A stretch of DNA of 64,000 bases from Chloroflexota bacterium. GTDB lineage: Bacteria > Chloroflexota > UBA11872 > UBA12225 > JAJDUF01. The stretch covers positions 1,949,255-2,013,254 of the forward strand of contig OZ250185.1 of the NCBI GenBank assembly GCA_965238265.1. The letters run 5' to 3'. This document shows positions 1 to 64,000 of the stretch, piece after piece; the stretch's first letter is position 1, and every line of letters begins with the position of its first letter. The notes under the pieces are model-generated. The model was not told the DNA's origin. It saw nothing but the letters and a program-made list of their open reading frames with translations, and searched no databases. Position numbers and translations under genes: made by a program.

Positions 1-14
1 TGCGCCGGCTGCCG

Positions 15-1850
15 TTGATCCTGACGGGGAGCGAAGCTACTGCCGTGGGGCTTGTGCAGTGGGGGCGCCGGGAATACATCATTGCCGGCGGCCCGGGCCA
101 GTTGGGCGTGAACGAGTACGACTACGCGGCTGACCTGGTGATGGCGCAAGCCTTCGATCAGCGGACGGGGTTCTTGCGCTATAGCCGCTACGCCTGGCCG
201 CTGCTGGGGCTGGCCATCCTGGGAGCAGTTTTCCGGCCTGGTCGTGCGCTGGTGCCGGCCGCGGTGCTGCTCTATGTCGTGCTCGTGTCTGTAGGAACGA
301 ACAACCCGACAGTTCGCTTTCGCTACCCGGTGACCTGGGCGATCTATCTCCTCGCCGCGGCTGGCGCGGCCGACCTCTTCACGACGCTCCGCGCCGCGCT
401 GACGACTCCTGCCGGTCATTGGCACGGCCGGTGGCCCACGCCACCGGTCTGGCTCACAATGCGGCGTGGCCAACTGCCATTGCTTGTCGCACTGCTCGCC
501 ACGGTGGTCGTGCTGGTGGCCCTGGCTGCGGGGCGCAGTGCCTTCGCTCGTCGTCCGCTGGTGGTTCAACCCCTGGCCACACTCAGCGGCACGGGGCCGC
601 CGCTGAGTGCGCTGCTTGATGTTGCGCGTGCCAGCACGCCGCAGCTGGCACCAGCACCACGGGCCGCGGTCTTGCTTCTCGCCGCCGACCAGGCCGTTGA
701 TGTGGTGGGGCCGGCGGATGACCAGCCGGATGGCCAGAGCGATCAGGCCATCCTGCTCGCGCTTGGTCAGGAGGTGGATGGCCAGCGCGTAACCTTCGTT
801 GAACTCCGGGACTCTGCCGGTACCATTTGGGATACGACGGGGTGGTATGGCGCTCTACTCGTCTTCCAGCTTGAAGGTGGCGCGGTACTGTCGCCGCGGG
901 CTGTACCAGGGCTTTTGCCCCCGCAACTACTTCGTGGTGACCATCTTCTGCTCCTCGCCGCCGCGATGAACACGCCGGCCTTTCGCGAGGTGACTCTCCA
1001 TTTCCGCGATGGTCGAAGCCGTGCGTATCCGATTGATACAGACCCCTTGCCAGCTAGCCATGTAGCCTCTACCCAGGAGCTGACGCCGGAGCAATGGCTG
1101 GCGAGCTACTCGGCACCGGACGCTCGCGTCGCCGTCATACACCGGGAAGTGGGCATGATTATGGCGGCAAACTTGGCCCCCCACGCTGCACTGCAGTCCA
1201 TTGAGCTACCGGCCGATGACCGGGCCGCGATCCGCAAGTGGCTGCACGCTGGAACGCTGGAACGCTACGCTATCCAGTACGTCTGGGTGGGTAACTCTGT
1301 GGCTCTCAAGGGTGAAGCGGCTACCGCCGTGCGCGACCCCACCCGCCTGCGTCCGGTTCTGCTCCAGGTGCATTCTGGCGAGTGCCCGGTGCGCTGGCGG
1401 GGCTTGTTCGTCGTCGCCAGCTCCGCAGCGGCGACCGGCGCCCCGCTGGTACCGCTGACTATCCCGCACCCGCTCCGTGACGACGAGTTTCAGGGAGCGC
1501 TCCGCTTTGGCGCCGGAGCGGCCGGGCCGCTAGCGCCGGGCAGCGCAACGACGGTGTGGCTGGAAGTGACTAACCGGAGTACGCAGCGTTGGTACGGGAC
1601 GTGCAGTAGCCCGGCCTATCCGGTAGGGGTAGCGGTGGAGGGGCGGCGCTCGCCGGAGACCCCCTGGTCGCTCGCTGGGGAGGCGCTGCTGACGCACGAC
1701 CTACCGGCCGGAGGGACGGCCGAGGTGGCGGTGGAGATCACTGCCCCGCGCGAAGCGGGTCGGTACGAGCTGCGAGCACGCCTCGTCCAGCGGCCGGATC
1801 GCGTCTCGCCCACTACGCCGGCTACCGCGAGCCTGGTGGTCTCGGATTAG
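15..1850 (+). CDS. hypothetical membrane-anchored or secreted protein; the reading frame is open to the window edge, so it is probably 5'-partial. N-terminal TM helices are followed by a beta-rich C-terminal domain.
   Basis: The ORF has no stop upstream of nt 15. Hydrophobic segments are visible (LLGLAILGAVF, VLLYVVLVSV, LLVALLATVVVLVALAA). No catalytic motif was recognised. Confidence 0.4.
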   Translation: MILTGSEATAVGLVQWGRREYIIAGGPGQLGVNEYDYAADLVMAQAFDQRTGFLRYSRYAWPLLGLAILGAVFRPGRALVPAAVLLYVVLVSVGTNNPTVRFRYPVTWAIYLLAAAGAADLFTTLRAALTTPAGHWHGRWPTPPVWLTMRRGQLPLLVALLATVVVLVALAAGRSAFARRPLVVQPLATLSGTGPPLSALLDVARASTPQLAPAPRAAVLLLAADQAVDVVGPADDQPDGQSDQAILLALGQEVDGQRVTFVELRDSAGTIWDTTGWYGALLVFQLEGGAVLSPRAVPGLLPPQLLRGDHLLLLAAAMNTPAFREVTLHFRDGRSRAYPIDTDPLPASHVASTQELTPEQWLASYSAPDARVAVIHREVGMIMAANLAPHAALQSIELPADDRAAIRKWLHAGTLERYAIQYVWVGNSVALKGEAATAVRDPTRLRPVLLQVHSGECPVRWRGLFVVASSAAATGAPLVPLTIPHPLRDDEFQGALRFGAGAAGPLAPGSATTVWLEVTNRSTQRWYGTCSSPAYPVGVAVEGRRSPETPWSLAGEALLTHDLPAGGTAEVAVEITAPREAGRYELRARLVQRPDRVSPTTPATASLVVSD

Positions 1851-1987
1851 GCCCAGTCTTGAGGCCATATCATCAAGATTGCACAGACCTGTAACATCTC
1901 CGGCCCTCCCGGCCAAGTAGTTTTATAAGGCCAGGAGAAGTTGGCAGCCTCGGCTGCGAGGGCCTAGCCGGGTGACGGGAGAGGCGC

Positions 1988-2689
1988 GTGACGCGAGAGG
2001 TGGCGCACGGTGCGCCGGTGACTGTCTCGGAGACTGCCGATGACGACGCCAGAGCCGCACCACCTGTATCCAGCGGATCGTGCGGCTCTGGCGCGTCACC
2101 AGGTGCCGTCTTGGGCACCGCAATTGAGCGCGACTTTGTGAGTCTTCAGCGCGCGGTGGAGCTGCTCGTGTGGTGCTTCCTCGTGCGACAGGGTCGTCCG
2201 CTCAACCATGCGGCGCTCCGTACTACCGCGGAAGACGTACTCCAAGAGGCTATCGCCCGCGTCCTGAAGCGGTCGGCGGCGTATGATCCGCAGCGCTCGG
2301 CCCACGCCTGGGTGGTTGGGTTTGCCATCAAGGTGCTCCAGGAGCGGCGGCGGCGTGAGCTACGCGAGCAGCAGTATCTCGCTGCCGATACTGGCAGTGA
2401 TTCCCCGGGGGCAGAGCGTACTCCCGACGCACTGCTGGAGCGCGTCAGCGACCTGGCAACGACCGACCGGCAAGGGCTGCTGGAGCTGCTCGATCTCGTG
2501 AACGCTACCGACCGGCGAGTCCTCACGTTGCGGTTTGTGTATCGGCTGCGCGGGCTAGAGTTGGCACAGGCGTTGGGTATCTCTCACGGCGCCGCGCGCA
2601 CGCGGGTGAGCCGGGCGTTGAGCCACTTGGCCACTGCCTATCACCGGGCCGACCGGTTCGCTGGAGATGGCGCGGCAGAGGAGGGTTAG
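1988..2689 (+). CDS. RNA polymerase sigma-70 family (ECF) sigma factor
   Basis: A region-2-like segment (DVLQEAIARVLKRSAAYDPQRSAHAWVVGFAIKVL) and a region-4 helix-turn-helix (RRVLTLRFVYRLRGLELAQALGISHGAARTRVSRAL) are present. The gene has a GTG start. Confidence 0.8.
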   Translation: MTREVAHGAPVTVSETADDDARAAPPVSSGSCGSGASPGAVLGTAIERDFVSLQRAVELLVWCFLVRQGRPLNHAALRTTAEDVLQEAIARVLKRSAAYDPQRSAHAWVVGFAIKVLQERRRRELREQQYLAADTGSDSPGAERTPDALLERVSDLATTDRQGLLELLDLVNATDRRVLTLRFVYRLRGLELAQALGISHGAARTRVSRALSHLATAYHRADRFAGDGAAEEG

Positions 2690-2691
2690 CG

Positions 2692-3927
2692 ATGCCAGAT
2701 ACCAATGGCGTAGACCCTGAGCTACAGCGGGAGCTGGTGCTGTGCCGCTATGTGCAGGCATTTGACCATGGGGACTTGGCTGCCCTGGCCGCTGCCTTGG
2801 CGCAGGCGGCGGACGATCCGGAGCTTGACCGACAGATCATGGCGGTGAATACGGCCCTGCACAGCGAGGCGGGACTCCGGCCGTTGGCGGAGCCGGCGGC
2901 GTTCGCCGCCCGTCGTAGCCGTAATGGTGAGCTTGTTACCGAGACAGTTGGGGCCGCTGCTGCCGTCGGGCCGGACAGCCGCGCCCAACCGCGCTCGCTA
3001 AGGCCGGCGATCAATGGCCGGCAGAAAGGGGAAGAGCCGATGGAAGTTTCGAGACCGCGTTCCTGGCTGGCGTGGCTGGCCGGCCAGTGGCGCTGGCGGC
3101 TGACCGCTGCTGTAGCCGTCGTGGCGGTGCTCCTAGGGGGCGTGCTGGCGACACCGGCCGGTCGTGCGGTGGCGACGGAGCTGCTTGGGCAGTTCCGGGT
3201 GCAGAAGTTCGCGCTCATCACGGTCGCGCCGCAGGACCCGACGGCAAACTTTGCCAGCCTGGAGCAGCTTGGCACCTTACATGTGCCCGAACATATGCAG
3301 GAGGGGAATACGGAGGCAACCGGCGTTGCCGCAGCCGCGGAGCAAGTCGGCTTTACCGTCCGGCAGCCCGCACACCTCCCCTCCGGACTGTCGGCAGACC
3401 CGCAGGCCCACACGACGCTGGCCTCCACGGTGAGCTTCACCGTGGAGCGGGATAAGGCCCTGGCCTATCTGGCGGAGCAAGGTCACTCCGACATCGCCGT
3501 GCCGGAAGCGCTGGACGGCGCCACGATTCACCTGACCATATCGGCGGCCGTGCTGTTGGCCTACGGTGATGACGCTGGGCAGGTGTCTCTGGTTGTCGGC
3601 CAGTCGCCTAGCCCTACGGTGAGTGTGTCCGGCGGTGCGACGCTGGAGCAGTTCCGCTCGTTCCTGTTGAGCGTGCCGGGCCTCCCGGCCGATACGGTAG
3701 CCCAGCTGCGGGCCATTGACGACTGGACGCAGACGTTGCCGATCCCCGTACCGCAAGATGAGGCCGTCTCCCGGCACGTCACGGTTGCCGGTGCTCCTGG
3801 AGTGAGCGTGCAGGATGCCCAGACGCGACACGGGGTCATTCTGTGGCAGCGTGACGAGATGGTGTATGGAGTTGGCGGAAGCTACGGTGAGCAAGAGCTG
3901 CTGGCCGTCGCCGCCTCTCTACAGTAG
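2692..3927 (+). CDS. putative anti-sigma factor / single-pass membrane protein cotranscribed with the ECF sigma factor
   Basis: It starts 3 nt after the sigma factor's stop. There is a single TM helix (WRWRLTAAVAVVAVLLGGVLA) about 125 aa into the protein. The sigma / anti-sigma gene order is typical. Confidence 0.5.
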   Translation: MPDTNGVDPELQRELVLCRYVQAFDHGDLAALAAALAQAADDPELDRQIMAVNTALHSEAGLRPLAEPAAFAARRSRNGELVTETVGAAAAVGPDSRAQPRSLRPAINGRQKGEEPMEVSRPRSWLAWLAGQWRWRLTAAVAVVAVLLGGVLATPAGRAVATELLGQFRVQKFALITVAPQDPTANFASLEQLGTLHVPEHMQEGNTEATGVAAAAEQVGFTVRQPAHLPSGLSADPQAHTTLASTVSFTVERDKALAYLAEQGHSDIAVPEALDGATIHLTISAAVLLAYGDDAGQVSLVVGQSPSPTVSVSGGATLEQFRSFLLSVPGLPADTVAQLRAIDDWTQTLPIPVPQDEAVSRHVTVAGAPGVSVQDAQTRHGVILWQRDEMVYGVGGSYGEQELLAVAASLQ

Positions 3928-3932
3928 CGACC

Positions 3933-4988
3933 ATGGATTCACGTACCGATGGGCCGATGCCCGGCCAGGTCGGCACAGTCCCAAGTAGCGATGGTGGCGC
4001 CGACCTGGCTGGGCCAGCCGAGCGGTCGGGATGGGCCATCGAAACCGAGGGGCTGCGGAAGGTCTATGGCCGCTTCGTAGCCTTGGCAGACCTCACGCTC
4101 CGCGTCGCACCCGGTGAGGTCTTCGGCTTTCTCGGCCCGAACGGAGCCGGCAAGACGACGGCGCTCAAAATCCTGCTCGGCTTGGCCGCCGCGACGAGCG
4201 GTAGCGCGCGCGTCCTGGATCGTCCGGTTGGCGACCGGGCCGCGCGGCGGGACATCGGCTACCTACCGGAGCACTTCCGTTTTCCCGACTGGCTGACCGG
4301 CAGCGAATTCGTGGATGTCCATGGCCGCCTCGCCGGGCTGTCGCGCACCGAGCGCCGCGAACGGGTGCCCCAGGCGCTGGCCACCGTCGGGCTGACGGCG
4401 GCGGCCGGTAAGCAGCTCCGCACCTACTCGAAGGGGATGCAACAGCGCGTCGGGCTGGCGCAAGCCATTGTCCACCGGCCCACGCTGGTCTTCCTGGACG
4501 AGCCAACCTCTGCGCTCGACCCGATTGGCCGCCGCGATGTGCGTAATCTGATCAGCCGGCTCCGCGACGAGGGCGTGACGGTCTTCCTCAATTCGCATCT
4601 CTTGAGCGAGGTGGAGCTGGTGTGCGACCGCGTGGCCATCGTGAACCACGGTCGAGTGGTGCGTTCAGGGGCGTTGGCCGACTTGCTCGCCGGTGAGCAT
4701 GTGCTGCGGCTCACGGTAGACAGCGCTACCGCGGAGCTTGTGGCGGCCCTCCGCGCTTGGGGCGCCGTCGAGCGCCTGGACGAGCGGGTGACGACGCCGG
4801 AAGCGCCGGCCCGTCAGGAGCTACGGATCGTCACGTCGGGACCGGAAGTCGCCCCGGCGGTGGCCGCGGCGGTCGTCGAGCAGGGTCGTCAGCTATTCGC
4901 ATTGGTCCCCGAGCAGCACTCCCTGGAAGAGGTCTTTCTGAGTGCTCTTGGCGCCGAGGCAAGTGAAGGGGAAGACGCGACGCCATGA
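3933..4988 (+). CDS. ABC transporter ATP-binding protein
   Basis: Walker A (GPNGAGKTT), the ABC signature (YSKGMQQRVGLA) and Walker B (LVFLDEPTSALD) are all present. The stop overlaps the start of the next gene (ATGA). Confidence 0.9.
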   Translation: MDSRTDGPMPGQVGTVPSSDGGADLAGPAERSGWAIETEGLRKVYGRFVALADLTLRVAPGEVFGFLGPNGAGKTTALKILLGLAAATSGSARVLDRPVGDRAARRDIGYLPEHFRFPDWLTGSEFVDVHGRLAGLSRTERRERVPQALATVGLTAAAGKQLRTYSKGMQQRVGLAQAIVHRPTLVFLDEPTSALDPIGRRDVRNLISRLRDEGVTVFLNSHLLSEVELVCDRVAIVNHGRVVRSGALADLLAGEHVLRLTVDSATAELVAALRAWGAVERLDERVTTPEAPARQELRIVTSGPEVAPAVAAAVVEQGRQLFALVPEQHSLEEVFLSALGAEASEGEDATP

Positions 4989-5863
4989 GCCATCCCGTCG
5001 TCCTCGTCGCGGAGCTGACGGTCCGTGAAGCCGCTCGCCGGCGCATTTTCCTGGCCATCATCGTGCTCAGTCTGCTGTACGTGGCGCTCTTTGGCCTCGG
5101 GTTCGCCTTCTTGATTGAGGAGATCGAGCGGGAGGAGGCCGCCCGACCGGCCTCGGAAGCGGCACAGCAGGCCGTAGCGTTGGTGCCGCCGATCATGACG
5201 ACCCTGGGCATCTACGGTCTCAACCTCATGGCCGGTGGCGCCGCGCTGTTCTTGGGCGCCGGCACCCTCGCGGGCGAAGTGGCGTCTGGGCTAATGCAGG
5301 TGGTGGCTGCCCGGCCGTTGCGTCGCGGGGATATCGTGGTCGGCAAATGGCTAGGCTTGCTGGTCATTGCCACGCTCTACATGGCCGGAACGTTCGCGCT
5401 GCTGCTGCTCGTCGTGTGGGTACTGTCGGGCTACACGCCGCCGCTGCCGCTGCCGGCCATTGGACTGCTCCTGCTGGAGATGGCCTTGCTGCTGGCTATC
5501 GCGCTGCTGGGAAGTGCGCTCTTCTCCACGGTGACGAACGGCATCATCATCTTCATGCTGTACGGCGCGGCTTGGATCGGCGGGTTTATCGAGCAGATTG
5601 GCTCGCTGCTGCAGAGTGACGTCATGGTCAACCTGGGCATTGTCGTGAGCTTGCTGATGCCCAGCGACATCCTCTGGCGTGCGGCCTCGTTCTACTTGCA
5701 GCCGGCCCAGCTGCTCTTGCTGCAGAACGCGGCGGCGAGTGGTAGTGGCCTGCCGTTCGCCGCGAGTGCGCCCACTGCCCCGGCCATGCTGATCTGGGCC
5801 GGCCTGTACAGCGTAGCGGCGTTAGGCGGAGCTATCGCCGTCTTCAGCCACCGCGACCTGTAG
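4985..5863 (+). CDS. ABC-2 family transporter permease
   Basis: It is a polytopic membrane protein with six hydrophobic segments and is translationally coupled to the upstream ABC ATPase. Confidence 0.75.
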   Translation: MSHPVVLVAELTVREAARRRIFLAIIVLSLLYVALFGLGFAFLIEEIEREEAARPASEAAQQAVALVPPIMTTLGIYGLNLMAGGAALFLGAGTLAGEVASGLMQVVAARPLRRGDIVVGKWLGLLVIATLYMAGTFALLLLVVWVLSGYTPPLPLPAIGLLLLEMALLLAIALLGSALFSTVTNGIIIFMLYGAAWIGGFIEQIGSLLQSDVMVNLGIVVSLLMPSDILWRAASFYLQPAQLLLLQNAAASGSGLPFAASAPTAPAMLIWAGLYSVAALGGAIAVFSHRDL

Positions 5864-5883
5864 AGTAGCCAGGGGCCAGGACC

Positions 5884-5908
5884 GTCATTGCGGCGCAAGC
5901 CGCAATCC
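5884..5908. repeat. dRS3-like palindromic repeat (gtcattgcggcgcaagccgcaatcc), one member of a multi-copy family
   Basis: The inverted repeat tcattgcggc / gccgcaatcc was seen directly. Related copies occur at 11176, 17177, 30197, 40476, 40519, 59228 and 63821. Confidence 0.8.
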
Positions 5909-5985
5909 AGTACCGAGGGCCTGGACTGCGGCTGCTGCCGCAGTGACGAGACGGGAACCCTTTTACGCCATCACCCGGCGGGTCA

Positions 5986-6384
5986 TTAGCCGCAGTACCG
6001 GAACATGGAGAGCGGCCCATTCCTCGACGGATAGATGAGGGTTTCTTCTCTGGCACCTCCTCTTCCCAGGTCAAAGGAAAGGTCGGCGAGGCGAAGGTCG
6101 GAAAGGAATCCCCCCTCAATGTCGGTGATGCTCCCGCTCTCGATTCTTCGGGAAAGCTGGCGCGCCAGGTATTGCGCTAGGGAGGTATGTTGGCCTACAC
6201 CGAGACCACCTATTGGCCAGCCTTTGTCCCGCCGAATCTCTGGAGCGCGACGGTCAAATTCAATGGCCAATTGGTATGCCGTCAGGAAGGGGCGGCCGAG
6301 GTGGTGCCCGGGTGGGTTAGATTCGAGGCCTCCGAGAATCTCCCTGACGTGGTTTTCAACATGGTAGTCTTCCCAATCACTCAT
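5986..6384 (-). CDS. hypothetical protein in a lower-GC patch. It occupies the position downstream of prfA where prmC is often found.
   Basis: It is a 132-aa ORF with a TAA stop and a local GC content visibly lower than flanking DNA. No recognisable motifs were found. Confidence 0.45.
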   Translation of the reverse strand: MSDWEDYHVENHVREILGGLESNPPGHHLGRPFLTAYQLAIEFDRRAPEIRRDKGWPIGGLGVGQHTSLAQYLARQLSRRIESGSITDIEGGFLSDLRLADLSFDLGRGGAREETLIYPSRNGPLSMFRYCG

Positions 6385-6452
6385 TCCGTCCTCCAGTCAA
6401 CTGGCTGATGCGACTGTGGTGCAGGGCGGCAATCTCACGACGGGCCAAGGCG

Positions 6453-7538
6453 CTACCCGACGGCGGCGAGGCGCTCGGCTTGGTCCGCTTGAGCGAGCGC
6501 AGCGATGAGGTCATCGAGGGTGCCGTCGAGGATACTCGGCAGATTACTCGTCGTCAGGCGGACGCGGTGATCGGTCACGCGATCCTGAGGAAAGTTGTAG
6601 GTCCGGATCTTCTCGTTGCGGTCCCCGCTGCCGATCTGCGAGCGGCGGGCATCGCCGCGCGCCGCCGCCGCCTGGCGCCGCTGCTGATCGAGCAGGCGAG
6701 CACGCAATACGGCGAGCGCCTTCAGCCGGTTCTTCAGCTGCGAGCGCTCGTCTTGACAGGTCACTACCATGCTGGTGGGCCGATGGGTAATCCGTACCGC
6801 TGAATCGGTGGTATTCACGCTCTGACCGCCATGGCCTGACGAGCGGTACGTCTCGAAGATGAGGTCCTCGGGGTCAATCTGGACCTCCACCGCCTCCGCG
6901 ACCGGCAGCACGGCCACCGTGGTCGTGGATGTATGAATGCGCCCGCTGGCTTCCGTCGTCGGTACGCGCTGGACCCGATGCACACCGCTCTCATACTTGA
7001 GCTGGCTGTAGACACCGCGCCCATTCACTTGGAAGATGGCCTCTTTATGGCCACCGATCCCGGTTTCGTTGAGGTTCACAAGGTCAACCTTCCAGCGCCG
7101 GCGCTCGGCAAAGCGGACGTACATGCGGTAAAGCTCCGCTGCGAACAGCGCCGCCTCCTCGCCACCCGCACCGGCCCTGATCTCCACGATGACGGCCCGT
7201 TCGTCGTTAGGATCGGGGGGGAGCATGGCCAGCCGCAGGTCGTGGGTCACCTGCTCCACACGCTCCTCCAGCACCGCAATCTCGTCGCTTGCCAACTCAG
7301 ACAGCTCCGGGTCATCCGACTCGGCCAACACCGACCGTGCCCCCGCCAGCTCCTCATCGAGGCGACGCAGGTCACGGTATAGCGAGACGGTCTTCTCCAG
7401 ACGGCTCTGCTCTTGGCCGTATTCGCGCAGCAGCTTCGGGTTGGTGATGGTTTCGGGCGCAACAAGGAGGTCCCCAAGCTCTGCGTAGCGGGATTGTAGC
7501 TGGTCCAACTGATTAATCATGGCTACCGTTGGCGGCAT
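6453..7538 (-). CDS. prfA: peptide chain release factor 1
   Basis: The GGQ motif (SSGHGGQSVNTTDSAVRITHRPTS) is present, and the RF1-type tripeptide anticodon region (RVQRVPTTEASGRIHTS) identifies it as RF1 rather than RF2. Confidence 0.95.
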   Translation of the reverse strand: MPPTVAMINQLDQLQSRYAELGDLLVAPETITNPKLLREYGQEQSRLEKTVSLYRDLRRLDEELAGARSVLAESDDPELSELASDEIAVLEERVEQVTHDLRLAMLPPDPNDERAVIVEIRAGAGGEEAALFAAELYRMYVRFAERRRWKVDLVNLNETGIGGHKEAIFQVNGRGVYSQLKYESGVHRVQRVPTTEASGRIHTSTTTVAVLPVAEAVEVQIDPEDLIFETYRSSGHGGQSVNTTDSAVRITHRPTSMVVTCQDERSQLKNRLKALAVLRARLLDQQRRQAAAARGDARRSQIGSGDRNEKIRTYNFPQDRVTDHRVRLTTSNLPSILDGTLDDLIAALAQADQAERLAAVG

Positions 7539-7598
7539 GTGTACCTCGCTTAAGAAGTGAAGCCCCTGACCGGGAGTGCGTGCGTAAGGCTGGAGCTA

Positions 7599-8615
<1,017 letters not shown>

Positions 8616-8712
8616 CTGTGGCCGTCCTATGGCCGTTCTGTCTGCTGTGGCCGTCCTACCTACCCAAAGCGTACTCGCCGCCCGCGCCTCCTGGCGTACT
8701 ACTCACTACGTC

Positions 8713-8746
8713 AAAAGAAGGTAGAGCCGGATCAACCCTACCTTCT
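8713..8746 (-). terminator. rho-independent terminator-like hairpin following rpmE
   Basis: On the minus strand, a 9-bp stem (agaaggtag ... ctaccttct) is followed by a TTTTGACG stretch. Confidence 0.5.
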
Positions 8747-8767
8747 CCTATGGTGAACGTCGGTGTG

Positions 8768-9040
8768 CTAACCGGCGCTGGCGGTGGCCTCGTTTGCCTC
8801 GACCGCGGCTGTATCGTCGCCCGCGCCGGGCACCTCCGATGCCAAACCAAAGCGGCGATGAAAGCGCTCGACTTGACCGGCCGAATCGACGATGCGCTGC
8901 TGGCCCGTGAAGAAGGGGTGGCAAGTTGAGCACAGCTCCACCCTGATCTCCGGCCGTGTCGAGCCTGTCGTCCAAGTGTTGCCGCAGGAGCAAATGACCT
9001 TCGCGTCGTCATAGTAGCGCGGATGGATGTCCGATTTCAC
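8768..9040 (-). CDS. rpmE: 50S ribosomal protein L31, Zn-ribbon (C+) form
   Basis: The sequence VKSDIHPRYYDDAKVICSCGNTWTTGSTRPEIRVELCSTCHPFFTG carries a CxC...CxxC motif. Start was taken at the GTG (VKSDIHP); the track ORF extends further upstream, to 9085. Confidence 0.9.
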   Translation of the reverse strand: MKSDIHPRYYDDAKVICSCGNTWTTGSTRPEIRVELCSTCHPFFTGQQRIVDSAGQVERFHRRFGLASEVPGAGDDTAAVEANEATASAG

Positions 9041-9204
9041 GCTGATTACCTTTCGTCTGCGCCTCCCCGGCGATACTGTTGACACGCCAGGTATGGATTT
9101 ACCATGGTAAGTATATCACCGACCGACCGGCGCAAGCAGCCGTCAGCTATCAGCTTGCAACGGTGGCAGGAGCCACCCACGGGCTGACGGCTGATAGCTG
9201 ACGG

Positions 9205-9999
9205 CTACCGGGGCGGGGTGAGCCGGTGCAGGTCAACGACGAGCCGCTGTCCGAGACCGGCAAACGGCACGGACTGGACGGCATCGCTCCAACCGGCCTC
9301 ACGCAGCAGCGCCACGAAGAGGCCGCCGGCCTCGCGTCGTGGCTCGGCCAGCCAGAGCCATCCGCCCGGACCGAGCAGCCGGGGAACGAGCGCGGCGAGT
9401 GGTGCTACGTCGCGCTGCTCGTACAGCACGTCGGCCGCCAGGACCACGTCGTAGGGCGGCTCCAGCCACGCGCAGGGGTCGGGGCCACGCCAGCTGCCCA
9501 GCTTTGTGACGAGCGAGACGCCGGCCAGCGTCTGGACATTGTAGGCGGCGAACGCCAGGGCATCCGGCTCGCAATCCACGGCCAGCAGATCGGCGCCCGC
9601 GACGAGCGCCGCCGCGGCGGTCAGTCCCAGACCACAGCCCAGCTCCAGCACACGCTGCCCAGCGAGGGCATCGGCCGTCAGAACGGCCTCGGCGAGCACC
9701 TGCCCGGCGGGCCAGAGCTGCGCCCAATAGGGCAGCCGGTCGTCGTCGTTGGGCAGGATGGAGTCAATGAGCGAGTCGGGATCGGCTAGCCCCAGCACGG
9801 CCCACGAGCGACCGCCTACCTGCACCGGTGTTTGGCCCAGCCGGTAGCGCGCGGCGAGCCGGTCGCGCAGCGGAGCCGCACCGTATACTGCTGTCTCGGC
9901 TGAGGCCTCTGCGCGTCGCCCTGGAGCGGGAAGCGGCTCCGGCTTACCAGGGCGGCCCCACAGTCCGCGGCGGCGCCGTGCCGCCTGCCGGCTACGCAT
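9205..9999 (-). CDS. class I SAM-dependent methyltransferase (Methyltransf_16-like)
   Basis: Motif I (VLELGCGLGL), a post-I acidic residue (AVDCEPD) and the segment LEPPYDVVLAADVLYE are present. This is not the NPPY motif of HemK. Confidence 0.65.
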   Translation of the reverse strand: MRSRQAARRRRGLWGRPGKPEPLPAPGRRAEASAETAVYGAAPLRDRLAARYRLGQTPVQVGGRSWAVLGLADPDSLIDSILPNDDDRLPYWAQLWPAGQVLAEAVLTADALAGQRVLELGCGLGLTAAAALVAGADLLAVDCEPDALAFAAYNVQTLAGVSLVTKLGSWRGPDPCAWLEPPYDVVLAADVLYEQRDVAPLAALVPRLLGPGGWLWLAEPRREAGGLFVALLREAGWSDAVQSVPFAGLGQRLVVDLHRLTPPR

Positions 10000-10035
10000 T
10001 GCTCATCCTAGCCGGCCAGAGCTTCCTGTACCGAG

Positions 10036-11127
10036 GTGCTCGGAAGTAGCTCTGGCCCCGCTACCATGCTGTCTATGACCATCCAACCGCCACCATCCAT
10101 CAGCCTCGCGCCGTCGCGCCTCCGGCGTGTACACGCCGGCTTGCTGCGCTGGTATCAGGAGCAAGGCCGCCGCCTTCCCTGGCGGCAGACACGCGACCCC
10201 TATGCCATCCTAGTCGCCGAGATGATGCTCCAGCAAACGCAGGTGGACCGCGTGGTGCCCAAATACGCGGCGTTTCTGGCTACGTTTCCCACGATTGCTG
10301 CGCTGGCCGCGGCTTCGCGCGGCGAGGTGATCCGCCACTGGGCCGGGCTGGGTTACAACCGGCGAGCTGTGCATCTGCACCGGATTGCCCAGCAGGTGGT
10401 AGCGAACCATGACGGTAAGCTCCCGACCGACCCGGCCACCCTCCGGACCTTGCCGGGCATCGGCCGCTACACGGCCGCGGCCGTCGCCTGCTTCGCAGCG
10501 GAAGCGCCGGTGCCGGTGTTGGACACCAACGTCCGCCGCGTGCTGGGACGGGTCTTTCTGGATACCTGGCTCGATGACGACGGCCGGACGGAGCCGCCCC
10601 CTGAGCACACCGGTTGGCTTCTGGCCGAGGCCGCGTTGCCGCCTCAGACTGCCTACGCCTGGAACCAAGCGCTCATGGACCTCGGTGCGACCGTCTGTAC
10701 CGCCGCGCGTCCGGCGTGTCGCGTGTGCCCCCTCGCTCCGGTATGCGCCTATCGCCAACGGCTATTGGCAACCACCGAGCTAGGCCCGCTGTTCGGTGGT
10801 GCGGGCGCCGAAACGCCGGCGCGCCAGGCAGCAGAGGAATCCGGGTCATACCGAGCCGGCGCGTCAAAGGCCGAGCCGTTCGAGGGCAGTCGCCGCTGGT
10901 ACCGCGGGCGCATCCTGGCCAGCCTACGCACGCTGCCGCGCGGGGAGACGGTCGCTCTGGCCCGGCTCGGTCCGCAGCTCCGGGCGGACTTTGCGCGCGA
11001 CCACATAGGATGGCTCGCCGACCTCCTCCTAGCCCTGGCCGATGATGGGCTAGTGGAGTGCCGCGGGGGCCTGCGCGGCGCCGACACCGACGCGCTAGGG
11101 GACGTTGAGGTTGCGCTACCGGCCTAG
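10036..11127 (+). CDS. mutY: A/G-specific adenine DNA glycosylase
   Basis: The HhH-GPD domain (LPGIGRYTAAAVACFA ... VLDTNVRRVLGRVF), a 4Fe-4S cysteine cluster (CTAARPACRVCPLAPVCAY) and a C-terminal NUDIX-like domain are all present. Confidence 0.9.
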   Translation: MLGSSSGPATMLSMTIQPPPSISLAPSRLRRVHAGLLRWYQEQGRRLPWRQTRDPYAILVAEMMLQQTQVDRVVPKYAAFLATFPTIAALAAASRGEVIRHWAGLGYNRRAVHLHRIAQQVVANHDGKLPTDPATLRTLPGIGRYTAAAVACFAAEAPVPVLDTNVRRVLGRVFLDTWLDDDGRTEPPPEHTGWLLAEAALPPQTAYAWNQALMDLGATVCTAARPACRVCPLAPVCAYRQRLLATTELGPLFGGAGAETPARQAAEESGSYRAGASKAEPFEGSRRWYRGRILASLRTLPRGETVALARLGPQLRADFARDHIGWLADLLLALADDGLVECRGGLRGADTDALGDVEVALPA

Positions 11128-11175
11128 GAGTGGCCAGTGGTCATTGGCACCACGCCATGAAAATAACCGCTATCC

Positions 11176-11199
11176 GTCATTCCCGCGTGCGCGGGAATC
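11176..11199. repeat. dRS3-like palindromic repeat (gtcattcccgcgtgcgcgggaatc)
   Basis: The inverted repeat tcattcccgcg / cgcgggaat was seen directly. Confidence 0.8.
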
Positions 11200-11292
11200 T
11201 AGGGCGGGGTACCGGCGCCGGAAATGGGCCTGTGATATAGTCCTATACTCACTATGCTCTGGTGACCCGGCGGCGCAGAGTGCGGGCGCTAG

Positions 11293-11368
11293 GCCGAGAT
11301 AGCTCAGTTGGTAGAGCACGTGACTGAAAATCACGGTGTCGGCAGTTCGATTCTGCCTCTCGGCACCA
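11293..11368 (+). tRNA. tRNA-Phe (anticodon GAA)
   Basis: The cloverleaf was read by hand: acceptor stem GCCGAGA / TCTCGGC, D-arm GCTCAGTTGGTAGAGC, anticodon loop CTGAAAA, T-arm GGCAGTTCGATTCTGCC, discriminator A and a genomically encoded CCA. It closely resembles E. coli tRNA-Phe. Confidence 0.92.
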
Positions 11369-11386
11369 TTTCCCCAAGTAAGCGCT

Positions 11387-11420
11387 GGCCTCTGCGATAG
11401 ATAGCAGAGGCCGTTTGATT
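11387..11420 (+). terminator. rho-independent terminator-like hairpin after tRNA-Phe
   Basis: A 9-bp stem (ggcctctgc ... gcagaggcc) with loop gatagata is followed by gtttgatt. Confidence 0.6.
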
Positions 11421-11652
11421 CTCGTTGACGGTCGCGTACATACCCTCCTCACTGCGGTGCAGTGTGTCTGGAGGTGAGCTTATGCCGCAGCCGCAGTCAA
11501 TGCCCCTCTTCCACGCGCAGGCATCGCCGTCCAGCCTTCGCGATGGTATGTGTCGGGTTGATGTCGGTCTCCGTTGTTCCGATCAACACGAGACTTCAAC
11601 TTGCCTGACTATCCGGAATCGCAGTTGAGAGCTAAGGAGCACATAGAAAATC

Positions 11653-14600
11653 ATGAACCGCAGCGGGCAGAACATTGTTGTCGGGGCTCTCGTCCAATGG
11701 ACAGGCGCGAAAACATACGGGGTAGTCACCAACATTGATGACGGGGTAATCCATGTCCGATGGGATGAAGCAGGTCTCCCACCCCAATTTGCGGTCAGGA
11801 ACGCCCCGCTACTGCGGATTGAAGTGGGAGGTGAAGTTGTCCAACGGAGATCGACCGGGGAGATTGCAGCTGTCCAAGGCCCGGTGGACGTGGAGCCACC
11901 AACCTGGCAGTGCGTCATCACCGGTTCTGGTAGTCCAGTTAGAGCCAACGTGCCGGAGGCAGACCTGCGCCCCATACCTATCACCGATCCCGTTGACTGA
12001 TTCGAGGCGAGCCACATTGGCTCACTCCGGCAGTATCGTCTCCAGGAGGTCACACGGTGGTACCGGGCGCTGCATCTTCACAACGATCTCGTGTCCCTCG
12101 GAAATGCTCGGGTGGATATTAAGCCCCATCAAGTGGGGGTTGTGCATAGAGTAGTAACCAACTACCCTCACCGCTTCCTGTTATGCGATGAGGTTGGTTT
12201 GGGAAAGACGATTGAAGCAGGGATGGCACTTAAGGAACTCCGGACCAAAGGCGGTGCCCAGCGGGTTCTAGTCATTGTTCCGCCTAACCTGGTTCGTCAG
12301 TGGCAGTTCGAGATGAAGACGAAGTTCAATGAGATTTTCTCAGTGCTGGACACCAACACTGTCCAGTTTTTGAGGAATCAAGGCCAGGTGGGTAATCCCT
12401 TCACCTACTCGGACAGTGTTCTATGTTCCGCAGCATGGGTTGCCCATCCGAAATGGGCGAAGTTGTGCGCCGAGGTGGACTGGGACCTCGTCATCGTAGA
12501 TGAGGCCCACCACGCCCGGAGCCGTCGTTCCGGAAACCGGGTCCAGACAACGCGCCTCTACCGGTTGGTCAGAGATCTGACGACACCGGAGCATATCACC
12601 CGAAGGGGAATGCTCTTCCTTACCGCAACGCCAATGCAGCTTGATACCCATGAACTCTATTCCCTGGTAGAGCTCCTTGACCCCGCACTCTTCCCTTCAG
12701 AGAAACACTTCGAACAGCACCTTCAAGCGGTGCCCGGCCTTTCTCAACTTGTCGAGCGCCTCCACATGCACGGATTCCCGTTCCCGGAAGAGGATCCTGA
12801 CGAAACGGTCGAGCAGGTTTCCGAGTGGCTTGGTTTGGGTGTGGATATAGCGCGCCAGCGGCTCTCTGCCGGAGAAGAGGCGCGGGAGGCACTTGCCAAC
12901 GAGTTGGCCGATCATCACCTCCTCAGTGAAGTGTTGATTCGGAACCGCAAGGCTGTGGTGGGCGGATTCATGCCTCGTGTAGCCCATCGTTGGGAGGTTG
13001 ACTTAACACCCGAAGAACGCGCGGCGTTGCGAGCCGTAGAGGATTACGTCCAGTATGGATTTCAACTTGCCGAGGGTGCCAACAACAGCGCTGTGGGATT
13101 CGTTATGGTCATTTTTCAGAAGTTGATGGCATCCAGCATTGCTGCCATCAGGGAGTCGTTAGGCAGGCGCAGGCAGAAAATCCGAACTGCCCTCGCAAGC
13201 CCGCAGTCGTCTGCGGGTGCTACTCAACTAGAGGAGAGACTGGATGATGACGACAATGCGGGTGATGTCGTCGAGATCCCCGGCGTCGCGGCTGACATGG
13301 TGAACGAGGAGCTATTCCTGCTAGACCGAGCCATCAACACCCTTGACCTAGTGAACCGCGACTCCAAATCTTGCGTACTTGTCGAGCGGCTAGCCGAGTT
13401 GTTCGATGAGCACCCTGACGAGAAGGTGCTCGTATTCACTCAGTTCCGCGAGACCCAGAGACATTTGGGAGAACTGCTCACTGCCAGAGGTTGGGGTGTT
13501 AACGTCTTTCATGGTCAAATGAAGCCTGGAGACAAGGACGACGCAGTGGAAGGTTTTAGGAACGGTGTGGGGCCCCAAGTGCTCATAAGCACCGAGGCTG
13601 GTGGTGAGGGTCGGAACTTCCAATTCTGCCACCTGCTCGTCAACTACGATCTGCCGTGGAATCCTATGCGAGTCGAACAGCGTATCGGTCGAGTGGATCG
13701 TATCGGCCAGGACCATACGGTCAGTATCTTCAACCTCTGGGTCAAAGACACCATAGAGGAGCGCGTTCTCGACGTGCTGGAGAATCGAATTAGAGTGTTC
13801 GAGGAAACCGTAGGGGGTCTTGATCCTATCCTCGGCGAGGCCGAGAACGACATACGGAAAATCATGCGTATTGCTGATGAAGAACGGGAAAAGCCCTTGA
13901 GGAGTTTGGCAAGCAGTTGGAAGGGCAGGTCCGCCGCGCCCGGGATGCAGAGGGGAAACTTGGCGACTTCATCATGGACACGAAGTCTTACCGGCGACAA
14001 CTCGCCGAGCGCATCGCCGGGCAGCCTTCACCGATCAACAATGATGATCTTGATAGGTTTATAAGAGAGCTTCTCGCCAGTGTACGCACCTACATCAAGC
14101 GAAATGGTGATTTTTATGAGCTGACCTTCCATGGCGAAATTCTTGACACCTTAAGGACACATTTCGCCGGCGGACCCAAGCGAAAGGCGGTGTTCCGACC
14201 TGACCGCCGTCCCGACTCGGATGATGTCGAGTTTGCGGCATTCGGCCATCCGATCGTGGACGCAATAGTTACACAAGTACTTGATGAGGGCTACGAGGGA
14301 GTGACAGGCACCCGCCGCATTCCTGCTGGCGACGATCTCGCCCCCCAGTCTGGATGGCTCTTCACCTACCAGTTCACTATCCCTGGTCCGCAGTCCACCG
14401 AACGTCTCGTGCCGGTCTTCATGCACGACAATGGTGAAGTGGATGTGGAGACAGGACACCACATCGTGCAACGTGCCTATCGGTTTGACAGGAATGAGCA
14501 GGAGATGCACCCTTCCGAGATTCCCGACAACCTCCGCGAGATTGAGCCACAGGCGAATCGGTTTGCCAATGCCGAGAGGGAAGCGGCCCAGCAGCAGGCT

Positions 14601-14915
14601 GAGACTCAGGCCGCCGAGCGTTTCAACCGGGAAATCGCTCGTCTTGAGGCATGGTTCGACTATCGGGAACGCGCCGCCAGTGACCGTGTGGAGGCTACCA
14701 GCGCTACCCTGAATCGACTCCGCGAGAGCGATGACGAGTCGCAGCGCCAAATTTTGCCCGTCTGGGAGGCTAATCTCCGACGGGACAAGGAACTGCTCGG
14801 TAATCTCACCGAAGAGCGTCGCCGCCGGATTGATGAAGCTGAGAGATATCGTCACCCTCAAGTCGATTGGGTGCTGAAGTCGCTGGGCCGCATTGAGGTG
14901 GTGGCTCCCAACTAA
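11653..14915 (+). pseudogene. rapA: RapA/HepA-like SNF2-family ATPase (RNA-polymerase-associated protein homologue). It is disrupted by an in-frame TGA at 11998-12000 and by a frameshift near 13886-13893. It lies in a lower-GC islet directly 3' of tRNA-Phe.
   Basis: ORF 11653..12000 has a tandem Tudor/KOW-like N-terminal domain (VGALVQWTGAKTYGVVTNIDDGVIHVRWDE) comparable to the E. coli RapA N-terminal domain. After the TGA the same frame continues into the ATPase core: [37 protein letters not shown] (compare E. coli RapA [37 protein letters not shown]), a DEAH box (LVIVDEAHHARS) and helicase-C motifs (QRIGRVDRIGQ). The C-terminal 330 aa continue in a different frame (ORF 13917..14915) after the homopolymeric run gggaaaag. 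Confidence 0.8.
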
Positions 14916-14999
14916 CGGGACTCGGCGGCCTGACGCTTTCACTACCCGACCCGGCGGATAGCTTCCCATCCTCTGCTGCGGCGAGTTGGCCGCGCTTGC

Positions 15000-15668
15000 T
15001 CATTCTGCCGCCATGGTCGGTGCCGACCGTGCCCACCGGATGGCAGCGGCGATAAAGAACAGGCCCATGGCCACGAGAAACGCGCCAGCGAGACCGACAA
15101 CGAACCGGTAGACCTCAGCGTCGAAGAGCTGCTGTCCGGCGATGAGGAGCAATGCGATCAGCACGTACCAACCGAAGTCGGCCGCGATATGGCCAATATA
15201 AAAGGCGCCCAGTGCCAGGTTCCCGCCGCGGTGGAGCGCCAAGGCCGTGTAGCTGGCGCCGACCGTTGCCCACCAGAGCACCCAATAGGGATTACTCACG
15301 CTCACGACGATGCCCGTGAGAATAGGCAGGGCCGCAGCCGGGGCGGCTTGCGCCTCGCCAAGGTGAACGGCGCCAGTCCAGGCGGCCCGCGCAAGATCGG
15401 CTCCCAACACGATCAGGGCGATGCCACCGAGCGCCGCAATCGTCCGCAGGACCGTAGGGTGTCGGATCGCCCGTGCCAGCCCCCGGGCCAGGGCCAGCAC
15501 CACGAGCAGTTCGAGCAAGGCGTGTCCGAGCACGAGCAGCGGCGCCGCCCAGAATCCGGTGCGGGCGACATCGCCGATCACCGCTGTGAGTAGGGGTCCC
15601 GGTGCGACGGCGCCGGACAAGCCTACGAGCAGTGAGGTGGCGAAAAGGCCCCAGGTAGCTCTCATCAT
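15000..15668 (-). CDS. LysE/RhtB-family amino-acid exporter
   Basis: It is about 220 aa with six TM segments and an N-terminus typical of LysE-type translocators. Confidence 0.65.
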   Translation of the reverse strand: MMRATWGLFATSLLVGLSGAVAPGPLLTAVIGDVARTGFWAAPLLVLGHALLELLVVLALARGLARAIRHPTVLRTIAALGGIALIVLGADLARAAWTGAVHLGEAQAAPAAALPILTGIVVSVSNPYWVLWWATVGASYTALALHRGGNLALGAFYIGHIAADFGWYVLIALLLIAGQQLFDAEVYRFVVGLAGAFLVAMGLFFIAAAIRWARSAPTMAAE

Positions 15669-15699
15669 TCGTCTGCTATCGTCCCTCGCCGTTGGGTGT

Positions 15700-15860
15700 G
15701 CCGACGCATCAGGCGACGGCCCGTCCCATCGTCACTCCGGCGAAAGCCGGAGTCCAGTAGCCGGGGGAGGTGGATTCCGGCTTGCGCCGGCACGACGGCC
15801 TCCCTATGGCCCCCCCGCTGCGGCAGGGGGACGGCGCTTCCCTCCCCGCCACACCACTAT
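15700..15860. repeat. mosaic intergenic repeat element, composed of a tcactccggcgaaagccggagtcc hairpin, a ggtggattccggcttgcgccgg hairpin and a G-rich module (cccccccgctgcggcagggggacggcgcttccctcccc)
   Basis: The same modules recur at 18600-18690, 31818-31868, 56190-56240 (reverse-complement orientation) and 63850-63910. Confidence 0.75.
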
Positions 15861-15943
15861 CCTGTCTATCCTGCTCATCCATGTTTGAGTCGTGGTGGCT
15901 GCTAGAATGGCCGCGCCGCCTTGTCCCATAAGGAGGTAGCACA

Positions 15944-17131
15944 TTGACGAGCAATGATCCGCTGCGTATCGCCGTAGTCGGCTGTGGGGGGATGGCTGGC
16001 TCCCATCTTCGCGCGTACCGCGAGCTGGCGCAGAAAGCGCCGGGCCTCATCACGGTGAGCGCGACGTGCGACGTGGACGAGGCCCGCGCTCGCCGCGCCG
16101 CTGCCGAGGTTGCCGAGTTCCAGGCGCAGGCGCCGCGTGTCTATACCGACTACCGGCAGCTCCTCGACGAGCACCGACCACCAGCGGTTGACCTGATCGT
16201 GCCGCATAATGTCCACCACACCCTCGTAGTCGAGGCCTTCGACGCTGGCGCCCACGTGCTGCTGGAAAAGCCGCTCGCCGTCAGTATTGCCGCCGGCCGG
16301 CGGCTCTTGGCGGCGCACGAACGGGCGTGTGAGCGGTCGCCCCTCGTCCTGGCAGTGGCCGAACAGTACCGGCGCACACCGGAGGCCCGGGTGACTTGCT
16401 GGGCAATCCGGGATGCGGGCCTCATCGGTGAGCCGCGGATGATCTTCTCACAACGAGTAAATCTCAGCATAGGCCTGATCGTCGGGACTGCCTGGCGCCA
16501 CGACCGCCTCCTATCCGGCGGTGGTTGGGTGCTCGACGGCGAGGTACATACGTTCGACCTCTTTCACAATATGTTCGGTCGTATTGCCGAGGTCTATGCC
16601 GCGGTACGGACCTTCGAGCCGACCCGCTACGCAGACCCGCAGACACTCAGCGGCCCCACGCCCTCCGACGTTGAGGACGCCGCGATGGCCGTGTTGACCT
16701 TCGAGAGCGGGCTGTTGGCCAACTTCACCTGGACCCAGGCTGCCCCGGGAAAGGCGTTCCAGCGGCGCCGCTACTATGGCAGCGACGGCTCACTGGACCA
16801 GGATGGCTTGCACCGGCGCGATGGCACTACCTTGGGCATTGCCGAGGTGCAAGAGCAGTTCCTAGAGTTGCTCACCCCGGAGCAGAAGGAGACATTATTT
16901 CCCTACGACACCCGAGACCCGGTCCTAGTAGAAATCGTGGATTTCGTCCGCGCCGTGCGTGATGGCACCGTGCCGGAGGTAGACGGCCACGAGGCGTTAG
17001 CGGCGATGGCAGTGAGCGAGGCTCTGTACGAGTCGGCCCATGCGGGTACGCCGGTCAAGGTAGCCGATGTCCAAGCCGGCCGCGTCCGGGCAGCGCAGCG
17101 TGACATTGACGCGCACTGGGGCTTGCTGTAG
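15944..17131 (+). CDS. Gfo/Idh/MocA-family NAD(P)-dependent oxidoreductase
   Basis: An N-terminal Rossmann fold (LRIAVVGCGGMAGSHLRAY) is present, and the length and C-terminal domain are typical of the family. Confidence 0.8.
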   Translation: MTSNDPLRIAVVGCGGMAGSHLRAYRELAQKAPGLITVSATCDVDEARARRAAAEVAEFQAQAPRVYTDYRQLLDEHRPPAVDLIVPHNVHHTLVVEAFDAGAHVLLEKPLAVSIAAGRRLLAAHERACERSPLVLAVAEQYRRTPEARVTCWAIRDAGLIGEPRMIFSQRVNLSIGLIVGTAWRHDRLLSGGGWVLDGEVHTFDLFHNMFGRIAEVYAAVRTFEPTRYADPQTLSGPTPSDVEDAAMAVLTFESGLLANFTWTQAAPGKAFQRRRYYGSDGSLDQDGLHRRDGTTLGIAEVQEQFLELLTPEQKETLFPYDTRDPVLVEIVDFVRAVRDGTVPEVDGHEALAAMAVSEALYESAHAGTPVKVADVQAGRVRAAQRDIDAHWGLL

Positions 17132-17176
17132 CCCAGCATGGTAGTACCACTGATCTAGGCTCTGTTGACATTCCTC

Positions 17177-17261
17177 GGTCATTCCCGCTTGCGCGGGAAT
17201 CCAGGGCGGGCGCGATGGCTACGGCCCCAGGTGCCTGGATTCCGGCCTCCGCCGGAATGAC
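17177..17261. repeat. composite repeat made of two dRS3-like hairpins in opposite orientation (ggtcattcccgcttgcgcgggaatcc ... ggattccggcctccgccggaatgac)
   Basis: Seen directly. The architecture resembles the elements at 59228-59302 and 40476-40582. Confidence 0.8.
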
Positions 17262-17305
17262 GGGAGGGGACACCATGAATGACACTCCTACCTGGTGGTC
17301 AGGTG

Positions 17306-18463
17306 CTAACTACCCCCGGCCTCGTGGAGGAGCCGGTGGAGCTTGGCAGCGCTGCGCTCCCATGTGAACCGCGCTGCTTGTGCCGTCCCGCGCTCGATAA
17401 GCGTGGCGCGTAGCTCCGAGTCGCCGAGACAGCGAGACAGTGCATCGGCTAAGGCTGCTATGTCGGTTGGCTCCACCAACAGCCCGGCGTCGCCGACCAC
17501 TTCCGGTAGAGACGACACCCCCGAGGCCACGACGGGACAACGACAGGCCATCGCTTCGACACAGGGCAGGCCAAAGCCTTCATAGAGCGAGGGGTAGGCC
17601 AGCGCGACCGCTCCGGCGTACAGCAGACGCAGCTCGCTGTCGTCAGCGTCCTCGATCAGCCGGAACGAGTCGGTCATCTCGTGGTCTTGCACCGCCCGCT
17701 GCACCTCGGCATAGAGCCAGCCACGGCGACCGGCATGGACGAGCAAGACGTCTTCGCCGGTCTGCTCGCGTAGCAGGCGCACGGCCGCGATCAGTCGGGG
17801 CAGGTTCTTGCGCGGCTGTACCGTGCCTACCGAGAGGACGTAGGGACGGTCGAGTCTGCGCCGGCGGCGCATCGCTCCCAGAGCGGCAGGGTCGTCCACC
17901 GGCCCGAAGATCGGATCGGCGGCCGAGAGGAGGACGGCAGTCTTTTCCGCCGGTACTCCCAGGAGTGCCATGGTGTCTTGGCGCGTGTGCTCCGAGTCGG
18001 TGAGTACCAACGCGGCGGCCCGCACGGCCCGTGGCACCGCCGCTGTGAGGAAGGCGACCAAGCCGGGATCGTGCGTCTCCGGATAGTGCAGGAATGAGAG
18101 GTCGTGGATCGTGACAACCCCCCGCGCGCGTAGCAGCGGCGGGAGCACGAAGTTCGGCGAGTAAAACACCGCGCTGCCGGGGGCGCAGAGGTCAGCCCAG
18201 AGGGGTACTCGCCAGCGATGCCACAAGACGTTCAGCAGGCGCTCCGGGACGGGCAAGCGCCGCAGGGCTACCGTGCCCTCCGTCCCCGGCTCTACGTGTG
18301 GCGTCAAGGAGTCTCGCAGTGACGGGGGGACGGCCCCCGCATACAGCAAGGTGTAACTGTCGCCCGCTGCGGTGTGAATGAGCGCCTGGACCAGGGATCG
18401 GGTGTAGCGACCGACCCCGGCAGCCTGCCGCACGGCTGGGGTGTAGTCAATAGCGATCTTCAC
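17306..18463 (-). CDS. glycosyltransferase family 4 (GT-B fold, group 1)
   Basis: C-terminal GT4 motifs are present (LYAGAVALAYPSLYEGFGLPCVEAMACRCPVVAS). Start was taken at the GTG of VKIAIDYT; the track ORF extends 70 codons further into a repeat region. Confidence 0.8.
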   Translation of the reverse strand: MKIAIDYTPAVRQAAGVGRYTRSLVQALIHTAAGDSYTLLYAGAVPPSLRDSLTPHVEPGTEGTVALRRLPVPERLLNVLWHRWRVPLWADLCAPGSAVFYSPNFVLPPLLRARGVVTIHDLSFLHYPETHDPGLVAFLTAAVPRAVRAAALVLTDSEHTRQDTMALLGVPAEKTAVLLSAADPIFGPVDDPAALGAMRRRRRLDRPYVLSVGTVQPRKNLPRLIAAVRLLREQTGEDVLLVHAGRRGWLYAEVQRAVQDHEMTDSFRLIEDADDSELRLLYAGAVALAYPSLYEGFGLPCVEAMACRCPVVASGVSSLPEVVGDAGLLVEPTDIAALADALSRCLGDSELRATLIERGTAQAARFTWERSAAKLHRLLHEAGGS

Positions 18464-18718
18464 GATGCATTGTCTCGTACACGAGTCTCCGGCTCCCAGG
18501 GGCGGTGCCGGATAAGCAAGGGGCGATGTGAGCCACAGAGCACACGGAGCGCACAGAGGATAGCAGCCCCGGACAAGCGCCCGTCCCCTGTGGCTTGCCA
18601 TGGGTGGGACCGCCCCCCTATGGTCCTCCCGCTGTGCAGGGGGACGGTGCTTCCCTCCCCTGTGCGTCAGCACGGGGGAGGGCCAGGGTGGGGGCCACTA
18701 ACCACTCGCCACACGCCC

Positions 18719-19702
18719 CTACTTCGTGTGCTTGCTGATGAGGAAGACGGGCAGCCCGGTCACGATTAAGCCCCAGAAGCTAATCGAGCGATCCACCAAC
18801 GCCACGCCGAGGGCCACCTCCGGCGCGACACTGAACAGTGCCAGCACCCCTACCATGCCGGTCTCGACAGCGCCCAAGCCGCCCGGAGTCGGGACGACGA
18901 GCAGCAGCGAGGCGGCAGTCAGGACGAAGAGTACCGGCCCGATGGACAGCGGCACGTGGAGCGCATGGAGCACGAAGAACAGACGGCCGGCCTCCGCCAG
19001 CCACGCGAGGAGGGTGAGCGTGCTGACAACGGGCAGGTCCTGAAACGAATGGAAGACACCGTGCTCGAAGCGCGAATAGTAGGCTTGGATCCGCGCGCTG
19101 AAGAAGCCGATGACGCGCGGGCCACCGTACCGCAGGGCCAGCACGCCGGCGATGAGGATGAAGAGGACGACGGACGCGAGCAGCGCTAATTGCGCCAGCT
19201 CGGTGCCCACGCGGCCCCGCAACACCAGCAGCCCACTCAGCGCCAACAAGAGGACGAGCACCAGCACGTCAATGACCCGCTCCGCAAACACGGTACCCAT
19301 CGCGCGCGAGAACGACACGCGGTCGGTGCGCTTGAGGAGATAGCCTCGATATGCGTCGCCAAGCTTCAGCGGAGCGATACTGTTGACAAACCAGGAGAGG
19401 TAGATAATCTCAGTCAGCCGCGCCACGGACAAGTAGGGGTGCCCTACGTTGCCCAGCAGCCGGCGCCAGCGCAGCCCCCGCACCGGGAACGTGCAGATAT
19501 ACGAGCCAATCGCCAGCAGATAGAACCAGGGGTTGGCGTTGGTGATGCTCGCCCAGGTGGCATCGAGATTCACGTCGGCAGCGCGGATGACCACGACCAG
19601 GACTGCCAGCCCGACGACGAAGGAAAGAGCCGTGCGGACGTTCAGCAGCCGACGCGCCCAGCTAGTGGATTCGTCGGCCGGCGCTTTGGTTTCTGAGGTC
19701 AC
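18719..19702 (-). CDS. flippase-like / lysylphosphatidylglycerol-synthase-TM-domain (PF03706-like) integral membrane protein
   Basis: The polytopic membrane domain begins WARRLLNVRTALSFVVGLAVLVVVI. Start was assigned to the GTG whose codons overlap the upstream gene's stop (GTGA). The track ORF's 160-aa N-terminal extension overlaps the neighbouring gene and is low-complexity. Confidence 0.6.
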   Translation of the reverse strand: MTSETKAPADESTSWARRLLNVRTALSFVVGLAVLVVVIRAADVNLDATWASITNANPWFYLLAIGSYICTFPVRGLRWRRLLGNVGHPYLSVARLTEIIYLSWFVNSIAPLKLGDAYRGYLLKRTDRVSFSRAMGTVFAERVIDVLVLVLLLALSGLLVLRGRVGTELAQLALLASVVLFILIAGVLALRYGGPRVIGFFSARIQAYYSRFEHGVFHSFQDLPVVSTLTLLAWLAEAGRLFFVLHALHVPLSIGPVLFVLTAASLLLVVPTPGGLGAVETGMVGVLALFSVAPEVALGVALVDRSISFWGLIVTGLPVFLISKHTK

Positions 19703-21225
19703 GCCCGCGCTCCCGAACGGTGGCTGGCTGTCGTCCTGCTCCCTGGCCGCAGACGGGAGGCGGCTGGCGCTGTCGTCTGCTCCGGAGCGGACGCTGCGTT
19801 CTCCAACAGGGCCAGCAGCAGGCCGAGTAGCACACCCACACCCTGGACGAAGAGCATGTCGAAGATGCTGTGGATCGAGTAGGCCGTCAGGCCGCCCAGG
19901 ATACCCACCGCCAGCGCCCGCAAGGCGCGGTCGTGCCGGTTGCGTAGCGCGCGTCGTCCCAAGCACACGATTGCCAGCACGAGCACGAGATAGGCTCCGA
20001 GACCGAGCAGGCCCGCCTCCGCCGCGATGTTCAGATAGAGATTGTGCGCGTGGCCCAAGGGTTGCTGCCAGTTGGCGAGCGCAACCTCCGGGTAGTAAGC
20101 GTCGTAGTTCCCAACGCCGATCCCCGTCAGGTAGTTGTCCTGGAACATACGCAGGCCGGCGTGCCATTGCGAGAGCCGCTCGAGCACCGACCAATTCTCC
20201 GGGGTCACCGGGGTGCTCACCACTGTCCGCACGTTGACGGCGGACAGGGCGGCGTCCAGCGCCGGTTCCGTGAATTGGCCCGGCAGCGCCAGGCCCGCGA
20301 CGATAGCAAGCAAGAGCACGGCAGCGCCGAGGGCCAGAGTGATGCGTCGCGTGGCGCGACTGCCCAGCAGCAGGACCAGCAGCACGGCGCCGGCCAGGCC
20401 GAGCAGCCCTCCGCGCGACAGCGAAGCGAGCAGCGCGCTACCCAGCACGACTACCACTAGGCCGGTACACGAGCGGATCCACGGCAGTCGCGCTTCCAGG
20501 TCGCCGAACGCCCAGAGCGCAAAGGCGATGGGGAAGAACAGGACCAAGTAGCCGGCAAACGGGTTGGGCTGGCCGAACGTGCCGTGCGCCCGCATCAGCA
20601 CGTCGTTGACCAGGAAATGCGCCGGCCCAATGCGGCCGAGCGTCTGCACCAGCCCCACCGCTGCCTCGGCCGTGGCCGCTATCAGCAGACCGCCCACCAC
20701 CCACCACCGCCAACAGGTGACGCGCAGCAGTGCCACCGTCACTCCGTAGACCGCGAACAGCTCTACCCACTTGATGACTTCCTCCAGCGAGGACTCGATG
20801 TCCTGAGAGCGCAGGATACTCAACATAAGTACGGCGAGCAGCGCGAGACCGGGCAGGAGCAGCAGCGGGCGCGGTAAACCGCGCACCCGGCGCAGCGCGA
20901 GCACCGCAGCGGCAACGTACAGCAAGACCAGCACTTCCGTCACGCTGACTCGGAATTGCCCTAGCGTCGTTGCAACGAGCGACTGGAAGGGCACCGACCA
21001 AGCGAGTAGGAACACGCCAACCAGCGGCTGCACCAGCAGCAGCAAGAGCACAAGCACGCCAGCGAGAGCCACGGCGGACAGCAGCGGTGGGGCAATGGCA
21101 ATCGCGCTGCCGAGAGCGAGCAGCCCCACAGCGCCCCTGATGCGGGCCCACGGCGTAGACCGGGCGCCGAACGCCGGCCGGGTGCCTTTTCGGATGCCTC
21201 GATACGATGTCGCCAGTAGGCTCAC
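19699..21225 (-). CDS. O-antigen ligase / Wzy-like polysaccharide polymerase family membrane protein
   Basis: It has more than ten TM segments and a Wzy_C-like core (LASLSRGGLLGLAGAVLLVLLLG ... GIGVGNYDAYYP ... HAHNLYLNIAAEAGLLGL). Confidence 0.75.
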   Translation of the reverse strand: MSLLATSYRGIRKGTRPAFGARSTPWARIRGAVGLLALGSAIAIAPPLLSAVALAGVLVLLLLLVQPLVGVFLLAWSVPFQSLVATTLGQFRVSVTEVLVLLYVAAAVLALRRVRGLPRPLLLLPGLALLAVLMLSILRSQDIESSLEEVIKWVELFAVYGVTVALLRVTCWRWWVVGGLLIAATAEAAVGLVQTLGRIGPAHFLVNDVLMRAHGTFGQPNPFAGYLVLFFPIAFALWAFGDLEARLPWIRSCTGLVVVVLGSALLASLSRGGLLGLAGAVLLVLLLGSRATRRITLALGAAVLLLAIVAGLALPGQFTEPALDAALSAVNVRTVVSTPVTPENWSVLERLSQWHAGLRMFQDNYLTGIGVGNYDAYYPEVALANWQQPLGHAHNLYLNIAAEAGLLGLGAYLVLVLAIVCLGRRALRNRHDRALRALAVGILGGLTAYSIHSIFDMLFVQGVGVLLGLLLALLENAASAPEQTTAPAASRLRPGSRTTASHRSGARA

Positions 21226-21267
21226 GTTGCCTCGCTACCTGTAGCCCGGATTCTGCATACGATGGCC

Positions 21268-22260
21268 CTAGGGAGCCGGACGACGGGCGTACTCGGAGTC
21301 GCGCGTCGCCCGAAACCAGGCAATCGTCCCCGCCAGCCCCTCGCGCAGCGGCACCAGCGGCTCCCAGCCCAACACCGTGCGTGCCCTGGTGATGTCCGGA
21401 CAGCGCCGGCCGGGGTCGTCCCGCCGCACCGGATCGGTTTCCTGGACCGGCTGCTGCGTGATTGGGGACCGCGATCCGGCCACCTCGACCACCAGCGCCG
21501 CAAACTTGCCTATTGTCCACTCGTCCGGGTTGCCGAGGTTGAATACCTCGCCGCGCGCTGCGGCCGCGGGCGCCGCGATGACGCGCAGAATGCCGGCGGC
21601 CAAATCGGTGACGTAGCAGAAGCTCCGCGTCTGTTCGCCGGTGCCGATCACGACAAGTGGCTCACCGGCGAGGGCGCTGCAGATGAAACTTGGCACGACG
21701 CGACCATCGTAGTGGCGCGTGCGTGGCCCGTAGGTATTGAAAATCCGCACAATCCGCACATCCAGATCGTAGCGACGGCCATAGGCCATCGTCAGCGCCT
21801 CACCGTACCGCTTGCTCTCGTCATAGCAGCTACGTAGGCCGATGGGGTTCACGTGGCCCCAATAGGTCTCGCGCTGCGGATGCTCTTGGGGATCGCCATA
21901 GACCTCCGAGGTCGAGGCAAAGAGGAACCGACTGCCATGCTGCTGCGCGAACGCGAGCAGGTGCTCGGTGCCGCGCGCGTTGACCGCCATGATCTCCAGG
22001 CTCAGACGCCGGAAATCTAACGGACTGGGCGGGCTGGCCAGATGGAGAATCCAGTCCATGGGGGGCAGGTCAGCGGGCAACGCCTGGCTGACATCGGCAT
22101 TGACGAACGTAAAGCCGGGGCGGTCGGTCAGCGCGGCCACGCTCGCGCGAAAGCCGGTGAGCAGATTGTCCAGACACCAGACCTCGTGCTCGTCGGCAAG
22201 CAGCACCTCACAGACGTGGGAGCCAATCATACCGGCGCCACCGACGACGAGCACACGCAT
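21268..22260 (-). CDS. UDP-glucuronate decarboxylase (UDP-xylose synthase) / NAD-dependent epimerase-dehydratase
   Basis: MRVLVVGGAGMIGSHVCEVLL is followed by the YxxxK catalytic motif (YDESKRYGEAL), and the length is typical of UXS. Confidence 0.85.
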   Translation of the reverse strand: MRVLVVGGAGMIGSHVCEVLLADEHEVWCLDNLLTGFRASVAALTDRPGFTFVNADVSQALPADLPPMDWILHLASPPSPLDFRRLSLEIMAVNARGTEHLLAFAQQHGSRFLFASTSEVYGDPQEHPQRETYWGHVNPIGLRSCYDESKRYGEALTMAYGRRYDLDVRIVRIFNTYGPRTRHYDGRVVPSFICSALAGEPLVVIGTGEQTRSFCYVTDLAAGILRVIAAPAAAARGEVFNLGNPDEWTIGKFAALVVEVAGSRSPITQQPVQETDPVRRDDPGRRCPDITRARTVLGWEPLVPLREGLAGTIAWFRATRDSEYARRPAP

Positions 22261-22262
22261 TG

Positions 22263-25200
22263 CTAGGTACTCTCCGGCGCGTCAGGTGGTGGCACCGTCG
22301 CCTGTGTGGTGGGTGGTGTGTGTTGCATGAGCACGACCAACAAGCCCGCACTAGCCCAGCAGACGTAGGCGAGGTCCGGTAGGAAGTAGGAGTTGTCCAC
22401 TAGCCCGTGTACCACAAAGTTGGTGAGGCTGCCGGCCAGCCCCAGCGCAAGCAGCTGCGAACGGTACGCGACGCCATCCTTCCGCAGCAACAGCCACACG
22501 CTGCGGCCTCCAGCCGCGAGCAGCCAGCCGAGCGCAACGATGCCCATTATACCCCCGCGCAGCCAGTAATCGAGGACCAGGTTGTGGGGGTGCGAGACGA
22601 ATGGCTCCCGCCAGGCGACACCCTCGCGATACGCCGGATAGGCGTAGAGAAACCCGTCCGGCCCTACGCCAAAGAGCGGATGATCCAGCCCCATCCGCAG
22701 CGCAGCCTGCCAGAGCTGGAGACGCAAAGCCATCGTGCCACCAAGCGGGTCCCCAACGCTGCTCAACCGCTCCACGCGCGTCGCCAAGCCAATCCCCAAG
22801 GTGAGGACGATGACGATGGCCACGACCGAGACGATGAGTGTCCAGCGTCCGGCAGCGTCCCTGAGCCGCCGCGCCAAGTGACGCCGCCAGGTGTTGCCCC
22901 TGATCGCGAGCAGGCCGATCAACACCACTCCCACGCCGACCGCGCTGGCCAGCCACGCTCCACGCGAAAACGAAAAGAGGAGTGCCGCACCGATGATGCC
23001 GGTGCTCAGAATCGCTACTCCTAACCGCCAGCTCTGCACTATCTTAGCGCCCATCGGCTTGTGCCGCCCCGGCGTGTCTGCTCGCCCGCTGTCGGTATGG
23101 AGGAGCGCCAGCGCGACAGCGAGGGGAAGCAGCCGTCCCAGGAAGAGCGCGAGGTGGTTGGGGCTGCTAGAGAGACCGGCGAGCCGCACGACGCCTTCCG
23201 CTTCGATGAGGCGCTGGCCGGCTGCTCCGAGGGCCAGCGCTGCCGCTCCGGCAACGATACCGGCGGCTACCAGCGCCCAGGCCAGCCGGGCCGGGTCGCC
23301 GCGCTGCCGGAACAGGGTCACGATGAGTACGAGCAGCAAGGCTGGCTCCAGCACCACGACCCGTAGCTCGCGCAGCGCCACCGCCGGCACCTGCGCGCCA
23401 ACGGTGGCCACGGTCGCCGCGACGATCAGCAGCACGGCCGGCCCCCCAAACGCCCGCGGCCACCGCGGCCAGCGTTCGTGCCACACCGCGCGCGCCACGA
23501 CGGCGGCGGCCGTTGTGATCCAGAGTAGCTCCGTCAAGGTCACGCGCCCCAGCCCAAGCTGCACGGCATGGGCGTGCCAGGGCAGCGACAGGATGAGCAG
23601 ATACACCCCGGTACGCGGGCGCCACAAGACGAGCAAGCCGATAGACCCGGCGCAGGCCAGCCCGGCCTTGCCATCGGGCAGCAGGAGCATGGCCGTCGCG
23701 GTGGCCAGGGCCATTGCCAGCGGCCCTCGGTCCGTGCTCCACCACCGGCGCAACAGGCCAGCGGGCGCGTGAGCCACGAGAGCTGCGAGCGGCCCGGTCA
23801 ACGGGTGTAGGGGCACGGCATGCTGCGCCCCTACGAACGCATCGGTGTCTCCTACCATCCCCGGTTGGCCCAGGAGCGGCGCCAGCAGTGGAGCGAGGCT
23901 GCGCCGCAGCCGGCCACGCACTCGCCAGAGCAGCGCTATGAGCGCCGCGCACCACACGCCGCCCGTGAGGAGATACGGGCCGAGGGGGCGAGCGCGGCCG
24001 ATCAGGATAGCGTCCACGCCGATAGCCGGCCCCAAGGAATCAGCCGCCTGCCGGCCCGTCACTACCAGCTCTAGCTCGTGTAGACGATCCGGTAGGCCCG
24101 TAGCAATCGGAATCCTCTGCTGAGATAGAGTCTCTGGCCGATATTGATCGAGCAGCGCCCGACTGGCCGGGCCGGCCGGGAGCCGATTGGCCAACGTCGG
24201 TACCCCATCAATGGTCACTTCGGCGATGCCACGCCCCGGCCCCAGTGGCCCCAGCAGCACCACGTCCGTGCCGCGGAACGTGAGGCGGAGCGTCGTGCCG
24301 GCGATGGGGCCTTCCCAGTACCGCTGTCCGCTGGCGGCCGGGTCGAAGGTGTATTGGCCGGCGCCCTCGATCAGGATGTCCGCGTGGGACTCCTCGTGCC
24401 AGCCCAGCCCGAGAGCGGCAACGGCGGTCGCCGCTTGCAACGAGTCGTACAGGGGGCGCGGCCGCCAGTCGGTATCGAGCAGCGCAAAGAACCCCGTCGG
24501 GTCGTCGGGATGGACGCCCGGATAGCGGAGTACCCACAGCGCCATGACGCCGACGAAGGGCCACTCGTCCCGCGCTCGCGCCAGCGCGCGAACGGTCGAG
24601 CGTCTCTGCTCGGCCACGGAAAACGACCCCCACGGTGAAGGACGCCCTTGCCAGCCGGGCGGTAGCGCGTTCCAGCCGAACTCCGAGACCCAAATCGGCT
24701 TGGACCCGTCCCCCCACGCTTCCATCAAGCGCCGCGTGAGTACCAGGCGGGGAAAGTTCGTGCGTTCGGGCGCGATACGATGGTCGTCGGCATCGGTCCA
24801 GAGACCGTAGGCCATCACCGAGGCAATATCGAAGTGAGCTTTTGCCCCATGCTCGTACATGCGTTCGAGAAAGGCGAGGTCGTCGAGGCCCCGGTCGCCG
24901 CGTTCGAGTGTGGGCGCAAGGCCGGCCGCCAAGACGCGGATCGTGGGATCGGCTTCCTTTGCCCGCCGATAGGCACTGCGTAGTAGCTCGACATACGCAG
25001 CGGGATCAACCGGGCGGTCACCCCACTCATGGTTCAGATTCGGCTCGTTCCAGATTTGGATGTGGGTGATCCGGCCCCGGTAGCGCGTGACAAAATCGTA
25101 AACGAAGTCGCCGTAGTCGAGGTAGTTCAGCGGCGGGTGGGTCCCGCTACTGTCGGGAGGACGCGCCCATTCGGGGGGACGATCCAGACGAGCGATGATC

Positions 25201-25586
25201 CGTATGCCCTGGCTCCGGGCCGTGTCTACGATGTGGTCGTACTTGTCCCAGGTGGAGCGGCCGGTCGTCTCGTGCGTGTATTGCCCCTTGCGCCGTTCCA
25301 GATCAGTCCAGAGGAATTCCTGGCGTATCCAGCGGACGCCCGCCTCCTGAGCCAGTCGCAATGATCGCGTCACTCCCTTGGGCGTTTCCAGCTCCAGGCG
25401 CGTATTGACGCCCAACTGCGCCACGGCGCGGTCCGCAATCGGCGCAGCCGGCAGGCCATAGCCGACCCCATCCTCGACAATGAGATGATGCAGCAGCAGC
25501 CCACCCGCAGCGCTGGCCAGCGCCAGTAACCAGAGGACGCCGGCGCTGAAGCCGACTACCCGCATACGCCGGCGATATTGACCCAC
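22263..25586 (-). CDS. large fusion protein: signal-anchor, then a clan GH-A (GH5-like) glycoside hydrolase domain, a beta-sandwich region, and a C-terminal polytopic Wzy/O-antigen-ligase-like membrane domain
   Basis: The GH5 signature THIQIWNEPNLNHEWG lies in the N-terminal 400 aa. The C-terminal roughly 500 aa have more than ten TM helices and a Wzy_C-like segment (FSFSRGAWLASAVGVGVVLIG ... HPHNLVLDYWLRGGIMG). Confidence 0.7.
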   Translation of the reverse strand: MGQYRRRMRVVGFSAGVLWLLALASAAGGLLLHHLIVEDGVGYGLPAAPIADRAVAQLGVNTRLELETPKGVTRSLRLAQEAGVRWIRQEFLWTDLERRKGQYTHETTGRSTWDKYDHIVDTARSQGIRIIARLDRPPEWARPPDSSGTHPPLNYLDYGDFVYDFVTRYRGRITHIQIWNEPNLNHEWGDRPVDPAAYVELLRSAYRRAKEADPTIRVLAAGLAPTLERGDRGLDDLAFLERMYEHGAKAHFDIASVMAYGLWTDADDHRIAPERTNFPRLVLTRRLMEAWGDGSKPIWVSEFGWNALPPGWQGRPSPWGSFSVAEQRRSTVRALARARDEWPFVGVMALWVLRYPGVHPDDPTGFFALLDTDWRPRPLYDSLQAATAVAALGLGWHEESHADILIEGAGQYTFDPAASGQRYWEGPIAGTTLRLTFRGTDVVLLGPLGPGRGIAEVTIDGVPTLANRLPAGPASRALLDQYRPETLSQQRIPIATGLPDRLHELELVVTGRQAADSLGPAIGVDAILIGRARPLGPYLLTGGVWCAALIALLWRVRGRLRRSLAPLLAPLLGQPGMVGDTDAFVGAQHAVPLHPLTGPLAALVAHAPAGLLRRWWSTDRGPLAMALATATAMLLLPDGKAGLACAGSIGLLVLWRPRTGVYLLILSLPWHAHAVQLGLGRVTLTELLWITTAAAVVARAVWHERWPRWPRAFGGPAVLLIVAATVATVGAQVPAVALRELRVVVLEPALLLVLIVTLFRQRGDPARLAWALVAAGIVAGAAALALGAAGQRLIEAEGVVRLAGLSSSPNHLALFLGRLLPLAVALALLHTDSGRADTPGRHKPMGAKIVQSWRLGVAILSTGIIGAALLFSFSRGAWLASAVGVGVVLIGLLAIRGNTWRRHLARRLRDAAGRWTLIVSVVAIVIVLTLGIGLATRVERLSSVGDPLGGTMALRLQLWQAALRMGLDHPLFGVGPDGFLYAYPAYREGVAWREPFVSHPHNLVLDYWLRGGIMGIVALGWLLAAGGRSVWLLLRKDGVAYRSQLLALGLAGSLTNFVVHGLVDNSYFLPDLAYVCWASAGLLVVLMQHTPPTTQATVPPPDAPEST

Positions 25587-25592
25587 CAGGTC

Positions 25593-26741
25593 TCACCAGC
25601 CGCGGCGGGCAGTGGCCGCCCGCTTGACCGCGAAGTACACCTGGCGCGGTGCGAAGTCCGGCTCGACCATGCGGAAGTAGTACTCGGACTGTGCCGGAGT
25701 AATGTCTCCAACCTGCCGGAAATACCAGATCATGATGGCGCCCACCCAGGGCCACTCGCGCCGCGCGTGGAGCACCCCCTCGACCGTCCATTCCGCCTGC
25801 TGCTGCTCGGTAACTCGGCGCCAGATCAGTTGCTCCGGCGGCATGGTCGTTGGTGAAGCGTTCCAGCCATATTCATTGAACCACACCGCCTTCTCGCTAT
25901 CACCGTGGCGCACCATCACGTCACGCAGCAGGCGCACGCGCTGGAAGTTGAGCGTGTCGGCGCGCGGTGGCTCCGTCGGCGGCCGATCCATCCCGTAGGC
26001 GTTGGCCAGCATGATGTCGAAATAGGGTTGCGCGCCGGATGCGTAGAGCTGGTCCAGGTATTCCAGCTCGTTCAGATTGAACGGGCCGCGCTCGAGGTTG
26101 ATAGCGAGCGGAGCGCAGAGCACCACGGCGTTGGGGTTGGCGGCCTTGGCCCGCGTATAGGCGATACGCAGCAGGTCGGCGTAGGCGTCCGGGTCTACTC
26201 GCCCGGTCCACTCTGCGCCGAGGTTTGGCTCGTTCCAGATCTGAAAGTGCTCCACCCGGCCGCGGTAGCGGTTGACCGTAGTCGCTACGAAGTCGCCGAA
26301 ATCATCGAAGTCGTCGGGCGGATGACTGTGGCGCTCTTGATCCGAGCGTGCCCACGCCGGCGGCCGATCCAGCCGCGCAATCACCTTCAGGCCGTGCTGC
26401 TCGGCGAGGGCGACAAGCTCATCGAACTTTGCCCAGGTGACCTGGCTATACTTCGTGTCCCAATACTGACCTTTGCGGGGCTGCTCGATCTCTTCCCACG
26501 GAAACTGCTGCTTGATCCAACCGATGCCGGCGTCCCGGATCATCCGTAGGGAGAGGTCCTTCTTCCAGTCTTCGACCTCCTTGTGGAGGAAGGTGTTGAC
26601 ACCCCAGGGGTTGCCGCCGGTATAGGGAATGGCGCGCTCTACCGGCGGCTCCTCGGTGATCGTACACGCGCTGGCGAGCGTCGCGGCCGTACACAGGCCA
26701 GCGACCTGTCCGAAGCGGCGGCGGGACACTCCGACACTCAT
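25593..26741 (-). CDS. secreted or lipoprotein clan GH-A (GH5-like) glycoside hydrolase, a paralogue of the N-terminal domain of the upstream fusion gene
   Basis: A signal peptide with a lipobox-like sequence (LCTAATLASACTI) is present, the GH5 signature is VEHFQIWNEPNLGAEW, and the domain order matches 22263..25586. Confidence 0.75.
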   Translation of the reverse strand: MSVGVSRRRFGQVAGLCTAATLASACTITEEPPVERAIPYTGGNPWGVNTFLHKEVEDWKKDLSLRMIRDAGIGWIKQQFPWEEIEQPRKGQYWDTKYSQVTWAKFDELVALAEQHGLKVIARLDRPPAWARSDQERHSHPPDDFDDFGDFVATTVNRYRGRVEHFQIWNEPNLGAEWTGRVDPDAYADLLRIAYTRAKAANPNAVVLCAPLAINLERGPFNLNELEYLDQLYASGAQPYFDIMLANAYGMDRPPTEPPRADTLNFQRVRLLRDVMVRHGDSEKAVWFNEYGWNASPTTMPPEQLIWRRVTEQQQAEWTVEGVLHARREWPWVGAIMIWYFRQVGDITPAQSEYYFRMVEPDFAPRQVYFAVKRAATARRGW

Positions 26742-26750
26742 GCTGCCTGC

Positions 26751-29330
26751 TCAGGATGCCAACGGTGGGCCGTTGACGATTGCGCCCTCCGCGGGGAACG
26801 CGGGGAACGCGACATTGAGCACTTCCTCCATATGCTCCACGAAGACAATCTCCAGCGCCTCCTGCACGTCCTCAGGCACGTCGAACAGATCCTTGCGATT
26901 GCGCGCTGGCAAGACAATGGTGCGGATGCCGCCGCGATGAGCGGCCAACACTTTCTCTTTGAGGCCACCGATGGGCAAGACGCGACCGCGCAGCGTGATC
27001 TCCCCGGTCATCGCGACATCGGCCCGCACCTCCCGTCCCGTGAGGGCTGAGATCAACGCCGTGGCCATCGTGATCCCGGCCGATGGGCCATCCTTCGGGA
27101 TTCCCCCGGCCGGCAGGTGCATATGAATGTCTCGGTGCTCGGCGAAATCCTTGTCCAGCTGTAGCCAGCGCCGCCGCGAGCGCGCAAAGCTCAACGCTGC
27201 CTGCGCCGATTCGCGCATCACGTCGCCGAGTTGACCGGTCAGGATGAGCTTGCCCTTGCCATCGAGCAGGCTCACCTCCACCGGCGCGAGATCGCCACCC
27301 GCCGGGGTCCAATACACGCTTGTAGCAACGCCGACCTGCGCGCCTTTGTCGGCAAGCTCCTGCCGAAAGCGGGCCGGGCCGAGGTACGTCGCCAATTCCT
27401 GCGTGCGGACGCGGAGCGGCGCCCCGTTGGTGCTCGGTGTCCGTGCAGCCTGCTTTGCCGACGAGTCCGACGGGCTTGCACCACCTGGGCGCTCGTCGGC
27501 AACCTCGGTTGAGCCGTTCGTAGCTTCTTCTCGCTCGGCGACGTTACGCGCAATCTTGCGGCAGATCGTGGCCAATTCCCGTTCCAGGTTCCGCACCCCG
27601 GCTTCCCGTGTATATTCGCGGATCAGGCGGCGGATGACCGGCACGCCAATCCGCACCTGGTCGCGCCGGAGGCCGTGCTCCTCCAGCTGGCGCGGCACGA
27701 GAAAGCGCTTGGCGATTTGGACCTTCTCGGCCTCGATGTAGCCGGGCAGCTCGATGACCTCCATCCGGTCCTGCAATGCCGGGGGCACCGGGTCCAGAAT
27801 GTTGGCCGTGGTAATGAACATCACCTGGGACAGATCGTAGGGCACCTCCAGATAGTGATCCGAGAATGTGTGGTTCTGCTCGGGGTCGAGCACTTCGAGC
27901 AGGGCCGAGCTGGGATCGCCCCGGAAGTCCATGCCGAGCTTGTCCACTTCGTCCATCATGAAGACCGGGTTCATGGTGCCGGCCTGGCGCATCGCCTGGA
28001 TGATCCGTCCCGGCAGCGCGCCGATGTAGGTACGGCGATGCCCGCGTATCTCCGCTTCGTCGCGGATACCGCCCAGCGAAAGCCGGACGAAGGTGCGTCC
28101 CAATGCGCGCGCGATTGACTGGCCGAGACTCGTCTTGCCCACACCCGGCGCTCCCACAAAACAGATAATCGGGCTACGAGTGTCGGGAGACAGTTTGCGG
28201 ATCGCCAGATACTCCAGAATACGCTCCTTGACCCGTTTGAGACCGTAGTGCTCGGCGTTGAGGAGCCGTGCGGCGCGACGGATGTCGAGCTGATCCGTCG
28301 TGCGTTTCTGCCAGGGCACGGCCAGGAGCCAGTCCAGGTAGGTGCGGATGATGCCCGTTTCCGGGGATGCCGGTGGCATCATCTGGAGCCGCCCCAGCTC
28401 TTTTTTGGCTCGCTCGGCGACGGCCTGGGGCATCCCGGCGGCGGCGAGGCGCTCGCGCAGTTCCTCGTTTTCTCGTGCTTGGGCGTCCGTTTCGCCCAGC
28501 TCCTCCTGGATCGCCTTCAGCTGCTCACGGAGAAAGAACTCGCGCTGGCCTTCGTCAACGTCCTGGCTGCGCTCCGATTGAAAGCGAGTCTCCAGCTGTA
28601 GGAGGTCCCGTTCCTTCTCCAGCAGGCGGTGGATGGCTATAAGTCGCGCCTGTGGGTCGAAAGTCTCTAGCAGCGCTTGGCTCCGGTCGAGCGGCAAGTC
28701 GAGGGCGGCCGCGATGATATCGGCGAGCCAGCCGGGACTGTCCGTGTTCATCGCCATCACGTAGGCGTCATCGCTCAACTTGTCGCTGAGTTTGACGCAC
28801 TCCTCAAAGAGCTTGAGTACCACCTGTTGCTCGGCTGGGTCAGCCTCCGCCGTCGCTTCGTTCTGCGGCGCTTCATCTTCCTCAATGGGTTCCACCTCGG
28901 CCTCGATGAGCGGGCTGAGGCGGCGGAAGCGACGGACTCTGACGCGCCGCTCTCCCTGGACCAGGATGCTAGTACGGCCCTCCGGCAGCTTAAGCTCGCG
29001 TCCGATGATGGCCTCTGTGCCGACCTCGTACAGGCCTTGGTGTCCCGGCTCGTCTTCAGCGCCATCACGCTGAGTGAGCACCAAGATGCTGCGGTCACCG
29101 GCGAGGGCACGCTCGATAGCCCGTAGGGACCGCTGCCGGCCCACTACCAGGGGCGACACCACGCGCGGGAACAGGACTTGGTCCCGCAGCGGCAAGACCG
29201 GCAGGATGACCGTCTTGACCGGCTCCGCTTCGTCGGCCGGTGGACCGGCTGTCGGCGGCGCGTCCGGATCGGGCGCCGCTTGCTGCTGGTGCTCGGTGTC
29301 ACTGGGCTTGCTCGATGCGTTCATTACCAT
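26751..29330 (-). CDS. lon: ATP-dependent Lon protease
   Basis: The N-terminal domain ([14 protein letters not shown]), Walker A ([15 protein letters not shown]) and the protease Ser-Lys dyad region ([19 protein letters not shown] ... [11 protein letters not shown]) are all present. Start was taken at MVMNAS; the track ORF has a 74-codon upstream extension. Confidence 0.9.
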
Positions 29331-29346
29331 TCCAGTACCTGTGTAT

Positions 29347-30054
29347 CTAGGCGTATTGTGCCGTGCTAGGGCGAGCGGCGCACCGCTGCTCAACCCGCTG
29401 CAGCAGCCGTCGCGGCTCATGCTGAAGGATCTCGGGGAGCGCAGACTCCGGGAGACCGGCTCCCAGGACGACGTTCCGCGCCATAGTGGGGGTGAGATAG
29501 TCGCCGGGCCGGTGCCCATCGCTATCAACGATGAGCTTCGCGCCAAGCTCACGCGCCAGCCGCGCCACGTGCCCGTTCGTCATGCCGTGGCCGGGTTTGG
29601 CGGAAAGCTCCAGGTAGACGCCGTGCTCACGCGCGAGCTGCACGTCCTCAGCGGCAATCAGCCCGGGGTGCCCCAGGATATCCACGTCCGGGCAGACCAC
29701 TGCGGCGCGATTGGTGCCCGCCACCACCGGCTCCGTGATGGATTCCCCATGCACCACCACCACAGCCGCGCCCGCCCGCCGTGCCCGCGCTGCCGCCGGG
29801 GCGATGGCCTCCGGCGGCAGGTGGGTCAGCTCAACACCTGGCAGGCAGCGAATGTCCCAATACCGCTCTGCCTCGGCGCAGTCTGCGGCCAGCGAGGCGA
29901 GCAGTTGCTCGATACCGCCACTGCCGACGTGGTCGGTGATAGCAATGGCCCCATAGCCCTGCACGTGGACGCGGCGGATCAGCTCAATGGGCGAAAGGGC
30001 GCCGTCGCTGAGGAAGCTGTGCGTATGAAAGTCGTAGATCGGCTCATCCGTCAT
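29347..30054 (-). CDS. PHP-domain metal-dependent phosphoesterase
   Basis: [21 protein letters not shown] is followed by AIAITDHV. Confidence 0.75.
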
Positions 30055-30196
30055 TGGCGCACCTCATATAGATTCTATAGCACGGCCTGCCGTCCGGTGT
30101 CCGCCTCACCCCCGGGGCCCTCTCCATCGCCAAGCGATAGAGAGGGGGAGTCTGCCGGAGACGGGCAGGGGTGGAAGGGTAGCCCGCGCGCCGCCC

Positions 30197-30221
30197 GTCA
30201 TTCCCGCGAAAGCGGGAATCC
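30197..30221. repeat. dRS3-like palindromic repeat (cgtcattcccgcgaaagcgggaatcc)
   Basis: A perfect 10-bp inverted repeat was seen directly. Confidence 0.85.
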
Positions 30222-30304
30222 AGGCCGACCGGGGTGCCATGCAGCGCACCATCTCCGTGCTCTCTGTGTGCTCTATGGCGAAAAAACCTTCCAGGGCCGC
30301 TGAC

Positions 30305-31639
30305 CTAGGCGTGTCGGAGCTGTGGCCGGGCGGCCAGGAGGGCGAGTGTGCAGATGATAGTGAGACTGCCGCCAAGGGCCACCGCGACCGGCGCGCCCCA
30401 GGCAGCAGCGATGATCCCAGCCGGGACCGTCCCCAGCGGCATCAAGCCCATCAGGAGCAGGTAGATGCCGCTCACGCGGCCCCGCAGATTGTCCGGTGCA
30501 AGCTCCTGGACGACGGTGCCGTTGAGGGTGGTGAACGCTGATCCGGCGGCCCCGACAACAGCGAGCGCCAGCAATGCCACCGGGAGCCAAGGCGCCACAC
30601 TGAACACGATCAAGAAGACCCCATTCGCCACCGCGACCAGCACGGTGGCGAACTGCTTGCGCCGAATACCACCGCGACGTGAGGCGAGGAGCATAGACCC
30701 GGTCAAGGCGCCTATCCCCATGCTGGCGTACAGCAGTCCCAGCCCCCCCGGCCCAATGGAGTAGACATCTCGCGCAAAGGCGGGCAGCAGGGTCATGTAG
30801 GGCATCGCCAGCACAATCGGCGCAACAGCCAGCAGGAGCTGGAATAGCAGCGGCTTGGTACGGAAGCAAAACTCCAGCCCTTCCCGCAAGTTGGCGAAGA
30901 CGCCGGCGCTGGCCCGGCCAATGCGCTTGGGGCCGGGTATCCGCATCTGCAAGACATTGCCGATGGCCCAGAGGTAGGACAGGCTTTGGAAAGCAACACA
31001 CCAGCCCACACCGGCTACGCCCATGATCACACCAGCCACACTCGGCCCGAGGACGCGACTCAAGCTCTGCGTGGTCGAGAACAGGGCCAGCGCGTTGGTC
31101 AGCTTTTCCCGCCCCACGATCTGAGGAACGAGCGCCTGCCGGGCCGGGAGCTGGATCGCAATAGCGATTCCGTGGAACGTGCTCGCAATCAGGATATGCG
31201 TGACGGTAATGCGGTCACTGAAGATCAGGAAGGTAATCAGGGTGGTGATGACAAAGAGGCCTATCTGCGAGGTGAGGATGATGAGCCGCCGGTTGACTCG
31301 GTCGGCCAGCACGCCGGCAACGGGCGCCAGCACGAGCATGGGCGCTGCCCGACAGAACCCGGCCACTCCGAGGAAGAAGGGCGAGCCGGTGAGGTCGAGG
31401 ATCAGCCAGCCAATGGCCACGTGCTGCATCCAATAGCCCATCGAGGTGATACTGTTGCCCTGCCACAGGAGCCGGTAGTCACGCACGCGCAGCGCGTCAA
31501 AGGTCGGGCCGGCCCAACTCGCCAGGTTACGCCGGAGCCGCCGGAAGCCGAGCGCGCCCTCCTCGGCAGACGACTGGGACCAAGGGGGCAGCGTTGCCGG
31601 TTCTTCGACGGCGGCCGCCGGCGGTGGATCAGTCTTCAT
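30305..31639 (-). CDS. MFS transporter
   Basis: It has twelve predicted TM segments and an overall MFS-like organisation. Confidence 0.7.
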   Translation of the reverse strand: MKTDPPPAAAVEEPATLPPWSQSSAEEGALGFRRLRRNLASWAGPTFDALRVRDYRLLWQGNSITSMGYWMQHVAIGWLILDLTGSPFFLGVAGFCRAAPMLVLAPVAGVLADRVNRRLIILTSQIGLFVITTLITFLIFSDRITVTHILIASTFHGIAIAIQLPARQALVPQIVGREKLTNALALFSTTQSLSRVLGPSVAGVIMGVAGVGWCVAFQSLSYLWAIGNVLQMRIPGPKRIGRASAGVFANLREGLEFCFRTKPLLFQLLLAVAPIVLAMPYMTLLPAFARDVYSIGPGGLGLLYASMGIGALTGSMLLASRRGGIRRKQFATVLVAVANGVFLIVFSVAPWLPVALLALAVVGAAGSAFTTLNGTVVQELAPDNLRGRVSGIYLLLMGLMPLGTVPAGIIAAAWGAPVAVALGGSLTIICTLALLAARPQLRHA

Positions 31640-31800
31640 AAGTCACGCCTAGGCGGCGAGGGTCACACGCGCAGTCTGTGCAGTCACAGGCCCCCAGACC
31701 GGAGGCAAACGGGAGCGCAGGTAGGCCGCGCTCCGTAGATTATAGTGGTCAAACCTCACCCCCGGCCCTGACAGGGGTAGGTATGGGCCAAGTCGTAGGG

Positions 31801-31868
31801 GCGCAGCATGCTGCGCCCGTCCCCCTGCGGAGCGGGGGGGCATGGATTCCCGCTTTCGCGGGAATGAC
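31801..31868. repeat. mosaic repeat: the palindrome gcgcagcatgctgcgc, a G-rich module (cgtccccctgcggagcggggggg) and a reverse-orientation dRS3-like hairpin (ggattcccgctttcgcgggaatgac)
   Basis: Seen directly. Confidence 0.8.
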
Positions 31869-31880
31869 CGGGAAATTAAC

Positions 31881-32732
31881 CTAGCCGCCGCGCAGCCGCG
31901 GCAGGCCGGCTGCGTGCCAGGCGGCGTTGAGCACGTCATACGACTGCCGGGCGGCAGCGAGGGGATCGTAGTCTGGCCGGGCCTGGACCTGCTTGCTGAT
32001 TTCTACCGTAATCGAGCCGGTGTAGCCCGCCGCATCCATCGCCTTGAGGTACCGCGCATAGTCCATCTCCCCCTCGCCAGGGATCAGGAACTCGTAGTCG
32101 GGCACCACGCCGCGCTCGTCCTTGACGTGGGTGTGGACGCTCACCGGGGCCATGGGCGGTACGGTTTCCTCGATGCTCATGCCCTGGACATTGAAGTGAC
32201 TAATATCAAAGTTCACTTTCAGCCACGGTGAATCAACCTGGTCGAGCAGCCAGAGCGTCTTGTTTGGTGAGTTCAAGCCCTGGCCAACGTGCGGCTCCAG
32301 CGCGATCACCACGCCCTGAGACTCGCCGTAGCGCGTAAGTTCGCCCAGCCGCTCGACGGCCAGCGCCTTATCGTCCTCCCAGCGCTCCGGCGCGCCGCCG
32401 GTGGCGGTATTCAGCGGTGGTGGCCCATCAGCCCCGGCTAAGTCCACGGCGAGGTCTACCGTCGCTTGCAGGCGAGCGAGGTTCTGCCGGTACTCAGCTT
32501 CAGGTGTGAGCACGGGGACGTGTCCGGCAATCGCCGGGAGGTCTACTTGGTAGTCGTCGTAGAGCTGGCGAATTGCGCGTCGGGCCGGAGCGTCGAGAGT
32601 GGACAACTCGGTTACCCAGCCCGGGATGACAGTCAGTTCGACAGCCTCGAATCCCAGCTTGGCGAGATATGGAATCGCCACTGCGGCCGGCAAGGTCGGC
32701 ATGCCCCAGGTGCTATAACCGAGCTGCATCAT
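31881..32732 (-). CDS. sugar phosphate isomerase/epimerase (xylose-isomerase-like TIM barrel)
   Basis: The length and motif distribution (E...D...H...E metal ligands) are typical of the AP_endonuc_2 / TIM-barrel family. Confidence 0.6.
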   Translation of the reverse strand: MMQLGYSTWGMPTLPAAVAIPYLAKLGFEAVELTVIPGWVTELSTLDAPARRAIRQLYDDYQVDLPAIAGHVPVLTPEAEYRQNLARLQATVDLAVDLAGADGPPPLNTATGGAPERWEDDKALAVERLGELTRYGESQGVVIALEPHVGQGLNSPNKTLWLLDQVDSPWLKVNFDISHFNVQGMSIEETVPPMAPVSVHTHVKDERGVVPDYEFLIPGEGEMDYARYLKAMDAAGYTGSITVEISKQVQARPDYDPLAAARQSYDVLNAAWHAAGLPRLRGG

Positions 32733-32896
32733 GGTGACGTACTCCTTCCATTGGGCGCCAGCGTTGGCACGACTGAGATCATAGCAGGATGCGGTGCTGT
32801 TAAGCGGACTACCCGGCGATAACCACCAGCGCAGTGGCTACCTATCCGCGCTGAGAGCCGGTGATTGGTGACAGCTTGATATGGTATAAGTAGGCT

Positions 32897-33109
32897 ATGA
32901 CGACGACATCCCCACCACTTGACCCCGAGTCCCTGGTGGCTCGCATCATCGGCGAACTGCAAGCGACCCCTGGCGCTCAGACGCTGTTGCTGCGCGCCTT
33001 GCTCACCAACGAGTTTCGGGGTATGCCGCTACGCTTGGAGCGTATCGAGGCCGATGTCCGCGAGCTTACGGCTCGCAGGAGGCGCATCGAACCCACATGG
33101 GGCGCTTAG
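32897..33109 (+). CDS. hypothetical small protein (70 aa), the first gene of a two-gene lower-GC cassette
   Basis: The ORF has a promoter-like TATAAG 6 nt upstream of its ATG, and its stop overlaps the ATG of the next ORF. Confidence 0.4.
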   Translation: MTTTSPPLDPESLVARIIGELQATPGAQTLLLRALLTNEFRGMPLRLERIEADVRELTARRRRIEPTWGA

Positions 33110-33561
33110 AAGCCGACCTCGCGGTCCTCAAGGTAAACATGCCGGATGAGAGGCTCTATCGATGGATTCGCTCGCTTCTCATATGCAGACTTGACCTGCG
33201 CCGGTCACGGGTGATGCAGAGTCCGGTGTCGGACACCAGCCCCGAGCTGTACGAGCCAGTTGAAGAAGCCTTTGACAATGGTGTCATCACCGACGCGCAG
33301 GAAACCCGCATCAGTACGACGGACATCATTCTTCGCGCCCAACGCAAGGCTGACCGCTCCCCGGTCTGGGTGGCCGTCGAAGTCTCCAACGACATCAGCC
33401 AACGCGACATCGAGCGGGTGCGGCAGTCCGCCGATGCCCTGAGCGTCGTACTCCAACAGGACACCATGGCGGTCGTTGCCGGCTATCGCCTCCATTCCCA
33501 GGACCAGGAGCGAGCGCGCAAGGCTGAGGTGGTTGCGCTCGTCATCGGGGAGAACGGATAG
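33097..33561 (+). CDS. hypothetical protein (154 aa), possibly a PD-(D/E)XK-like (Uma2/DUF820-like) fold
   Basis: The segment PVWVAVEVSNDISQRD resembles the PD...EV(L/V)SPS core of Uma2-type putative endonucleases. The match is weak. Confidence 0.35.
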   Translation: MGRLEADLAVLKVNMPDERLYRWIRSLLICRLDLRRSRVMQSPVSDTSPELYEPVEEAFDNGVITDAQETRISTTDIILRAQRKADRSPVWVAVEVSNDISQRDIERVRQSADALSVVLQQDTMAVVAGYRLHSQDQERARKAEVVALVIGENG

Positions 33562-33896
33562 ACGCCCTCGGGAACACGGGTCAAGTGCGGCTGACATGGT
33601 TAGGCCGGCCCTTCCCCGTGCTGGCGCGGGCCTGACCGGCCCATGGCCACAGCGCCTAGAAAGCAGGGAGCGACCCGCCAAAGCCACAGGTGGAGATCGT
33701 CATGCTGATGATGACGAGGAGGCCGATGCCGGTCAGGATGGCGGCGGACCACCGCCGCCGACCGCGGTCGGCGCGGCCCGTTCTGGGCAGGGTATTGGCG
33801 GTCCGGGCAGCCCGCGCCCGTCGCTTGCTGGTAGTGGAGCGCTTGCTTCGTGGCATGATGGTATCCCGACTCCCTGATGCACGCGGCGGACATGAG

Positions 33897-34631
33897 TCAC
33901 CGGCGCGGTAGGGCCCGCAGCGTGCGACGCATGCGTAACAAGCCCCTGATGTCGGCTATGGCGGTAGGTACGATGCTGACGCGCGAGTCCAAGTCCTCCA
34001 CCCACTCGACGGGCACCTCAGCGATGCGGTACCCCAGATGCTCGGCGAGGAGCAACAGCTCGGTGTCGAAGAACCAGCTGGTGTCCTCGATCAGCCGCAG
34101 CAACTCATCCGCGGCACGGCGCGTAAGAGCCTTGAAGCCGCACTGCGCGTCGGAGAAATGATGCCAGAACAGCACCTTAATCAGCAGATTGTACCCCTGC
34201 GACAAGACCTCTCGCCTGACAGAGCGGCGGATGCGCGAGGCCGGCATCAGGCGCGAGCCAATCGCCACGTCATGGCCTTGTCGTAGCGCATCGAGCAGGA
34301 GGCGGAAGGCCAGCAGATTCGTCGAAAGGTCCACGTCCATATAGGCCACGAGGTCGGAGTCCGTGGCCCGCCAGGCGTGCTTGAGTGCCCGGCCCCGGCC
34401 GCGTTGGGCTAGGTAGAGGTAGGCAACGTCGGCGTATTCTTGCGCCAGGGTTTGGGCTTCGGCTGCCGTAGCGTCGGTCGAGCCATTGTCGGCAATGATG
34501 ACGCGGCACTCATAGCCGGCAGCCGCCGCGACGTGCTCGTTCAGAAAGGCGCGGAGGATCAGCACCTGCCGCCGGAGCGTAGCGGCCTCGTTGAGCACCG
34601 GGATGACTACGGAGACGGTCAGCAGGTCCAT
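33897..34631 (-). CDS. glycosyltransferase family 2 (dolichyl/polyprenyl-phosphate sugar synthase-like)
   Basis: VSVVIPVLNEAATL is followed by IIADNGSTD and a DxD-like YMDVDLS segment. Confidence 0.85.
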   Translation of the reverse strand: MDLLTVSVVIPVLNEAATLRRQVLILRAFLNEHVAAAAGYECRVIIADNGSTDATAAEAQTLAQEYADVAYLYLAQRGRGRALKHAWRATDSDLVAYMDVDLSTNLLAFRLLLDALRQGHDVAIGSRLMPASRIRRSVRREVLSQGYNLLIKVLFWHHFSDAQCGFKALTRRAADELLRLIEDTSWFFDTELLLLAEHLGYRIAEVPVEWVEDLDSRVSIVPTAIADIRGLLRMRRTLRALPRR

Positions 34632-34759
34632 GGGCTAGTTCCGTATAAGCGCGCGCCGCTACTCGATGTTGCGCCGGGAGAGCTTCCGCGATCCAGGACG
34701 GTCGCCGCGATTATAGCAGCGGTCCGCTTGCCTCTCTCCTGGCGAGGATCGCTCCTGTC

Positions 34760-34996
34760 ATGGGGATGCTAGACTGGAACATGGGGAGCATACGCATGGA
34801 TAGAGTGGAGAAGTCTCGGCCGGCGTGGTTAGTTGCGTTGTTGGAAGAGTTGCACACACCCCTTTCGGCCGCGGACAGGGCAGCACTACACGAGGCCGGC
34901 CGGTGTATGGATGCCCACCGGGTCAAGCTGGGTCCCGGAGCCAAAGTCCCGGAGATGGTTCGAGCCGAGCGCGGTACCGGCTATGAGGGCGTTTGA
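34760..34996 (+). CDS. putative antitoxin, partner of the downstream PIN-domain gene
   Basis: It is a small ORF whose 3' end overlaps the start of the vapC-like gene by 14 nt, which is typical toxin-antitoxin organisation. The assignment rests on context only. Confidence 0.35.
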   Translation: MGMLDWNMGSIRMDRVEKSRPAWLVALLEELHTPLSAADRAALHEAGRCMDAHRVKLGPGAKVPEMVRAERGTGYEGV

Positions 34997-35441
34997 GACG
35001 TACCGGCACATCGTCCCCGACACCAGTGTAGCTGGGAAATGGTACTTGGACGATGAATCGCTCGTTCAGCGGGCCCGGCTGCTTTTCAGATCTGTCGAAA
35101 CTGGGGAGATGCGTGCTATTGTGCCGTCCTGTTTCTGGTACGAACTTGGTGGCCTCGTGCGCTGATCGGAGCGACGGCGGCGGATATCAGGTACTGCGGC
35201 GGACAGGATCATGCGCGATATTCAGCGCTTGCGTCTGCCTGAGCTTGACTGCCATCTGCTCCTCGTGGATGCACACGATGTATCGCGCGCCTTCGACGTA
35301 TCGCTCTATGATGCTTTCTTTCTTGTCACGGCTACCCTGACAGACTCGGCCCTCATTACAGCCGACTTGCCCCTTTATGCTAAGGCGCAAGTGACCGGAA
35401 ACGTCTACTTACTACAGGATGTTCCCCTGCCAACGGAGTAG
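34983..35441 (+). pseudogene. vapC: VapC-like PIN-domain toxin interrupted by an in-frame TGA (35163-35165)
   Basis: The N-terminal half of the PIN domain (MRAFETYRHIVPDTSVAGKWYLDDE) sits in ORF 34833..35165, and the C-terminal half (LLLVDAHD ... YDAFFLVTATLTDSALITAD) in ORF 35211..35441. Both halves are in the same frame and are separated only by the TGA. Confidence 0.65.
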
Positions 35442-35470
35442 TGTGACTGCCGCTGCCGCAGGATGGCGCT

Positions 35471-37339
35471 CTAGCTGGTAGCGGGGCTGGGAACCGGGGC
35501 TTCGACGTAGTCCGGCTCATCTTCGCTGGTGCTGAATCCGGTGGTATAGAGCCGGAAGTAGTAGCCCTCCGCGGCCAACAGCCCTGCGTGGGTGCCCTGT
35601 TCCACGAGCCGGCCGCGATCCAGCACCAAAATCCGGGTGGCGTTCTTGATCGTCGAGAGGCGGTGGGCAATGATGAGCGCCGTGCGATCTTGCATCAGCC
35701 GGTCCAAGCCCCGTTGAATCAGTAGCTCCGTCTCCGTATCTACCGACGAGGTGGCCTCATCGAGAATGATGATCCGCGGGTCAATGAGCAAGGCGCGTGC
35801 CAACGAGATGAGCTGTCGCTGCCCCCCCGACAGGTTGCCGCCCCGCTCTTCGACAATCGAGTCATAGCCGTCCGGTAGCCCGGCGATAAATGGATGCAGC
35901 CCCACGAGCTTACTGGCCTGCACAATGTCCTCGTTGGCGGCCTCCGGCCAACCATAGGCGATGTTCTCGCGGACCGTGCCGGCAAACAGGAACGGCTCCT
36001 GGAGTACCAACCCGATCTGCCGGCGCAGGCTCTTCTGGGTAACTGCGCGCACATCGTGCCCATCAATCAGCACGGCGCCGCTCTCCACGTCGTAGAAGCG
36101 CATGAGGAGACGGATAATCGTACTCTTGCCGGCCCCGGTGCGCCCGATGAAGGCGAAGCGGTCGCCAGGATTGACCGTGAATGACAAGTCTTCGAAGACG
36201 GGTACCTGGGGATGGTAGCCGAAGCCCACGTGGTCGAACTCGATGTGCCCCTTCACCACTGGCAGCGTGCTGGCGTCGGGGCGATCCGCGACCTCGATCT
36301 TGGTCTCCAGCAGACCAAAAATGCGCTCGCCTGCGGCCATGGCCGCTTGCAGCACGTCAAACCGCGTAGTGAGGTCCCGGATCGGCTCGAAGAACCGGGT
36401 GATGAACAGCATGAAGGCCGTCAGCACGCCGATGGTCAGCTCGGAGGCGGCATCACCGAGGATCCACTGCCCGCCTACCCAGAGCAGCAGCACCGTGGCG
36501 GCGGCATCCAGCAGGTCCGTCACCGGGAAGATGCCCGCGTGTGGGCCGATGGTAGCGTAGGTGGCCTGGAGATTATGGTCGTTCACAATATCGAACTGGG
36601 CTGCATTGCGCTCCTCGCGGCGAAAAGCCTGCACAATACGCATCCCCACAATGTTCTCGGCGAGGTTGGCGTTCATATCGGCCATGGCCAGCCGCAGCCG
36701 CCGGTAGGCGTTCCGGCCGTACTTGGCAAATAGGCGGGCAATCACGTACATCACCGGCAAGACCGTGAACGTCACGAGGGTGAGCTTCCAGCTCATGCTC
36801 GCCATGACCGCAATCGTCCCGACGAGCAGGACGAAATCGGCGATGGTGCTCGTCAGGCCTTGCGTCAGCACTTCGTTCAGTGCCGTGACGTCGGACGTTT
36901 GCCGCGAGATGATCTCACCGACTGCGGTCCGGTCGTAGTAGCGCAACGAGAGCGACTGCAAGTGCGTAAACAGGCGGCTGCGAATATCGAGCAAGACCCG
37001 CTGTCCTACCCAGGAGAGCAGGTACGTTTGGGCGTAGGAAACGGCCCAGAAGACGACCAGCGAGGCGAGAAACGCGAGGGCCGTTGTATTCAGGATGCCC
37101 AAGTTGCCGGGCCGGTCGTCCGTCCCGATACCGTGATCAATGGCAATCTGCAACAGCCACGGCTGCGCCAGCATCGTGCCCGAGACGACCACCACAAGGA
37201 GGAACGCGAGGGCCATCCGGCGATGATACGGGTACAGCAGCCCACCGAAGCGGCTCAGGACATCGCGGTCGGTCAGGCGGCGCGCGTTCGGATCATAGTC
37301 CGGGAGGTCAGCGTAGAAGTTCATCCAGCGGCCGCCCAT
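35471..37339 (-). CDS. ABC exporter, fused permease and ATPase (ABCB-type), subunit 2 of a heterodimeric pair
   Basis: An N-terminal 6-TM domain is followed by Walker A (GRTGAGKST), the signature (LSGGQRQLISLARAL) and Walker B (IILDEATSSVD). Confidence 0.9.
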   Translation of the reverse strand: MGGRWMNFYADLPDYDPNARRLTDRDVLSRFGGLLYPYHRRMALAFLLVVVVSGTMLAQPWLLQIAIDHGIGTDDRPGNLGILNTTALAFLASLVVFWAVSYAQTYLLSWVGQRVLLDIRSRLFTHLQSLSLRYYDRTAVGEIISRQTSDVTALNEVLTQGLTSTIADFVLLVGTIAVMASMSWKLTLVTFTVLPVMYVIARLFAKYGRNAYRRLRLAMADMNANLAENIVGMRIVQAFRREERNAAQFDIVNDHNLQATYATIGPHAGIFPVTDLLDAAATVLLLWVGGQWILGDAASELTIGVLTAFMLFITRFFEPIRDLTTRFDVLQAAMAAGERIFGLLETKIEVADRPDASTLPVVKGHIEFDHVGFGYHPQVPVFEDLSFTVNPGDRFAFIGRTGAGKSTIIRLLMRFYDVESGAVLIDGHDVRAVTQKSLRRQIGLVLQEPFLFAGTVRENIAYGWPEAANEDIVQASKLVGLHPFIAGLPDGYDSIVEERGGNLSGGQRQLISLARALLIDPRIIILDEATSSVDTETELLIQRGLDRLMQDRTALIIAHRLSTIKNATRILVLDRGRLVEQGTHAGLLAAEGYYFRLYTTGFSTSEDEPDYVEAPVPSPATS

Positions 37340-37341
37340 GA

Positions 37342-39321
37342 CTAGCGCTGCTCCTTCCGCACGCCATCGCCACGTGCCGGGTCCCCGTTCGAGGCCCCGT
37401 CATGGGGCGTTGCGTTTTCCTCTTCCGACTGCCGGCGAGCGGCCAGGTACTCCTCCTGGTCGCGCATCTGTACCTCATAGATCTGCTGGTAGGGGCCGTC
37501 TTGGCGGATGAGCGCCTCGTGTGTGCCGCGCTGGACGATCTTCCCCTGCTCCATGACCAGCACCTGATCGGCGCGTTTGACGGTCGAGAGCCGATGGGCG
37601 ATGACGAACGTGGTCTTCCGGCTCATCACTTCCTGGAGCGCCTGCTTGATGCGGTATTCCGTCTCCATGTCTACGCTGGAGGTCGCATCGTCCAGGATCA
37701 GGATGCGCGGCTCGACGAGGATGGCGCGGGCCAACGATACCCGCTGGCGCTGGCCACCGGACAGCATCGCGCCGCGGTCGCCGACCTGAGTCTCGTAGCC
37801 GTCGGAAAGACTCGAGGCAAAGTGATGCGCCTCGGCGTGCGTGGCAGCGCCCTCTACGGCCGGCAGCTCAGAGTCCGGTCGCCCGTAGGCAATGTTGCTA
37901 CGCACGCTCTCCGAGAAGAGGAACGGGTCCTGGGGCGCGACGGTCATGTGCTGACGCAGGCTTCTGATCGTGACATCACGCACGTCATGACCGTCAATGA
38001 GCACCCGTCCGCTCGTGGCGTCGTAGAACCGGGGGATGAGGCCGGTCAGGGCGCTCTTACCGGCGCCCGTCTCGCCGACCAAGGCGACGACTTCGCCTGG
38101 CTTGGCCACGAGATTGATGTCTTGCAGCACCGGGATACCCGGCTCGAACTCGAACGAGACGTGCTCCAGGCGGACTTCACCCTCGATCTCGCCTAGCTCG
38201 CGAGCGCCCTCCTGATCATGGACCTCCGGGATCGTATCGAGCACTTCGAAAATGCGCCGCGCGGAGGCGCCGGCACCGGCAACCATGCTGATGATCCAGC
38301 CAAATCGGCGACTCGGCCCAATCAGGCGGTTGAGGAGGAACTGGAACCCGATCAGGAGACCAATGGTCACCGTACCGTCGAGTACGAGCCGGCCGCCCCA
38401 CCAGATGACGAGGATGGCCCCTAGCCCGGCAATGGCCATGAGTAGCGGCTGACGCTGCGCCATAGCACGCGCCAGCCGGATAGCGCGCTGGAACAGCTCC
38501 TCGGTGGTTTGCTGGAACTTGGCGATCTCGCGTGGCTCCTGCGCGAAGGCTTTCACAACGCGCACGCCGGTCGCGTTTTCGGCCATGATGCCAGTCACCG
38601 TGCCGTAGTGCTGCTGCACCTGGCCGTAGAGCGGGCCGGCGATGTTCCCAAAGCTGAGGCCGGCCCAGATCATCAGGGGTAAGGTCACGAGCGCGAGCAG
38701 AGTCAACTGCCAGTTCCAGAAGAACATCACTCCCAGCGTAATGAGGTAGGTCCCCGCGGCCACGACAAAGCCCGTCGTGCCGTGGCCCATGAAACGCTGT
38801 ACCGCCTCCACGTCGGAGGTCGCGCGGGCGATGAGCTGCCCGGTATCCGCGCGATCCAAGTAGGCAAACGACATCCGCTGCAAGGCCGCATAGACCTCCT
38901 TACGGATATCGCGCGCGGCGCGCGCCTCGTAGACGTGGAAGAGCGAATAGTAGCCGTAGCCGATGATCGCTTTGGTGAGGAACAACCCGGTCGCGATCAG
39001 CAGTGCCTTGGTGAGCACGTCCGGGTTACCCGCGGCGATGCCGTCATCAATCGCCCACTGGATTTGCCTGGGAATAGCCATGTCCATGGAGATGGAGACG
39101 AGCCAACAGGCATAGCTGATCGCGATAAGGTGCCAGTAGGGACGGAGATACCCCAGCACGCGGAGGATATCCCGCCACGAGCCAGCACCACCGGAGCCAA
39201 GTGTGAGCGAGCGGGGCACCCGCGTGCCCGACCCGGTGCGGCCGAAGCCGCTACCCATACTTCCGGAGCCAAAGCCGATCATGCGTTCTCTACCGTAATC
39301 CCGGCTTGCCGGCTGCCACAA
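37342..39321 (-). CDS. ABC exporter, fused permease and ATPase (ABCB-type), subunit 1
   Basis: Walker A (GETGAGKSA), the signature (LSGGQRQRVSLARAI) and Walker B (LILDDATSSVD) are present. Confidence 0.9.
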   Translation of the reverse strand: MWQPASRDYGRERMIGFGSGSMGSGFGRTGSGTRVPRSLTLGSGGAGSWRDILRVLGYLRPYWHLIAISYACWLVSISMDMAIPRQIQWAIDDGIAAGNPDVLTKALLIATGLFLTKAIIGYGYYSLFHVYEARAARDIRKEVYAALQRMSFAYLDRADTGQLIARATSDVEAVQRFMGHGTTGFVVAAGTYLITLGVMFFWNWQLTLLALVTLPLMIWAGLSFGNIAGPLYGQVQQHYGTVTGIMAENATGVRVVKAFAQEPREIAKFQQTTEELFQRAIRLARAMAQRQPLLMAIAGLGAILVIWWGGRLVLDGTVTIGLLIGFQFLLNRLIGPSRRFGWIISMVAGAGASARRIFEVLDTIPEVHDQEGARELGEIEGEVRLEHVSFEFEPGIPVLQDINLVAKPGEVVALVGETGAGKSALTGLIPRFYDATSGRVLIDGHDVRDVTIRSLRQHMTVAPQDPFLFSESVRSNIAYGRPDSELPAVEGAATHAEAHHFASSLSDGYETQVGDRGAMLSGGQRQRVSLARAILVEPRILILDDATSSVDMETEYRIKQALQEVMSRKTTFVIAHRLSTVKRADQVLVMEQGKIVQRGTHEALIRQDGPYQQIYEVQMRDQEEYLAARRQSEEENATPHDGASNGDPARGDGVRKEQR

Positions 39322-39716
39322 CGCAGGCAGCTGCGCCGGTCCCTTTGGTCGGCCGCAAGACGATGGAGGAGAAATCTCATTGCTGCGCTATTGGTGAGCA
39401 CCAGCGATGGTACCACGCTCCAACCCTAACGGCCACGTCAAAGTCGGCCGGCCAAGACGAAGCACTGTTTATTGCCAGCACGCGGCGCTGACTGGGGTAG
39501 GTTTTTCAGCGGGAGGCGGGTTGGGCCTACCCCCCGGCCCCCTCTCCACACGAAAACCTATACCTGTCAACTATGGTCTCCCCGCTCCGCAGGGGGACGG
39601 TCTCTTCTCTTTTCCATTTGATTGTGCAGGCCTGGCACGTCACTGTCGTGTACGCTCAGAGTCGGAGCGGCTGGCCCGCGGCACGAAACCGGCCGCCGAA
39701 GGCACAGGAAGCACCG

Positions 39717-40418
39717 ATGCCGGACACCTCCCCCGAGGCTGACCAGTGGATGCAGTCTGCATCGGTACAGGCCGGGCTGGCCGCGCTGCGCCGCCACGTT
39801 GAAGGCCACCGGCGCGGCCGCATTTTTGCCCTCTCTGCGCCATCGGGAGCTGGCAAGGACAGTGTGATCGAGCGGCTGAAGCAGGACAAGGTGGCAATCA
39901 GCTATACGTTGCACACGACCACGCGCCGGCCACGGCCCGATGAGATTGACGGCGAGCACTATCGCTTTATCACGCCGGATGAGTTCTCTGCCGAGCGCGA
40001 CCGTGGCGGTTTCCTGGAGTGGGCAGCCTACCTCGACAGTTGCTATGGCACGCCGCGTGCGCCGGTGGAGCAGGCGCTGGGGCATGGGGAGGATGTGCTG
40101 GTCAAGCCCGATGTCCAGGGCGCGATGCAAATTCATGCCCTGTATCCTGATGCCGTCCTGATTTTTTTGGCGCCGCCGACGACCGCTGTGCTGGTCTCCC
40201 GGCTGTCCGGCCGCGGCACCGAGAGCCACGCGGAGCGGCGGCGCCGCGTCGAACGATCACTGGCGGAGATTGCTCATATCCCGCAGTACGACTATCTGGT
40301 CATCAACCACCATGGACGGCTCGACGACACCGTGGCCAAGGTCAAGGCCATTATCGTCGCCGAGCAACAGCGCGTGCGCGCAGTGCCGCACCTCCCGGCC
40401 GGCCGCCGCGCGAGGTAG
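39717..40418 (+). CDS. gmk: guanylate kinase
   Basis: The P-loop (SAPSGAGKDSV) is present and the family core continues through the TTRRPRPDEIDGEHYRFI segment. Start was taken at the internal ATG (MPDTSP); the track ORF begins upstream inside a repeat region. Confidence 0.9.
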   Translation: MPDTSPEADQWMQSASVQAGLAALRRHVEGHRRGRIFALSAPSGAGKDSVIERLKQDKVAISYTLHTTTRRPRPDEIDGEHYRFITPDEFSAERDRGGFLEWAAYLDSCYGTPRAPVEQALGHGEDVLVKPDVQGAMQIHALYPDAVLIFLAPPTTAVLVSRLSGRGTESHAERRRRVERSLAEIAHIPQYDYLVINHHGRLDDTVAKVKAIIVAEQQRVRAVPHLPAGRRAR

Positions 40419-40446
40419 TAGTATTCACATGGATGGACGGTGGATA

Positions 40447-40582
40447 GGGGCACGATGAATCGTGCCCTGGCGGTCGTCATTCCGGTTTGTGCCGGAATCC
40501 ACATCCTCCTCCCATCTCGTCATTCCGGCCTTGAGCCGGAATCCAGCGGCGGGGCATGGATTCCCGCTTTCGCTGGAATGAT
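40447..40582. repeat. composite intergenic repeat: the hairpin gggcacgatgaatcgtgccc, followed by three dRS3-like hairpins (gtcattccggtttgtgccggaatcc; gtcattccggccttgagccggaatcc; ggattcccgctttcgctggaatgat)
   Basis: Seen directly. The stems differ from one another by complementary, paired base changes. Confidence 0.85.
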
Positions 40583-40633
40583 GGGCGGCGCGGCATATTG
40601 ACATCCCGTTGACATCGCAGGGAGGCAAAGTAC

Positions 40634-41911
40634 GTGGCAATCCTAGCCATCAACGGCGGTAATCCGGTCCGCACAGCGCCCTGGACACGCTGGCCCCGCG
40701 CCGACGAGCGTGCCCTGGAGTTGGTCACTGCGGTCCTACGCAGCGGGCACTTGAGCGACGATGGGCCGATGGAGCGGCAGTTCGCAGCCGACTTCGCGTC
40801 CTTCTGCATGGCGGCGCACGGGGTCTGCGTGATGAACGGCACCGTCTCGCTGCGCGTAGCGCTCGAAGCCGCGGGCGTGCAGGCGAGAGACGAAGTGATC
40901 GTGCCCGGCCTCACCTGGGTCGCCACGGCCGGCGCGGCCGTGGACATCAACGCCGTCCCGATCTTTGTTGACGTTGATCCCGAGAGCCTGTGCATGGACC
41001 CCGCGGCGGCGGCGGCAGCGATCACGGAACGCACGCGGGCGATCATTCCCGTCCATCTCTCCTGCGCCGTCGCCGACATGGATGCCTTGCTGGAACTGTG
41101 TTGTGGGCACAACAGGTTGCGCCCCGACGATGAGCGGATTTGGCTGATTGAAGATTGCGCCCACAGTCACGGGGCACAGTGGCGCCGGCCCGATGGCAGC
41201 GTGCGGGGCACGGGTTCGATGGGGGACTTCGGCTCGTTCAGCTTCCAGTCCAGCAAGGCCCTTTCGACCGGTGACGGGGGCATTATCCTGACCTCGGACG
41301 AGGAGTTAGCCGACCGCTGCTGGTCGCTTCGCAATGTCGGCCGGCCGCGCCGCCCCGGCCAGACACCGGGCTACGGGAACAACTACCGGCTCACCGAATT
41401 ACAAGCGGCAGTGCTGCGAGCGGGCCTCGAACGGCTGCCGGCCGAGATGGCGCACCGACAGCGGAACGCCGACTATCTCACCCGCGGTCTAGCCGACCTG
41501 CCGGGCCTCCGGTCCCTCGCCCGCGACCCGCGGCTGGTCCGTCAAGCATTCTACGGCTACATCATTCGCTATGACGCCGAGGTGTTCTGTGGCGTGCCCA
41601 AGGCGACGTTCCTGAGCGCGCTCAAGGCCGAGGGCATCTTCTGCGCCCCCGGCTACCTGCCGGTCTACGAGCAAGAGCTGTGGCAGATTGACCGCCGCCG
41701 CTTTCCCTTTGCCAGTCGGTACGATCCGGCAGCGGACGATTACGACCCACCGCACTGCCCGGTAGCGGAGCAAGCGTCGCACAACGAGGTCATCGCGCTA
41801 CCGCAGCCATTGCTGCTCGGCTCACAGCCTGATATGGATGATGTGCTCGCGGCCCTGACCAAGCTGGTCGAGCACCGTGCGGAGCTGGTCAGCGCAGCGG
41901 CGGCGGCCTAA
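40634..41911 (+). CDS. DegT/DnrJ/EryC1/StrS-family PLP-dependent sugar aminotransferase
   Basis: The fold-type I aminotransferase core is present with a PLP-lysine region (FSFQSSKALSTGDGG). The gene has a GTG start preceded by GGAGG. Confidence 0.85.
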   Translation: MAILAINGGNPVRTAPWTRWPRADERALELVTAVLRSGHLSDDGPMERQFAADFASFCMAAHGVCVMNGTVSLRVALEAAGVQARDEVIVPGLTWVATAGAAVDINAVPIFVDVDPESLCMDPAAAAAAITERTRAIIPVHLSCAVADMDALLELCCGHNRLRPDDERIWLIEDCAHSHGAQWRRPDGSVRGTGSMGDFGSFSFQSSKALSTGDGGIILTSDEELADRCWSLRNVGRPRRPGQTPGYGNNYRLTELQAAVLRAGLERLPAEMAHRQRNADYLTRGLADLPGLRSLARDPRLVRQAFYGYIIRYDAEVFCGVPKATFLSALKAEGIFCAPGYLPVYEQELWQIDRRRFPFASRYDPAADDYDPPHCPVAEQASHNEVIALPQPLLLGSQPDMDDVLAALTKLVEHRAELVSAAAAA

Positions 41912-42018
41912 CCGCCGGCCACTTTGCTCCTCACATCCCGGCCCCTCTCCACTTGTGGAGAGGGGGAGTCCGCTGCAAGCGGGCGGGGTGAGGAGCGCCC
42001 CGACACGGCACGACGCCG

Positions 42019-44376
42019 ATGACAGCCACGAACGACCAAGGAACGCCTCCGGGTGCCGTACCCGAGTTCGAGGCAGTCGCGGTGGCCGTGGCCGCGTCCT
42101 GGTCCCACGACCCGCCGCGCTTCACCTATACCGTGCCGGAGCACCTGCAAGGGCGCCTCCGGCCGGGCCATCTCGTGACGGTGCCGTTCGGGGAGCGTAC
42201 CACCTACGGCCTCGTCACCGCGCCCGTGACGGAGCGGCCCGACTTCGCGCTCCGCGACGTAGAGCGCCTGCTGCACCCGGCACCGCTCGTATCCCCTACC
42301 TACCTGGCCCTGGCCAACTGGCTAGCAGACACCTACGTTGCGCCCGCGTTCAGTGCCGCCCGGCTCATGCTACCGCCCGGCTTGGAAACCTGGCTGCATC
42401 GCTTGCTTGATGTTGAAAACGGTAAAGCCTCGCGCCTCGTGCTGCTGCCCGATGTGGAAACCTGGCTGCATCGGGTCTTGATGGTCACTGACCAAGCCCC
42501 CGACCAGGCGAGCAATCGCTGGCGCGAGGCACACCGTCGCTGGTTCGAGTTACTGCGCCGCGGCCGTCCGGTGCGGTGGCAGCGGGCCTGCGCCGTTGTC
42601 GGCAGTGCGGCTGCGCGCCGCCTGTACCGTCACTGGGCCGAGCGCGGCTGGCTAGTCAGCACATACGAAGTTGTCCTCCCATCGCTACTCGACGATAGCC
42701 TCGACCGGCGAGCGAGCGGCGAGATGACTGCCGCGGCCCCCTTCCCGGTCATGCCAAAGGGCGATAGCCACGAGGTCAGCGTGCTCCACGCCGCGCTGCC
42801 GCAGACCCGGTTCGTGTACTACCGGACGCTGATTCGCAGCTGTGTCGAAGCTGGGCAGCAGGCCCTCTTGCTCGTCCCGGACCGCCGGCAGATCACCCCG
42901 GCGCTCGACCGGCTTCAACTCGACGATCTCCGCGTAGCAACCTGGCATGGGCAGCAAGGGCAGAAGGAGCGCTTGGAGCACTGGGCGCGTGCCCAGTCCG
43001 GGACACTCGACCTCGTTGTAGGGCTGCGGTCGGCGCTCTTCGCACCTTTGTCGCGGCTTGGTGTCATCATCGTCGAGCAGGAGCATGACGACTCCTACGC
43101 CTACAAGAGCGAATCGCCGCGTTACCGCGCTTCGACGGTAGCCGTAGAGCTAGGCCGGCTGACCGGCGCCCGCGTCGTCCTGGGGAGTGCCACCCCGGAT
43201 GCTGCCACCTACTTGCAGGGGCGCCGGGGGGTGTGGACGCTCGACCAGCCGCCGGAAAGGGACACACCGCGGTCTGTCGAGATCGTTGACCTGCGCCGCG
43301 AGCGCACGGTAGGCCGGCGCGAGCTGTTGAGCCGCGCGTTGCACCAGGCGCTCGGCGCAACGCTGTCGTCCGGCGAACGCGCCATCCTCCTGCTGACCCG
43401 CCGCGGGGCCGCCCACTCGCTGCGCTGCCGCGATTGCGCTTACGTCCTGCGCTGTCCGCGTTGCGCGACGCCGGCGGCGGTCCACGGGGAGCGTTCGCCC
43501 GCCAGGGGGCGTCTGCTATGCCACTACTGCGGTTCGGCCTTGCAAATCCCGGCCCTCTGTCCCCAGTGTGGCGGTACGCGGCTGCGGGCGCAGGGGCCGG
43601 GCACCCAAGGGCTGGAGACCGAGCTACGGACCCTGTTTCCGCGCACGACGGTCTTTCGCTGGGATGCCGATACCGTCTGGCCGCCAGGTGGGCCGGCTCA
43701 GGTATTGGCGGCCTTTGCCCGCGGGGACATTGCCGTCTTGGTCGGTACCCAGGGTCTCCTGCGGATGCCGGGCCGCGTCGCCGCGCCGCTGGTGGGGGTC
43801 GTTGACGCGGATACCGGGCTGCACCTACCCGACTTCCGCGCGGCCGAGCACGTCTTCCGCAGCCTGCTGGGCGCTGCCGCCCTAGCGGAAGGCACGAATA
43901 CCCGGCCGGGCCGGGTGCTCGTGCAGACGCGCGAGCCACAGCACTACTGCCTTCGCGCCTTCTTGCTCCCGCGGCGAGCGCCGTCCGGCCCCGGCGCTGC
44001 CCTTGACCCCGACGACCTCCGCGCTGCCTATGCCCGCTTCATGGCGGCCGACGCCGTTGATCGGCGGGAGCTGGGGTATCCGCCGTATGGCGTCTTGTGG
44101 CGGCTGCTGTATCTGCATCGGTTGGACACTACGGCCGAGCGGGAGGCGACGCGCTGCGCGACTACCCTGCGAAACGCCGCCGCGGAGCAATCTACTCCCG
44201 CTGCCGCCACAGACGAAGTGGAGGTCATCGGCCCGGCGCCAGCGTACATTCGCCGCCTGCGTGACCGCGCGCGCTGGCACGTGCTGTTGCGCGGGCCACG
44301 CCACCGGCTGGCCGAGCTAGTGGCCCACGTGCCTCGTGGCTGGACCATAGACACTGATCCGACCACCCTGCTATGA
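42019..44376 (+). CDS. priA: primosomal protein N' (PriA) homologue with degenerate ATPase motifs
   Basis: The N-terminal 3'-end-binding domain and the PriA Cys-rich zinc-binding region (CRDCAYVLRCPRCATPA ... CHYCGS ... CPQCGG) are present. The Walker A position reads LHAALPQTRF instead of GxGKT, and Walker B reads VEQEH instead of DEEH. Confidence 0.85.
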   Translation: MTATNDQGTPPGAVPEFEAVAVAVAASWSHDPPRFTYTVPEHLQGRLRPGHLVTVPFGERTTYGLVTAPVTERPDFALRDVERLLHPAPLVSPTYLALANWLADTYVAPAFSAARLMLPPGLETWLHRLLDVENGKASRLVLLPDVETWLHRVLMVTDQAPDQASNRWREAHRRWFELLRRGRPVRWQRACAVVGSAAARRLYRHWAERGWLVSTYEVVLPSLLDDSLDRRASGEMTAAAPFPVMPKGDSHEVSVLHAALPQTRFVYYRTLIRSCVEAGQQALLLVPDRRQITPALDRLQLDDLRVATWHGQQGQKERLEHWARAQSGTLDLVVGLRSALFAPLSRLGVIIVEQEHDDSYAYKSESPRYRASTVAVELGRLTGARVVLGSATPDAATYLQGRRGVWTLDQPPERDTPRSVEIVDLRRERTVGRRELLSRALHQALGATLSSGERAILLLTRRGAAHSLRCRDCAYVLRCPRCATPAAVHGERSPARGRLLCHYCGSALQIPALCPQCGGTRLRAQGPGTQGLETELRTLFPRTTVFRWDADTVWPPGGPAQVLAAFARGDIAVLVGTQGLLRMPGRVAAPLVGVVDADTGLHLPDFRAAEHVFRSLLGAAALAEGTNTRPGRVLVQTREPQHYCLRAFLLPRRAPSGPGAALDPDDLRAAYARFMAADAVDRRELGYPPYGVLWRLLYLHRLDTTAEREATRCATTLRNAAAEQSTPAAATDEVEVIGPAPAYIRRLRDRARWHVLLRGPRHRLAELVAHVPRGWTIDTDPTTLL

Positions 44377-44458
44377 TCTTCCGCGTTGCCCAGGCGACCG
44401 GGCAATGTCAACAGAGTCTAGTACCCGATCTCCCAGTGGCTAATCTAGGGCAAGCGCT

Positions 44459-45091
44459 ATGGCAATCCGACCGATCCTGAACGAAGGCCATCCACTGCTG
44501 CGCCAAAAGGCGAAAAAAGTACGCCGCATTGACCCATCTATGCGGCGCCTGGTTGACGATATGTTCGACACGATGCACGAGGCGGACGGTCTCGGTCTGG
44601 CCGCGCCGCAGGTCGGCGTGCCCTTGCGGCTCATCGTGATCGAGCATGAAGGCGAGCGCTACGTCCTGTTCAACCCGGAGATTACCCGTCAGCGTGGCAC
44701 GGTGGCTGATGATGAAGGCTGCCTGAGCCTGCCGCGGTGGTTCGGTCCGGTCGTCCGCAGCGAGCACGTCACCGTCAAGGGGCGTGACCACACGGGCAAA
44801 GCCGTCCGCCTCAAGCTGGAGGGCCTCCTGGCGCGCGCGATGCAGCACGAAGTGGACCACCTCGACGGCATGCTGTTCGTGGATCGGGTCGAGGACCGTG
44901 CCCAGCTACGCTACGTGGACCCAGCGCAGGAAACCGGCCCGCAGTCCCCGGCTACCCATGCTACCGGCGCTGCGGATGGAGTAGCCGGCGATCAGCCGCC
45001 CGCTCGCGCTTCCGAGCAGCAGGAGAGCGCCGACGACCCGGACGGCACAGCGCCCTCGGACGAGCCGGATCAGCAAGCGGCCGCGTCGTAG
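44459..45091 (+). CDS. def: peptide deformylase, with a roughly 45-aa acidic C-terminal extension
   Basis: Motif 1 (GLAAPQVG), motif 2 (EGCLSLP) and motif 3 (HEVDHLDG) are all present. Confidence 0.95.
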   Translation: MAIRPILNEGHPLLRQKAKKVRRIDPSMRRLVDDMFDTMHEADGLGLAAPQVGVPLRLIVIEHEGERYVLFNPEITRQRGTVADDEGCLSLPRWFGPVVRSEHVTVKGRDHTGKAVRLKLEGLLARAMQHEVDHLDGMLFVDRVEDRAQLRYVDPAQETGPQSPATHATGAADGVAGDQPPARASEQQESADDPDGTAPSDEPDQQAAAS

Positions 45092-45216
45092 CGCGCCGCG
45101 CCTCACCCCCTGGCCCTTCCCCTGACCAGGGTAGGTGCGGGCGGCATCGTAGGGGCGTCCCTTGTGGGCGCCCTCATCCCGGCCCTCTCCCGCTGGGAAA
45201 GGGGGAGGCCGCCGGA

Positions 45217-46275
45217 GTGGGGCGGGGATGCGGCAAAGCCGTCACCGGAGGAGAAAGAAACTTGCTGACTACGGCGACACCGGCACCGCCGCCGAGCCGC
45301 CCGGCTCGGGCTGTCTTCATGGGCACGCCCGACTTCGCCGCCGTCATCTTGCGGCGCCTGCTGCAACGGCCGGACCTGGTGACGGTGGCAGCAGCGGTTA
45401 CTCAGCCGGATCGCCCGGCCGGGCGGGGACGTCGTCTTGAGCAACCGCCGGTGAAAGTGGAGGCGGCGCGCGCTGGCGTCGAGGTGGTCCAGCCCGTGAG
45501 TGTCCGCCGCCCACGGTTTGCGGAGTGGCTACAACGCTTGGCGCCCGACCTGCTGCTTGTAGCGGCGTATGGGAAGATTCTGCCGCCGGCAGTCCTGGCG
45601 ATACCGCCGCGCGGTGCGCTCAACGTGCATGCGTCGCTCTTGCCCCGCCATCGCGGTGCCTCACCGGTGAGTGCTGCCCTGCTCGCCGGCGACACAGTGA
45701 CCGGCGTCTCGCTCATGCTCATGAACGAGACGATGGATGCCGGCCCGGTCCTGGCCACGGCCGCAGAGCCGATTGCTCCCGATGACACCACCGAGACGCT
45801 GACGGCCCGGTGGTCCTCGCTGGGCGCTACGCTGCTCCTCGACACCCTCCCGCCGTGGCTTGCCGGCGCGGTGACGGCACAGCCGCAGGACAGCGGCCAA
45901 GCCACCTACTGCCGCCCCCTGCGGCGCGATGATGGCCGGCTGCTCTGGGACGAGCCGGCCGAGCACCTAGCCCGCCAGGTGCGGGCAATGATCCCGTGGC
46001 CCGGCGCCTACACCTATTGGGCCAAGCGCCAGCTCAAGGTGTGGGTGGCCCGGGCGCTCCCTATGGATGTCGACAGCCCAACGCCGCCCGTGCCCGGCAC
46101 GGTCGTCGAGCAGGGCCGCAGACCGGCGGTGGTGTGTGGCGAGGGCCTCCTAGCCCTGGACCAGGTGCAACTCGCCGGACGGTGCCGGATGGCCGCAGCA
46201 GACTTCCTCCGTGGACAGCGTGCCTTTGTCGGGGCACGGCTCTCCGCCAGCGACCCCAGCTCATTGCAGCGGTAG
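45217..46275 (+). CDS. fmt: methionyl-tRNA formyltransferase
   Basis: FMGTPDFAA is followed by the formyltransferase core (NVHASLLPRHRGASP). The true start is uncertain: the ATG at 45217 gives a 34-aa leader before FMGTP. Confidence 0.85.
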   Translation: MGRGCGKAVTGGERNLLTTATPAPPPSRPARAVFMGTPDFAAVILRRLLQRPDLVTVAAAVTQPDRPAGRGRRLEQPPVKVEAARAGVEVVQPVSVRRPRFAEWLQRLAPDLLLVAAYGKILPPAVLAIPPRGALNVHASLLPRHRGASPVSAALLAGDTVTGVSLMLMNETMDAGPVLATAAEPIAPDDTTETLTARWSSLGATLLLDTLPPWLAGAVTAQPQDSGQATYCRPLRRDDGRLLWDEPAEHLARQVRAMIPWPGAYTYWAKRQLKVWVARALPMDVDSPTPPVPGTVVEQGRRPAVVCGEGLLALDQVQLAGRCRMAAADFLRGQRAFVGARLSASDPSSLQR

Positions 46276-46817
46276 GGGGGGGCCATGACTCCCCTTCCCT
46301 GCCAGGGAAGGGGTCGGGGGTTAGGTGCAGTACGGCTTATCCCTACTTGACGCCGAGCGCCGGTTCGTCTTGCCAGGTCGGCGCGACGTGAACAGTAGCG
46401 CCGGGTGTCGGGGGCTGCCGGCGGCCCGCGTGCGTCGTAGTGCGTATGGGTGGGCGAGCGGTGGGGTGTCACGGTCAGGTAATACACCGCCGGCTCGTCA
46501 CCGGCGCAGCTGACGCGGTGCTTTTCGTGTGGCCAGGCAACGACGGCCTGACCGGCCGTGGCGATCACCGTCTCGTCCTCGATCTCGAAGCGTACCGCGC
46601 CTGAGCGCAGCTGACCGGTGCTTTTCGTGTGGCCCAAGACGACCCACACCTCGATGCCGCCGGATTCTTCGTGGCTGTGGAAGCTCCCTAGCTCCGCGCC
46701 CGGTTCGGTGCGAATGAACCGCGCCCGCACCTCGGGGACGGCCACGGCCGTGCCCATCGGGTCATCGCGCCAATCGAACGTTCTGGCTGGCATAGTCGAA
46801 ACTCCTTCCCTCACCAA
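46014..46817 (-). CDS. cupin-domain protein; the 3' boundary is doubtful
   Basis: The first 130 codons form a cupin-like beta-barrel (GIEVWVVLGHT ... VRFEIEDE ... AVYYLTV). The ORF then runs for another 130 low-complexity codons and overlaps the 3' end of fmt by about 260 nt, which suggests a frameshift or an over-extended ORF. Confidence 0.45.
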   Translation of the reverse strand: MVREGVSTMPARTFDWRDDPMGTAVAVPEVRARFIRTEPGAELGSFHSHEESGGIEVWVVLGHTKSTGQLRSGAVRFEIEDETVIATAGQAVVAWPHEKHRVSCAGDEPAVYYLTVTPHRSPTHTHYDARGPPAAPDTRRYCSRRADLARRTGARRQVGISRTAPNPRPLPWQGRGVMAPPYRCNELGSLAESRAPTKARCPRRKSAAAIRHRPASCTWSRARRPSPHTTAGLRPCSTTVPGTGGVGLSTSIGSARATHTLSWRLAQ

Positions 46818-46857
46818 AACCCATCCCTACTACGTCAGGACGCAACATGTTGCGCTG

Positions 46858-48280
46858 CTACATATGGATGGCGCGCCCCTCGGTCGCCAGGGCGGCTTCC
46901 TTGACCACCTCGCTCAATGTTGGATGCGCGTGGACCAGGCGACCTAGCTCGTTCGTCGTGCCTTCGAGGAGCTGCACGGCGCCGACCTCGGCCAGTAGCT
47001 CCGTGGCCTCGGGGCCAATGAGGTGCGCCCCCAAGACCTCGCCATACTGCGCATCGGCTACGATCTGGGCAAAGCCATTGTGGTCGCCCAGCGCCAGCGC
47101 CTTGCCCGATGCCTGGAGCGGGAACGTGCCGACCTGCACCTCGTATCCCTGCTCGCGTGCTTGCGCCGCGGTGAGGCCCAGGCTGGCGATTTGCGGATGG
47201 GTGTAGACCGGCTTGGGCATGTTGACGTAATTGAGCGGCTCGGGTGCCTCGCCGGTAATCACCTCGACGGCGATTTCGCCCATGGCCATGGCCACGTGGG
47301 CTAGAGGGAGCTTCCCCGTCACGTCGCCGATAGCGTAGATTCCGGGGACATTCGTGGCCATCCGGTCGTCAACCGTGATCCAGCCGCGGTCGAGCTGCAC
47401 ACCAACCTCTTCCAGGCCGATGTTTTCCGTGTTGGGGCGGACACTCAGCGCCACAATCGCGCGATCAGCGGTCAGCTCGCGGCGTTCGTCGTTTTGGGTG
47501 AACACGATCTGCGCTTGGCCAGCAACCGCCTGGACGGACTCCACGCGCGAGCCGGTCTCGACCTTGATGCCCTGCCGTCGGAAGGAGCGCTGCAACGCCT
47601 CCGCGAGCGTAGGCTCCATTTCGGGTAGCAAGTGCGGCTGCATCTCCAGGATCGTCACCTCTGCGCCATACGCGCGGGAGAGGTAGCCAAGCTCGCAGCC
47701 GATGATCCCACCGCCAATCATCACCACGGACTCAGGCAAGGTCTCGGCGACGATGGCCTCCTTGTAGGTCATCACGACCTCGCCGTCAACCTCCATCCCT
47801 GGGAAGACCAGCGGCCGTGCGCCGGTCGCCAGGATCACGTTGCGGGCGGCTAGTTCTTGCTCGCCGTCGTCCGTAGCCACGACGAGGCGGTCGCGGGCTG
47901 CGAGGCGCCCGTTGCCGTACACGAGGTCCACCTTGGCCCGCCGCAGGAGGAATTCGACGCCTTTGGTGAGGCGCCCGACGACCTGGCGGCTGCGGGCTAC
48001 CGCCTGCGCGTAGTCGGTGTGCAGATTGTCCACGACAATGCCAAAATCGTCCGCGTGCTGCAGCGTGGTGAGGATGTCGGCGCCGCGCAACAGGGCCTTC
48101 GACGGGATGCAGCCCACGTTCAGGCAGACGCCGCCCACATATTCACGCTCGACAATCGCGGTGCGTAGTCCCAGCTGCGCTGCCCGTAGCGCGGCGACAT
48201 AGCCGCCGGGACCGGAGCCGAGAATGACCACATCGTAGAGCCTGCCCCTGGCCTGACCAGGGGGATCGGTATTAGCCACC
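46858..48280 (-). CDS. lpdA: dihydrolipoyl dehydrogenase (E3)
   Basis: The FAD motif (YDVVILGSGPGGY), the redox-active disulfide (GGVCLNVGCIPSK) and the C-terminal HAHPTLSE motif are present. The start position is approximate, because the track ORF runs on into the upstream repeat region. Confidence 0.9.
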
Positions 48281-48289
48281 GTGCTTACT

Positions 48290-48540
48290 CTTCCTTTCTC
48301 ACCAGGGCTGCTGGTAGGGACGCAGCACGCTGCGCCCTGACGCATGACCCGGCGGTCGCCCCCTTCCCCAGCGGGAGAGGGCTAGGGTAGGGATGAGACA
48401 GGTTGGACCTAACCCCCGGCCCCTTCCCTCCAGGGAAGGGGAGTCCGCGCAACGATCAGCCGCCCCTTCCCTTCAGGGAGGGGGTTGGGAGTAGGTGCGC
48501 CTCTCCACACGAAAACCTGCCCCTATGAGCTCTTTATCCT
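48290..48540. repeat. intergenic cluster, about 250 bp, of GC-rich hairpin modules (gcgcagcacgctgcgc; cccttccccagcgggagaggg; ccccttccctccagggaagggg; cccttcccttcagggagggg; cctctccacacgaaaacc)
   Basis: Seen directly. Related modules occur at 39490-39600, 41930-41990, 45095-45215 and 46270-46330. Confidence 0.7.
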
Positions 48541-48558
48541 CTCGTGTGCCGGCCCTGG

Positions 48559-49830
48559 TCAGGCCGGCGTCCGGGGGAGGCCTAAGTCGAGGAGCAGCAA
48601 CGGGTTCTCCATGATCCGCTTCAGCTCGACCAGGAACGCCACGGCGTTCGCTCCGTCGCCGACACGGTGGTCAACTGACAGCGTTACGCGCATGATGTCG
48701 GCGATAACGATCTCATCAGCGCGGACCACCGGCTGACGAATGGCCGCGGCGACCGCCAGGATGGCCGCCTGGGGCGGGTTGATGATCGCGGAGAACTCCT
48801 CTACGTCCCGCGTCAAGGCGCCCATATTGCTGATGGTAAAGGTGCCGCCCTCGAAGTCCTCGGGCCGATTACGGCCGCCGCGCGTGCGCTCGATAAGCGC
48901 CTTCGTCTCGGCGGCAAGCTGATAGACCGACTTGGTATCAGTGTCATGCACAATGGGTACCACCAACCCGTCGTCGAGCGACACGGCTACCCCCACATGC
49001 ACGCGCCGGAACCGGCGCACTTTGCCGTCTATGAACCAGGCGTTGAGGTCAGGGACGTTGCGGAGCGTGCGTGCGACCCCGGCGATAACCATGTCGTTGA
49101 GTGAGGGCTGTGCTGCCTCATCCGGCGCCAGCGCCGCCAGCTGCTTTCGCAGCGCCAGGACGGCGCCCATGTCAATCGGCACCGTCACGTAGAAATGCGG
49201 CGCCCCCGGCTTGCTGAGTGTCATGGCACGGGCAATCGCGGCCCGCATCCTGTTCAGCTCGATGTCGGCGTACTCGGGTCCTGCGGCCTCGGCCGGGACC
49301 ACCGCTGGTGCAGCGGGTGCCGCTGCCCGCGCGGCCTCAATGTCGCGGCGCTCGATCCGCCCCAGCGGGCCACTGCCGGTGATACGCGCTAGATCGAGGC
49401 CATGCTCGGCCGCGAGCCGCCGCGCCAACGGTGAGGCGCGCACGCGACCGGCCGGCGCTGCCGGGGCCGCCTCCGGGGCCGGCGCCTCAACCGCCGCGCC
49501 ATTGCTCGCGGGGGCCTCTGCGGGGGCGGCTGTCTCTGGGGCCGGCGCCGCGCCGATCTTGATGTTCAGCGCCGCCAAGTCTACGGCCTCGCCCGGCTGG
49601 GCGACGACAGCGATGGCTTGCCCCACCGGGACTTCCTCGCCCTCCTGCGCGACTATCGTATGCAGGATGCCATCGTCGAAGTTCTCGACTTCGATGGTGA
49701 CTTTCTCCGTCTCGATTTCCGCGACCTTCTCGCCGCGCGTGACCGCGTCACCCTCCTGCTTGAGCCAGCGGACAATCTTGCCCTGCTCCATGTCAAAGCC
49801 CATCTTGGGCATCATCAGGGTTTTGGCCAT
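48559..49830 (-). CDS. dihydrolipoamide acyltransferase (E2) of a 2-oxoacid (pyruvate) dehydrogenase complex
   Basis: The lipoyl domain (IETEKVTIEVE), the E3-binding domain and the catalytic motif (DHRVGDGA) are present. Confidence 0.9.
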   Translation of the reverse strand: MAKTLMMPKMGFDMEQGKIVRWLKQEGDAVTRGEKVAEIETEKVTIEVENFDDGILHTIVAQEGEEVPVGQAIAVVAQPGEAVDLAALNIKIGAAPAPETAAPAEAPASNGAAVEAPAPEAAPAAPAGRVRASPLARRLAAEHGLDLARITGSGPLGRIERRDIEAARAAAPAAPAVVPAEAAGPEYADIELNRMRAAIARAMTLSKPGAPHFYVTVPIDMGAVLALRKQLAALAPDEAAQPSLNDMVIAGVARTLRNVPDLNAWFIDGKVRRFRRVHVGVAVSLDDGLVVPIVHDTDTKSVYQLAAETKALIERTRGGRNRPEDFEGGTFTISNMGALTRDVEEFSAIINPPQAAILAVAAAIRQPVVRADEIVIADIMRVTLSVDHRVGDGANAVAFLVELKRIMENPLLLLDLGLPRTPA

Positions 49831-49896
49831 AATAAGTTCTCAGCCCTTAGGAGAAGTTGCCGGTAAACGGTGCATGGTCAACGGTGGAACGGTGCG

Positions 49897-50874
49897 CTAA
49901 CGTAACACCTCGCGCACGGCCTGGACGATGTGGGCGGCGGTGGGAATGATGGCCGCTTCGAGATTGAAGGCGTAGGGCATCGGGACTTCGGCCATTGCGA
50001 CCCGGCGCACTGGCGCATCGAGGAAGTCGAACGCGCCTTCCGCAATGGTCGCAGCGATTTCGGCGGTCATCCCACACGACCGCCAATCCTCGCCAGCGAC
50101 GACGGCCCGCGTGGTCTTCTCGACGGAGCGCACGATGGTTGCGGTGTCCAGTGGTCGCAGCGTGCGGAGGTCCACAATCTCGGCCGCAACGCCCTCTGAC
50201 GCCAGCGCGTCGGCCGCCTTGTGGGCCTCCACCAACATGCGCGACCACGCCACAATCGTAACGTCACGCCCCTCGCGCTTGACCTCGGCCTGACCGAACG
50301 GCACGACGAAATCGCCCTCCGGTACCTCCCCGCGCTCGCGGTAGACGGCCGTGTGCTCCAGGAAGATCACCGGATCGTCGTCGCGGATAGCGTTCTTGAG
50401 CAGTCCCTTTGCGTCGTAGGGCGTACCCGGCGCGACGACCTTCAGGCCGGGCACGTAGGCAAAGTAGGCATCGAAGTTCTGCGAGTGGGTCGCCGAGAGG
50501 CTGCCGAAACCATTCGGCGTGCGCACAACGATGGGTATCTTGATCTGCCCGCCAAACATGCTGTAGATTTTGGCCGCGTGATTGACGATCTGGTCCATCG
50601 CCAGCAGGCTGAAGTTGACCGTCATCAGCTCCGCGATGGGGCGGAGGCCCCCCATTGCGCCCCCAATGGCCATTCCGACGATGCCGGCTTCGGCGATGGG
50701 CGTATCCAGCACGCGGTCGAGGCCGAATTGCTCGGATAGGCCGCTGGTGATCCCGTAGGTGCCGCCGTAGGCATCATCGGAGATGTCCTCGCCCAGGATG
50801 CAGACCTTGGCGTCACGCTCCATCTCCTCCAGGAGCGCATCGTGGAGCGCTTCCCGCACGGTAATCTCCGCCAT
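49897..50874 (-). CDS. pdhB: pyruvate / 2-oxoacid dehydrogenase E1 beta subunit
   Basis: The transketolase-like beta subunit begins MAEITVREAL. Confidence 0.9.
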   Translation of the reverse strand: MAEITVREALHDALLEEMERDAKVCILGEDISDDAYGGTYGITSGLSEQFGLDRVLDTPIAEAGIVGMAIGGAMGGLRPIAELMTVNFSLLAMDQIVNHAAKIYSMFGGQIKIPIVVRTPNGFGSLSATHSQNFDAYFAYVPGLKVVAPGTPYDAKGLLKNAIRDDDPVIFLEHTAVYRERGEVPEGDFVVPFGQAEVKREGRDVTIVAWSRMLVEAHKAADALASEGVAAEIVDLRTLRPLDTATIVRSVEKTTRAVVAGEDWRSCGMTAEIAATIAEGAFDFLDAPVRRVAMAEVPMPYAFNLEAAIIPTAAHIVQAVREVLR

Positions 50875-50907
50875 CACCCGCTCCCTGACTAGCCGAAGCT
50901 GCACTCT

Positions 50908-51933
50908 CTAATCGTCACCGCTGCGATGCAGCTTCGGCAAGGCACCGGTGGGTCGGTCGGCCGAGTCGTAGCCCGGTACCGGTGTCGAATAGACGTATTC
51001 GTATGCGGCCTCAGCCGCCGGCTGAGGACTCTCGGCGGCAAACTTGGCGGCCTCCTCAACCTGGCGGTCCACGCGCTTGCGGATCAGCGCCAGGTCTTCG
51101 TCGCCGATGCCGTTGCCTTCGATCAGCCGCTGGCCGAACGTCTCGATGGGATCGCGCTCGCGCCACGGCTTTACGTCGTCTTCCGTGCGGTAGATCTCCG
51201 GATCGGCGGTAGAGTGACCGCGATAACGATAACAGAGCGCTTCCAGGAAGACGGGTCCGCCACCGGAGCGGGCGTGTTCGGCAACGTCCGCGACCGTATC
51301 GTGCATGGCCAGCACGTCCATCCCGTCCACACGCTTGCTCGGCATGTACGGCTCGGCCTTGCGATAGATCTCGGTCACGGCCGAGGCCTTCTGTAGGTGC
51401 GTCCCCATGCCGTATTCGTTGTTCTCACAGATGAACACCACCGGGAGTTTCCACAGCGCGGCCATATTGAGCGCTTCGTAGAACTCGCCCTGATTGGTCG
51501 AGCCATCGCCGAAGAAGCAGCACACGACGCGATCTTCCTGCAGCTGTTTGGCTGCCCAGGCCATGCCCGAGGCCAGCAACAGGTGTGCGCCGACGATGGC
51601 CCAGCCACCCCAAAGGTGACGCCGCACATCCGCGAGATGCATCGAGCCACCGTGACCCAGGCTTGAGCCGGTGGCCTTGCCATACAGCTCCGCCATCACA
51701 GCGTTAGGATCCATGCCGCGCGCCAAGGCGTGACCGTGGTCCCGGTAGTGGGTGATGACGTGATCGGTGCCCCGGAGGGCAGCGATGGCGCCTACGGCTA
51801 CGGCTTCTTCGCCAACGTAGAGATGGCAGAAGCCGCGGATATGGGCTTGGAAATAGGCCTCGGCGCTGGCTTCCTCGAACCGCCGGATGAGGTACATCTG
51901 GCGGTACAGTTCCAGCAGCCGATCTTTCTGCAT
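50908..51933 (-). CDS. pdhA: pyruvate / 2-oxoacid dehydrogenase E1 alpha subunit (TPP-binding)
   Basis: The TPP motif (GDGSTNQGEFYEALN) and the segment YRYRGHS are present. Start was taken at the internal ATG (MQKDRLLELYR). Confidence 0.9.
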   Translation of the reverse strand: MQKDRLLELYRQMYLIRRFEEASAEAYFQAHIRGFCHLYVGEEAVAVGAIAALRGTDHVITHYRDHGHALARGMDPNAVMAELYGKATGSSLGHGGSMHLADVRRHLWGGWAIVGAHLLLASGMAWAAKQLQEDRVVCCFFGDGSTNQGEFYEALNMAALWKLPVVFICENNEYGMGTHLQKASAVTEIYRKAEPYMPSKRVDGMDVLAMHDTVADVAEHARSGGGPVFLEALCYRYRGHSTADPEIYRTEDDVKPWRERDPIETFGQRLIEGNGIGDEDLALIRKRVDRQVEEAAKFAAESPQPAAEAAYEYVYSTPVPGYDSADRPTGALPKLHRSGDD

Positions 51934-52102
51934 CCGGGCCTTCCTCCTCGCATTGGACCGAGACGGCAGCAGAAGACGACGCCTCACCCGGCGCTGCTCG
52001 GCGCCCGTACCCCATTGTAGCAAGCACCCTTCCCCCGGTACCACTTGGAGCGGCTGTCGAGCCAACGCGAGGTCGTCATCGCCGCCATGGGCGCTTAACC
52101 GC

Positions 52103-53755
52103 TCATCGCAGGGGGCTGCTCGGCCGGTAGAGCGTGTAGCCGTACACACCCTGCGGGCGCCTGACGCGCAGCATCAGCTCCCAGCCGCTAGGGGCCAGGG
52201 CACGTGACCGCTGGTCGCCCAGGTACTCTGCCTGAGCAAGGTGTAGGCCCGCGGGCGGGGCGGGGAAGGGTGGCGCCGACGAGCGCGGCAGGTCATCTTG
52301 CCAGGTAATGGGCAAGGATTCCGTGACGATCCGCATGCGTAGGCAGCTATGGCGACTACCGAGACCAACCACCGTGAGCGGTCCGTCCTCGGATAGCGTC
52401 CGGAGCGCGTCTACCATAGCGGCACACCCGACTCCGCTCTCCGGACCGGCTTGGTATTCCCACCGCTCGTTCGGGCTGACTTCGGCGTTGGCCGGGTCCA
52501 GGCTCCATCGCGTGGCCAGGAGGAGCGCTGGGGCTACCACGAGGCTGGCCGTTACCAACGCCGCGGCGACGGCCAGCGCCGGTTGGCTGGCGCGCAGACG
52601 ACGCCAGCGCTCGACGAGTTGTGGGGTGAGCGTCGCCGCCGCGACAATCCACAGCGCCACCGCCGGCCATATGGCCGGTGCTGACCCGCGACCGCCGAGC
52701 AGGTCTATGAGGCCGGCCGTCACGGTGAGGAGCGCTGCCGCTACCGCGCACCCCTTCGCGGCCGTCGTACCGCGTCGCGCGACGAAGTAGGCCCCGATCG
52801 CGAGGGCCACCCAGCCGCCAACCGGCAGATCGAATACCAGCGTCCAGGCGAGGTTCCGCGCGACGAGCAACGCCTGGAAGATGCGTAGGTAGCCCACACC
52901 GACTATCGCGGCAACCACCGCCAGGCCCGCGAGTAGCCCCAGCAGGCCGCGTCGCGCGCGCACATACCCTGCTAGGACCTCACCGAGCGTCCCAGCCCGG
53001 CTGCGCCACACAACCGCAGCAAGCAGGAGCAGCGGGATCGCCGCCGCGATAGCGCCGTGCAGCAGTCCGGCGAGCACGAGCAACGCCAGACCCGGCAGCG
53101 CGAGTAGCCATCTCGTAGGCCCACCGAACACCACTCCTATGGTGTTCGTGGGCCGACGACTTTGCCACTGATAGGCGTGTACGGCGCAGCCGACGGCGAG
53201 CACGAGAAAGAGGGTCGCAGTCGAGACCGGCAGGGCCAGGCGGTCGGCGATGACGGCCAGCGGCGCAATGGCGTAGGCATGTGCAGCGACACTGGCCGCT
53301 AGGGGGCCGGCGAGTACACGCGCAACCCACCAGCAGGCGACGATGGTCGCCAGTCCGGCGATGGCGCTGGCCAGCCGTCCACGCTCGATGGCCCCCGGCC
53401 CTACGCCGAGCAGGCGACGCCACACGACCGCCGGGCCAGAAGCTCTCGCGCCGGGGCCGTAGGTCGCCACGGCTTGCGGTGGGTCCGAAGATTGGGTATA
53501 GGCCAGGATAACAAGCTCTGATTCGCGGTGGATCGGCTCTAGGCGGTCATACAGGCCGGCGAACCGCAGGAGTCCACCAAGCAGCAAGGCCAGTCCCAGC
53601 AGGAGCGCCGGCTGCCATTGAGCCAGGCGACCCGGCAGGGCTGCATCACCTACTGCCCCAGCGGATTGTGCAGCCCCGGCGGTAGGATTGTTCACGGTGT
53701 TCTGTCGCGGTGCGGCGGCGGCTGGCACCACCTCACTATCCATCGGATTGTGCAA
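52103..53755 (-). CDS. polytopic integral membrane protein, possibly a PMT/ArnT-like (GT39/GT83-type) glycosyltransferase. Its 5' end contains tandem copies of the recurring GATTGTGCA motif.
   Basis: It has more than ten TM helices and lies immediately downstream of a secreted GH-A hydrolase. The family assignment is only by resemblance of topology. Confidence 0.4.
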   Translation of the reverse strand: MHNPMDSEVVPAAAAPRQNTVNNPTAGAAQSAGAVGDAALPGRLAQWQPALLLGLALLLGGLLRFAGLYDRLEPIHRESELVILAYTQSSDPPQAVATYGPGARASGPAVVWRRLLGVGPGAIERGRLASAIAGLATIVACWWVARVLAGPLAASVAAHAYAIAPLAVIADRLALPVSTATLFLVLAVGCAVHAYQWQSRRPTNTIGVVFGGPTRWLLALPGLALLVLAGLLHGAIAAAIPLLLLAAVVWRSRAGTLGEVLAGYVRARRGLLGLLAGLAVVAAIVGVGYLRIFQALLVARNLAWTLVFDLPVGGWVALAIGAYFVARRGTTAAKGCAVAAALLTVTAGLIDLLGGRGSAPAIWPAVALWIVAAATLTPQLVERWRRLRASQPALAVAAALVTASLVVAPALLLATRWSLDPANAEVSPNERWEYQAGPESGVGCAAMVDALRTLSEDGPLTVVGLGSRHSCLRMRIVTESLPITWQDDLPRSSAPPFPAPPAGLHLAQAEYLGDQRSRALAPSGWELMLRVRRPQGVYGYTLYRPSSPLR

Positions 53756-53770
53756 GCCGGCGTCGTCAGG

Positions 53771-56143
53771 TTAGCTTGCTGCCCGCGGGGCGGCCAATGG
53801 CGAGCCGGCAGGCACGCCCTCTTCCACCAGGATGAGCGGCGAGCCGCCGACGTAGTAGTAGCCCGGAGGGTCCCCGCCGAACAGGTCGAAGTGGCGCGAA
53901 GCGGCTGCTAGCTCAATGGACCAATACGCCCGGCCATCAACGGTGACGGGCCGGATGATCTTCGCCGCGCCGTCCTTGCTGACGAGCCAGCCATGTACGC
54001 CCACCTTGGGCACCAGCACCGTGATCGGGGTGCCGGCGCCGTTCCATAGCACGGTTGAGCGTTGGATGCCGCCGGCAATGGCACGCTCGAAGATGCCGGC
54101 GTGAACGTGCCATGTGAACCGCGGTGTGTACTGGGACCACCTCGCCACCGGATCATCGGCCCGCTCTAGCACCTCCAAGCCGCGTGGCGTGGCGTTACCC
54201 AGGAAACGGGCGACCGTCTGGAAGGCGGTGAACGCCGGCCGTTGCCGCGACGCCGCGACGTTATTCGGATCATCGTGGAAGCGCACCAGGCCCCAAAGCT
54301 CATCGAACTGCCGCCCACCAAGAGCTGGGTACCTATCGTCCTGGAGCGCGTGGAAGAACATCCGCTCGTAGCCGGCCAAGCGGCCCAACGTAAGTGCCTG
54401 GATGACGAAGGAGGCCTGCTCATCCATCGTGATGCGGAAGCCGTCATTGGCGATCTGTGTATCCCACCCCGGCACGTTGGCGTCATCGAACGGCATGGCG
54501 TTGAACTCGGCCAACCAGATGGGCTTGCCGGCGAGGCCGATGTCAGCGAGCCGCTGCGCGAAGCCGCTGCGGTTGGGCGGTAGCAACGCCACCTCGCCGC
54601 CGCCGTGTACACGATCCCACAGATCATGCGGATTCCGGTAAATGTTGAGCGCGAGGGCGTCGAAGAAGCCACCGTTCGCCGGCGCTGCCGGGTCGGCCTT
54701 GACCTGCGCCATGAACGCCGCAAACCACGGCAGCCGTTGCTCGCCGCCTTCCTGCATGTCGCGGTGGTAGCTGTACGGTGCGACGATCACCTGCGCGTTG
54801 GGATTGCCCCGCTTGGCCGCAGTGTAGGCTGTCTTCAGCAGTTGGTAGTACTGCGCTGCCGAGCCGGCAAACGTCGAGTAGATCGCATTGGGGCCGGAGG
54901 GGGGGATTTCCACTTCGTTCCAAATCGCCCAATGGTCAATCGTACCCGCACACTCGCGGGCAATTGCCGCGACAAACCGTGCCCACTTCGCCATATCGGG
55001 CACGCTATGTGTGCCGTCTGCCGGATTGGTGGCTGCGAAGTCGGGGGTGCCGATCAGCAGGCCCAGCATTTTGACGTTCGCGGCCTTCAGTCCGTCGTTG
55101 ACCCACGGACAGCCACGGATACCGCTGAAGTCGCCATCGGATCGCTCGGCGCCGGACCAGAAGATGACCGACCGGGTCCAGCCCGCGCCGCTCTGGGCCA
55201 GAAAACCGGAGGCTGCATAGCCATCGTTGACGCCAAGCCAATCGGCGCGTACTTGCGCCGCCGGGGGCGCGTGCGGCTCCGCCGCCTGCGGCGGTGGGGC
55301 CGGTGCGGCCGTAGGAGCCGGTGGCGCTGGCCTTAGCGCGACGCTGGTCGCCGCCTCCGGCTTGAGCGGCGTTGCCGCCCACGTGGGGAAGAGGCCGGCT
55401 TCCTTGGCGAGGCCCCCGCCAAGCACAATCGTCACCGTACCCGCTGCCGCCCACGGCACGTCCTGCTGCCAATACTGGAACGCGGCCCGCTGCCCGCGCA
55501 CGACGACCACGTGGCCGTAATCCTTGATCCCCATCGGGAAGCCGTGGTGGTTCAGCCATTGCGGGTTGGCCAGGAATCGCCCTTCCAGCGCTTGCCGGGC
55601 GGCGCGCATCGTCGCACTGTCGCTGGCCCGGGGCGCGAAGATCGTTGTGAGGTGATTCTCGGTGATACTGCCGGGGCCACTGAAGGGTCGTCCCTGGTCG
55701 CTGGACCAGTCAAAGCTGGACGGAATCTGCTTGAAGGTCTCCAGCCACTCGTCCCGACCGGCGGCGTGGAGCAGGTCGAAGACGTTGGCCAGGCTCATGG
55801 TGCCGGTGATGGTATTCCATTGCAGCAGTGCCCGCTGGGTGACCTGATAGGTAAACGGGCCGTCTTGGTAGGGGTGGGAAGCGGGGTAGCCCAGCGCCGC
55901 GATCCCACCGAGCGCCGTGAATTGGCTAAAACAGGGGCAGCTGGTGGTATCGCGGATGGCAAACCCAAAACCGGCCGGGTGGTCGCCGCGGGTCTGGGTG
56001 TAGAAGTGACCGTCGGCCAGGGCGAAGTCGTCACCCGCGGACTGCGCGGCAGCGGGCGCCACGGCCAGCAGTGCAGTGAGCAACAGCGCCGCCAGCAACG
56101 CTCCGACGAACGGCAGTCGGCGGACTATTCTGCCCCAAGCCAT
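53771..56143 (-). CDS. secreted clan GH-A glycoside-hydrolase-like protein (790 aa)
   Basis: A signal peptide (LLAALLLTALLAVAPAAAQSA) is present, together with the motif IDHWAIWNEVEIP, which fits the GH5 N-E-[PV] signature. Confidence 0.6.
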   Translation of the reverse strand: MAWGRIVRRLPFVGALLAALLLTALLAVAPAAAQSAGDDFALADGHFYTQTRGDHPAGFGFAIRDTTSCPCFSQFTALGGIAALGYPASHPYQDGPFTYQVTQRALLQWNTITGTMSLANVFDLLHAAGRDEWLETFKQIPSSFDWSSDQGRPFSGPGSITENHLTTIFAPRASDSATMRAARQALEGRFLANPQWLNHHGFPMGIKDYGHVVVVRGQRAAFQYWQQDVPWAAAGTVTIVLGGGLAKEAGLFPTWAATPLKPEAATSVALRPAPPAPTAAPAPPPQAAEPHAPPAAQVRADWLGVNDGYAASGFLAQSGAGWTRSVIFWSGAERSDGDFSGIRGCPWVNDGLKAANVKMLGLLIGTPDFAATNPADGTHSVPDMAKWARFVAAIARECAGTIDHWAIWNEVEIPPSGPNAIYSTFAGSAAQYYQLLKTAYTAAKRGNPNAQVIVAPYSYHRDMQEGGEQRLPWFAAFMAQVKADPAAPANGGFFDALALNIYRNPHDLWDRVHGGGEVALLPPNRSGFAQRLADIGLAGKPIWLAEFNAMPFDDANVPGWDTQIANDGFRITMDEQASFVIQALTLGRLAGYERMFFHALQDDRYPALGGRQFDELWGLVRFHDDPNNVAASRQRPAFTAFQTVARFLGNATPRGLEVLERADDPVARWSQYTPRFTWHVHAGIFERAIAGGIQRSTVLWNGAGTPITVLVPKVGVHGWLVSKDGAAKIIRPVTVDGRAYWSIELAAASRHFDLFGGDPPGYYYVGGSPLILVEEGVPAGSPLAAPRAAS

Positions 56144-56266
56144 ACAGTCTTCTCCAAAGCCCCCACCCTAACCCTCCCCCGTTGCGACAGGGGAGGGAAG
56201 CGCCGTCCCCCTGCCGCAGCGGGGGGACCATAGGGGGCCCGGCCTCTCTGCGACCGGATCACGGCA

Positions 56267-56593
56267 TCAGCGGCTAGCCGGGGGATCGAGCGGTTCGACG
56301 AAGACTTCAATCGTCCCGCCGCACGCCAAGCCGATGTCCCAGACCATATCGCGCGTAATGCCAAACTGGAGCAGCTGTGGCTGGCCGGTCCTCAGCACGT
56401 CGAGTGACACGTCAATGACGGCCGGCTCGACGCAGCCACCGCTCACCGATCCGGCAAACTCGCCGTGAGAGCCGACGGCGAGCTTGCTCCCGGTGGGTCG
56501 CGGCGCCGACCCTTGGGTGTTGACGACGGTTGCGACGGCGACGCTGTGCCCGGCTTGGCGCCAGCGCTCGATGTCGGCGAGTAGGTCACGCAT
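56267..56593 (-). CDS. XdhC/CoxI-family protein, N-terminal domain only (108 aa)
   Basis: LADIERWRQAGHSVAVATVVNTQGSAPRPTGSKLAV matches the N-terminal XdhC_CoxI domain. The Rossmann-like C-terminal domain is absent. Confidence 0.7.
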   Translation of the reverse strand: MRDLLADIERWRQAGHSVAVATVVNTQGSAPRPTGSKLAVGSHGEFAGSVSGGCVEPAVIDVSLDVLRTGQPQLLQFGITRDMVWDIGLACGGTIEVFVEPLDPPASR

Positions 56594-56716
56594 CAGTCCT
56601 CCTCATAGGTGGTACCGCCCGGCTACGGAGTAGGTTGCCCGGTAGCGGGCTGCGTTGGGCTACAGCGCCTAGTGCCCGCCTCTGGCTTGAACAGGGGTCT
56701 GCACCACTGACCTCCA

Positions 56717-58138
56717 TTAGGATTGTGCAGACCTGGCGGGCAGTGGTGAGCGGCGCCCACGTACCGTTGCCATCACCTCGCAGAGCCGGTCGAGACTTTC
56801 CAGGTTATGCGCCGGCAGGAACTCGTCAACGTAGGGCAGCGCCGCTTGCAGCCCACGGGTCAAGGGCCGGTAGCCGGGCATCCCGAGCAGCGGATTGAGC
56901 CAGAAGAGCCGGTAGCTTGCCCGCTGGAGGTAGGCCACTTCTTGCCGGAGCTGCTCCACGTCGCCACGATCCCAGCCGTCGCTGATGAGTAGTACGAGTG
57001 CGCTCCGACCGAGCACGCGCCGTGCCCAGTGGCGATTGAAGTGGCCTACTGAATCGCCTATGCGGGTACCACCGGACCAGTCGTGGACAACGTCCGATAC
57101 CGCTGCCAGCGCATCGTGAGGGCGGCGCTGGTGTAGTTGGTGCGTGATATTGGTGAGGCGGGTGCTGAACACAAACGCTTCGACCCGCGGCAATTGCTGG
57201 CGCGCAGCATGAAGGAATTGCAGCAACATGCTCGAATAGATGCTCATGGAGCCGCTGACGTCGCAGAGTAGGACGAGTGGACGCGGCTTCTCCGCACGAG
57301 CGCGTTTTTTCCAGGTGACAAGCTCCCCGCTCGTGCGTAGACTGTGCCGGATACTCCGCCGTAGGTCGAGGCGGCCCCGCACCGAGGGCCGCAGCCGGCG
57401 CGTCAAGCGCGGCGCCAGGCGCATCCCCAGCCGGGTCATCAGCTGCTGGACAACGCGCTGTTCGTGCCGATCAAGGTCGCTGAAGTCACGCCGCCGCAAG
57501 ACTTCCGCGGCACTATAGGTACCACTGCGATCCACGCCGTCAACTTCGTCGGCAGCTTCCTGCGACCCGTCCTCGCTGACGCCGTCCTCGCTCTGACCGG
57601 CAGCCTCCACCGCCAAGCGGCGCAGCTGCTCTTGCTGCTTGCTGCCAGCCGGCGTGCCGTCGGTATCGGGGTTGCTAATGTCGCCGCCCGCCTTCTTCAG
57701 CTCCGAAGTCGCTTCGCCATTGGTGGAGTCTGGGAGCGTCCCCGGATCAACGCTATAGCCCTCGGCCAACCGGGGACCAAAGAACTGGGCAAACACCAGG
57801 TCGAATCGCGCCTGGTCCTGATGTTGGGTCAGCAGGGTTACTTGCGCCGTGTGGTAGAGGTCATCCCGGCGCCGCAAGCCCGTGTGCTCGACCGCTTGCA
57901 GCAGGCTCGTGGCCTGGCCCGGCGCCACCGCCACGCCTGCCCGGTGGAGCGCACGGGCAAAGCGCACCAGATGCTTCATCAGCGCACTGCCGGCCGCCGC
58001 ACTGCCGGCTTCGAGTGCCAGGACATCGCTCGATAGCTCCGGCGGTAGGCAAGGGTGCAGTTGAATGGCAGTGGTCAGCGGTCTGTCCGGGCCACCGGCC
58101 ACCGGCCACCGGCCACTGACGTTGTGCGTTTCTGGCAT
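56717..58138 (-). CDS. VWA-domain protein (CoxE-like)
   Basis: The MIDAS motif (LLCDVSGSMS) is present and the gene is adjacent to a MoxR ATPase. Confidence 0.8.
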   Translation of the reverse strand: MPETHNVSGRWPVAGGPDRPLTTAIQLHPCLPPELSSDVLALEAGSAAAGSALMKHLVRFARALHRAGVAVAPGQATSLLQAVEHTGLRRRDDLYHTAQVTLLTQHQDQARFDLVFAQFFGPRLAEGYSVDPGTLPDSTNGEATSELKKAGGDISNPDTDGTPAGSKQQEQLRRLAVEAAGQSEDGVSEDGSQEAADEVDGVDRSGTYSAAEVLRRRDFSDLDRHEQRVVQQLMTRLGMRLAPRLTRRLRPSVRGRLDLRRSIRHSLRTSGELVTWKKRARAEKPRPLVLLCDVSGSMSIYSSMLLQFLHAARQQLPRVEAFVFSTRLTNITHQLHQRRPHDALAAVSDVVHDWSGGTRIGDSVGHFNRHWARRVLGRSALVLLISDGWDRGDVEQLRQEVAYLQRASYRLFWLNPLLGMPGYRPLTRGLQAALPYVDEFLPAHNLESLDRLCEVMATVRGRRSPLPARSAQS

Positions 58139-58139
58139 G

Positions 58140-59165
58140 TCAGCTTCCCGTGACGGCGTTGACGAGGCTCTTGAGCCGCTGGCCCCGGATATGGGCCATG
58201 TCTTCTTGGTGCTTCACCAGGGTACCGAGAGTGGCGTCGGCGTCATCGTAGCCGACCCGCCGCACGCCTAGCTCCACCAAAGCGCCGGCCCAGTCGAGTG
58301 TTTCGGCGATCCCCGGGACTTTGTACAGCTCTTCCTCGCGCAGGGCCTGGACAAACGCCGTGACCTGCCGCGCCAAGGTGTCGGCGATGTCGGGTACCCG
58401 CGTTTCCACGATGCGTAGCTCTTTCTCGAACGTGGGGTACTCGATCCAGTGATAGAGACACCGGCGCTTCAGCGCGTCGTGCAGCTCGCGCGTGCGGTTC
58501 GACGTGATAACGACACGCGGCGGCTTATCGGCGTGGATGGTGCCGATCTCCGGCACGGTGACTTGGTAGTCCGCCAGCATCTCCAGCAGGAAGGCGTCCA
58601 GCTCGTCGTCCGCCCGGTCTATCTCGTCTACCAGAAGTACCGGGGGCGCGTCGTCGGCACCGGTCTCCAGCGCCTGCAAGAGCGGTCGCCGCACCAGGAA
58701 CTCGGGGCTGAAGAGGTCCTTCAGCCGGCTCTCCTGCGCGCTCCCTTGCGCTTCCAGGAGTCGGATGTGGAGCATCTGCCGGCTGTAGTTCCATTCGTAG
58801 ACCGCCTGGTGGATATCCAGCCCCTCGTAGCATTGCAGCCGGATCAGTCGCCCTCCCGTCGCGGTAGCCAGCACCTTGGCCACCTCGGTTTTGCCAACGC
58901 CCGCTTCCCCTTCCAAGAGCAGCGGCTTGGGCAGCCGCATCGCCAGGAAGATCGCCGTGGCGAGCGCGCGGTCGGTCACGTAACGCTGGCCGGCGAGCGT
59001 ATCCTGCACCTGCTCGATGGACTCGGGCGTCGGCGGAAGGGGGGCGGAGGTGGTAGCTTGGGGCGACGTAACATCGGCTTCACTCGCATTCATGGTGGCC
59101 ACTGTACCAAATCTACACCCACTCGCCGATCCACCAGCTAGGCGCCGTTGACATTGCCCGGTCAT
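58140..59165 (-). CDS. MoxR-family AAA+ ATPase (CoxD-like)
   Basis: Walker A (GEAGVGKTEVAK) and Walker B (LLVDEIDRA) are present, and the length is about 320 aa. Confidence 0.9.
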   Translation of the reverse strand: MTGQCQRRLAGGSASGCRFGTVATMNASEADVTSPQATTSAPLPPTPESIEQVQDTLAGQRYVTDRALATAIFLAMRLPKPLLLEGEAGVGKTEVAKVLATATGGRLIRLQCYEGLDIHQAVYEWNYSRQMLHIRLLEAQGSAQESRLKDLFSPEFLVRRPLLQALETGADDAPPVLLVDEIDRADDELDAFLLEMLADYQVTVPEIGTIHADKPPRVVITSNRTRELHDALKRRCLYHWIEYPTFEKELRIVETRVPDIADTLARQVTAFVQALREEELYKVPGIAETLDWAGALVELGVRRVGYDDADATLGTLVKHQEDMAHIRGQRLKSLVNAVTGS

Positions 59166-59227
59166 GGCCGCGCCATTTCCCCGTTATTGCTCTGAAAATA
59201 GCCCCATCCGCCACGCCCGCCCTATCC

Positions 59228-59302
59228 GTCATTCCCGCGTAAGCGGGAATCCAGGGCCGGCACGCCGGCTGCGGCCCTTGGCCTGGATTTCGCCGGAATG
59301 AC
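59228..59302. repeat. composite repeat: the dRS3-like hairpin gtcattcccgcgtaagcgggaatcc, followed by the half-element ggatttcgccggaatgac
   Basis: Seen directly. Confidence 0.8.
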
Positions 59303-59318
59303 GCAATCGGATACCGTC

Positions 59319-59723
59319 CTATCGTTGGTCGTCTGCGCTTGAGTCTGCGCTCGCTGCCCTTCTGATCTTGCCGAGCGCCATTTCGATCAGGCCAACGGCA
59401 GCGATGCCGACGATGACGTGGGCCGCGAGCACGGCCATGTAGACCTGTCCACTCGTCCACAGGCCGAGGAACAGCGTGAGGCCGAGGGCAAAGGGTAGCA
59501 GGGGCCACCACCAAGCGATGCCGGCCGGGCCGCCGAGCGCCTGGGCGCCGGCGCTGGCTGCCCGCCGCGTCCACGGCCCGAGCACGACACCGGCCAGCAC
59601 GACGGTGCCCAGACCGAACAGCAGATGCAGCCAGTGCCACAAGTCGCCGCCGACGTTCCCGGTAAGGAGGCCCAAACCCAGGAAGAAGGTAGCGATAGCC
59701 ACGATCCGCAGAACTATTCCCAC
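59319..59723 (-). CDS. small hypothetical membrane protein (four TM segments)
   Basis: The ORF is hydrophobic. No family was recognised. Confidence 0.4.
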   Translation of the reverse strand: MGIVLRIVAIATFFLGLGLLTGNVGGDLWHWLHLLFGLGTVVLAGVVLGPWTRRAASAGAQALGGPAGIAWWWPLLPFALGLTLFLGLWTSGQVYMAVLAAHVIVGIAAVGLIEMALGKIRRAASADSSADDQR

Positions 59724-59912
59724 ACGTCAGCTCCTCTCAGTGGTGACAACTCCGCGCAGCAGTGTCCGACGCCGGCCTACCTTAACAAGGTTGGCGGAGA
59801 GCGTCAACGTGCCGGGGTCCTCCCGTCCGCCCCGAGTCAGCCGCTTGATGGTATGGTGATGCACACTTGGCGGTCGGGAAGCCTGGAGCAAGACCTGAAG
59901 AATGGAGCGGCT

Positions 59913-61046
59913 ATGAAGATAACGAACGTTACCGCTTACCCGGTACACGATGGGAAGGATGCGCTCTTTGTGGTCGTGGACACGGACGCCGGCCTCAGCG
60001 GCGTGGGTGAGGCCGGGGCGACACCGCAGCTGCTCGCCATCGCCGCCTACGTCGAAGGCCACCTCAAGCCGTTCCTGCTCGGTGAAGACCCGTTTCGCAC
60101 GGAGCACCTGTGGCAGCGGATGTTCCGCGGCGGCTTCTTCCCCGGCGGCGTCGTGGTGTCGAGCGCCGTATCGGCCATAGACATTGCGCTGTGGGACATC
60201 AAGGGCCAGGCGCTAGGTGTGCCCGTGTATGAGCTGCTGGGAGGCCGCGCCCGTGACCGGGTCGTGTGCTATCCCCATAACGGCGGTGGCAGCGTCGAGG
60301 CGCTGGTCGAGAGCTGCCTACGCACGAAGGAGCAGGGCTGGAAGTTCGTCCGCTTCAGCCCGAATACTGCGGGCGATCTGTTCGAGCCGGCGCGGGCCGT
60401 GCGCGAGTCGATTGCCATGGTCGAAGCGGTACGCAATGCCGTCGGCGACGACATCGAAATCTGCTTCGATGTCCATACCCGGCTGGACCCCGCCGATACG
60501 ATCCGGTTCTGCCGCGCGGTCGAGCCTTACCATCCCTTCTTTATCGAAGACCCCATCCGCAGCGAGAACGCGGCTTCATTCCACCACTTGCGCCGCCATG
60601 TGTCGGTCCCGCTCGCAGCGGGCGAGCAGTACGCCAGCAAGTGGGAGTTCCGCGAGTTGATCGAGAACGACCTGATTGACTACGCCCGCACCGATCTCTG
60701 CATCGTCGGCGGGATTACGGAAGCCAAGAAGGTCGCCGGCTGGGCCGAAACTCACTACATCAAGCTGGCCACGCACAATCCGCTGGGGCCGGTTTCATCC
60801 GCCGCCTGTCTCGCGCTCAATCTGGCGAGCAACAACGTTGGTGTGATGGAGCAGCCCCAGAAGCCGGGTACGGCGCTGACCAACGTGGTGCCGGTGCAGA
60901 TGACCTGGGAAGACGGCTACCTGCTCCCGCCGGAGCGGCCGGGGCTGGGTGTGGTATTCGACCGCGAGGCGGCTGCGCGCCTGCCCTATCGCCCCGGAGC
61001 ACGATCCCACCTCCACCGCGAGGACGGCTCTTTCACCAACTGGTGA
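59913..61046 (+). CDS. enolase-superfamily enzyme (mandelate racemase / muconate lactonising enzyme; D-galactonate / D-mannonate dehydratase-like)
   Basis: MKITNVTAYPV starts the N-terminal capping domain, and metal ligands lie in the barrel (DVHTRLD, EDP). Start was taken at the ATG at 59913. Confidence 0.8.
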   Translation: MKITNVTAYPVHDGKDALFVVVDTDAGLSGVGEAGATPQLLAIAAYVEGHLKPFLLGEDPFRTEHLWQRMFRGGFFPGGVVVSSAVSAIDIALWDIKGQALGVPVYELLGGRARDRVVCYPHNGGGSVEALVESCLRTKEQGWKFVRFSPNTAGDLFEPARAVRESIAMVEAVRNAVGDDIEICFDVHTRLDPADTIRFCRAVEPYHPFFIEDPIRSENAASFHHLRRHVSVPLAAGEQYASKWEFRELIENDLIDYARTDLCIVGGITEAKKVAGWAETHYIKLATHNPLGPVSSAACLALNLASNNVGVMEQPQKPGTALTNVVPVQMTWEDGYLLPPERPGLGVVFDREAAARLPYRPGARSHLHREDGSFTNW

Positions 61047-61165
61047 TGCTAAATTGACCATGTGCGGCGGCGGCCCACTCACTGCCAAGGAAGGGGAGTC
61101 CTGATGCTCGGTCGGCTAGGGGCCGCCTGCTTGGCAGGTAGGGGGAATAAACAGGGCTGGACAGG

Positions 61166-62218
61166 ATGGGAGAGAAGAACGAGACGGTGAAGGTGACCAA
61201 GAGACGGGTAGCGATGGGTGTAGTGGCGCTAGTGGCGCTGCTAGTAGTGGGGTGTGAGTCGGAGGGGACCGCGCCGGCTGCGAAGCCGGGCGGTGAGGTG
61301 GCGCCGGTGGCGCCGACGGCTGTGCCTCCGAAAGCTACGGCGACGATGGACACGGCACTGTCAGTGGTGAAGTATGTGTCTTGGTGTAGCTCGCTCACTA
61401 GCTCGCTCACACGGGACGAGAATAGCGAACAAGCGACGGTTACTTACGGGGAGATTAGGGGAATCTTCGCTAGTGCGTTGAAGGAGTATCAGAACGTCGT
61501 CCCGCCAGATGACCTGCGATCATACCACGCGGGTATGCAGTCTACGTTGCAGCTTGCGCTTGGCTCGATCAAGGACTTCCCAGACAGTCAACAAGTCGGG
61601 TTCGAGGCGCTAGGATGGGCACTGTTGGTTGAGGCGGCACAAGAAGCTGCTGTGGAGACTATACCCGCAGCGCTTCGAGGCAGGCTTGAAGATGCTGGAT
61701 GTATGCATTTAGTTTCTAGCGAGGGGGATGGTGAAGAGTTTACGACGGCGGCTTCTACCTCAGAGCCGACGCCAACCCCTGTTCCTGTGGGTGTGTCTGC
61801 GAGTGCGCCCGACGGATGGAAAATCCGCGTGAACGGTACTCTGTGAGGAGACCAGGCGCAACTCACGTTGGTTGCTTACAAGCGGCAGAAAAACCACAAC
61901 TATCGAGTGCCTACGCCCGAAGCTGGAAGGCAGTTCGTACTTGTGCATGTCACCATGCAACGAGATGGTGCCAGCCCTGATCGTCCGAATACCGGAGAGT
62001 TCGGGATTTTCGGCGATGAGAAGGTGATCTACAACACCGAGTTCCATGGGGATGAAGTAGTACCAGAAAGTCTGATATCTGCAAACAGGGTGCTACAAGG
62101 AGGCTCGGTGAGTGGCAATCTGCTTTTTTCCATCCCCCTATCCGAGAAGGGACAGCTAACTTTGCTGTACGGTGACAGTGAGTATCTCTTCGCTTTCGAG
62201 ACACCTAAAGAACAGTAG
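61166..62218 (+). pseudogene. lipoprotein with a DUF4352-like domain, interrupted by an in-frame TGA (61844-61846); lower-GC DNA
   Basis: A lipobox (LLVVGC) is present. ORFs 61166..61846 and 61868..62218 are in the same frame, and the peptide reads continuously across the stop (GWKIRVNGTL*GDQAQLTLVAYK). Confidence 0.6.
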
Positions 62219-62300
62219 CCCACTAGGCTGCGGGGTAGCTGGTGGGTGGTGGATTTCGCCGCAATGACGGGTCTGGGTGGCGGCCACTCACCACTCACCA

Positions 62301-63740
62301 CTAGCCACTGATCAGGGCGCTCGCGGGCACCTGCACGACACTGCTGGCCCCCCGGTCGAGCATGAAGAGCGTCCCCTGGCTGTCTACGGCCAGCGCGGTG
62401 ACGCGGAAGAACTGTCCGGGGCCGTAGCGAGCCGACTGGCGCTGCGCGAGCAGCTGGCCCTCTGCCGAGTATTTCGCAACCCACTTCTCGCTAGTGACGT
62501 AGACGTTCCCCGCGGCGTCGGTGGCGACGGCGGTCGGAGCGACCGGCTCGGTCTGCGGGTCGAGCGGGTCGGTGTTGATCTCCCAATGTAGGAGCGGGTG
62601 GCCGCTCGGCGAGAACTTCTGGATGCGGTTGTTGCCGCTGTCCGCGACATAGATGTTGCCCGCGGCGTCGAGCGCTAGGTCCCGGGGCCAGAGCAGCTGG
62701 CCGGGGTCGGAGCCTTGGCCGCCCCACACTGCCAGCGGTTCGCCGGTGGGGGATAGCTTCTGGACCCGATGTCCCCAGTACTCGGCGACGTACAGGTTAC
62801 CGTGCGTATCCACCGCCACCGCCGTCGGATGATCGAACTGCCCCGGTTCCCGCCCGTAGGCCCCCCATTGCGCCAGCGGCTGCCCGGTTGGCGAGAGCTT
62901 CTGGACCCGGTGGCCCCAATAATCGGCGACGTAGATGTGGCCCTGGGCATCCACGGCGACGCTTCTGGGGCCGCGGAATTGCCCCGGCCCATCGCCGCTT
63001 GTCCCCCACACCGCGAGCGGTTGGCCGGCAACTGAGAGCTTCTGGATGCGGTCGTTATCGTAGTCCGCGACGTAGACGTGTCCGGCTGCGTCTACCGCGA
63101 TTCCCCGTGGGTCGTCGAACTCGCCCGGAGTGTCTCCGAACTCGCCCCAAGCTAGGGTCGGGCCGGTCACCAGCGGGAGCGCAGCGCGGTGCAGGCTCGT
63201 CACTCCCAGCCCGAATTCCCGCTCCCAAGCGGCCGGTTCATAGACCAGGGCGCCGTAGTTGCGCCAGCCGATGCCGAACAGTTCAAGGTCGGCGACCGAC
63301 TGGATGTGCAGCAGCCGGGGCACGGCGTCGGCGCTGGGCCATTGCACGAGGTAGAGCAAGGCGCCGTCCTTTAGCAGCCCGGCCGAGAGCCAAGGATCGC
63401 CACGCCGCAAGTCTTGAAGCTCCGACAGGGTGACTTCCGTCCGGTTCTCCCAGTTGACCTGCCGTCCGGCCAGGGCACGAGTGTCACCTACCCAGTGCAG
63501 GGTCTCATCGTCGTCGGCGACCCAGAGGTGTGGCGTGCCCTGGAGGGAGACGACCGCGCCAGCGGTGAGTGCCGGCTCGTGGGCTACATCGGCCCATACG
63601 GCCGGCACAGGCGCCAGACTGATGCTCAACAACGTCAGTAACCCGACGATCACGCTGAGACCGCGCCGGTTAGCCGGCATACTGAGCCTGGGGCCGGTCG
63701 AGCGTGTGCCGCGGCGGTAGGAGCGCATGATGTTCCTCAC
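62301..63740 (-). CDS. NHL-repeat (six-bladed beta-propeller) protein with an N-terminal signal/anchor
   Basis: Motifs of the form YVAD(Y/S)xNxRIQK(L/F)S recur six times. Confidence 0.85.
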   Translation of the reverse strand: MRNIMRSYRRGTRSTGPRLSMPANRRGLSVIVGLLTLLSISLAPVPAVWADVAHEPALTAGAVVSLQGTPHLWVADDDETLHWVGDTRALAGRQVNWENRTEVTLSELQDLRRGDPWLSAGLLKDGALLYLVQWPSADAVPRLLHIQSVADLELFGIGWRNYGALVYEPAAWEREFGLGVTSLHRAALPLVTGPTLAWGEFGDTPGEFDDPRGIAVDAAGHVYVADYDNDRIQKLSVAGQPLAVWGTSGDGPGQFRGPRSVAVDAQGHIYVADYWGHRVQKLSPTGQPLAQWGAYGREPGQFDHPTAVAVDTHGNLYVAEYWGHRVQKLSPTGEPLAVWGGQGSDPGQLLWPRDLALDAAGNIYVADSGNNRIQKFSPSGHPLLHWEINTDPLDPQTEPVAPTAVATDAAGNVYVTSEKWVAKYSAEGQLLAQRQSARYGPGQFFRVTALAVDSQGTLFMLDRGASSVVQVPASALISG

Positions 63741-63820
63741 CCCTCAGGATTATGGCGGGCGGCGAGCGTGCCGTAAAGCAGATGTTCTTGCTGTCATCGG
63801 CACGAAAATAACACCCATCC

Positions 63821-63910
63821 GTCATTGCGGCGGAAGCCGCAATCCACGTTCCCCTGCGGAGCGGGGGGCATAGGGGGCCGTCATTCCCGCGCACGCGGGA
63901 AGGTGGATTC
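63821..63910. repeat. mosaic repeat: the dRS3-like hairpin gtcattgcggcggaagccgcaatcc, the G-rich module cccctgcggagcggggggcataggggg, and an imperfect gtcattcccgcgcacgcgggaaggtggattc hairpin
   Basis: Seen directly. Confidence 0.8.
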
Positions 63911-64000
63911 ACATTGGAAGTGCAACACGTCGTTCCAGAAGACTTCCGCGGGCGTCCGGTCGCCCAGACACTTGCGGGGCGTATGATTGTACAACGGCAC

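Follow-up and report, generated by a model that had tools for sequence, protein, structure and literature searches.

Can one gene encode both an enzyme that builds a surface glycan and an enzyme that cuts one, and if so, do the two halves serve the same chain? The question is raised by a compact row of genes in a 64,000-nucleotide stretch of Chloroflexota DNA, referred to here as the window. A preliminary description had placed in it a glycoside hydrolase fused to an O-antigen-ligase-like membrane domain, together with a free-standing copy of the hydrolase, and the features it named all exist where it had placed them. The cluster, with the gene that borders it, lies on the minus strand and comprises:

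17306..18673, minus strand: GT4 glycosyltransferase (Glycos_transf_1, E 3.4e-32; Glyco_transf_4)
18719..19702, minus strand: MprF-type flippase-like membrane protein (LPG_synthase_TM; PF03706, E 1.5e-50; TIGR00374, E 2.6e-38)
19699..21225, minus strand: second, unfused Wzy_C-family membrane protein (508 aa; Pfam Wzy_C, E 1.3e-21)
21268..22260, minus strand: UDP-glucuronate decarboxylase (UDP-xylose synthase), matching human UXS1 (4gll/2b69) over its full length, E 1.9e-86
22263..25586, minus strand: fusion gene (open reading frame and translation; 1107 aa; GTG start)
25593..26741, minus strand: free PslG-like GH-A paralogue (382 aa; predicted Tat-exported lipoprotein)
26751..29552, minus strand: Lon protease (Lon motifs in the translation), 9 nt upstream of the free paralogue

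The reading frame at 22263..25586, for which Met8 is an alternative start, is a single gene for a single-polypeptide membrane protein of five parts: an N-terminal membrane anchor, a clan GH-A TIM barrel, a beta-sandwich, a transmembrane (TM) helix with a cytoplasmic linker, and a Wzy_C domain. The AlphaFold model of the full-length protein has a pLDDT of 86.2 and a pTM of 0.78; for the membrane domain alone the values are 87.3 and 0.86. The parts map as follows:

25479..25565, minus strand: N-terminal signal-anchor TM helix (residues ~8-36), preceded by an RRRMR stretch
24411..25418, minus strand: (beta/alpha)8 clan GH-A catalytic domain (residues ~57-392), matching PslG by sequence, profile and fold
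23994..24404, minus strand: beta-sandwich domain, carbohydrate-binding-module-like (residues ~395-531), all-beta in the AlphaFold model
23760..23981, minus strand: second TM helix (~536-572) and low-confidence cytoplasmic linker (~573-609), from hydropathy and the AlphaFold model
22323..23759, minus strand: Wzy_C/WaaL-like polytopic membrane domain (residues ~610-1088), from Pfam, profile and fold
22530..22997, minus strand: Pfam Wzy_C core (residues 864-1019; E 8.3e-22, 78 bits against a cut-off of 31.7)

Hydropathy and the AlphaFold model place one TM helix at the N-terminus, one at ~536-572 and at least 12 in residues 610-1088, where more than ten had been claimed. The hydropathy peak of the anchor spans residues 14-32 and its modelled helix residues 2-36, with positive charges N-terminal of the helix; the flank C-terminal of the second helix is rich in Arg. 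Because both helices flanking the ectodomain satisfy the positive-inside rule, the hydrolase domain is predicted to be extracytoplasmic, on the side that the preliminary description called periplasmic. The linker, whose residues 580-597 have a pLDDT below 50, is predicted by the model to bring the chain back to the cytoplasmic side, and both enzyme halves are predicted to face the outer side of the cytoplasmic membrane. The beta-sandwich (pLDDT ~90-96) has no Pfam match in this copy and weak CE2_N matches in homologues. It is also present in PslG and other GH39 structures, with which Foldseek alignments cover ~480-550 columns.

An assembly join or a frameshift between two genes could produce such a reading frame, and one observation might suggest it: in an ENA contig that is 99.9% identical to the window (L081), the GH region is fragmented. 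The breaks are three single-G insertions, at window positions 26083, 25098 and 24800. All of them fall inside the two GH domains and none at the GH/Wzy junction, and the remaining 820-aa product still covers the GH end, the beta-sandwich and Wzy_C. Composition is even throughout the gene, with a GC3 of 0.79 that is similar to that of adjoining genes. The same uninterrupted fusion occurs in 28 of 80 related loci, complete MAG chromosomes included, and 127 of the best 150 cluster representatives (50%-identity clusters) are at least 900 aa long, most of them matching the whole profile in one stretch. Within the limits of sequence data the artefact is refuted, and we regard it as having next to no chance of being correct.

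The fusion is a large family in Chloroflexota rather than a rarity, and every fused copy with a taxon label belongs to that phylum. The family appears unstudied; its members carry the pipeline label "O-antigen ligase family protein" and nothing more. The earlier statement that the two activities normally reside on separate genes is true of the Psl and promonan clusters; in Chloroflexota the fusion is common. In Thermomicrobiales the hydrolase and Wzy_C halves are separate adjacent genes, with a stop/start overlap in L054, and in L050 and L064 the split halves keep the same arrangement with one intervening gene. This pattern of fused and split forms across lineages argues for a joint function of the halves, and the comparison of homologues indicates that the fusion is real and maintained by selection. 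We are very confident both that the domains are correctly identified and that the fusion is genuine.

The hydrolase half is closest to PslG, a relative in CAZy family GH39 that acts in the Psl pathway of Pseudomonas aeruginosa (4zn2, 5bx9); no other protein of solved structure is closer to either GH copy. Against the PDB, the fused domain scores highest with PslG in sequence searches (E 2.3e-6 with the single sequence, 7.5e-23 with the family profile) and, through 5bx9, in the fold comparison (E 7.8e-18; TM-score 0.66, normalised to PslG length). Residues 1-535 reproduce the whole PslG layout of N-terminal membrane anchor, (beta/alpha)8 barrel and beta-sandwich, and the barrel is a predicted retaining GH39-like endoglycanase with both catalytic Glu intact. 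The acid/base E181 lies within WNEPN (in the IQIWNEPN motif, residues 176-183) and the nucleophile E302 within SEFGW; they align residue for residue with E165 and E276, the active-site residues of PslG (PMC6813494). Identity in the structural alignment is only ~19%, and the fused domain falls below the Pfam GH39 cut-off (13 bits against 26). The "GH5-type" label first given to this domain is rejected: PslG leads by sequence, profile and fold, and the Pfam Cellulase/GH5 score is 15.9 bits for the whole protein and 18.9 for the domain alone, below the cut-off of 23.5.

The free paralogue does pass the Cellulase model (29.6 bits against 23.5). It is 43% identical to the fused GH domain over 337 aa (E 8e-79) and matches PslG with an E of 2.5e-9. 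Described earlier as the gene following the fusion, it lies 6 nt upstream of it, since transcription runs along the minus strand. A twin-Arg motif and a lipobox Cys, the latter conserved in all orthologues checked, support the lipoprotein call.

Conservation of the catalytic residues bears on whether the tethered domain cuts at all. Of 43 full-length homologues, 41 retain E181 and 36 retain E302, which argues for selection for catalysis in most lineages. The nucleophile is nevertheless absent, substituted by N, H or Q, in 8 of 28 fused homologues (an Anaerolineae-type clade), compared with 1 of 18 free copies and 0 of 26 TM-anchored unfused copies, and in the copies that lack it the remaining motif and the acid/base Glu are conserved. 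The tethered domain therefore cannot serve to cut in every member of the family, and its conserved role may be to bind or position glycan. One could go further and suppose that the domain serves chiefly to hold the chain or steer it, in the manner of a lectin or ruler, with catalysis secondary and the cutting left to the free paralogue; an active-type free or anchored paralogue adjoins the fusion in 10 of 32 loci. Set against the retention of both Glu in the window protein and its close relatives, we consider this extension unlikely.

The clan GH-A/GH39 mechanism is retaining, and retaining enzymes can transglycosylate. A domain tethered at the site of synthesis, with both Glu kept, might thus cut the nascent chain and transfer it to a wall or glycan acceptor without hydrolysis, as part of a polymerise-and-attach machine. 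However, the standard route to either reaction, hydrolysis or transglycosylation, would be closed to homologues lacking the nucleophile, and PslG, the closest characterised relative, is described as a hydrolase, an endo-beta-glucanase, in work cited in PMC13434223. Chloroflexi are reported to have attachment enzymes of LCP type (PMC7831098), so there is no wall-attachment gap to fill. Such a transferase seems to us distinctly improbable.

The C-terminal half (residues 610-1088) is a Wzy_C-family transferase with the WaaL / GT-C(B) fold, in keeping with the Wzy_C-like character originally proposed for it. Wzy_C-type enzymes take a glycan from undecaprenyl diphosphate and join it to a repeat unit (polymerases) or to an acceptor (ligases). 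In passing the Pfam Wzy_C cut-off the fusion joins a wider family of Wzy polymerases, PglL/PglS O-oligosaccharyltransferases and TacL; it differs from these and from WaaL in its 600-residue N-terminal extension, which carries the second enzyme. WaaL of Cupriavidus metallidurans (7tpg/7tpj) is the sole significant PDB fold match of the membrane domain (7tpg_B, E 1.1e-7; FtsW is next), and 7tpg also matches the family profile of this half (E 6e-14). The invariant R875, R955 and H999/H1001 of the fusion align with outer-loop Arg and His at WaaL chain positions 191, 265 and 311/313. For WaaL-type enzymes, it has been proposed that conserved Arg residues hold the pyrophosphate and that a His acts as catalytic base (PMC12800693).

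The surrounding genes are biosynthetic. In transcription order the row reads Tat-lipoprotein paralogue, fusion, UDP-xylose synthase (2 nt downstream of the fusion), second Wzy_C gene, MprF-type flippase-like gene and GT4, so tightly packed that it is probably co-transcribed; the GTG start of the flippase-like gene overlaps the second Wzy_C stop by 4 nt, and the L081 gene call is concordant. The second Wzy-like gene, the GT4 and the UDP-xylose synthase are thus confirmed as first described, while the flippase-like protein is present but proves to be MprF-type, not Wzx. UDP-xylose synthase directly follows the Wzy_C gene in L001, L015, L018, L027, L030, L035, L047, L050, L054 and L059, and it recurs downstream with the second Wzy_C, flippase-like and GT4 genes in several classes. 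The second Wzy_C gene is syntenic in 7 of 21 loci with at least 6 kb of downstream sequence. These neighbours weigh on whether the GH domain digests external polysaccharide as food, with the membrane half a mere anchor. Catabolic enzymes are numerous in clan GH-A, and the PDB matches include GH39 xylosidases. On the other hand, the supposed anchor retains invariant catalytic-type Wzy_C residues, the best relative is the biosynthesis-linked PslG, and the module contains no sugar transporters or catabolic genes, all of which makes a catabolic role very improbable.

To us the row looks like a Chloroflexota module that would make a surface glycan containing xylose. In the mechanism that we propose, the Wzy_C half would polymerise or ligate a lipid-linked glycan, and the tethered glycanase would act on the same chain where it is synthesised, releasing it, limiting its length or clearing mis-made polymer. 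The covalent tether would impose a fixed 1:1 ratio in place of the loose membrane association of PslG in the Psl pathway, and the free lipoprotein paralogue would act on chains already off the membrane. We put the chance that the two halves work on the same glycan in this way at slightly better than even; its substrate, the action in cis and the polymerase or ligase assignment of the two Wzy_C proteins are what we infer. By analogy, the polymerise-and-trim or chain-length-control arrangement first suggested is plausible and fits known PslG behaviour. Psl synthesis depends in some measure on both the hydrolytic activity of PslG and its association with the inner membrane, and PslG is regarded as a component of the synthesis machinery (PMC6813494). 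Like the fusion, PslG is encoded in a glycan biosynthesis cluster with a Wzy_C-type polymerase, in its case PslJ, which makes Psl (PMC13434223). PslG itself, however, is a separate 442-aa protein, whereas here the same layout is covalently joined to a Wzy_C enzyme; the window lacks a PslD/PslE-type export channel, and the glycan is probably xylose-containing, whereas Psl consists of mannose, glucose and rhamnose. If the mechanism holds, the fusion could help explain why polysaccharide pathways have their own hydrolase.

Several observations count against this mechanism. In the current Psl model the polymerase is shielded from PslG (PMC13434223), which is the opposite of tethering polymerase and hydrolase. 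The loss of the nucleophile described above means that in part of the family the fusion does not depend on hydrolysis. Of the 21 loci with enough flanking sequence, only ~6-8 have the downstream module, and in the L003 clade the paralogue and fusion form an isolated pair amid housekeeping genes.

Other Wzx/Wzy exopolysaccharide clusters likewise combine a Wzy_C-type protein with one or more hydrolases, glycosyltransferases and a sugar-nucleotide enzyme. The Sphingomonas promonan cluster, for example, has the Wzy protein PrmJ with PrmN (GH10) and PrmQ (GH16) (PMC11340318), although there, as in Psl, the hydrolases are separate genes. Those clusters also have Wzx, a priming transferase, Wzz/Wzc and Wza, and a Pfam scan of the 53 predicted proteins in the 64 kb found no Wzx, priming phosphoglycosyl transferase, chain-length regulator or exporter. 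The locus is therefore not a standard Wzx/Wzy cluster, and this too counts against the proposed mechanism, whose donor glycan and lipid carrier are assumed.

The Chloroflexota host is reported to be monoderm, and the phylum is reported to be without lipid A/LPS, so the acceptor cannot be the usual one of WaaL. The fused half might be a ligase of WaaL/TacL type: the unfused Wzy_C protein would polymerise, the GT4 would make a glycolipid anchor inside the cell, the MprF-type protein would flip it, and the fusion would ligate the polymer to it. A monoderm phylum would thereby have a lipoglycan anchored in its membrane and trimmed or edited by the GH domain. The cluster holds two highly divergent Wzy_C proteins, which align only in the catalytic-loop region, and has an MprF-type lipid-flippase-like domain in place of Wzx. 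Its lone GT4 belongs to a wide grouping in which lipid glycosyltransferases, PimA among them, are found. In L011 two glycosyltransferases of GT21/GT2 type come after the fusion, and GT21 enzymes glycosylate lipids. Among solved structures, the one relative of the membrane half is itself a ligase. TacL, a Wzy_C protein of type IV lipoteichoic acid assembly in the monoderm Streptococcus pneumoniae, is proposed to transfer teichoic acid polymer off its lipid carrier and onto a glycolipid anchor (PMC5727136); the Wzy_C, flippase-like and GT4 set may be analogous. TacL differs in having no hydrolase domain, and its flippase and glycan chemistry differ as well. Pfam and NCBIfam models do not tell ligases from polymerases, and at that level both Wzy_C proteins match generic models only, below cut-off. 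The PDB matches of the GT4 (sucrose-phosphate synthase, MshA, PimA) are also generic, many fusion loci are without the flippase-like and GT4 genes, and no lipoglycan of this kind was found in the literature searched. Taken as a whole, ligation to an anchor is a tentative reading, rather unlikely but with a real chance of being correct.

The true start of the GT4 is probably near residue 71 of the listed reading frame (position ~18463); the L081 gene call at this site is 385 aa. Lon, also found upstream in L001, L002 and L005, is probably context outside the glycan module.

The fusion of a PslG-like clan GH-A hydrolase to a Wzy_C/WaaL-like membrane domain, encoded by the minus-strand reading frame 22263..25586, is real. 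Among 5.8 billion proteins searched, 127 matched, nearly all of them 900-1170 aa long and carrying PF04932. Nine matches are 79-83% identical over their full length, several of them from complete MAG chromosomes of 4.2-4.4 Mb. When 1.84 billion cluster representatives were searched with HMMER, 127 of the best 150 matches were at least 900 aa long, and most matched the whole profile in one stretch. An uninterrupted reading frame of about 850-1240 codons is present in 28 of 80 related loci from GTDB species genomes. A lookup of the exact window protein sequence in public assemblies returned no record.

A near-identical ENA contig (L081; ERZ25071043, contig_13), 99.9% identical to the window, is broken in this region. 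It carries three extra single G residues, at its positions 972, 1958 and 2257 (26083, 25098 and 24800 in the window), all within the two GH domains, and these fragment the free paralogue and the GH domain of the fusion in gene calls. An 820-aa product of L081 nonetheless covers the end of the GH domain and the beta-sandwich and continues into Wzy_C. Because the reading frame of the window is common to all homologues, the extra residues are probably errors in the L081 assembly; that the strain behind it carries pseudogenes is less likely. The preliminary description had raised an assembly join at about 24300, where nothing unusual was seen. The homologous loci, the cluster representatives and the sites of the L081 indels exclude, as far as sequence data go, an assembly or frameshift artefact as the origin of the fusion.

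All genes that belong to the finding lie on the minus strand. In order of transcription they are:

26751..29552, minus strand, Lon protease, first in the row
25593..26741, minus strand, free paralogue, a 382-aa GH, 9 nt after Lon
22263..25586, minus strand, fusion, 1107 aa, 6 nt after the free paralogue
21268..22260, minus strand, SDR enzyme, a UDP-glucuronate decarboxylase (human UXS1, E 1.9e-86)
19699..21225, minus strand, second, unfused Wzy_C protein, 508 aa
18719..19702, minus strand, MprF-type LPG_synthase_TM or "flippase-like" protein, 327 aa (PF03706, E 1.5e-50; TIGR00374)
17306..18673, minus strand, GT4, last of the row

The fusion has a GTG start and a GC3 of 0.79, on par with its neighbours, and the start of the flippase-like gene overlaps the stop of the second Wzy_C gene by 4 nt. 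The tight spacing suggests that the row is a single transcription unit. A scan of 16900..30400 for promoters and terminators was uninformative, the sites being no more numerous than in shuffled controls. The preliminary description correctly placed a UDP-xylose synthase and a standard Wzy-like gene in the cluster, but it had the free paralogue following the fusion, which it precedes on this strand. The protein that it called flippase-like bears that name rightly, being of the MprF type, and is not a Wzx. Likeness between the fused and unfused Wzy_C proteins is confined to the catalytic-loop region, and the GT4 gave only generic matches in the PDB, from which no sub-type was obtained.

Pfam searches of the 53 predicted window proteins detected no Wzx/MOP flippase, priming phosphoglycosyl transferase, Wzz/Wzc or Wza, all of which could be encoded elsewhere in the genome. 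The window does not have the make-up of a canonical Wzx/Wzy-dependent locus, in which Wzx, a priming transferase and Wzz/Wzc, plus Wza in diderms, are encoded with Wzy. Only two other glycan-type genes occur in it, a GT2 (33897..34631, minus strand, 244 aa) and a DegT/DnrJ/EryC1 aminotransferase (40634..41911, plus strand, 425 aa), and both are set apart from the module by unrelated genes.

Several comparisons place the hydrolase half closest to PslG. Against Pfam Cellulase/GH5 (PF00150, cut-off 23.5 bits), to which the preliminary description had assigned it, the fused domain scores 15.9 bits as part of the whole protein and 18.9 bits alone. The GH region alone also falls below the cut-off for GH42 (15.9 bits), GH10 (13.6 bits) and GH39 (PF01229, 13.1 bits, E 0.042, cut-off 26). 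The best single-sequence match in the PDB (phmmer) is Pseudomonas aeruginosa PslG, E 2.3e-6, and a profile of 43 full-length homologues matches PslG at E 7.5e-23, followed by GH39 beta-xylosidases at E 1e-11 to 1e-7, a significant similarity to characterised GH39 members. In an AlphaFold model, residues 58-390 alternate between strand and helix as a (beta/alpha)8 barrel with pLDDT >90, and the best 50 Foldseek matches of the model are all GH-A-type barrels. In the PDB the best Foldseek match is PslG (5bx9, E 7.8e-18, with a TM-score of 0.66 when normalised to the length of PslG), and GH39 enzymes are next. Membership of clan GH-A is supported by the barrel and its glutamate pair, and the GH5 label was dropped for PslG-like, the Pfam score being below cut-off and PslG the best match by both sequence and fold. 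By similarity the domain is PslG-like and a putative member of GH39, with a score short of the Pfam GH39 cut-off.

The catalytic residues occupy the positions expected of clan GH-A, the acid/base E181 in the motif WNEPN after strand 4 and the nucleophile E302 in SEFGW after strand 7. They align by phmmer with PslG chain positions 139 and 250, which become E165 and E276 with the 26-residue offset of the PslG construct; Wu et al. 2019 mutated these two residues to obtain an active-site mutant of PslG (PMC6813494). Among the 43 full-length homologues E181 is conserved in 41 and E302 in 36. In the model the barrel and a beta-sandwich form an ectodomain on an N-terminal membrane anchor, a PslG-like layout (for the inner-membrane anchoring of PslG see PMC6813494); the beta-sandwich alone matched no Pfam family. 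These comparisons show the fused ectodomain to be of the PslG type with an intact catalytic pair, and glycosidase activity is predicted for it.

The free paralogue shares 43% identity with the fused GH domain (E 8e-79) and scores 29.6 bits against Pfam Cellulase, above the 23.5-bit cut-off. Its closest solved relative is again PslG (E 2.5e-9), other GH39 enzymes are also among its best PDB relatives, and it has the catalytic motifs NEPN and NEYGW. The signal peptide contains a twin-arginine motif and an A-S-A-C lipobox. Those orthologues that were checked also have the arginine pair and the cysteine; this favours a Tat-exported lipoprotein and agrees with the initial reading of the protein as a lipoprotein GH-A paralogue.

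The membrane half matches Pfam Wzy_C (PF04932) with 78 bits against a cut-off of 31.7 (E 8.3e-22; residues 864-1019, profile positions 5-148 of 149), so that its description as Wzy/O-antigen-ligase-like holds. Residues 594-1107 modelled alone gave a pLDDT of 87.3 and a pTM of 0.86, with a polytopic fold of the WaaL type (GT-C(B)). The sole significant PDB fold match is WaaL (7tpg_B, E 1.1e-7, TM-score 0.50 by query and 0.61 by target), and the next is the SEDS protein FtsW. By sequence, the family profile matches WaaL at E 6e-14; a single-sequence phmmer search of the PDB with the C-terminal half found nothing meaningful, and the family profile and fold search were needed. In the homologue alignment R801, S808, R955, W959, H1060 and D1064 are invariant, and R875, R940, H999, H1001 and D1006 nearly so, including outer-loop arginines and histidines of the kind conserved in the Wzy_C superfamily. 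Profile alignment places R875, R955 and H999/H1001 at WaaL chain positions 191, 265 and 311/313, which we take to be the functional ones of the 2022 WaaL structure paper. Accepted active-site features of the WaaL/PglS type are conserved arginines, proposed to hold the pyrophosphate, and a histidine proposed to be catalytic (PMC12800693).

The full-length AlphaFold model, built on the homologue alignment, has a pLDDT of 86.2 and a pTM of 0.78. Its parts are:

residues 2-36, TM helix
residues 58-390, (beta/alpha)8 barrel
residues 395-531, beta-sandwich
residues 536-572, second TM helix
residues 580-609, disordered stretch
residues 610-1088, bundle of at least 12 helices

Arginine-rich segments occur at the N-terminus (RRRMR) and after the second TM helix (WRVRGRLRR), and the mean number of lysines and arginines across the alignment is 4.5 after that helix versus 1.6 on each ectodomain flank. 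By the positive-inside rule these flanks predict an extracytoplasmic barrel and beta-sandwich, as the preliminary description had supposed, on the side of the membrane to which the outer loops of Wzy_C also point. The PslG-type ectodomain and the WaaL/Wzy-type domain share one chain, and both are predicted to face outward.

Fused copies that bear a taxon label are from Chloroflexota in every case, and their labels include Anaerolineae, Chloroflexia, Thermomicrobiales, Ca. Chlorohelix and Ca. Chloroploca. Among the 80 loci the GH domain occurs in three forms: by itself (about 350-420 aa), joined to the beta-sandwich and a single C-terminal TM helix (about 500-600 aa), and fully fused. MAGs of Thermomicrobiales have neighbouring but separate genes for the GH/sandwich/TM part and the Wzy_C part. 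In locus L054 (137-3480), for example, the 583-aa GH/sandwich/TM gene extends 4 nt into the start of a 531-aa Wzy_C gene, and the split pair encloses a 253-aa gene that matches CE2_N weakly in L050 (9812-13693) and a 463-aa gene without a Pfam match in L064 (9740-14245). The homologues show that the architecture is conserved across the phylum, with split-gene versions in one order, Thermomicrobiales. Unfused GH/sandwich/TM homologues were also seen on contigs binned as Sphingomonadaceae (L008) and Solirubrobacteraceae (L036), a placement that could reflect mis-binning or genuine spread beyond Chloroflexota.

A neighbour-joining tree of GH domains, a rough one made from BLOSUM distances without support values and used only for the fused/free grouping, sets most fused copies apart from free copies. 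The GH domains of L054 and L075 fall with the fused copies, and those of L050, L064, L047 and L018 in the free-paralogue clade. In eight fused proteins of Anaerolineae type (L014, L016, L022, L024, L028, L060, L067 and L069) the nucleophile glutamate is replaced by N, H or Q, while the acid/base motif DEPN and the W..GW motif are retained. Of 18 free copies one has lost the nucleophile, and all 26 TM-anchored unfused copies retain it.

The downstream gene set recurs in L001, L002, L005, L027, L035, L047, L050, L059 and L064. Among 21 loci with at least 6 kb downstream, UXS is found in 6, a second Wzy_C gene in 7, a flippase-like gene in 8 and a GT4 in 8. A universal six-gene module is ruled out; the module is present in roughly a third to 40% of the loci with enough flank. 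At L003 (1650-17467, on a complete MAG chromosome) free paralogue and fusion form a two-gene unit whose neighbours are housekeeping genes (PolA, an M50 protease, an NYN-domain protein, MnmE and a radical SAM enzyme), with no glycan gene adjoining, and the L003 clade shows this isolated pair. In Ca. Chloroploca mongolica (L011, 13549-15981) the fusion is followed by two Glyco_transf_21/GT2-type glycosyltransferases, which replace the UXS, Wzy_C, flippase-like and GT4 set.

Both parts of the fusion are of known kinds, PslG-like GH-A and Wzy_C/WaaL, and their joint architecture is large but undescribed. The literature searched, which did not cover all journals, described neither a GH-Wzy_C fusion nor this Chloroflexota module, and databases name the family members simply "O-antigen ligase family protein" or "PslG". 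Known Wzx/Wzy clusters, such as that for Psl, encode the hydrolase by a gene of its own, whereas in the window it is fused to Wzy_C. The Sphingomonas promonan cluster likewise differs in having separate GH10 and GH16 genes beside Wzy (PMC11340318). The joining of PslG-type and Wzy/WaaL-type enzymes in Chloroflexota, and their encoding by adjacent separate genes in some lineages, is classic evidence from gene fusion for a joint action of the two. Many exopolysaccharide clusters carry a GH, and its part in synthesis is under debate; a 2022 eLife paper on PslG calls the need for one elusive (PMC9075953). The fusion is relevant to why a glycan pathway should require a hydrolase at all. The fusion offers a one-protein system for testing how both activities cooperate, and it marks an abundant, unnamed protein family in a phylum whose envelope glycans are poorly known. 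Chloroflexota are reported to lack LPS.

In the most likely reading the Wzy_C half would handle an undecaprenyl-diphosphate-linked glycan, which probably contains xylose because a UDP-xylose synthase adjoins; this enzyme is a chemical handle on the product. The tethered glycanase would work on the chain where it is made, by releasing it, limiting its length or clearing faulty polymer, and the lipoprotein paralogue would act farther out. For comparison, the activity of PslG and its association with the inner membrane are both needed for normal Psl synthesis, and PslG is regarded as a component of the synthesis machinery (PMC6813494). The Psl polymerase is the Wzy-type PslJ, and a 2026 structural model casts PslG as a failsafe from which PslJ is shielded (PMC13434223). 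This shielding, and the fused homologues without a nucleophile, disfavour a simple transfer of the Psl model.

In the main rival explanation, for which pneumococcal TacL is the model (PMC5727136), the fused half would instead be a ligase. Its acceptor would be a glycolipid anchor that the GT4 makes and the MprF-type protein flips. NCBIfam sub-typing of the fused Wzy_C gave sub-threshold generic matches (IctB family, 55.5 bits with a cut-off of 366; RfaL, 15.7 with a cut-off of 277), and these sequence data do not separate ligase, polymerase and O-oligosaccharyltransferase for the fused half. An extension that we consider unlikely is a Chloroflexota-specific route to a surface glycan, without chain-length regulator or export channel and with the fusion at its core, in which the WaaL-like domain, the MprF-type flippase and the GT4 would yield a glycolipid-anchored, xylose-containing lipoglycan, and the covalently tethered PslG-type domain would set its length or perform a final cut-and-transfer. 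Were that so, the product would be a monoderm counterpart of LPS or of type IV lipoteichoic acid, and the fusion would be direct natural evidence that PslG-like hydrolases are built into the Wzy machinery as physical subunits rather than serving as failsafe scavengers alone.

Three other regions of the window merit mention. Positions 12001-14064 have a GC content of 0.558, versus about 0.62-0.70 elsewhere in the window, and may be foreign DNA; the SNF2/Helicase_C reading frame within this stretch (12091..14064, plus strand, 657 aa) fails a GC3 filter that most other long reading frames of the window pass. Two large minus-strand reading frames, 52103..53755 (550 aa) and 53771..56143 (790 aa), matched nothing in Pfam at E <= 1e-4. 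Directly upstream of them, also on the minus strand, are genes for a VWA CoxE-like protein (56717..58138) and an AAA/MoxR-like ATPase (58140..59165). The minus-strand interval 46858-52149 holds a complete 2-oxoacid dehydrogenase operon (E1 alpha, E1 beta, E2 and E3), an ordinary housekeeping feature.

Follow-up and report, generated by a model that had tools for sequence, protein, structure and literature searches.

In Deinococcus-Thermus, PriA proteins match motifs I and II poorly (PMC4504706), and the D. radiodurans protein has been found experimentally to lack ATPase and unwinding activity while binding ssDNA, forks, and DnaB (PMC4504706), so that the degenerate PriA precedent to which a preliminary description of the present locus had appealed is a real one. 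In E. coli, the priA300 allele (K230R) has neither ATPase nor helicase activity and still supports PriA/PriB restart (PMC5778457). More generally, E. coli PriA variants without ATPase, helicase, and translocase activity assemble primosomes and support the PriA/PriB pathway in vivo (PMC5778457, PMC13594977), but an ATPase-dead variant fails in the PriA/PriC pathway. The switch model for the Cys-rich region (CRR) derives from E. coli, with PriB as the downstream partner, and PriB is not known beyond a subset of Gram-negative bacteria (PMC5778457). A review also mentions a second, weaker nucleotide site proposed for PriA, at a location that was never established.

The priA gene described here lies in a 64-kb window, that is, the whole stretch of DNA analysed. 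Judged from its sequence, it appears to encode a second, independent natural pseudohelicase PriA, a kind otherwise documented only in Deinococcus-Thermus.

Identity and genomic context of the PriA protein

The ORF at 42019..44376 (+ strand, as are all features below) is a full-length PriA with a 3' DNA-binding domain (3'BD), RecA lobes, an eight-cysteine zinc region, plus a domain at the C terminus (CTD). This priA orthologue of the pseudohelicase form is intact (785 aa), and its start codon position at 42019 is supported by the N-terminus MTATNDQ..., which is common to all eight orthologues (8/8). In a profile search with the whole protein, it matched the priA equivalog model TIGR00595 with 339.3 bits (cutoff 230.35) and scored below the much higher cutoffs of the lineage-specific PRK05580.x models (1.6e-124 for the PRK05580-type). 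In the PDB, it matched PriA structures from K. pneumoniae and E. coli (E about 1e-63), and a PADLOC scan of the protein gave no match.

The AlphaFold2 (AF2) model of the 785-aa protein (pLDDT 77, pTM 0.76) was matched by Foldseek to fork-bound E. coli PriA (8FAK_H, E 8.5e-44; TM-score 0.82 target-normalised and 0.68 query-normalised) and to 4NL4 (2.1e-42), with Mfd as the runner-up fold family at just E 7e-9. That Foldseek prefers the fork-bound 8FAK over the apo structure 4NL4 carries no weight, the modelled lengths of the targets being unequal. Two RecA-like lobes with the PriA fold and a C-terminal S10-like domain are present according to the AF2 model, Foldseek, and Pfam PriA_C. The 3'BD (residues 34-119, 42118..42375) is recognised by Pfam PF17764 (3.8e-18), and its pocket is kept, with F35, Y37, G58, and R79 mapping in the alignment to E. 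coli F16, Y18, G37, and K61. It is followed by a winged-helix-like region (approximately residues 151-217, 42469..42669), which is delimited by AF2 secondary structure (pLDDT 73-86), has no Pfam match, and is flanked by hypervariable linkers of low confidence (residues 129-150 and 217-249). The CTD (residues 689-781, 44083..44361) matches Pfam PF18074 (7.9e-9; pLDDT 80-97) and is present in addition to the 3'BD and the Cys-rich insert, whose retention the preliminary description had already recognised.

The gene is preceded by gmk (39573-40418) and a DegT-family aminotransferase gene (40634-41911; block 39573..41911), an arrangement repeated at five loci of the clade (L003, L004, L006, L007, and L008) and at the locus of a distant orthologue (L011). 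Downstream follow def (44459-45091) and fmt (45217-46275; block 44459..46275), which are conserved in L002-L008 and L011. The gmk-DegT-priA-def-fmt order is thus found across the clade and also in L011 (the P0121 locus), where the neighbouring genes are just 44-58% identical. The priA-def-fmt grouping is a classical neighbourhood. Comparison with canonical Chloroflexota priA genes gave a mixed picture, as the priA-def adjacency occurs beside one of them (P0286, locus L012) and is absent at three others (P0065, P0022, and P0294).

No DnaB, DciA/DnaC, PriB, DnaT, or DnaD was detected by Pfam among the approximately 45 ORFs of the 64-kb window, and neither the window nor the 22-kb orthologous loci contain a second, canonical priA, a DnaB, a loader, or an adaptor gene. 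The window has a single canonical SF2/SNF2 helicase, a BrxHI/DrmD-like island gene that is probably frameshifted and unrelated to restart.

Loss of the ATPase motifs

The protein was aligned with MAFFT to 119 homologues from the database and the PriA of E. coli K-12; the alignment includes 103 canonical relatives and 16 clade members (protein clusters) with replaced motifs. The register across motif I is ungapped (E. coli 222-LAGVTGSGKTEVY-234 against 256-LHAALPQTRFVYY-268 in the query), so the motif strings quoted in the preliminary description are real and in register. The Walker A motif (257-HAALPQTRF-265 vs. HGVTGSGKT; 42769..42813, including the lost Q-position) has changed from GVTGSGKT to AALPQTRF (G224A, T226L, G227P, S228Q, G229T, K230R, and T231F), and the GKT lysine, reported earlier as absent, is R264. 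No P-loop glycine is left, all three being replaced, with a proline at G227; in the AF2 model, the post-P-loop helix begins at P261 and the loop has only four residues. At Walker B (motif II, 353-EQEH-356 vs. DEEH; 43075..43086), E. coli LGVIVIDEEHDSS lies opposite LGVIIVEQEHDDS of the query, which confirms the earlier reading of a Glu to Gln change (E321 to Q354). Additionally, D320 is E353, so both acidic residues are altered, whereas D-E is present in 103/103 canonical relatives.

The degeneration extends beyond the two Walker motifs to the Q-position and motifs Ia, V, and VI. The invariant Gln located 21 residues upstream of motif I is replaced (Q203 to H251), and motif Ia (286-VPDRRQITP-294 vs. 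VPEIxLTPQ; 42874..42900) reads PDRRQITP instead of PEIxLTPQ (E288D, I289R, T292I, and Q294P). In motif V (577-TQGLLRMPGRVAAP-590 vs. TQMxAKGLDLPxVT; 43747..43788), TQMxAKGxDxP has become TQGLLRMPGRV, with M579R in most clade members and A543L, K544R, G545M, and changes at the following positions. Motif VI (618-GAAALAEGT-626; 43870..43896) has GAAALAEG in place of QVAGRAGR (Q580G, G583A, R584L, and R587T), and both arginine fingers are gone. The residues G224, G229, K230, T231, D320, E321, K544, G545, Q580, G583, R584, and R587 are carried by 103/103 canonical relatives, and at these 12 positions all clade members (16/16) have others. Counting also positions that are nearly invariant in the 103 canonical relatives, 16 out of 16 are replaced. 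Among 145 columns with at least 95% conservation in the canonical relatives, 47 are changed, clustering in the Q-position and motifs I, Ia, II, V, and VI. The replaced motif sequences are themselves conserved across the clade.

The preliminary description had allowed that canonical motifs might lie elsewhere in the protein, but G..G.GK[ST], GK[ST], DE.H, and Q..GR.GR are absent from the whole protein and the clade members as well as from the other five frames of 41801-44600, and both chance and misregistration were rejected as sources of the pattern. Pfam DEAD or ResIII domains went undetected in 16/16 clade clusters and were detected in the canonical relatives listed. The protein has none of the SF2 ATPase motifs I (GxxGxGKT), II (DEEH), and VI (QxxGRxGR). 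It is, as far as sequence can tell, a PriA in which the predicted nucleotide-binding and hydrolysis site has been dismantled at the Q-position and motifs I, Ia, II, V, and VI. ATPase-dead and helicase-dead status is the corresponding prediction, and the annotated 'helicases' of this clade almost certainly are not helicases.

Retained elements and selection

ATP-independent elements of PriA have selectively been kept. The aromatic-rich loop (ARL, 43102..43134), which plays a role in fork-junction DNA binding (PMC5778457, PMC5175346), is largely kept (Y362, K363, R368, and Y369, with H336 changed to R370 and R338 to S372), and motif III (S390-A391-T392, 43186..43194) is conserved in the alignment. 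Motif IV (459-LTRRG-463, 43393..43407) has an N426 to T460 change and invariant R461 and R462, the counterparts of E. coli R427/R428, which contact lagging ssDNA inside the pore (PMC13594977). The CRR (43426..43569) contains all eight zinc-ligand cysteines (8/8; C470, 473, 479, 482, 501, 504, 514, and 517), which are invariant in the clade and align with E. coli C436, 439, 445, 448, 463, 466, 476, and 479. They form the CXXC-Xn-CXXC-Xn-CXXC-Xn-CXXC pattern and are predicted to bind two zinc ions, and the Pfam PF18319 match to the region is weak (0.0091). Also kept is H489, equivalent to the E. coli CRR-UP interface residue H455, which stabilises the CRR-UP state that the next assembly step requires (PMC13594977). 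The pocket residues for the C-terminal tail of SSB (R697 of K. pneumoniae and its neighbours, PMC6618814; numbering one off that of E. coli) are unconserved even in canonical Chloroflexota PriAs and map uncleanly onto Chloroflexota PriAs of both kinds.

Selection was estimated from 28 pairs among eight orthologues (the window and seven species genomes). The dN/dS ratio was 0.275 for the whole gene, 0.18 for RecA1, 0.12 for both RecA2 and the CTD, 0.26 for the 3'BD, and 0.21 for the CRR, with higher values within the clade for residues 121-250 (dN 0.63, dN/dS 0.40). Divergence from the E. coli outgroup is elevated only in RecA1 (identity 0.28 in the clade vs. 0.46 in canonical PriAs) and RecA2 (0.33 vs. 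0.43); the CRR is at 0.40 in both groups, and the 3'BD and CTD likewise show no drop. Intact ORFs together with low dN/dS in the dead lobes indicate a functional gene, and the gene is under purifying selection, a pseudoenzyme rather than a pseudogene. A frameshifted or pseudogenised copy was rejected on the same observations.

The locus may thus be regarded as a natural separation-of-function experiment, in which the motor has been lost and ATP-independent fork-sensing elements have been kept under purifying selection. The elements that remain (the motif IV arginines, the H455 equivalent, and the CRR) are those assigned to ATP-independent fork sensing by cryo-EM and genetics in E. coli, and the retained set provides a testable prediction of the essential core of PriA.

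Lineage and age of the loss

The preliminary description had taken the degenerate motifs as a hint of a Deinococcus lineage, which was not borne out. Seven genomes of 'Chloroflexota bacterium' carry orthologues with 74-87% identity, and among canonical PriAs the nearest all belong to Chloroflexota (Anaerolineae, Dehalococcoidia, Thermomicrobiales, or Ktedonobacteria among them). Out of 1.84 billion proteins, the nearest 150 representatives consist of canonical PriAs and members of further degenerate lineages; they include no Deinococcus-type sequence and no motif of the G-x-G-R-T type. The gene belongs to a soil-type Chloroflexota bacterium, not to Deinococcus-Thermus, and a Deinococcus-Thermus origin or horizontal transfer was rejected in view of its nearest relatives and the genomes carrying its orthologues.

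The replaced motifs are common to 16 protein clusters and the seven species genomes. One orthologue that has diverged deeply (P0121, at 45% identity) has likewise degenerated, which indicates that the motif loss is old; at motifs I, II, and VI its sequences are entirely different (EPDPERRL, DAEE, and HAVQLALLGD, respectively). Derived states shared between the clade and P0121 are G227P, K230R, A543L, K544R, and R584L. The two are grouped with a neighbour-joining (NJ) bootstrap of 100% whether motif columns are included or removed, a value that long-branch attraction between two fast-evolving sequences could inflate, and the shared synteny provides an independent argument for the grouping. A search with P0121 for further members of this sister lineage found none outside its own two-member cluster. 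Taken together, the loss of the motor appears to be old and independent of that in Deinococcus-Thermus.

Proposed function and alternative explanations

We consider it probable (roughly 0.75) that this chromosomal priA orthologue has evolved into a pseudohelicase that serves as an ATP-independent scaffold for fork recognition and DnaB recruitment. As far as the sequence shows, the dismantled site upholds the earlier claim that the protein cannot be a conventional helicase, and the scaffold role suggested along with that claim is the best-supported candidate function, a reading that fits the precedents of priA300 and D. radiodurans PriA. While architecture, motif loss, retention, selection, age, and phylogenetic placement were observed directly, we infer every biochemical step of the following model. 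The RecA-like lobes would persist as a folded, selectively constrained DNA-binding scaffold. Abandoned forks and D-loops would be recognised via the 3'BD, which would bind the nascent leading strand at its 3' end, and via the winged-helix region, with the lagging-strand template ssDNA held along the arginines of motif IV, motif III, and the retained aromatic-rich loop. With zinc bound, the Cys-rich region could close around the ssDNA, resembling the ATP-independent 'CRR-UP' state of E. coli PriA, and the closed complex could serve as a platform recruiting DnaB, the replicative helicase, whether directly, as happens in D. radiodurans, or by way of an adaptor or loader. Since the protein would neither translocate nor unwind, it would act only on forks with pre-exposed lagging-strand ssDNA (roughly 9-11 nt or more), and otherwise another helicase would be needed to clear a duplex lagging arm.

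Several other explanations have to be weighed against this model. It is unlikely that the gene is a specialised paralogue, subfunctionalised as a fork-binding regulator or competitor, with a canonical, helicase-active PriA encoded elsewhere in the genome. PriA does diverge faster than most of the adjacent genes (74-87% vs. 82-96% identity), as a paralogue might, but it sits at the classical priA-def-fmt position, and the finding of priA-def also beside a canonical Chloroflexota priA argues for orthology and against a duplicate. Moreover, PriA is generally single-copy in bacteria, and, as a weak additional point, none of the top 120 homologues was placed on a contig equal in length to the clade's chromosome-scale contigs (e.g. 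that of P0002, 5,181,096 bp). Recruitment to another process with loss of the restart role, for instance as a structure-specific DNA-binding factor in recombination and repair or as a transcription-coupled factor, is quite improbable. Enzymatic loss often goes along with neofunctionalisation as a general argument, yet the full PriA domain set and the fork-recognition residues are retained here and the genomic context is unchanged. In addition, no restart protein other than PriA is conserved across bacterial phyla (PMC5778457), so abandoning restart without a replacement would be costly.

We regard as very remote the idea that the gene is a decaying or non-functional relic on its way to a pseudogene after catalytic loss. 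The wholesale loss of catalytic motifs, the hypervariable winged-helix and linker region (dN 0.63, dN/dS 0.40, as given above), and RecA lobes diverged beyond those of canonical PriAs would all be expected of a relic, but an undisrupted 785-aa ORF is present in the window, the seven species genomes, and the deeply diverged orthologue. The relic reading is largely refuted by the selection data, with dN/dS at 0.12-0.18 within the dead lobes and strict conservation of H489, the ARL, the arginines of motif IV, and all eight zinc ligands; the confidently predicted structure also speaks against it. Equally hard to credit is an ATPase or helicase activity persisting through a non-canonical nucleotide site, with R264 standing in for the lysine and E353/Q354/E355 as an acidic cluster. 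An Arg at the Lys position, the remaining acidic E-Q-E-H-D-D cluster, and the conservation of the replaced motifs within the clade could be taken to favour such a site. Against this, K230R alone abolishes the ATPase of E. coli PriA (PMC5778457, PMC4504706). In the Chloroflexota protein, the three P-loop glycines are gone (with a proline at G227), as are the upstream Gln, the K-G pair of motif V, and the two arginine fingers of motif VI, and the AF2 model leaves a loop of just four residues, with the following helix starting at P261. The different residues of the sister P0121 at motifs I, II, and VI further indicate that no alternative catalytic constellation is conserved.

Comparison with known PriA proteins

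The Chloroflexota protein shares with canonical PriA (TIGR00595; 4NL4, 6DGD, and 8FAK) the common six-domain architecture (3'BD, WH, two RecA lobes, CRR, and CTD), the fold (TM 0.82 to 8FAK), and the def/fmt neighbourhood, but the SF2 ATPase motifs by which the enzyme is defined as a helicase are missing from it. Further counterparts are E. coli priA300 and the K230A/D variants, and in priA300 the Walker A lysine has likewise become an Arg. However, priA300 is a laboratory point mutant of a helicase that is canonical in other respects and has PriB, DnaT, and DnaC as partners, whereas in Chloroflexota the loss arose naturally, is ancient, and extends over six motifs, and the organism has no known PriB or DnaT.

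Our literature searches found nothing on degenerate PriAs outside Deinococcus and no paper on actinobacterial PriA degeneration. In UniProt, the PriA of mycobacteria and streptomycetes is marked as having no detectable helicase domains, which, if so, would make them another natural degenerate group. The query matches the actinobacterial models (NCBIfam PRK14873, 'primosome assembly protein PriA') weakly, at 1e-37 to 1e-14 and far under the cutoffs, compared with 1.6e-124 for the PRK05580-type, and is thus not of the actinobacterial type. Beyond the window clade and P0121, other degenerate lineages, at least four in number (P0179, P0200, P0221, and P0234), appear to lie among canonical neighbours, each with its own way of losing motifs I, II, or VI, and all with the eight-cysteine zinc region, the arginines of motif IV, and the aromatic-rich loop kept. 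Tentatively, PriA pseudohelicases might be a recurrent evolutionary outcome and the shared retained subset a minimal ATP-independent PriA core, although we would put this at somewhat below even odds. If true, this core would consist of recognising lagging-strand ssDNA, with closure of the Cys-rich region as the gate, and then recruiting the helicase, and many bacteria lacking PriB or PriC could restart replication without PriA-driven unwinding, suggesting a mode of restart for the many phyla without PriB, PriC, and DnaT. The practical effect is modest and concerns annotation pipelines, which name such proteins 'replication restart helicase PriA'.

The closest described counterparts are the PriAs of Deinococcus-Thermus (Lopper, Boone & Morrow 2015, PMC4504706), which are likewise full-length, degenerate at Walker A and B, and have the GKT lysine replaced by Arg. 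The features that mark those proteins as pseudohelicases, a K to R change at the Walker A lysine and poor motifs I and II, recur here (K230 to R264, D320 to E353, and E321 to Q354). Both also keep the DNA-binding architecture, and both lineages are without known PriB and DnaT. By analogy, no ATPase or unwinding activity would be expected of the Chloroflexota protein, and fork binding and DnaB recruitment would be. Unlike its counterparts, it does not belong to the Deinococcus-Thermus lineage but to the phylum Chloroflexota, with an apparently independent origin, and compared with the Deinococcus-Thermus proteins as described (PMC4504706) its loss is more complete, with every P-loop glycine replaced and further losses at the Q-position and in motifs Ia, V, and VI. 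To the Deinococcus-Thermus case, the Chloroflexota locus thus adds an apparently independent, old, and more radical loss of the PriA motor, together with hints of several others.

Identity and genomic context of the PriA homologue

The PriA homologue is encoded at 42019..44376 on the forward strand (785 aa) of the window, which has a G+C content of ~66%. The start at 42019 is supported by the N-terminus MTATNDQ..., which is kept in all eight orthologues (8/8); the database gene call for the identical sequence (P0001) places the start 21 codons downstream. The locus is the classical priA-def-fmt neighbourhood, with gmk and a DegT-family aminotransferase gene upstream, def and fmt downstream, and a 2-oxoacid dehydrogenase operon on the opposite strand beyond fmt.

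Pfam profiles recognise the PriA 3' DNA-binding domain (3'BD; 3.8e-18), the C-terminal domain (CTD; 7.9e-9) and, weakly, the zinc ribbon of the Cys-rich region (CRR; 0.0091), and the NCBIfam priA profile TIGR00595 scores 339 bits (cutoff 230). PriA structures from K. pneumoniae and E. coli are matched with E values of ~1e-63 to 1e-58, the HMMER local alignment opening directly past the Walker A position. An AlphaFold2 model (input alignment of 49 sequences; mean pLDDT 77, pTM 0.76) is unconfident only in linkers (residues 1-12, 129-150, 217-249, and 652-664). It matches fork-bound E. coli PriA (8FAK_H, E 8.5e-44; TM 0.82 target-normalised, 0.68 query-normalised); the remaining PriA structures are likewise matched, and the next fold family, Mfd, reaches only E 7e-9. 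The query-normalised TM is lower (0.57) for 4NL4 (apo/ADP-bound K. pneumoniae PriA), which could indicate that the predicted CRR is in the rotated "UP" position, although the modelled lengths of 8FAK and 4NL4 differ.

Dismantled ATPase motifs and retained fork-binding elements

The preliminary description had predicted a helicase-dead protein with degenerate Walker A and Walker B motifs. Alignment with E. coli K-12 PriA (from NC_000913.3) and 119 homologues bears out the motif degeneracy and reveals it as understated, as the Q-position and motifs Ia, V, and VI are likewise lost. In the gap-free motif I region, canonical 224-GVTGSGKT-231 reads 258-AALPQTRF-265, with all three glycines (including G227->P), the lysine (K230->R264), and the threonine (T231->F265) replaced. 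The invariant glutamine 21 residues upstream (Q203) is H251, motif Ia (PEIxLTPQ) reads PDRRQITP, and motif II (D320-E321-E322-H323) reads E353-Q354-E355-H356. Motif V (TQMxAKGLDLP) has become TQGLLRMPGRV, and motif VI (QVAGRAGR) has become GAAALAEG, in which both arginine fingers are missing. Q203, G224, G229, K230, T231, D320, E321, N426, K544, G545, Q580, G583, R584, and R587 are present in 103/103 canonical relatives, and G227 and R338, a residue of the aromatic-rich loop (ARL), in 99/103 each; at every one of these positions, all 16 sequences of the clade formed by the query and its degenerate orthologues deviate. Among the 145 canonical columns with at least 95% conservation, 47 are replaced in the query, clustered in the Q-position and motifs I, Ia, II, V, and VI. 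A search of the rest of the query, the clade members, and the other frames detected no pattern for Walker A, GK[ST], DExH, or motif VI; thus, the degeneracy does not stem from a mis-registered alignment.

The query keeps motif III (SAT), the motif IV arginines R461/R462, H489, the ARL residues Y362, K363, R368, and Y369, all eight zinc-ligand cysteines, and the 3'BD pocket residues F35, Y37, G58, and R79. In E. coli, R427/R428 (= R461/R462) bind lagging-strand ssDNA within the PriA pore, and the rotated "CRR-UP" conformation is stabilised by H455 (= H489); this conformation surrounds the lagging ssDNA and permits assembly to proceed to its next step (PMC13594977, NAR 2026). The ATPase and helicase activities of PriA are dispensable in the PriA/PriB pathway (PMC13594977, PMC5778457).

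Distribution, age, and selection

The homologue list breaks sharply between 16 clusters at 74-100% identity, which lack precomputed DEAD, Helicase_C, and ResIII domains, and canonical PriAs at ≤41% identity named Chloroflexota, Anaerolineae, Dehalococcoidia, SAR202, or Ktedonobacteria. Orthologues (74-87% identity) occur in seven GTDB species genomes, all MAGs of Chloroflexota bacterium, five of which are single chromosomes of 4.2-4.4 Mb. Since all seven of these genomes are Chloroflexota and the nearest canonical PriAs are of Chloroflexota type, the Deinococcus lineage initially hinted at is wrong. Complete gmk-DegT-priA-def-fmt synteny is found at five orthologue loci; at two others (L002, L005), matches are limited to priA and downstream genes.

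An exhaustive phmmer search of 1.84 billion representatives yielded 19,777 PriA-like proteins, among which the clade is one 50% cluster. The next match, P0121 (45% identity), is degenerate too (motif I EPDPERRL, II DAEE, VI HAVQLALLGD). Its locus (contig L011) has the same gene order from gmk to fmt as the window, and the neighbouring genes share only 44-58% identity with their window counterparts. In neighbour-joining (NJ) trees, from which Deinococcus sequences were absent, the clade and P0121 were monophyletic in 100% of 200 bootstraps, with motif columns included or excluded, and they share the derived states G227P, K230R, A543L, K544R, and R584L. On these sequence data, one ancient motif loss in their common ancestor is the most parsimonious interpretation, with long-branch attraction as a caveat. 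Orthology of the locus is supported by the canonical Chloroflexota priA P0286, which is also directly followed by def; priA has different neighbours in further canonical relatives.

Nei-Gojobori dN/dS over 28 orthologue pairs is 0.275 for the whole gene, 0.26 for the 3'BD, 0.40 for the winged-helix (WH)/linker, 0.18 and 0.12 for RecA lobes 1 and 2, 0.21 for the CRR, and 0.12 for the CTD; priA of the clade is a maintained gene. Identity to E. coli PriA, compared between the clade and 46 canonical Chloroflexota PriAs, is 0.28 vs. 0.46 in RecA lobe 1 and 0.33 vs. 0.43 in lobe 2, and 0.40 vs. 0.40 in the CRR, 0.28 vs. 0.32 in the 3'BD, and 0.25 vs. 0.27 in the CTD. The extra divergence of the clade is thus confined to the ATPase lobes, which fits catalytic loss, followed by an episode of remodelling and then renewed constraint for a scaffold role. 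Residues ~129-249 (WH/linker, window 42403-42765) are hypervariable inside the clade (dN 0.63) and contain a short internal repeat (ETWLHRLL ... ETWLHRVL) in the window protein; in some members, an insertion of 19 aa lies between the two CRR zinc knuckles.

Four more degenerate lineages are found within the 150 nearest representatives, all keeping the ARL, motif IV, and 8-Cys region. Three (P0179, P0200, P0221) are nearest to canonical PriAs, with different residues lost in each; P0221 has an intact GPPGSGKT but EDEH and no motif VI. The fourth, P0234 (motif I LAPGANAL, II HEEE, VI HLLGRV), represents a 13-member cluster and lies in a gmk-Memo-priA-BNR-fpg locus (L014). These differing losses suggest that loss of the PriA ATPase may be recurrent.

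Other features of the window

In the region 11293-14915, a tRNA-Phe(GAA) gene (11293-11368) precedes a stretch of low GC (0.56 vs. ~0.66). Here, an SNF2-family helicase ORF (12091-14064, +; PADLOC BrxHI 5.9e-102, DrmD 2.6e-80) with canonical GLGKT and DEAHH has a C-terminal end apparently out of frame, and an overlapping ORF (13917-14915, +) has a weak match to the C-terminal end of that BrxHI profile. Together, the two ORFs probably represent one BREX/DISARM-type helicase, split by a frameshift, within an island adjoining the tRNA; no further defence genes were recognised nearby.

At 19699-25586 (-), two O-antigen-ligase (Wzy_C) proteins, one unusually big (1107 aa, 22263-25586), flank an NAD-dependent epimerase, with a GT4 glycosyltransferase and a GH5-like protein nearby, suggesting a cell-envelope polysaccharide cluster. 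Two large ORFs without Pfam match (52103-53755, 550 aa; 53771-56143, 790 aa) adjoin genes for a VWA CoxE-like protein (56717-58138) and a MoxR/AAA_5-type ATPase (58140-59165), all on the reverse strand and possibly one operon (52103-59165). Also without Pfam match are 15-1850 (611 aa) and 2692-3927 (411 aa), both on the forward strand, with a sigma-70 region-4 protein (1988-2689) between them and an ABC-2 transporter pair (3933-5863) downstream.

Proposed function and comparison with known PriA proteins

The best explanation, to which we assign a probability of roughly three in four, is that the protein is an ATP-independent PriA restart scaffold. It would recognise abandoned forks via the 3'BD and WH region and hold lagging-strand ssDNA on the ARL/motif III/motif IV surface, over which the CRR would close; DnaB would then be recruited, directly or via some adaptor. 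PriB, PriC, and DnaT occur solely in proteobacteria and a small number of further Gram-negative bacteria (PMC5778457), and DnaB is a direct binding partner of PriA in D. radiodurans (PMC4504706). Lacking a motor, the query would not clear a duplex lagging arm, and since this clearance must precede CRR closure in E. coli (PMC13594977), restart in the host would be limited to gapped forks or reliant on another helicase. The interpretation in the preliminary description holds up in part: the scaffold function stands as a prediction, and the lineage hint is wrong.

Actinobacterial PriAs are flagged by UniProt as lacking helicase domains; by NCBIfam profile comparison, the query is not of this type. 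A PriA pseudohelicase has been shown experimentally for D. radiodurans and noted in 17 Deinococcus-Thermus species (PMC4504706), and a 2018 review names Deinococcus as the sole exception (PMC5778457); our literature search found no paper on PriA pseudohelicases in other phyla. The query is predicted to be of the same kind, but it comes from another phylum and its motif loss is more complete than that described for Deinococcus-Thermus. The predicted Chloroflexota pseudohelicase apparently originated independently of that of Deinococcus-Thermus.
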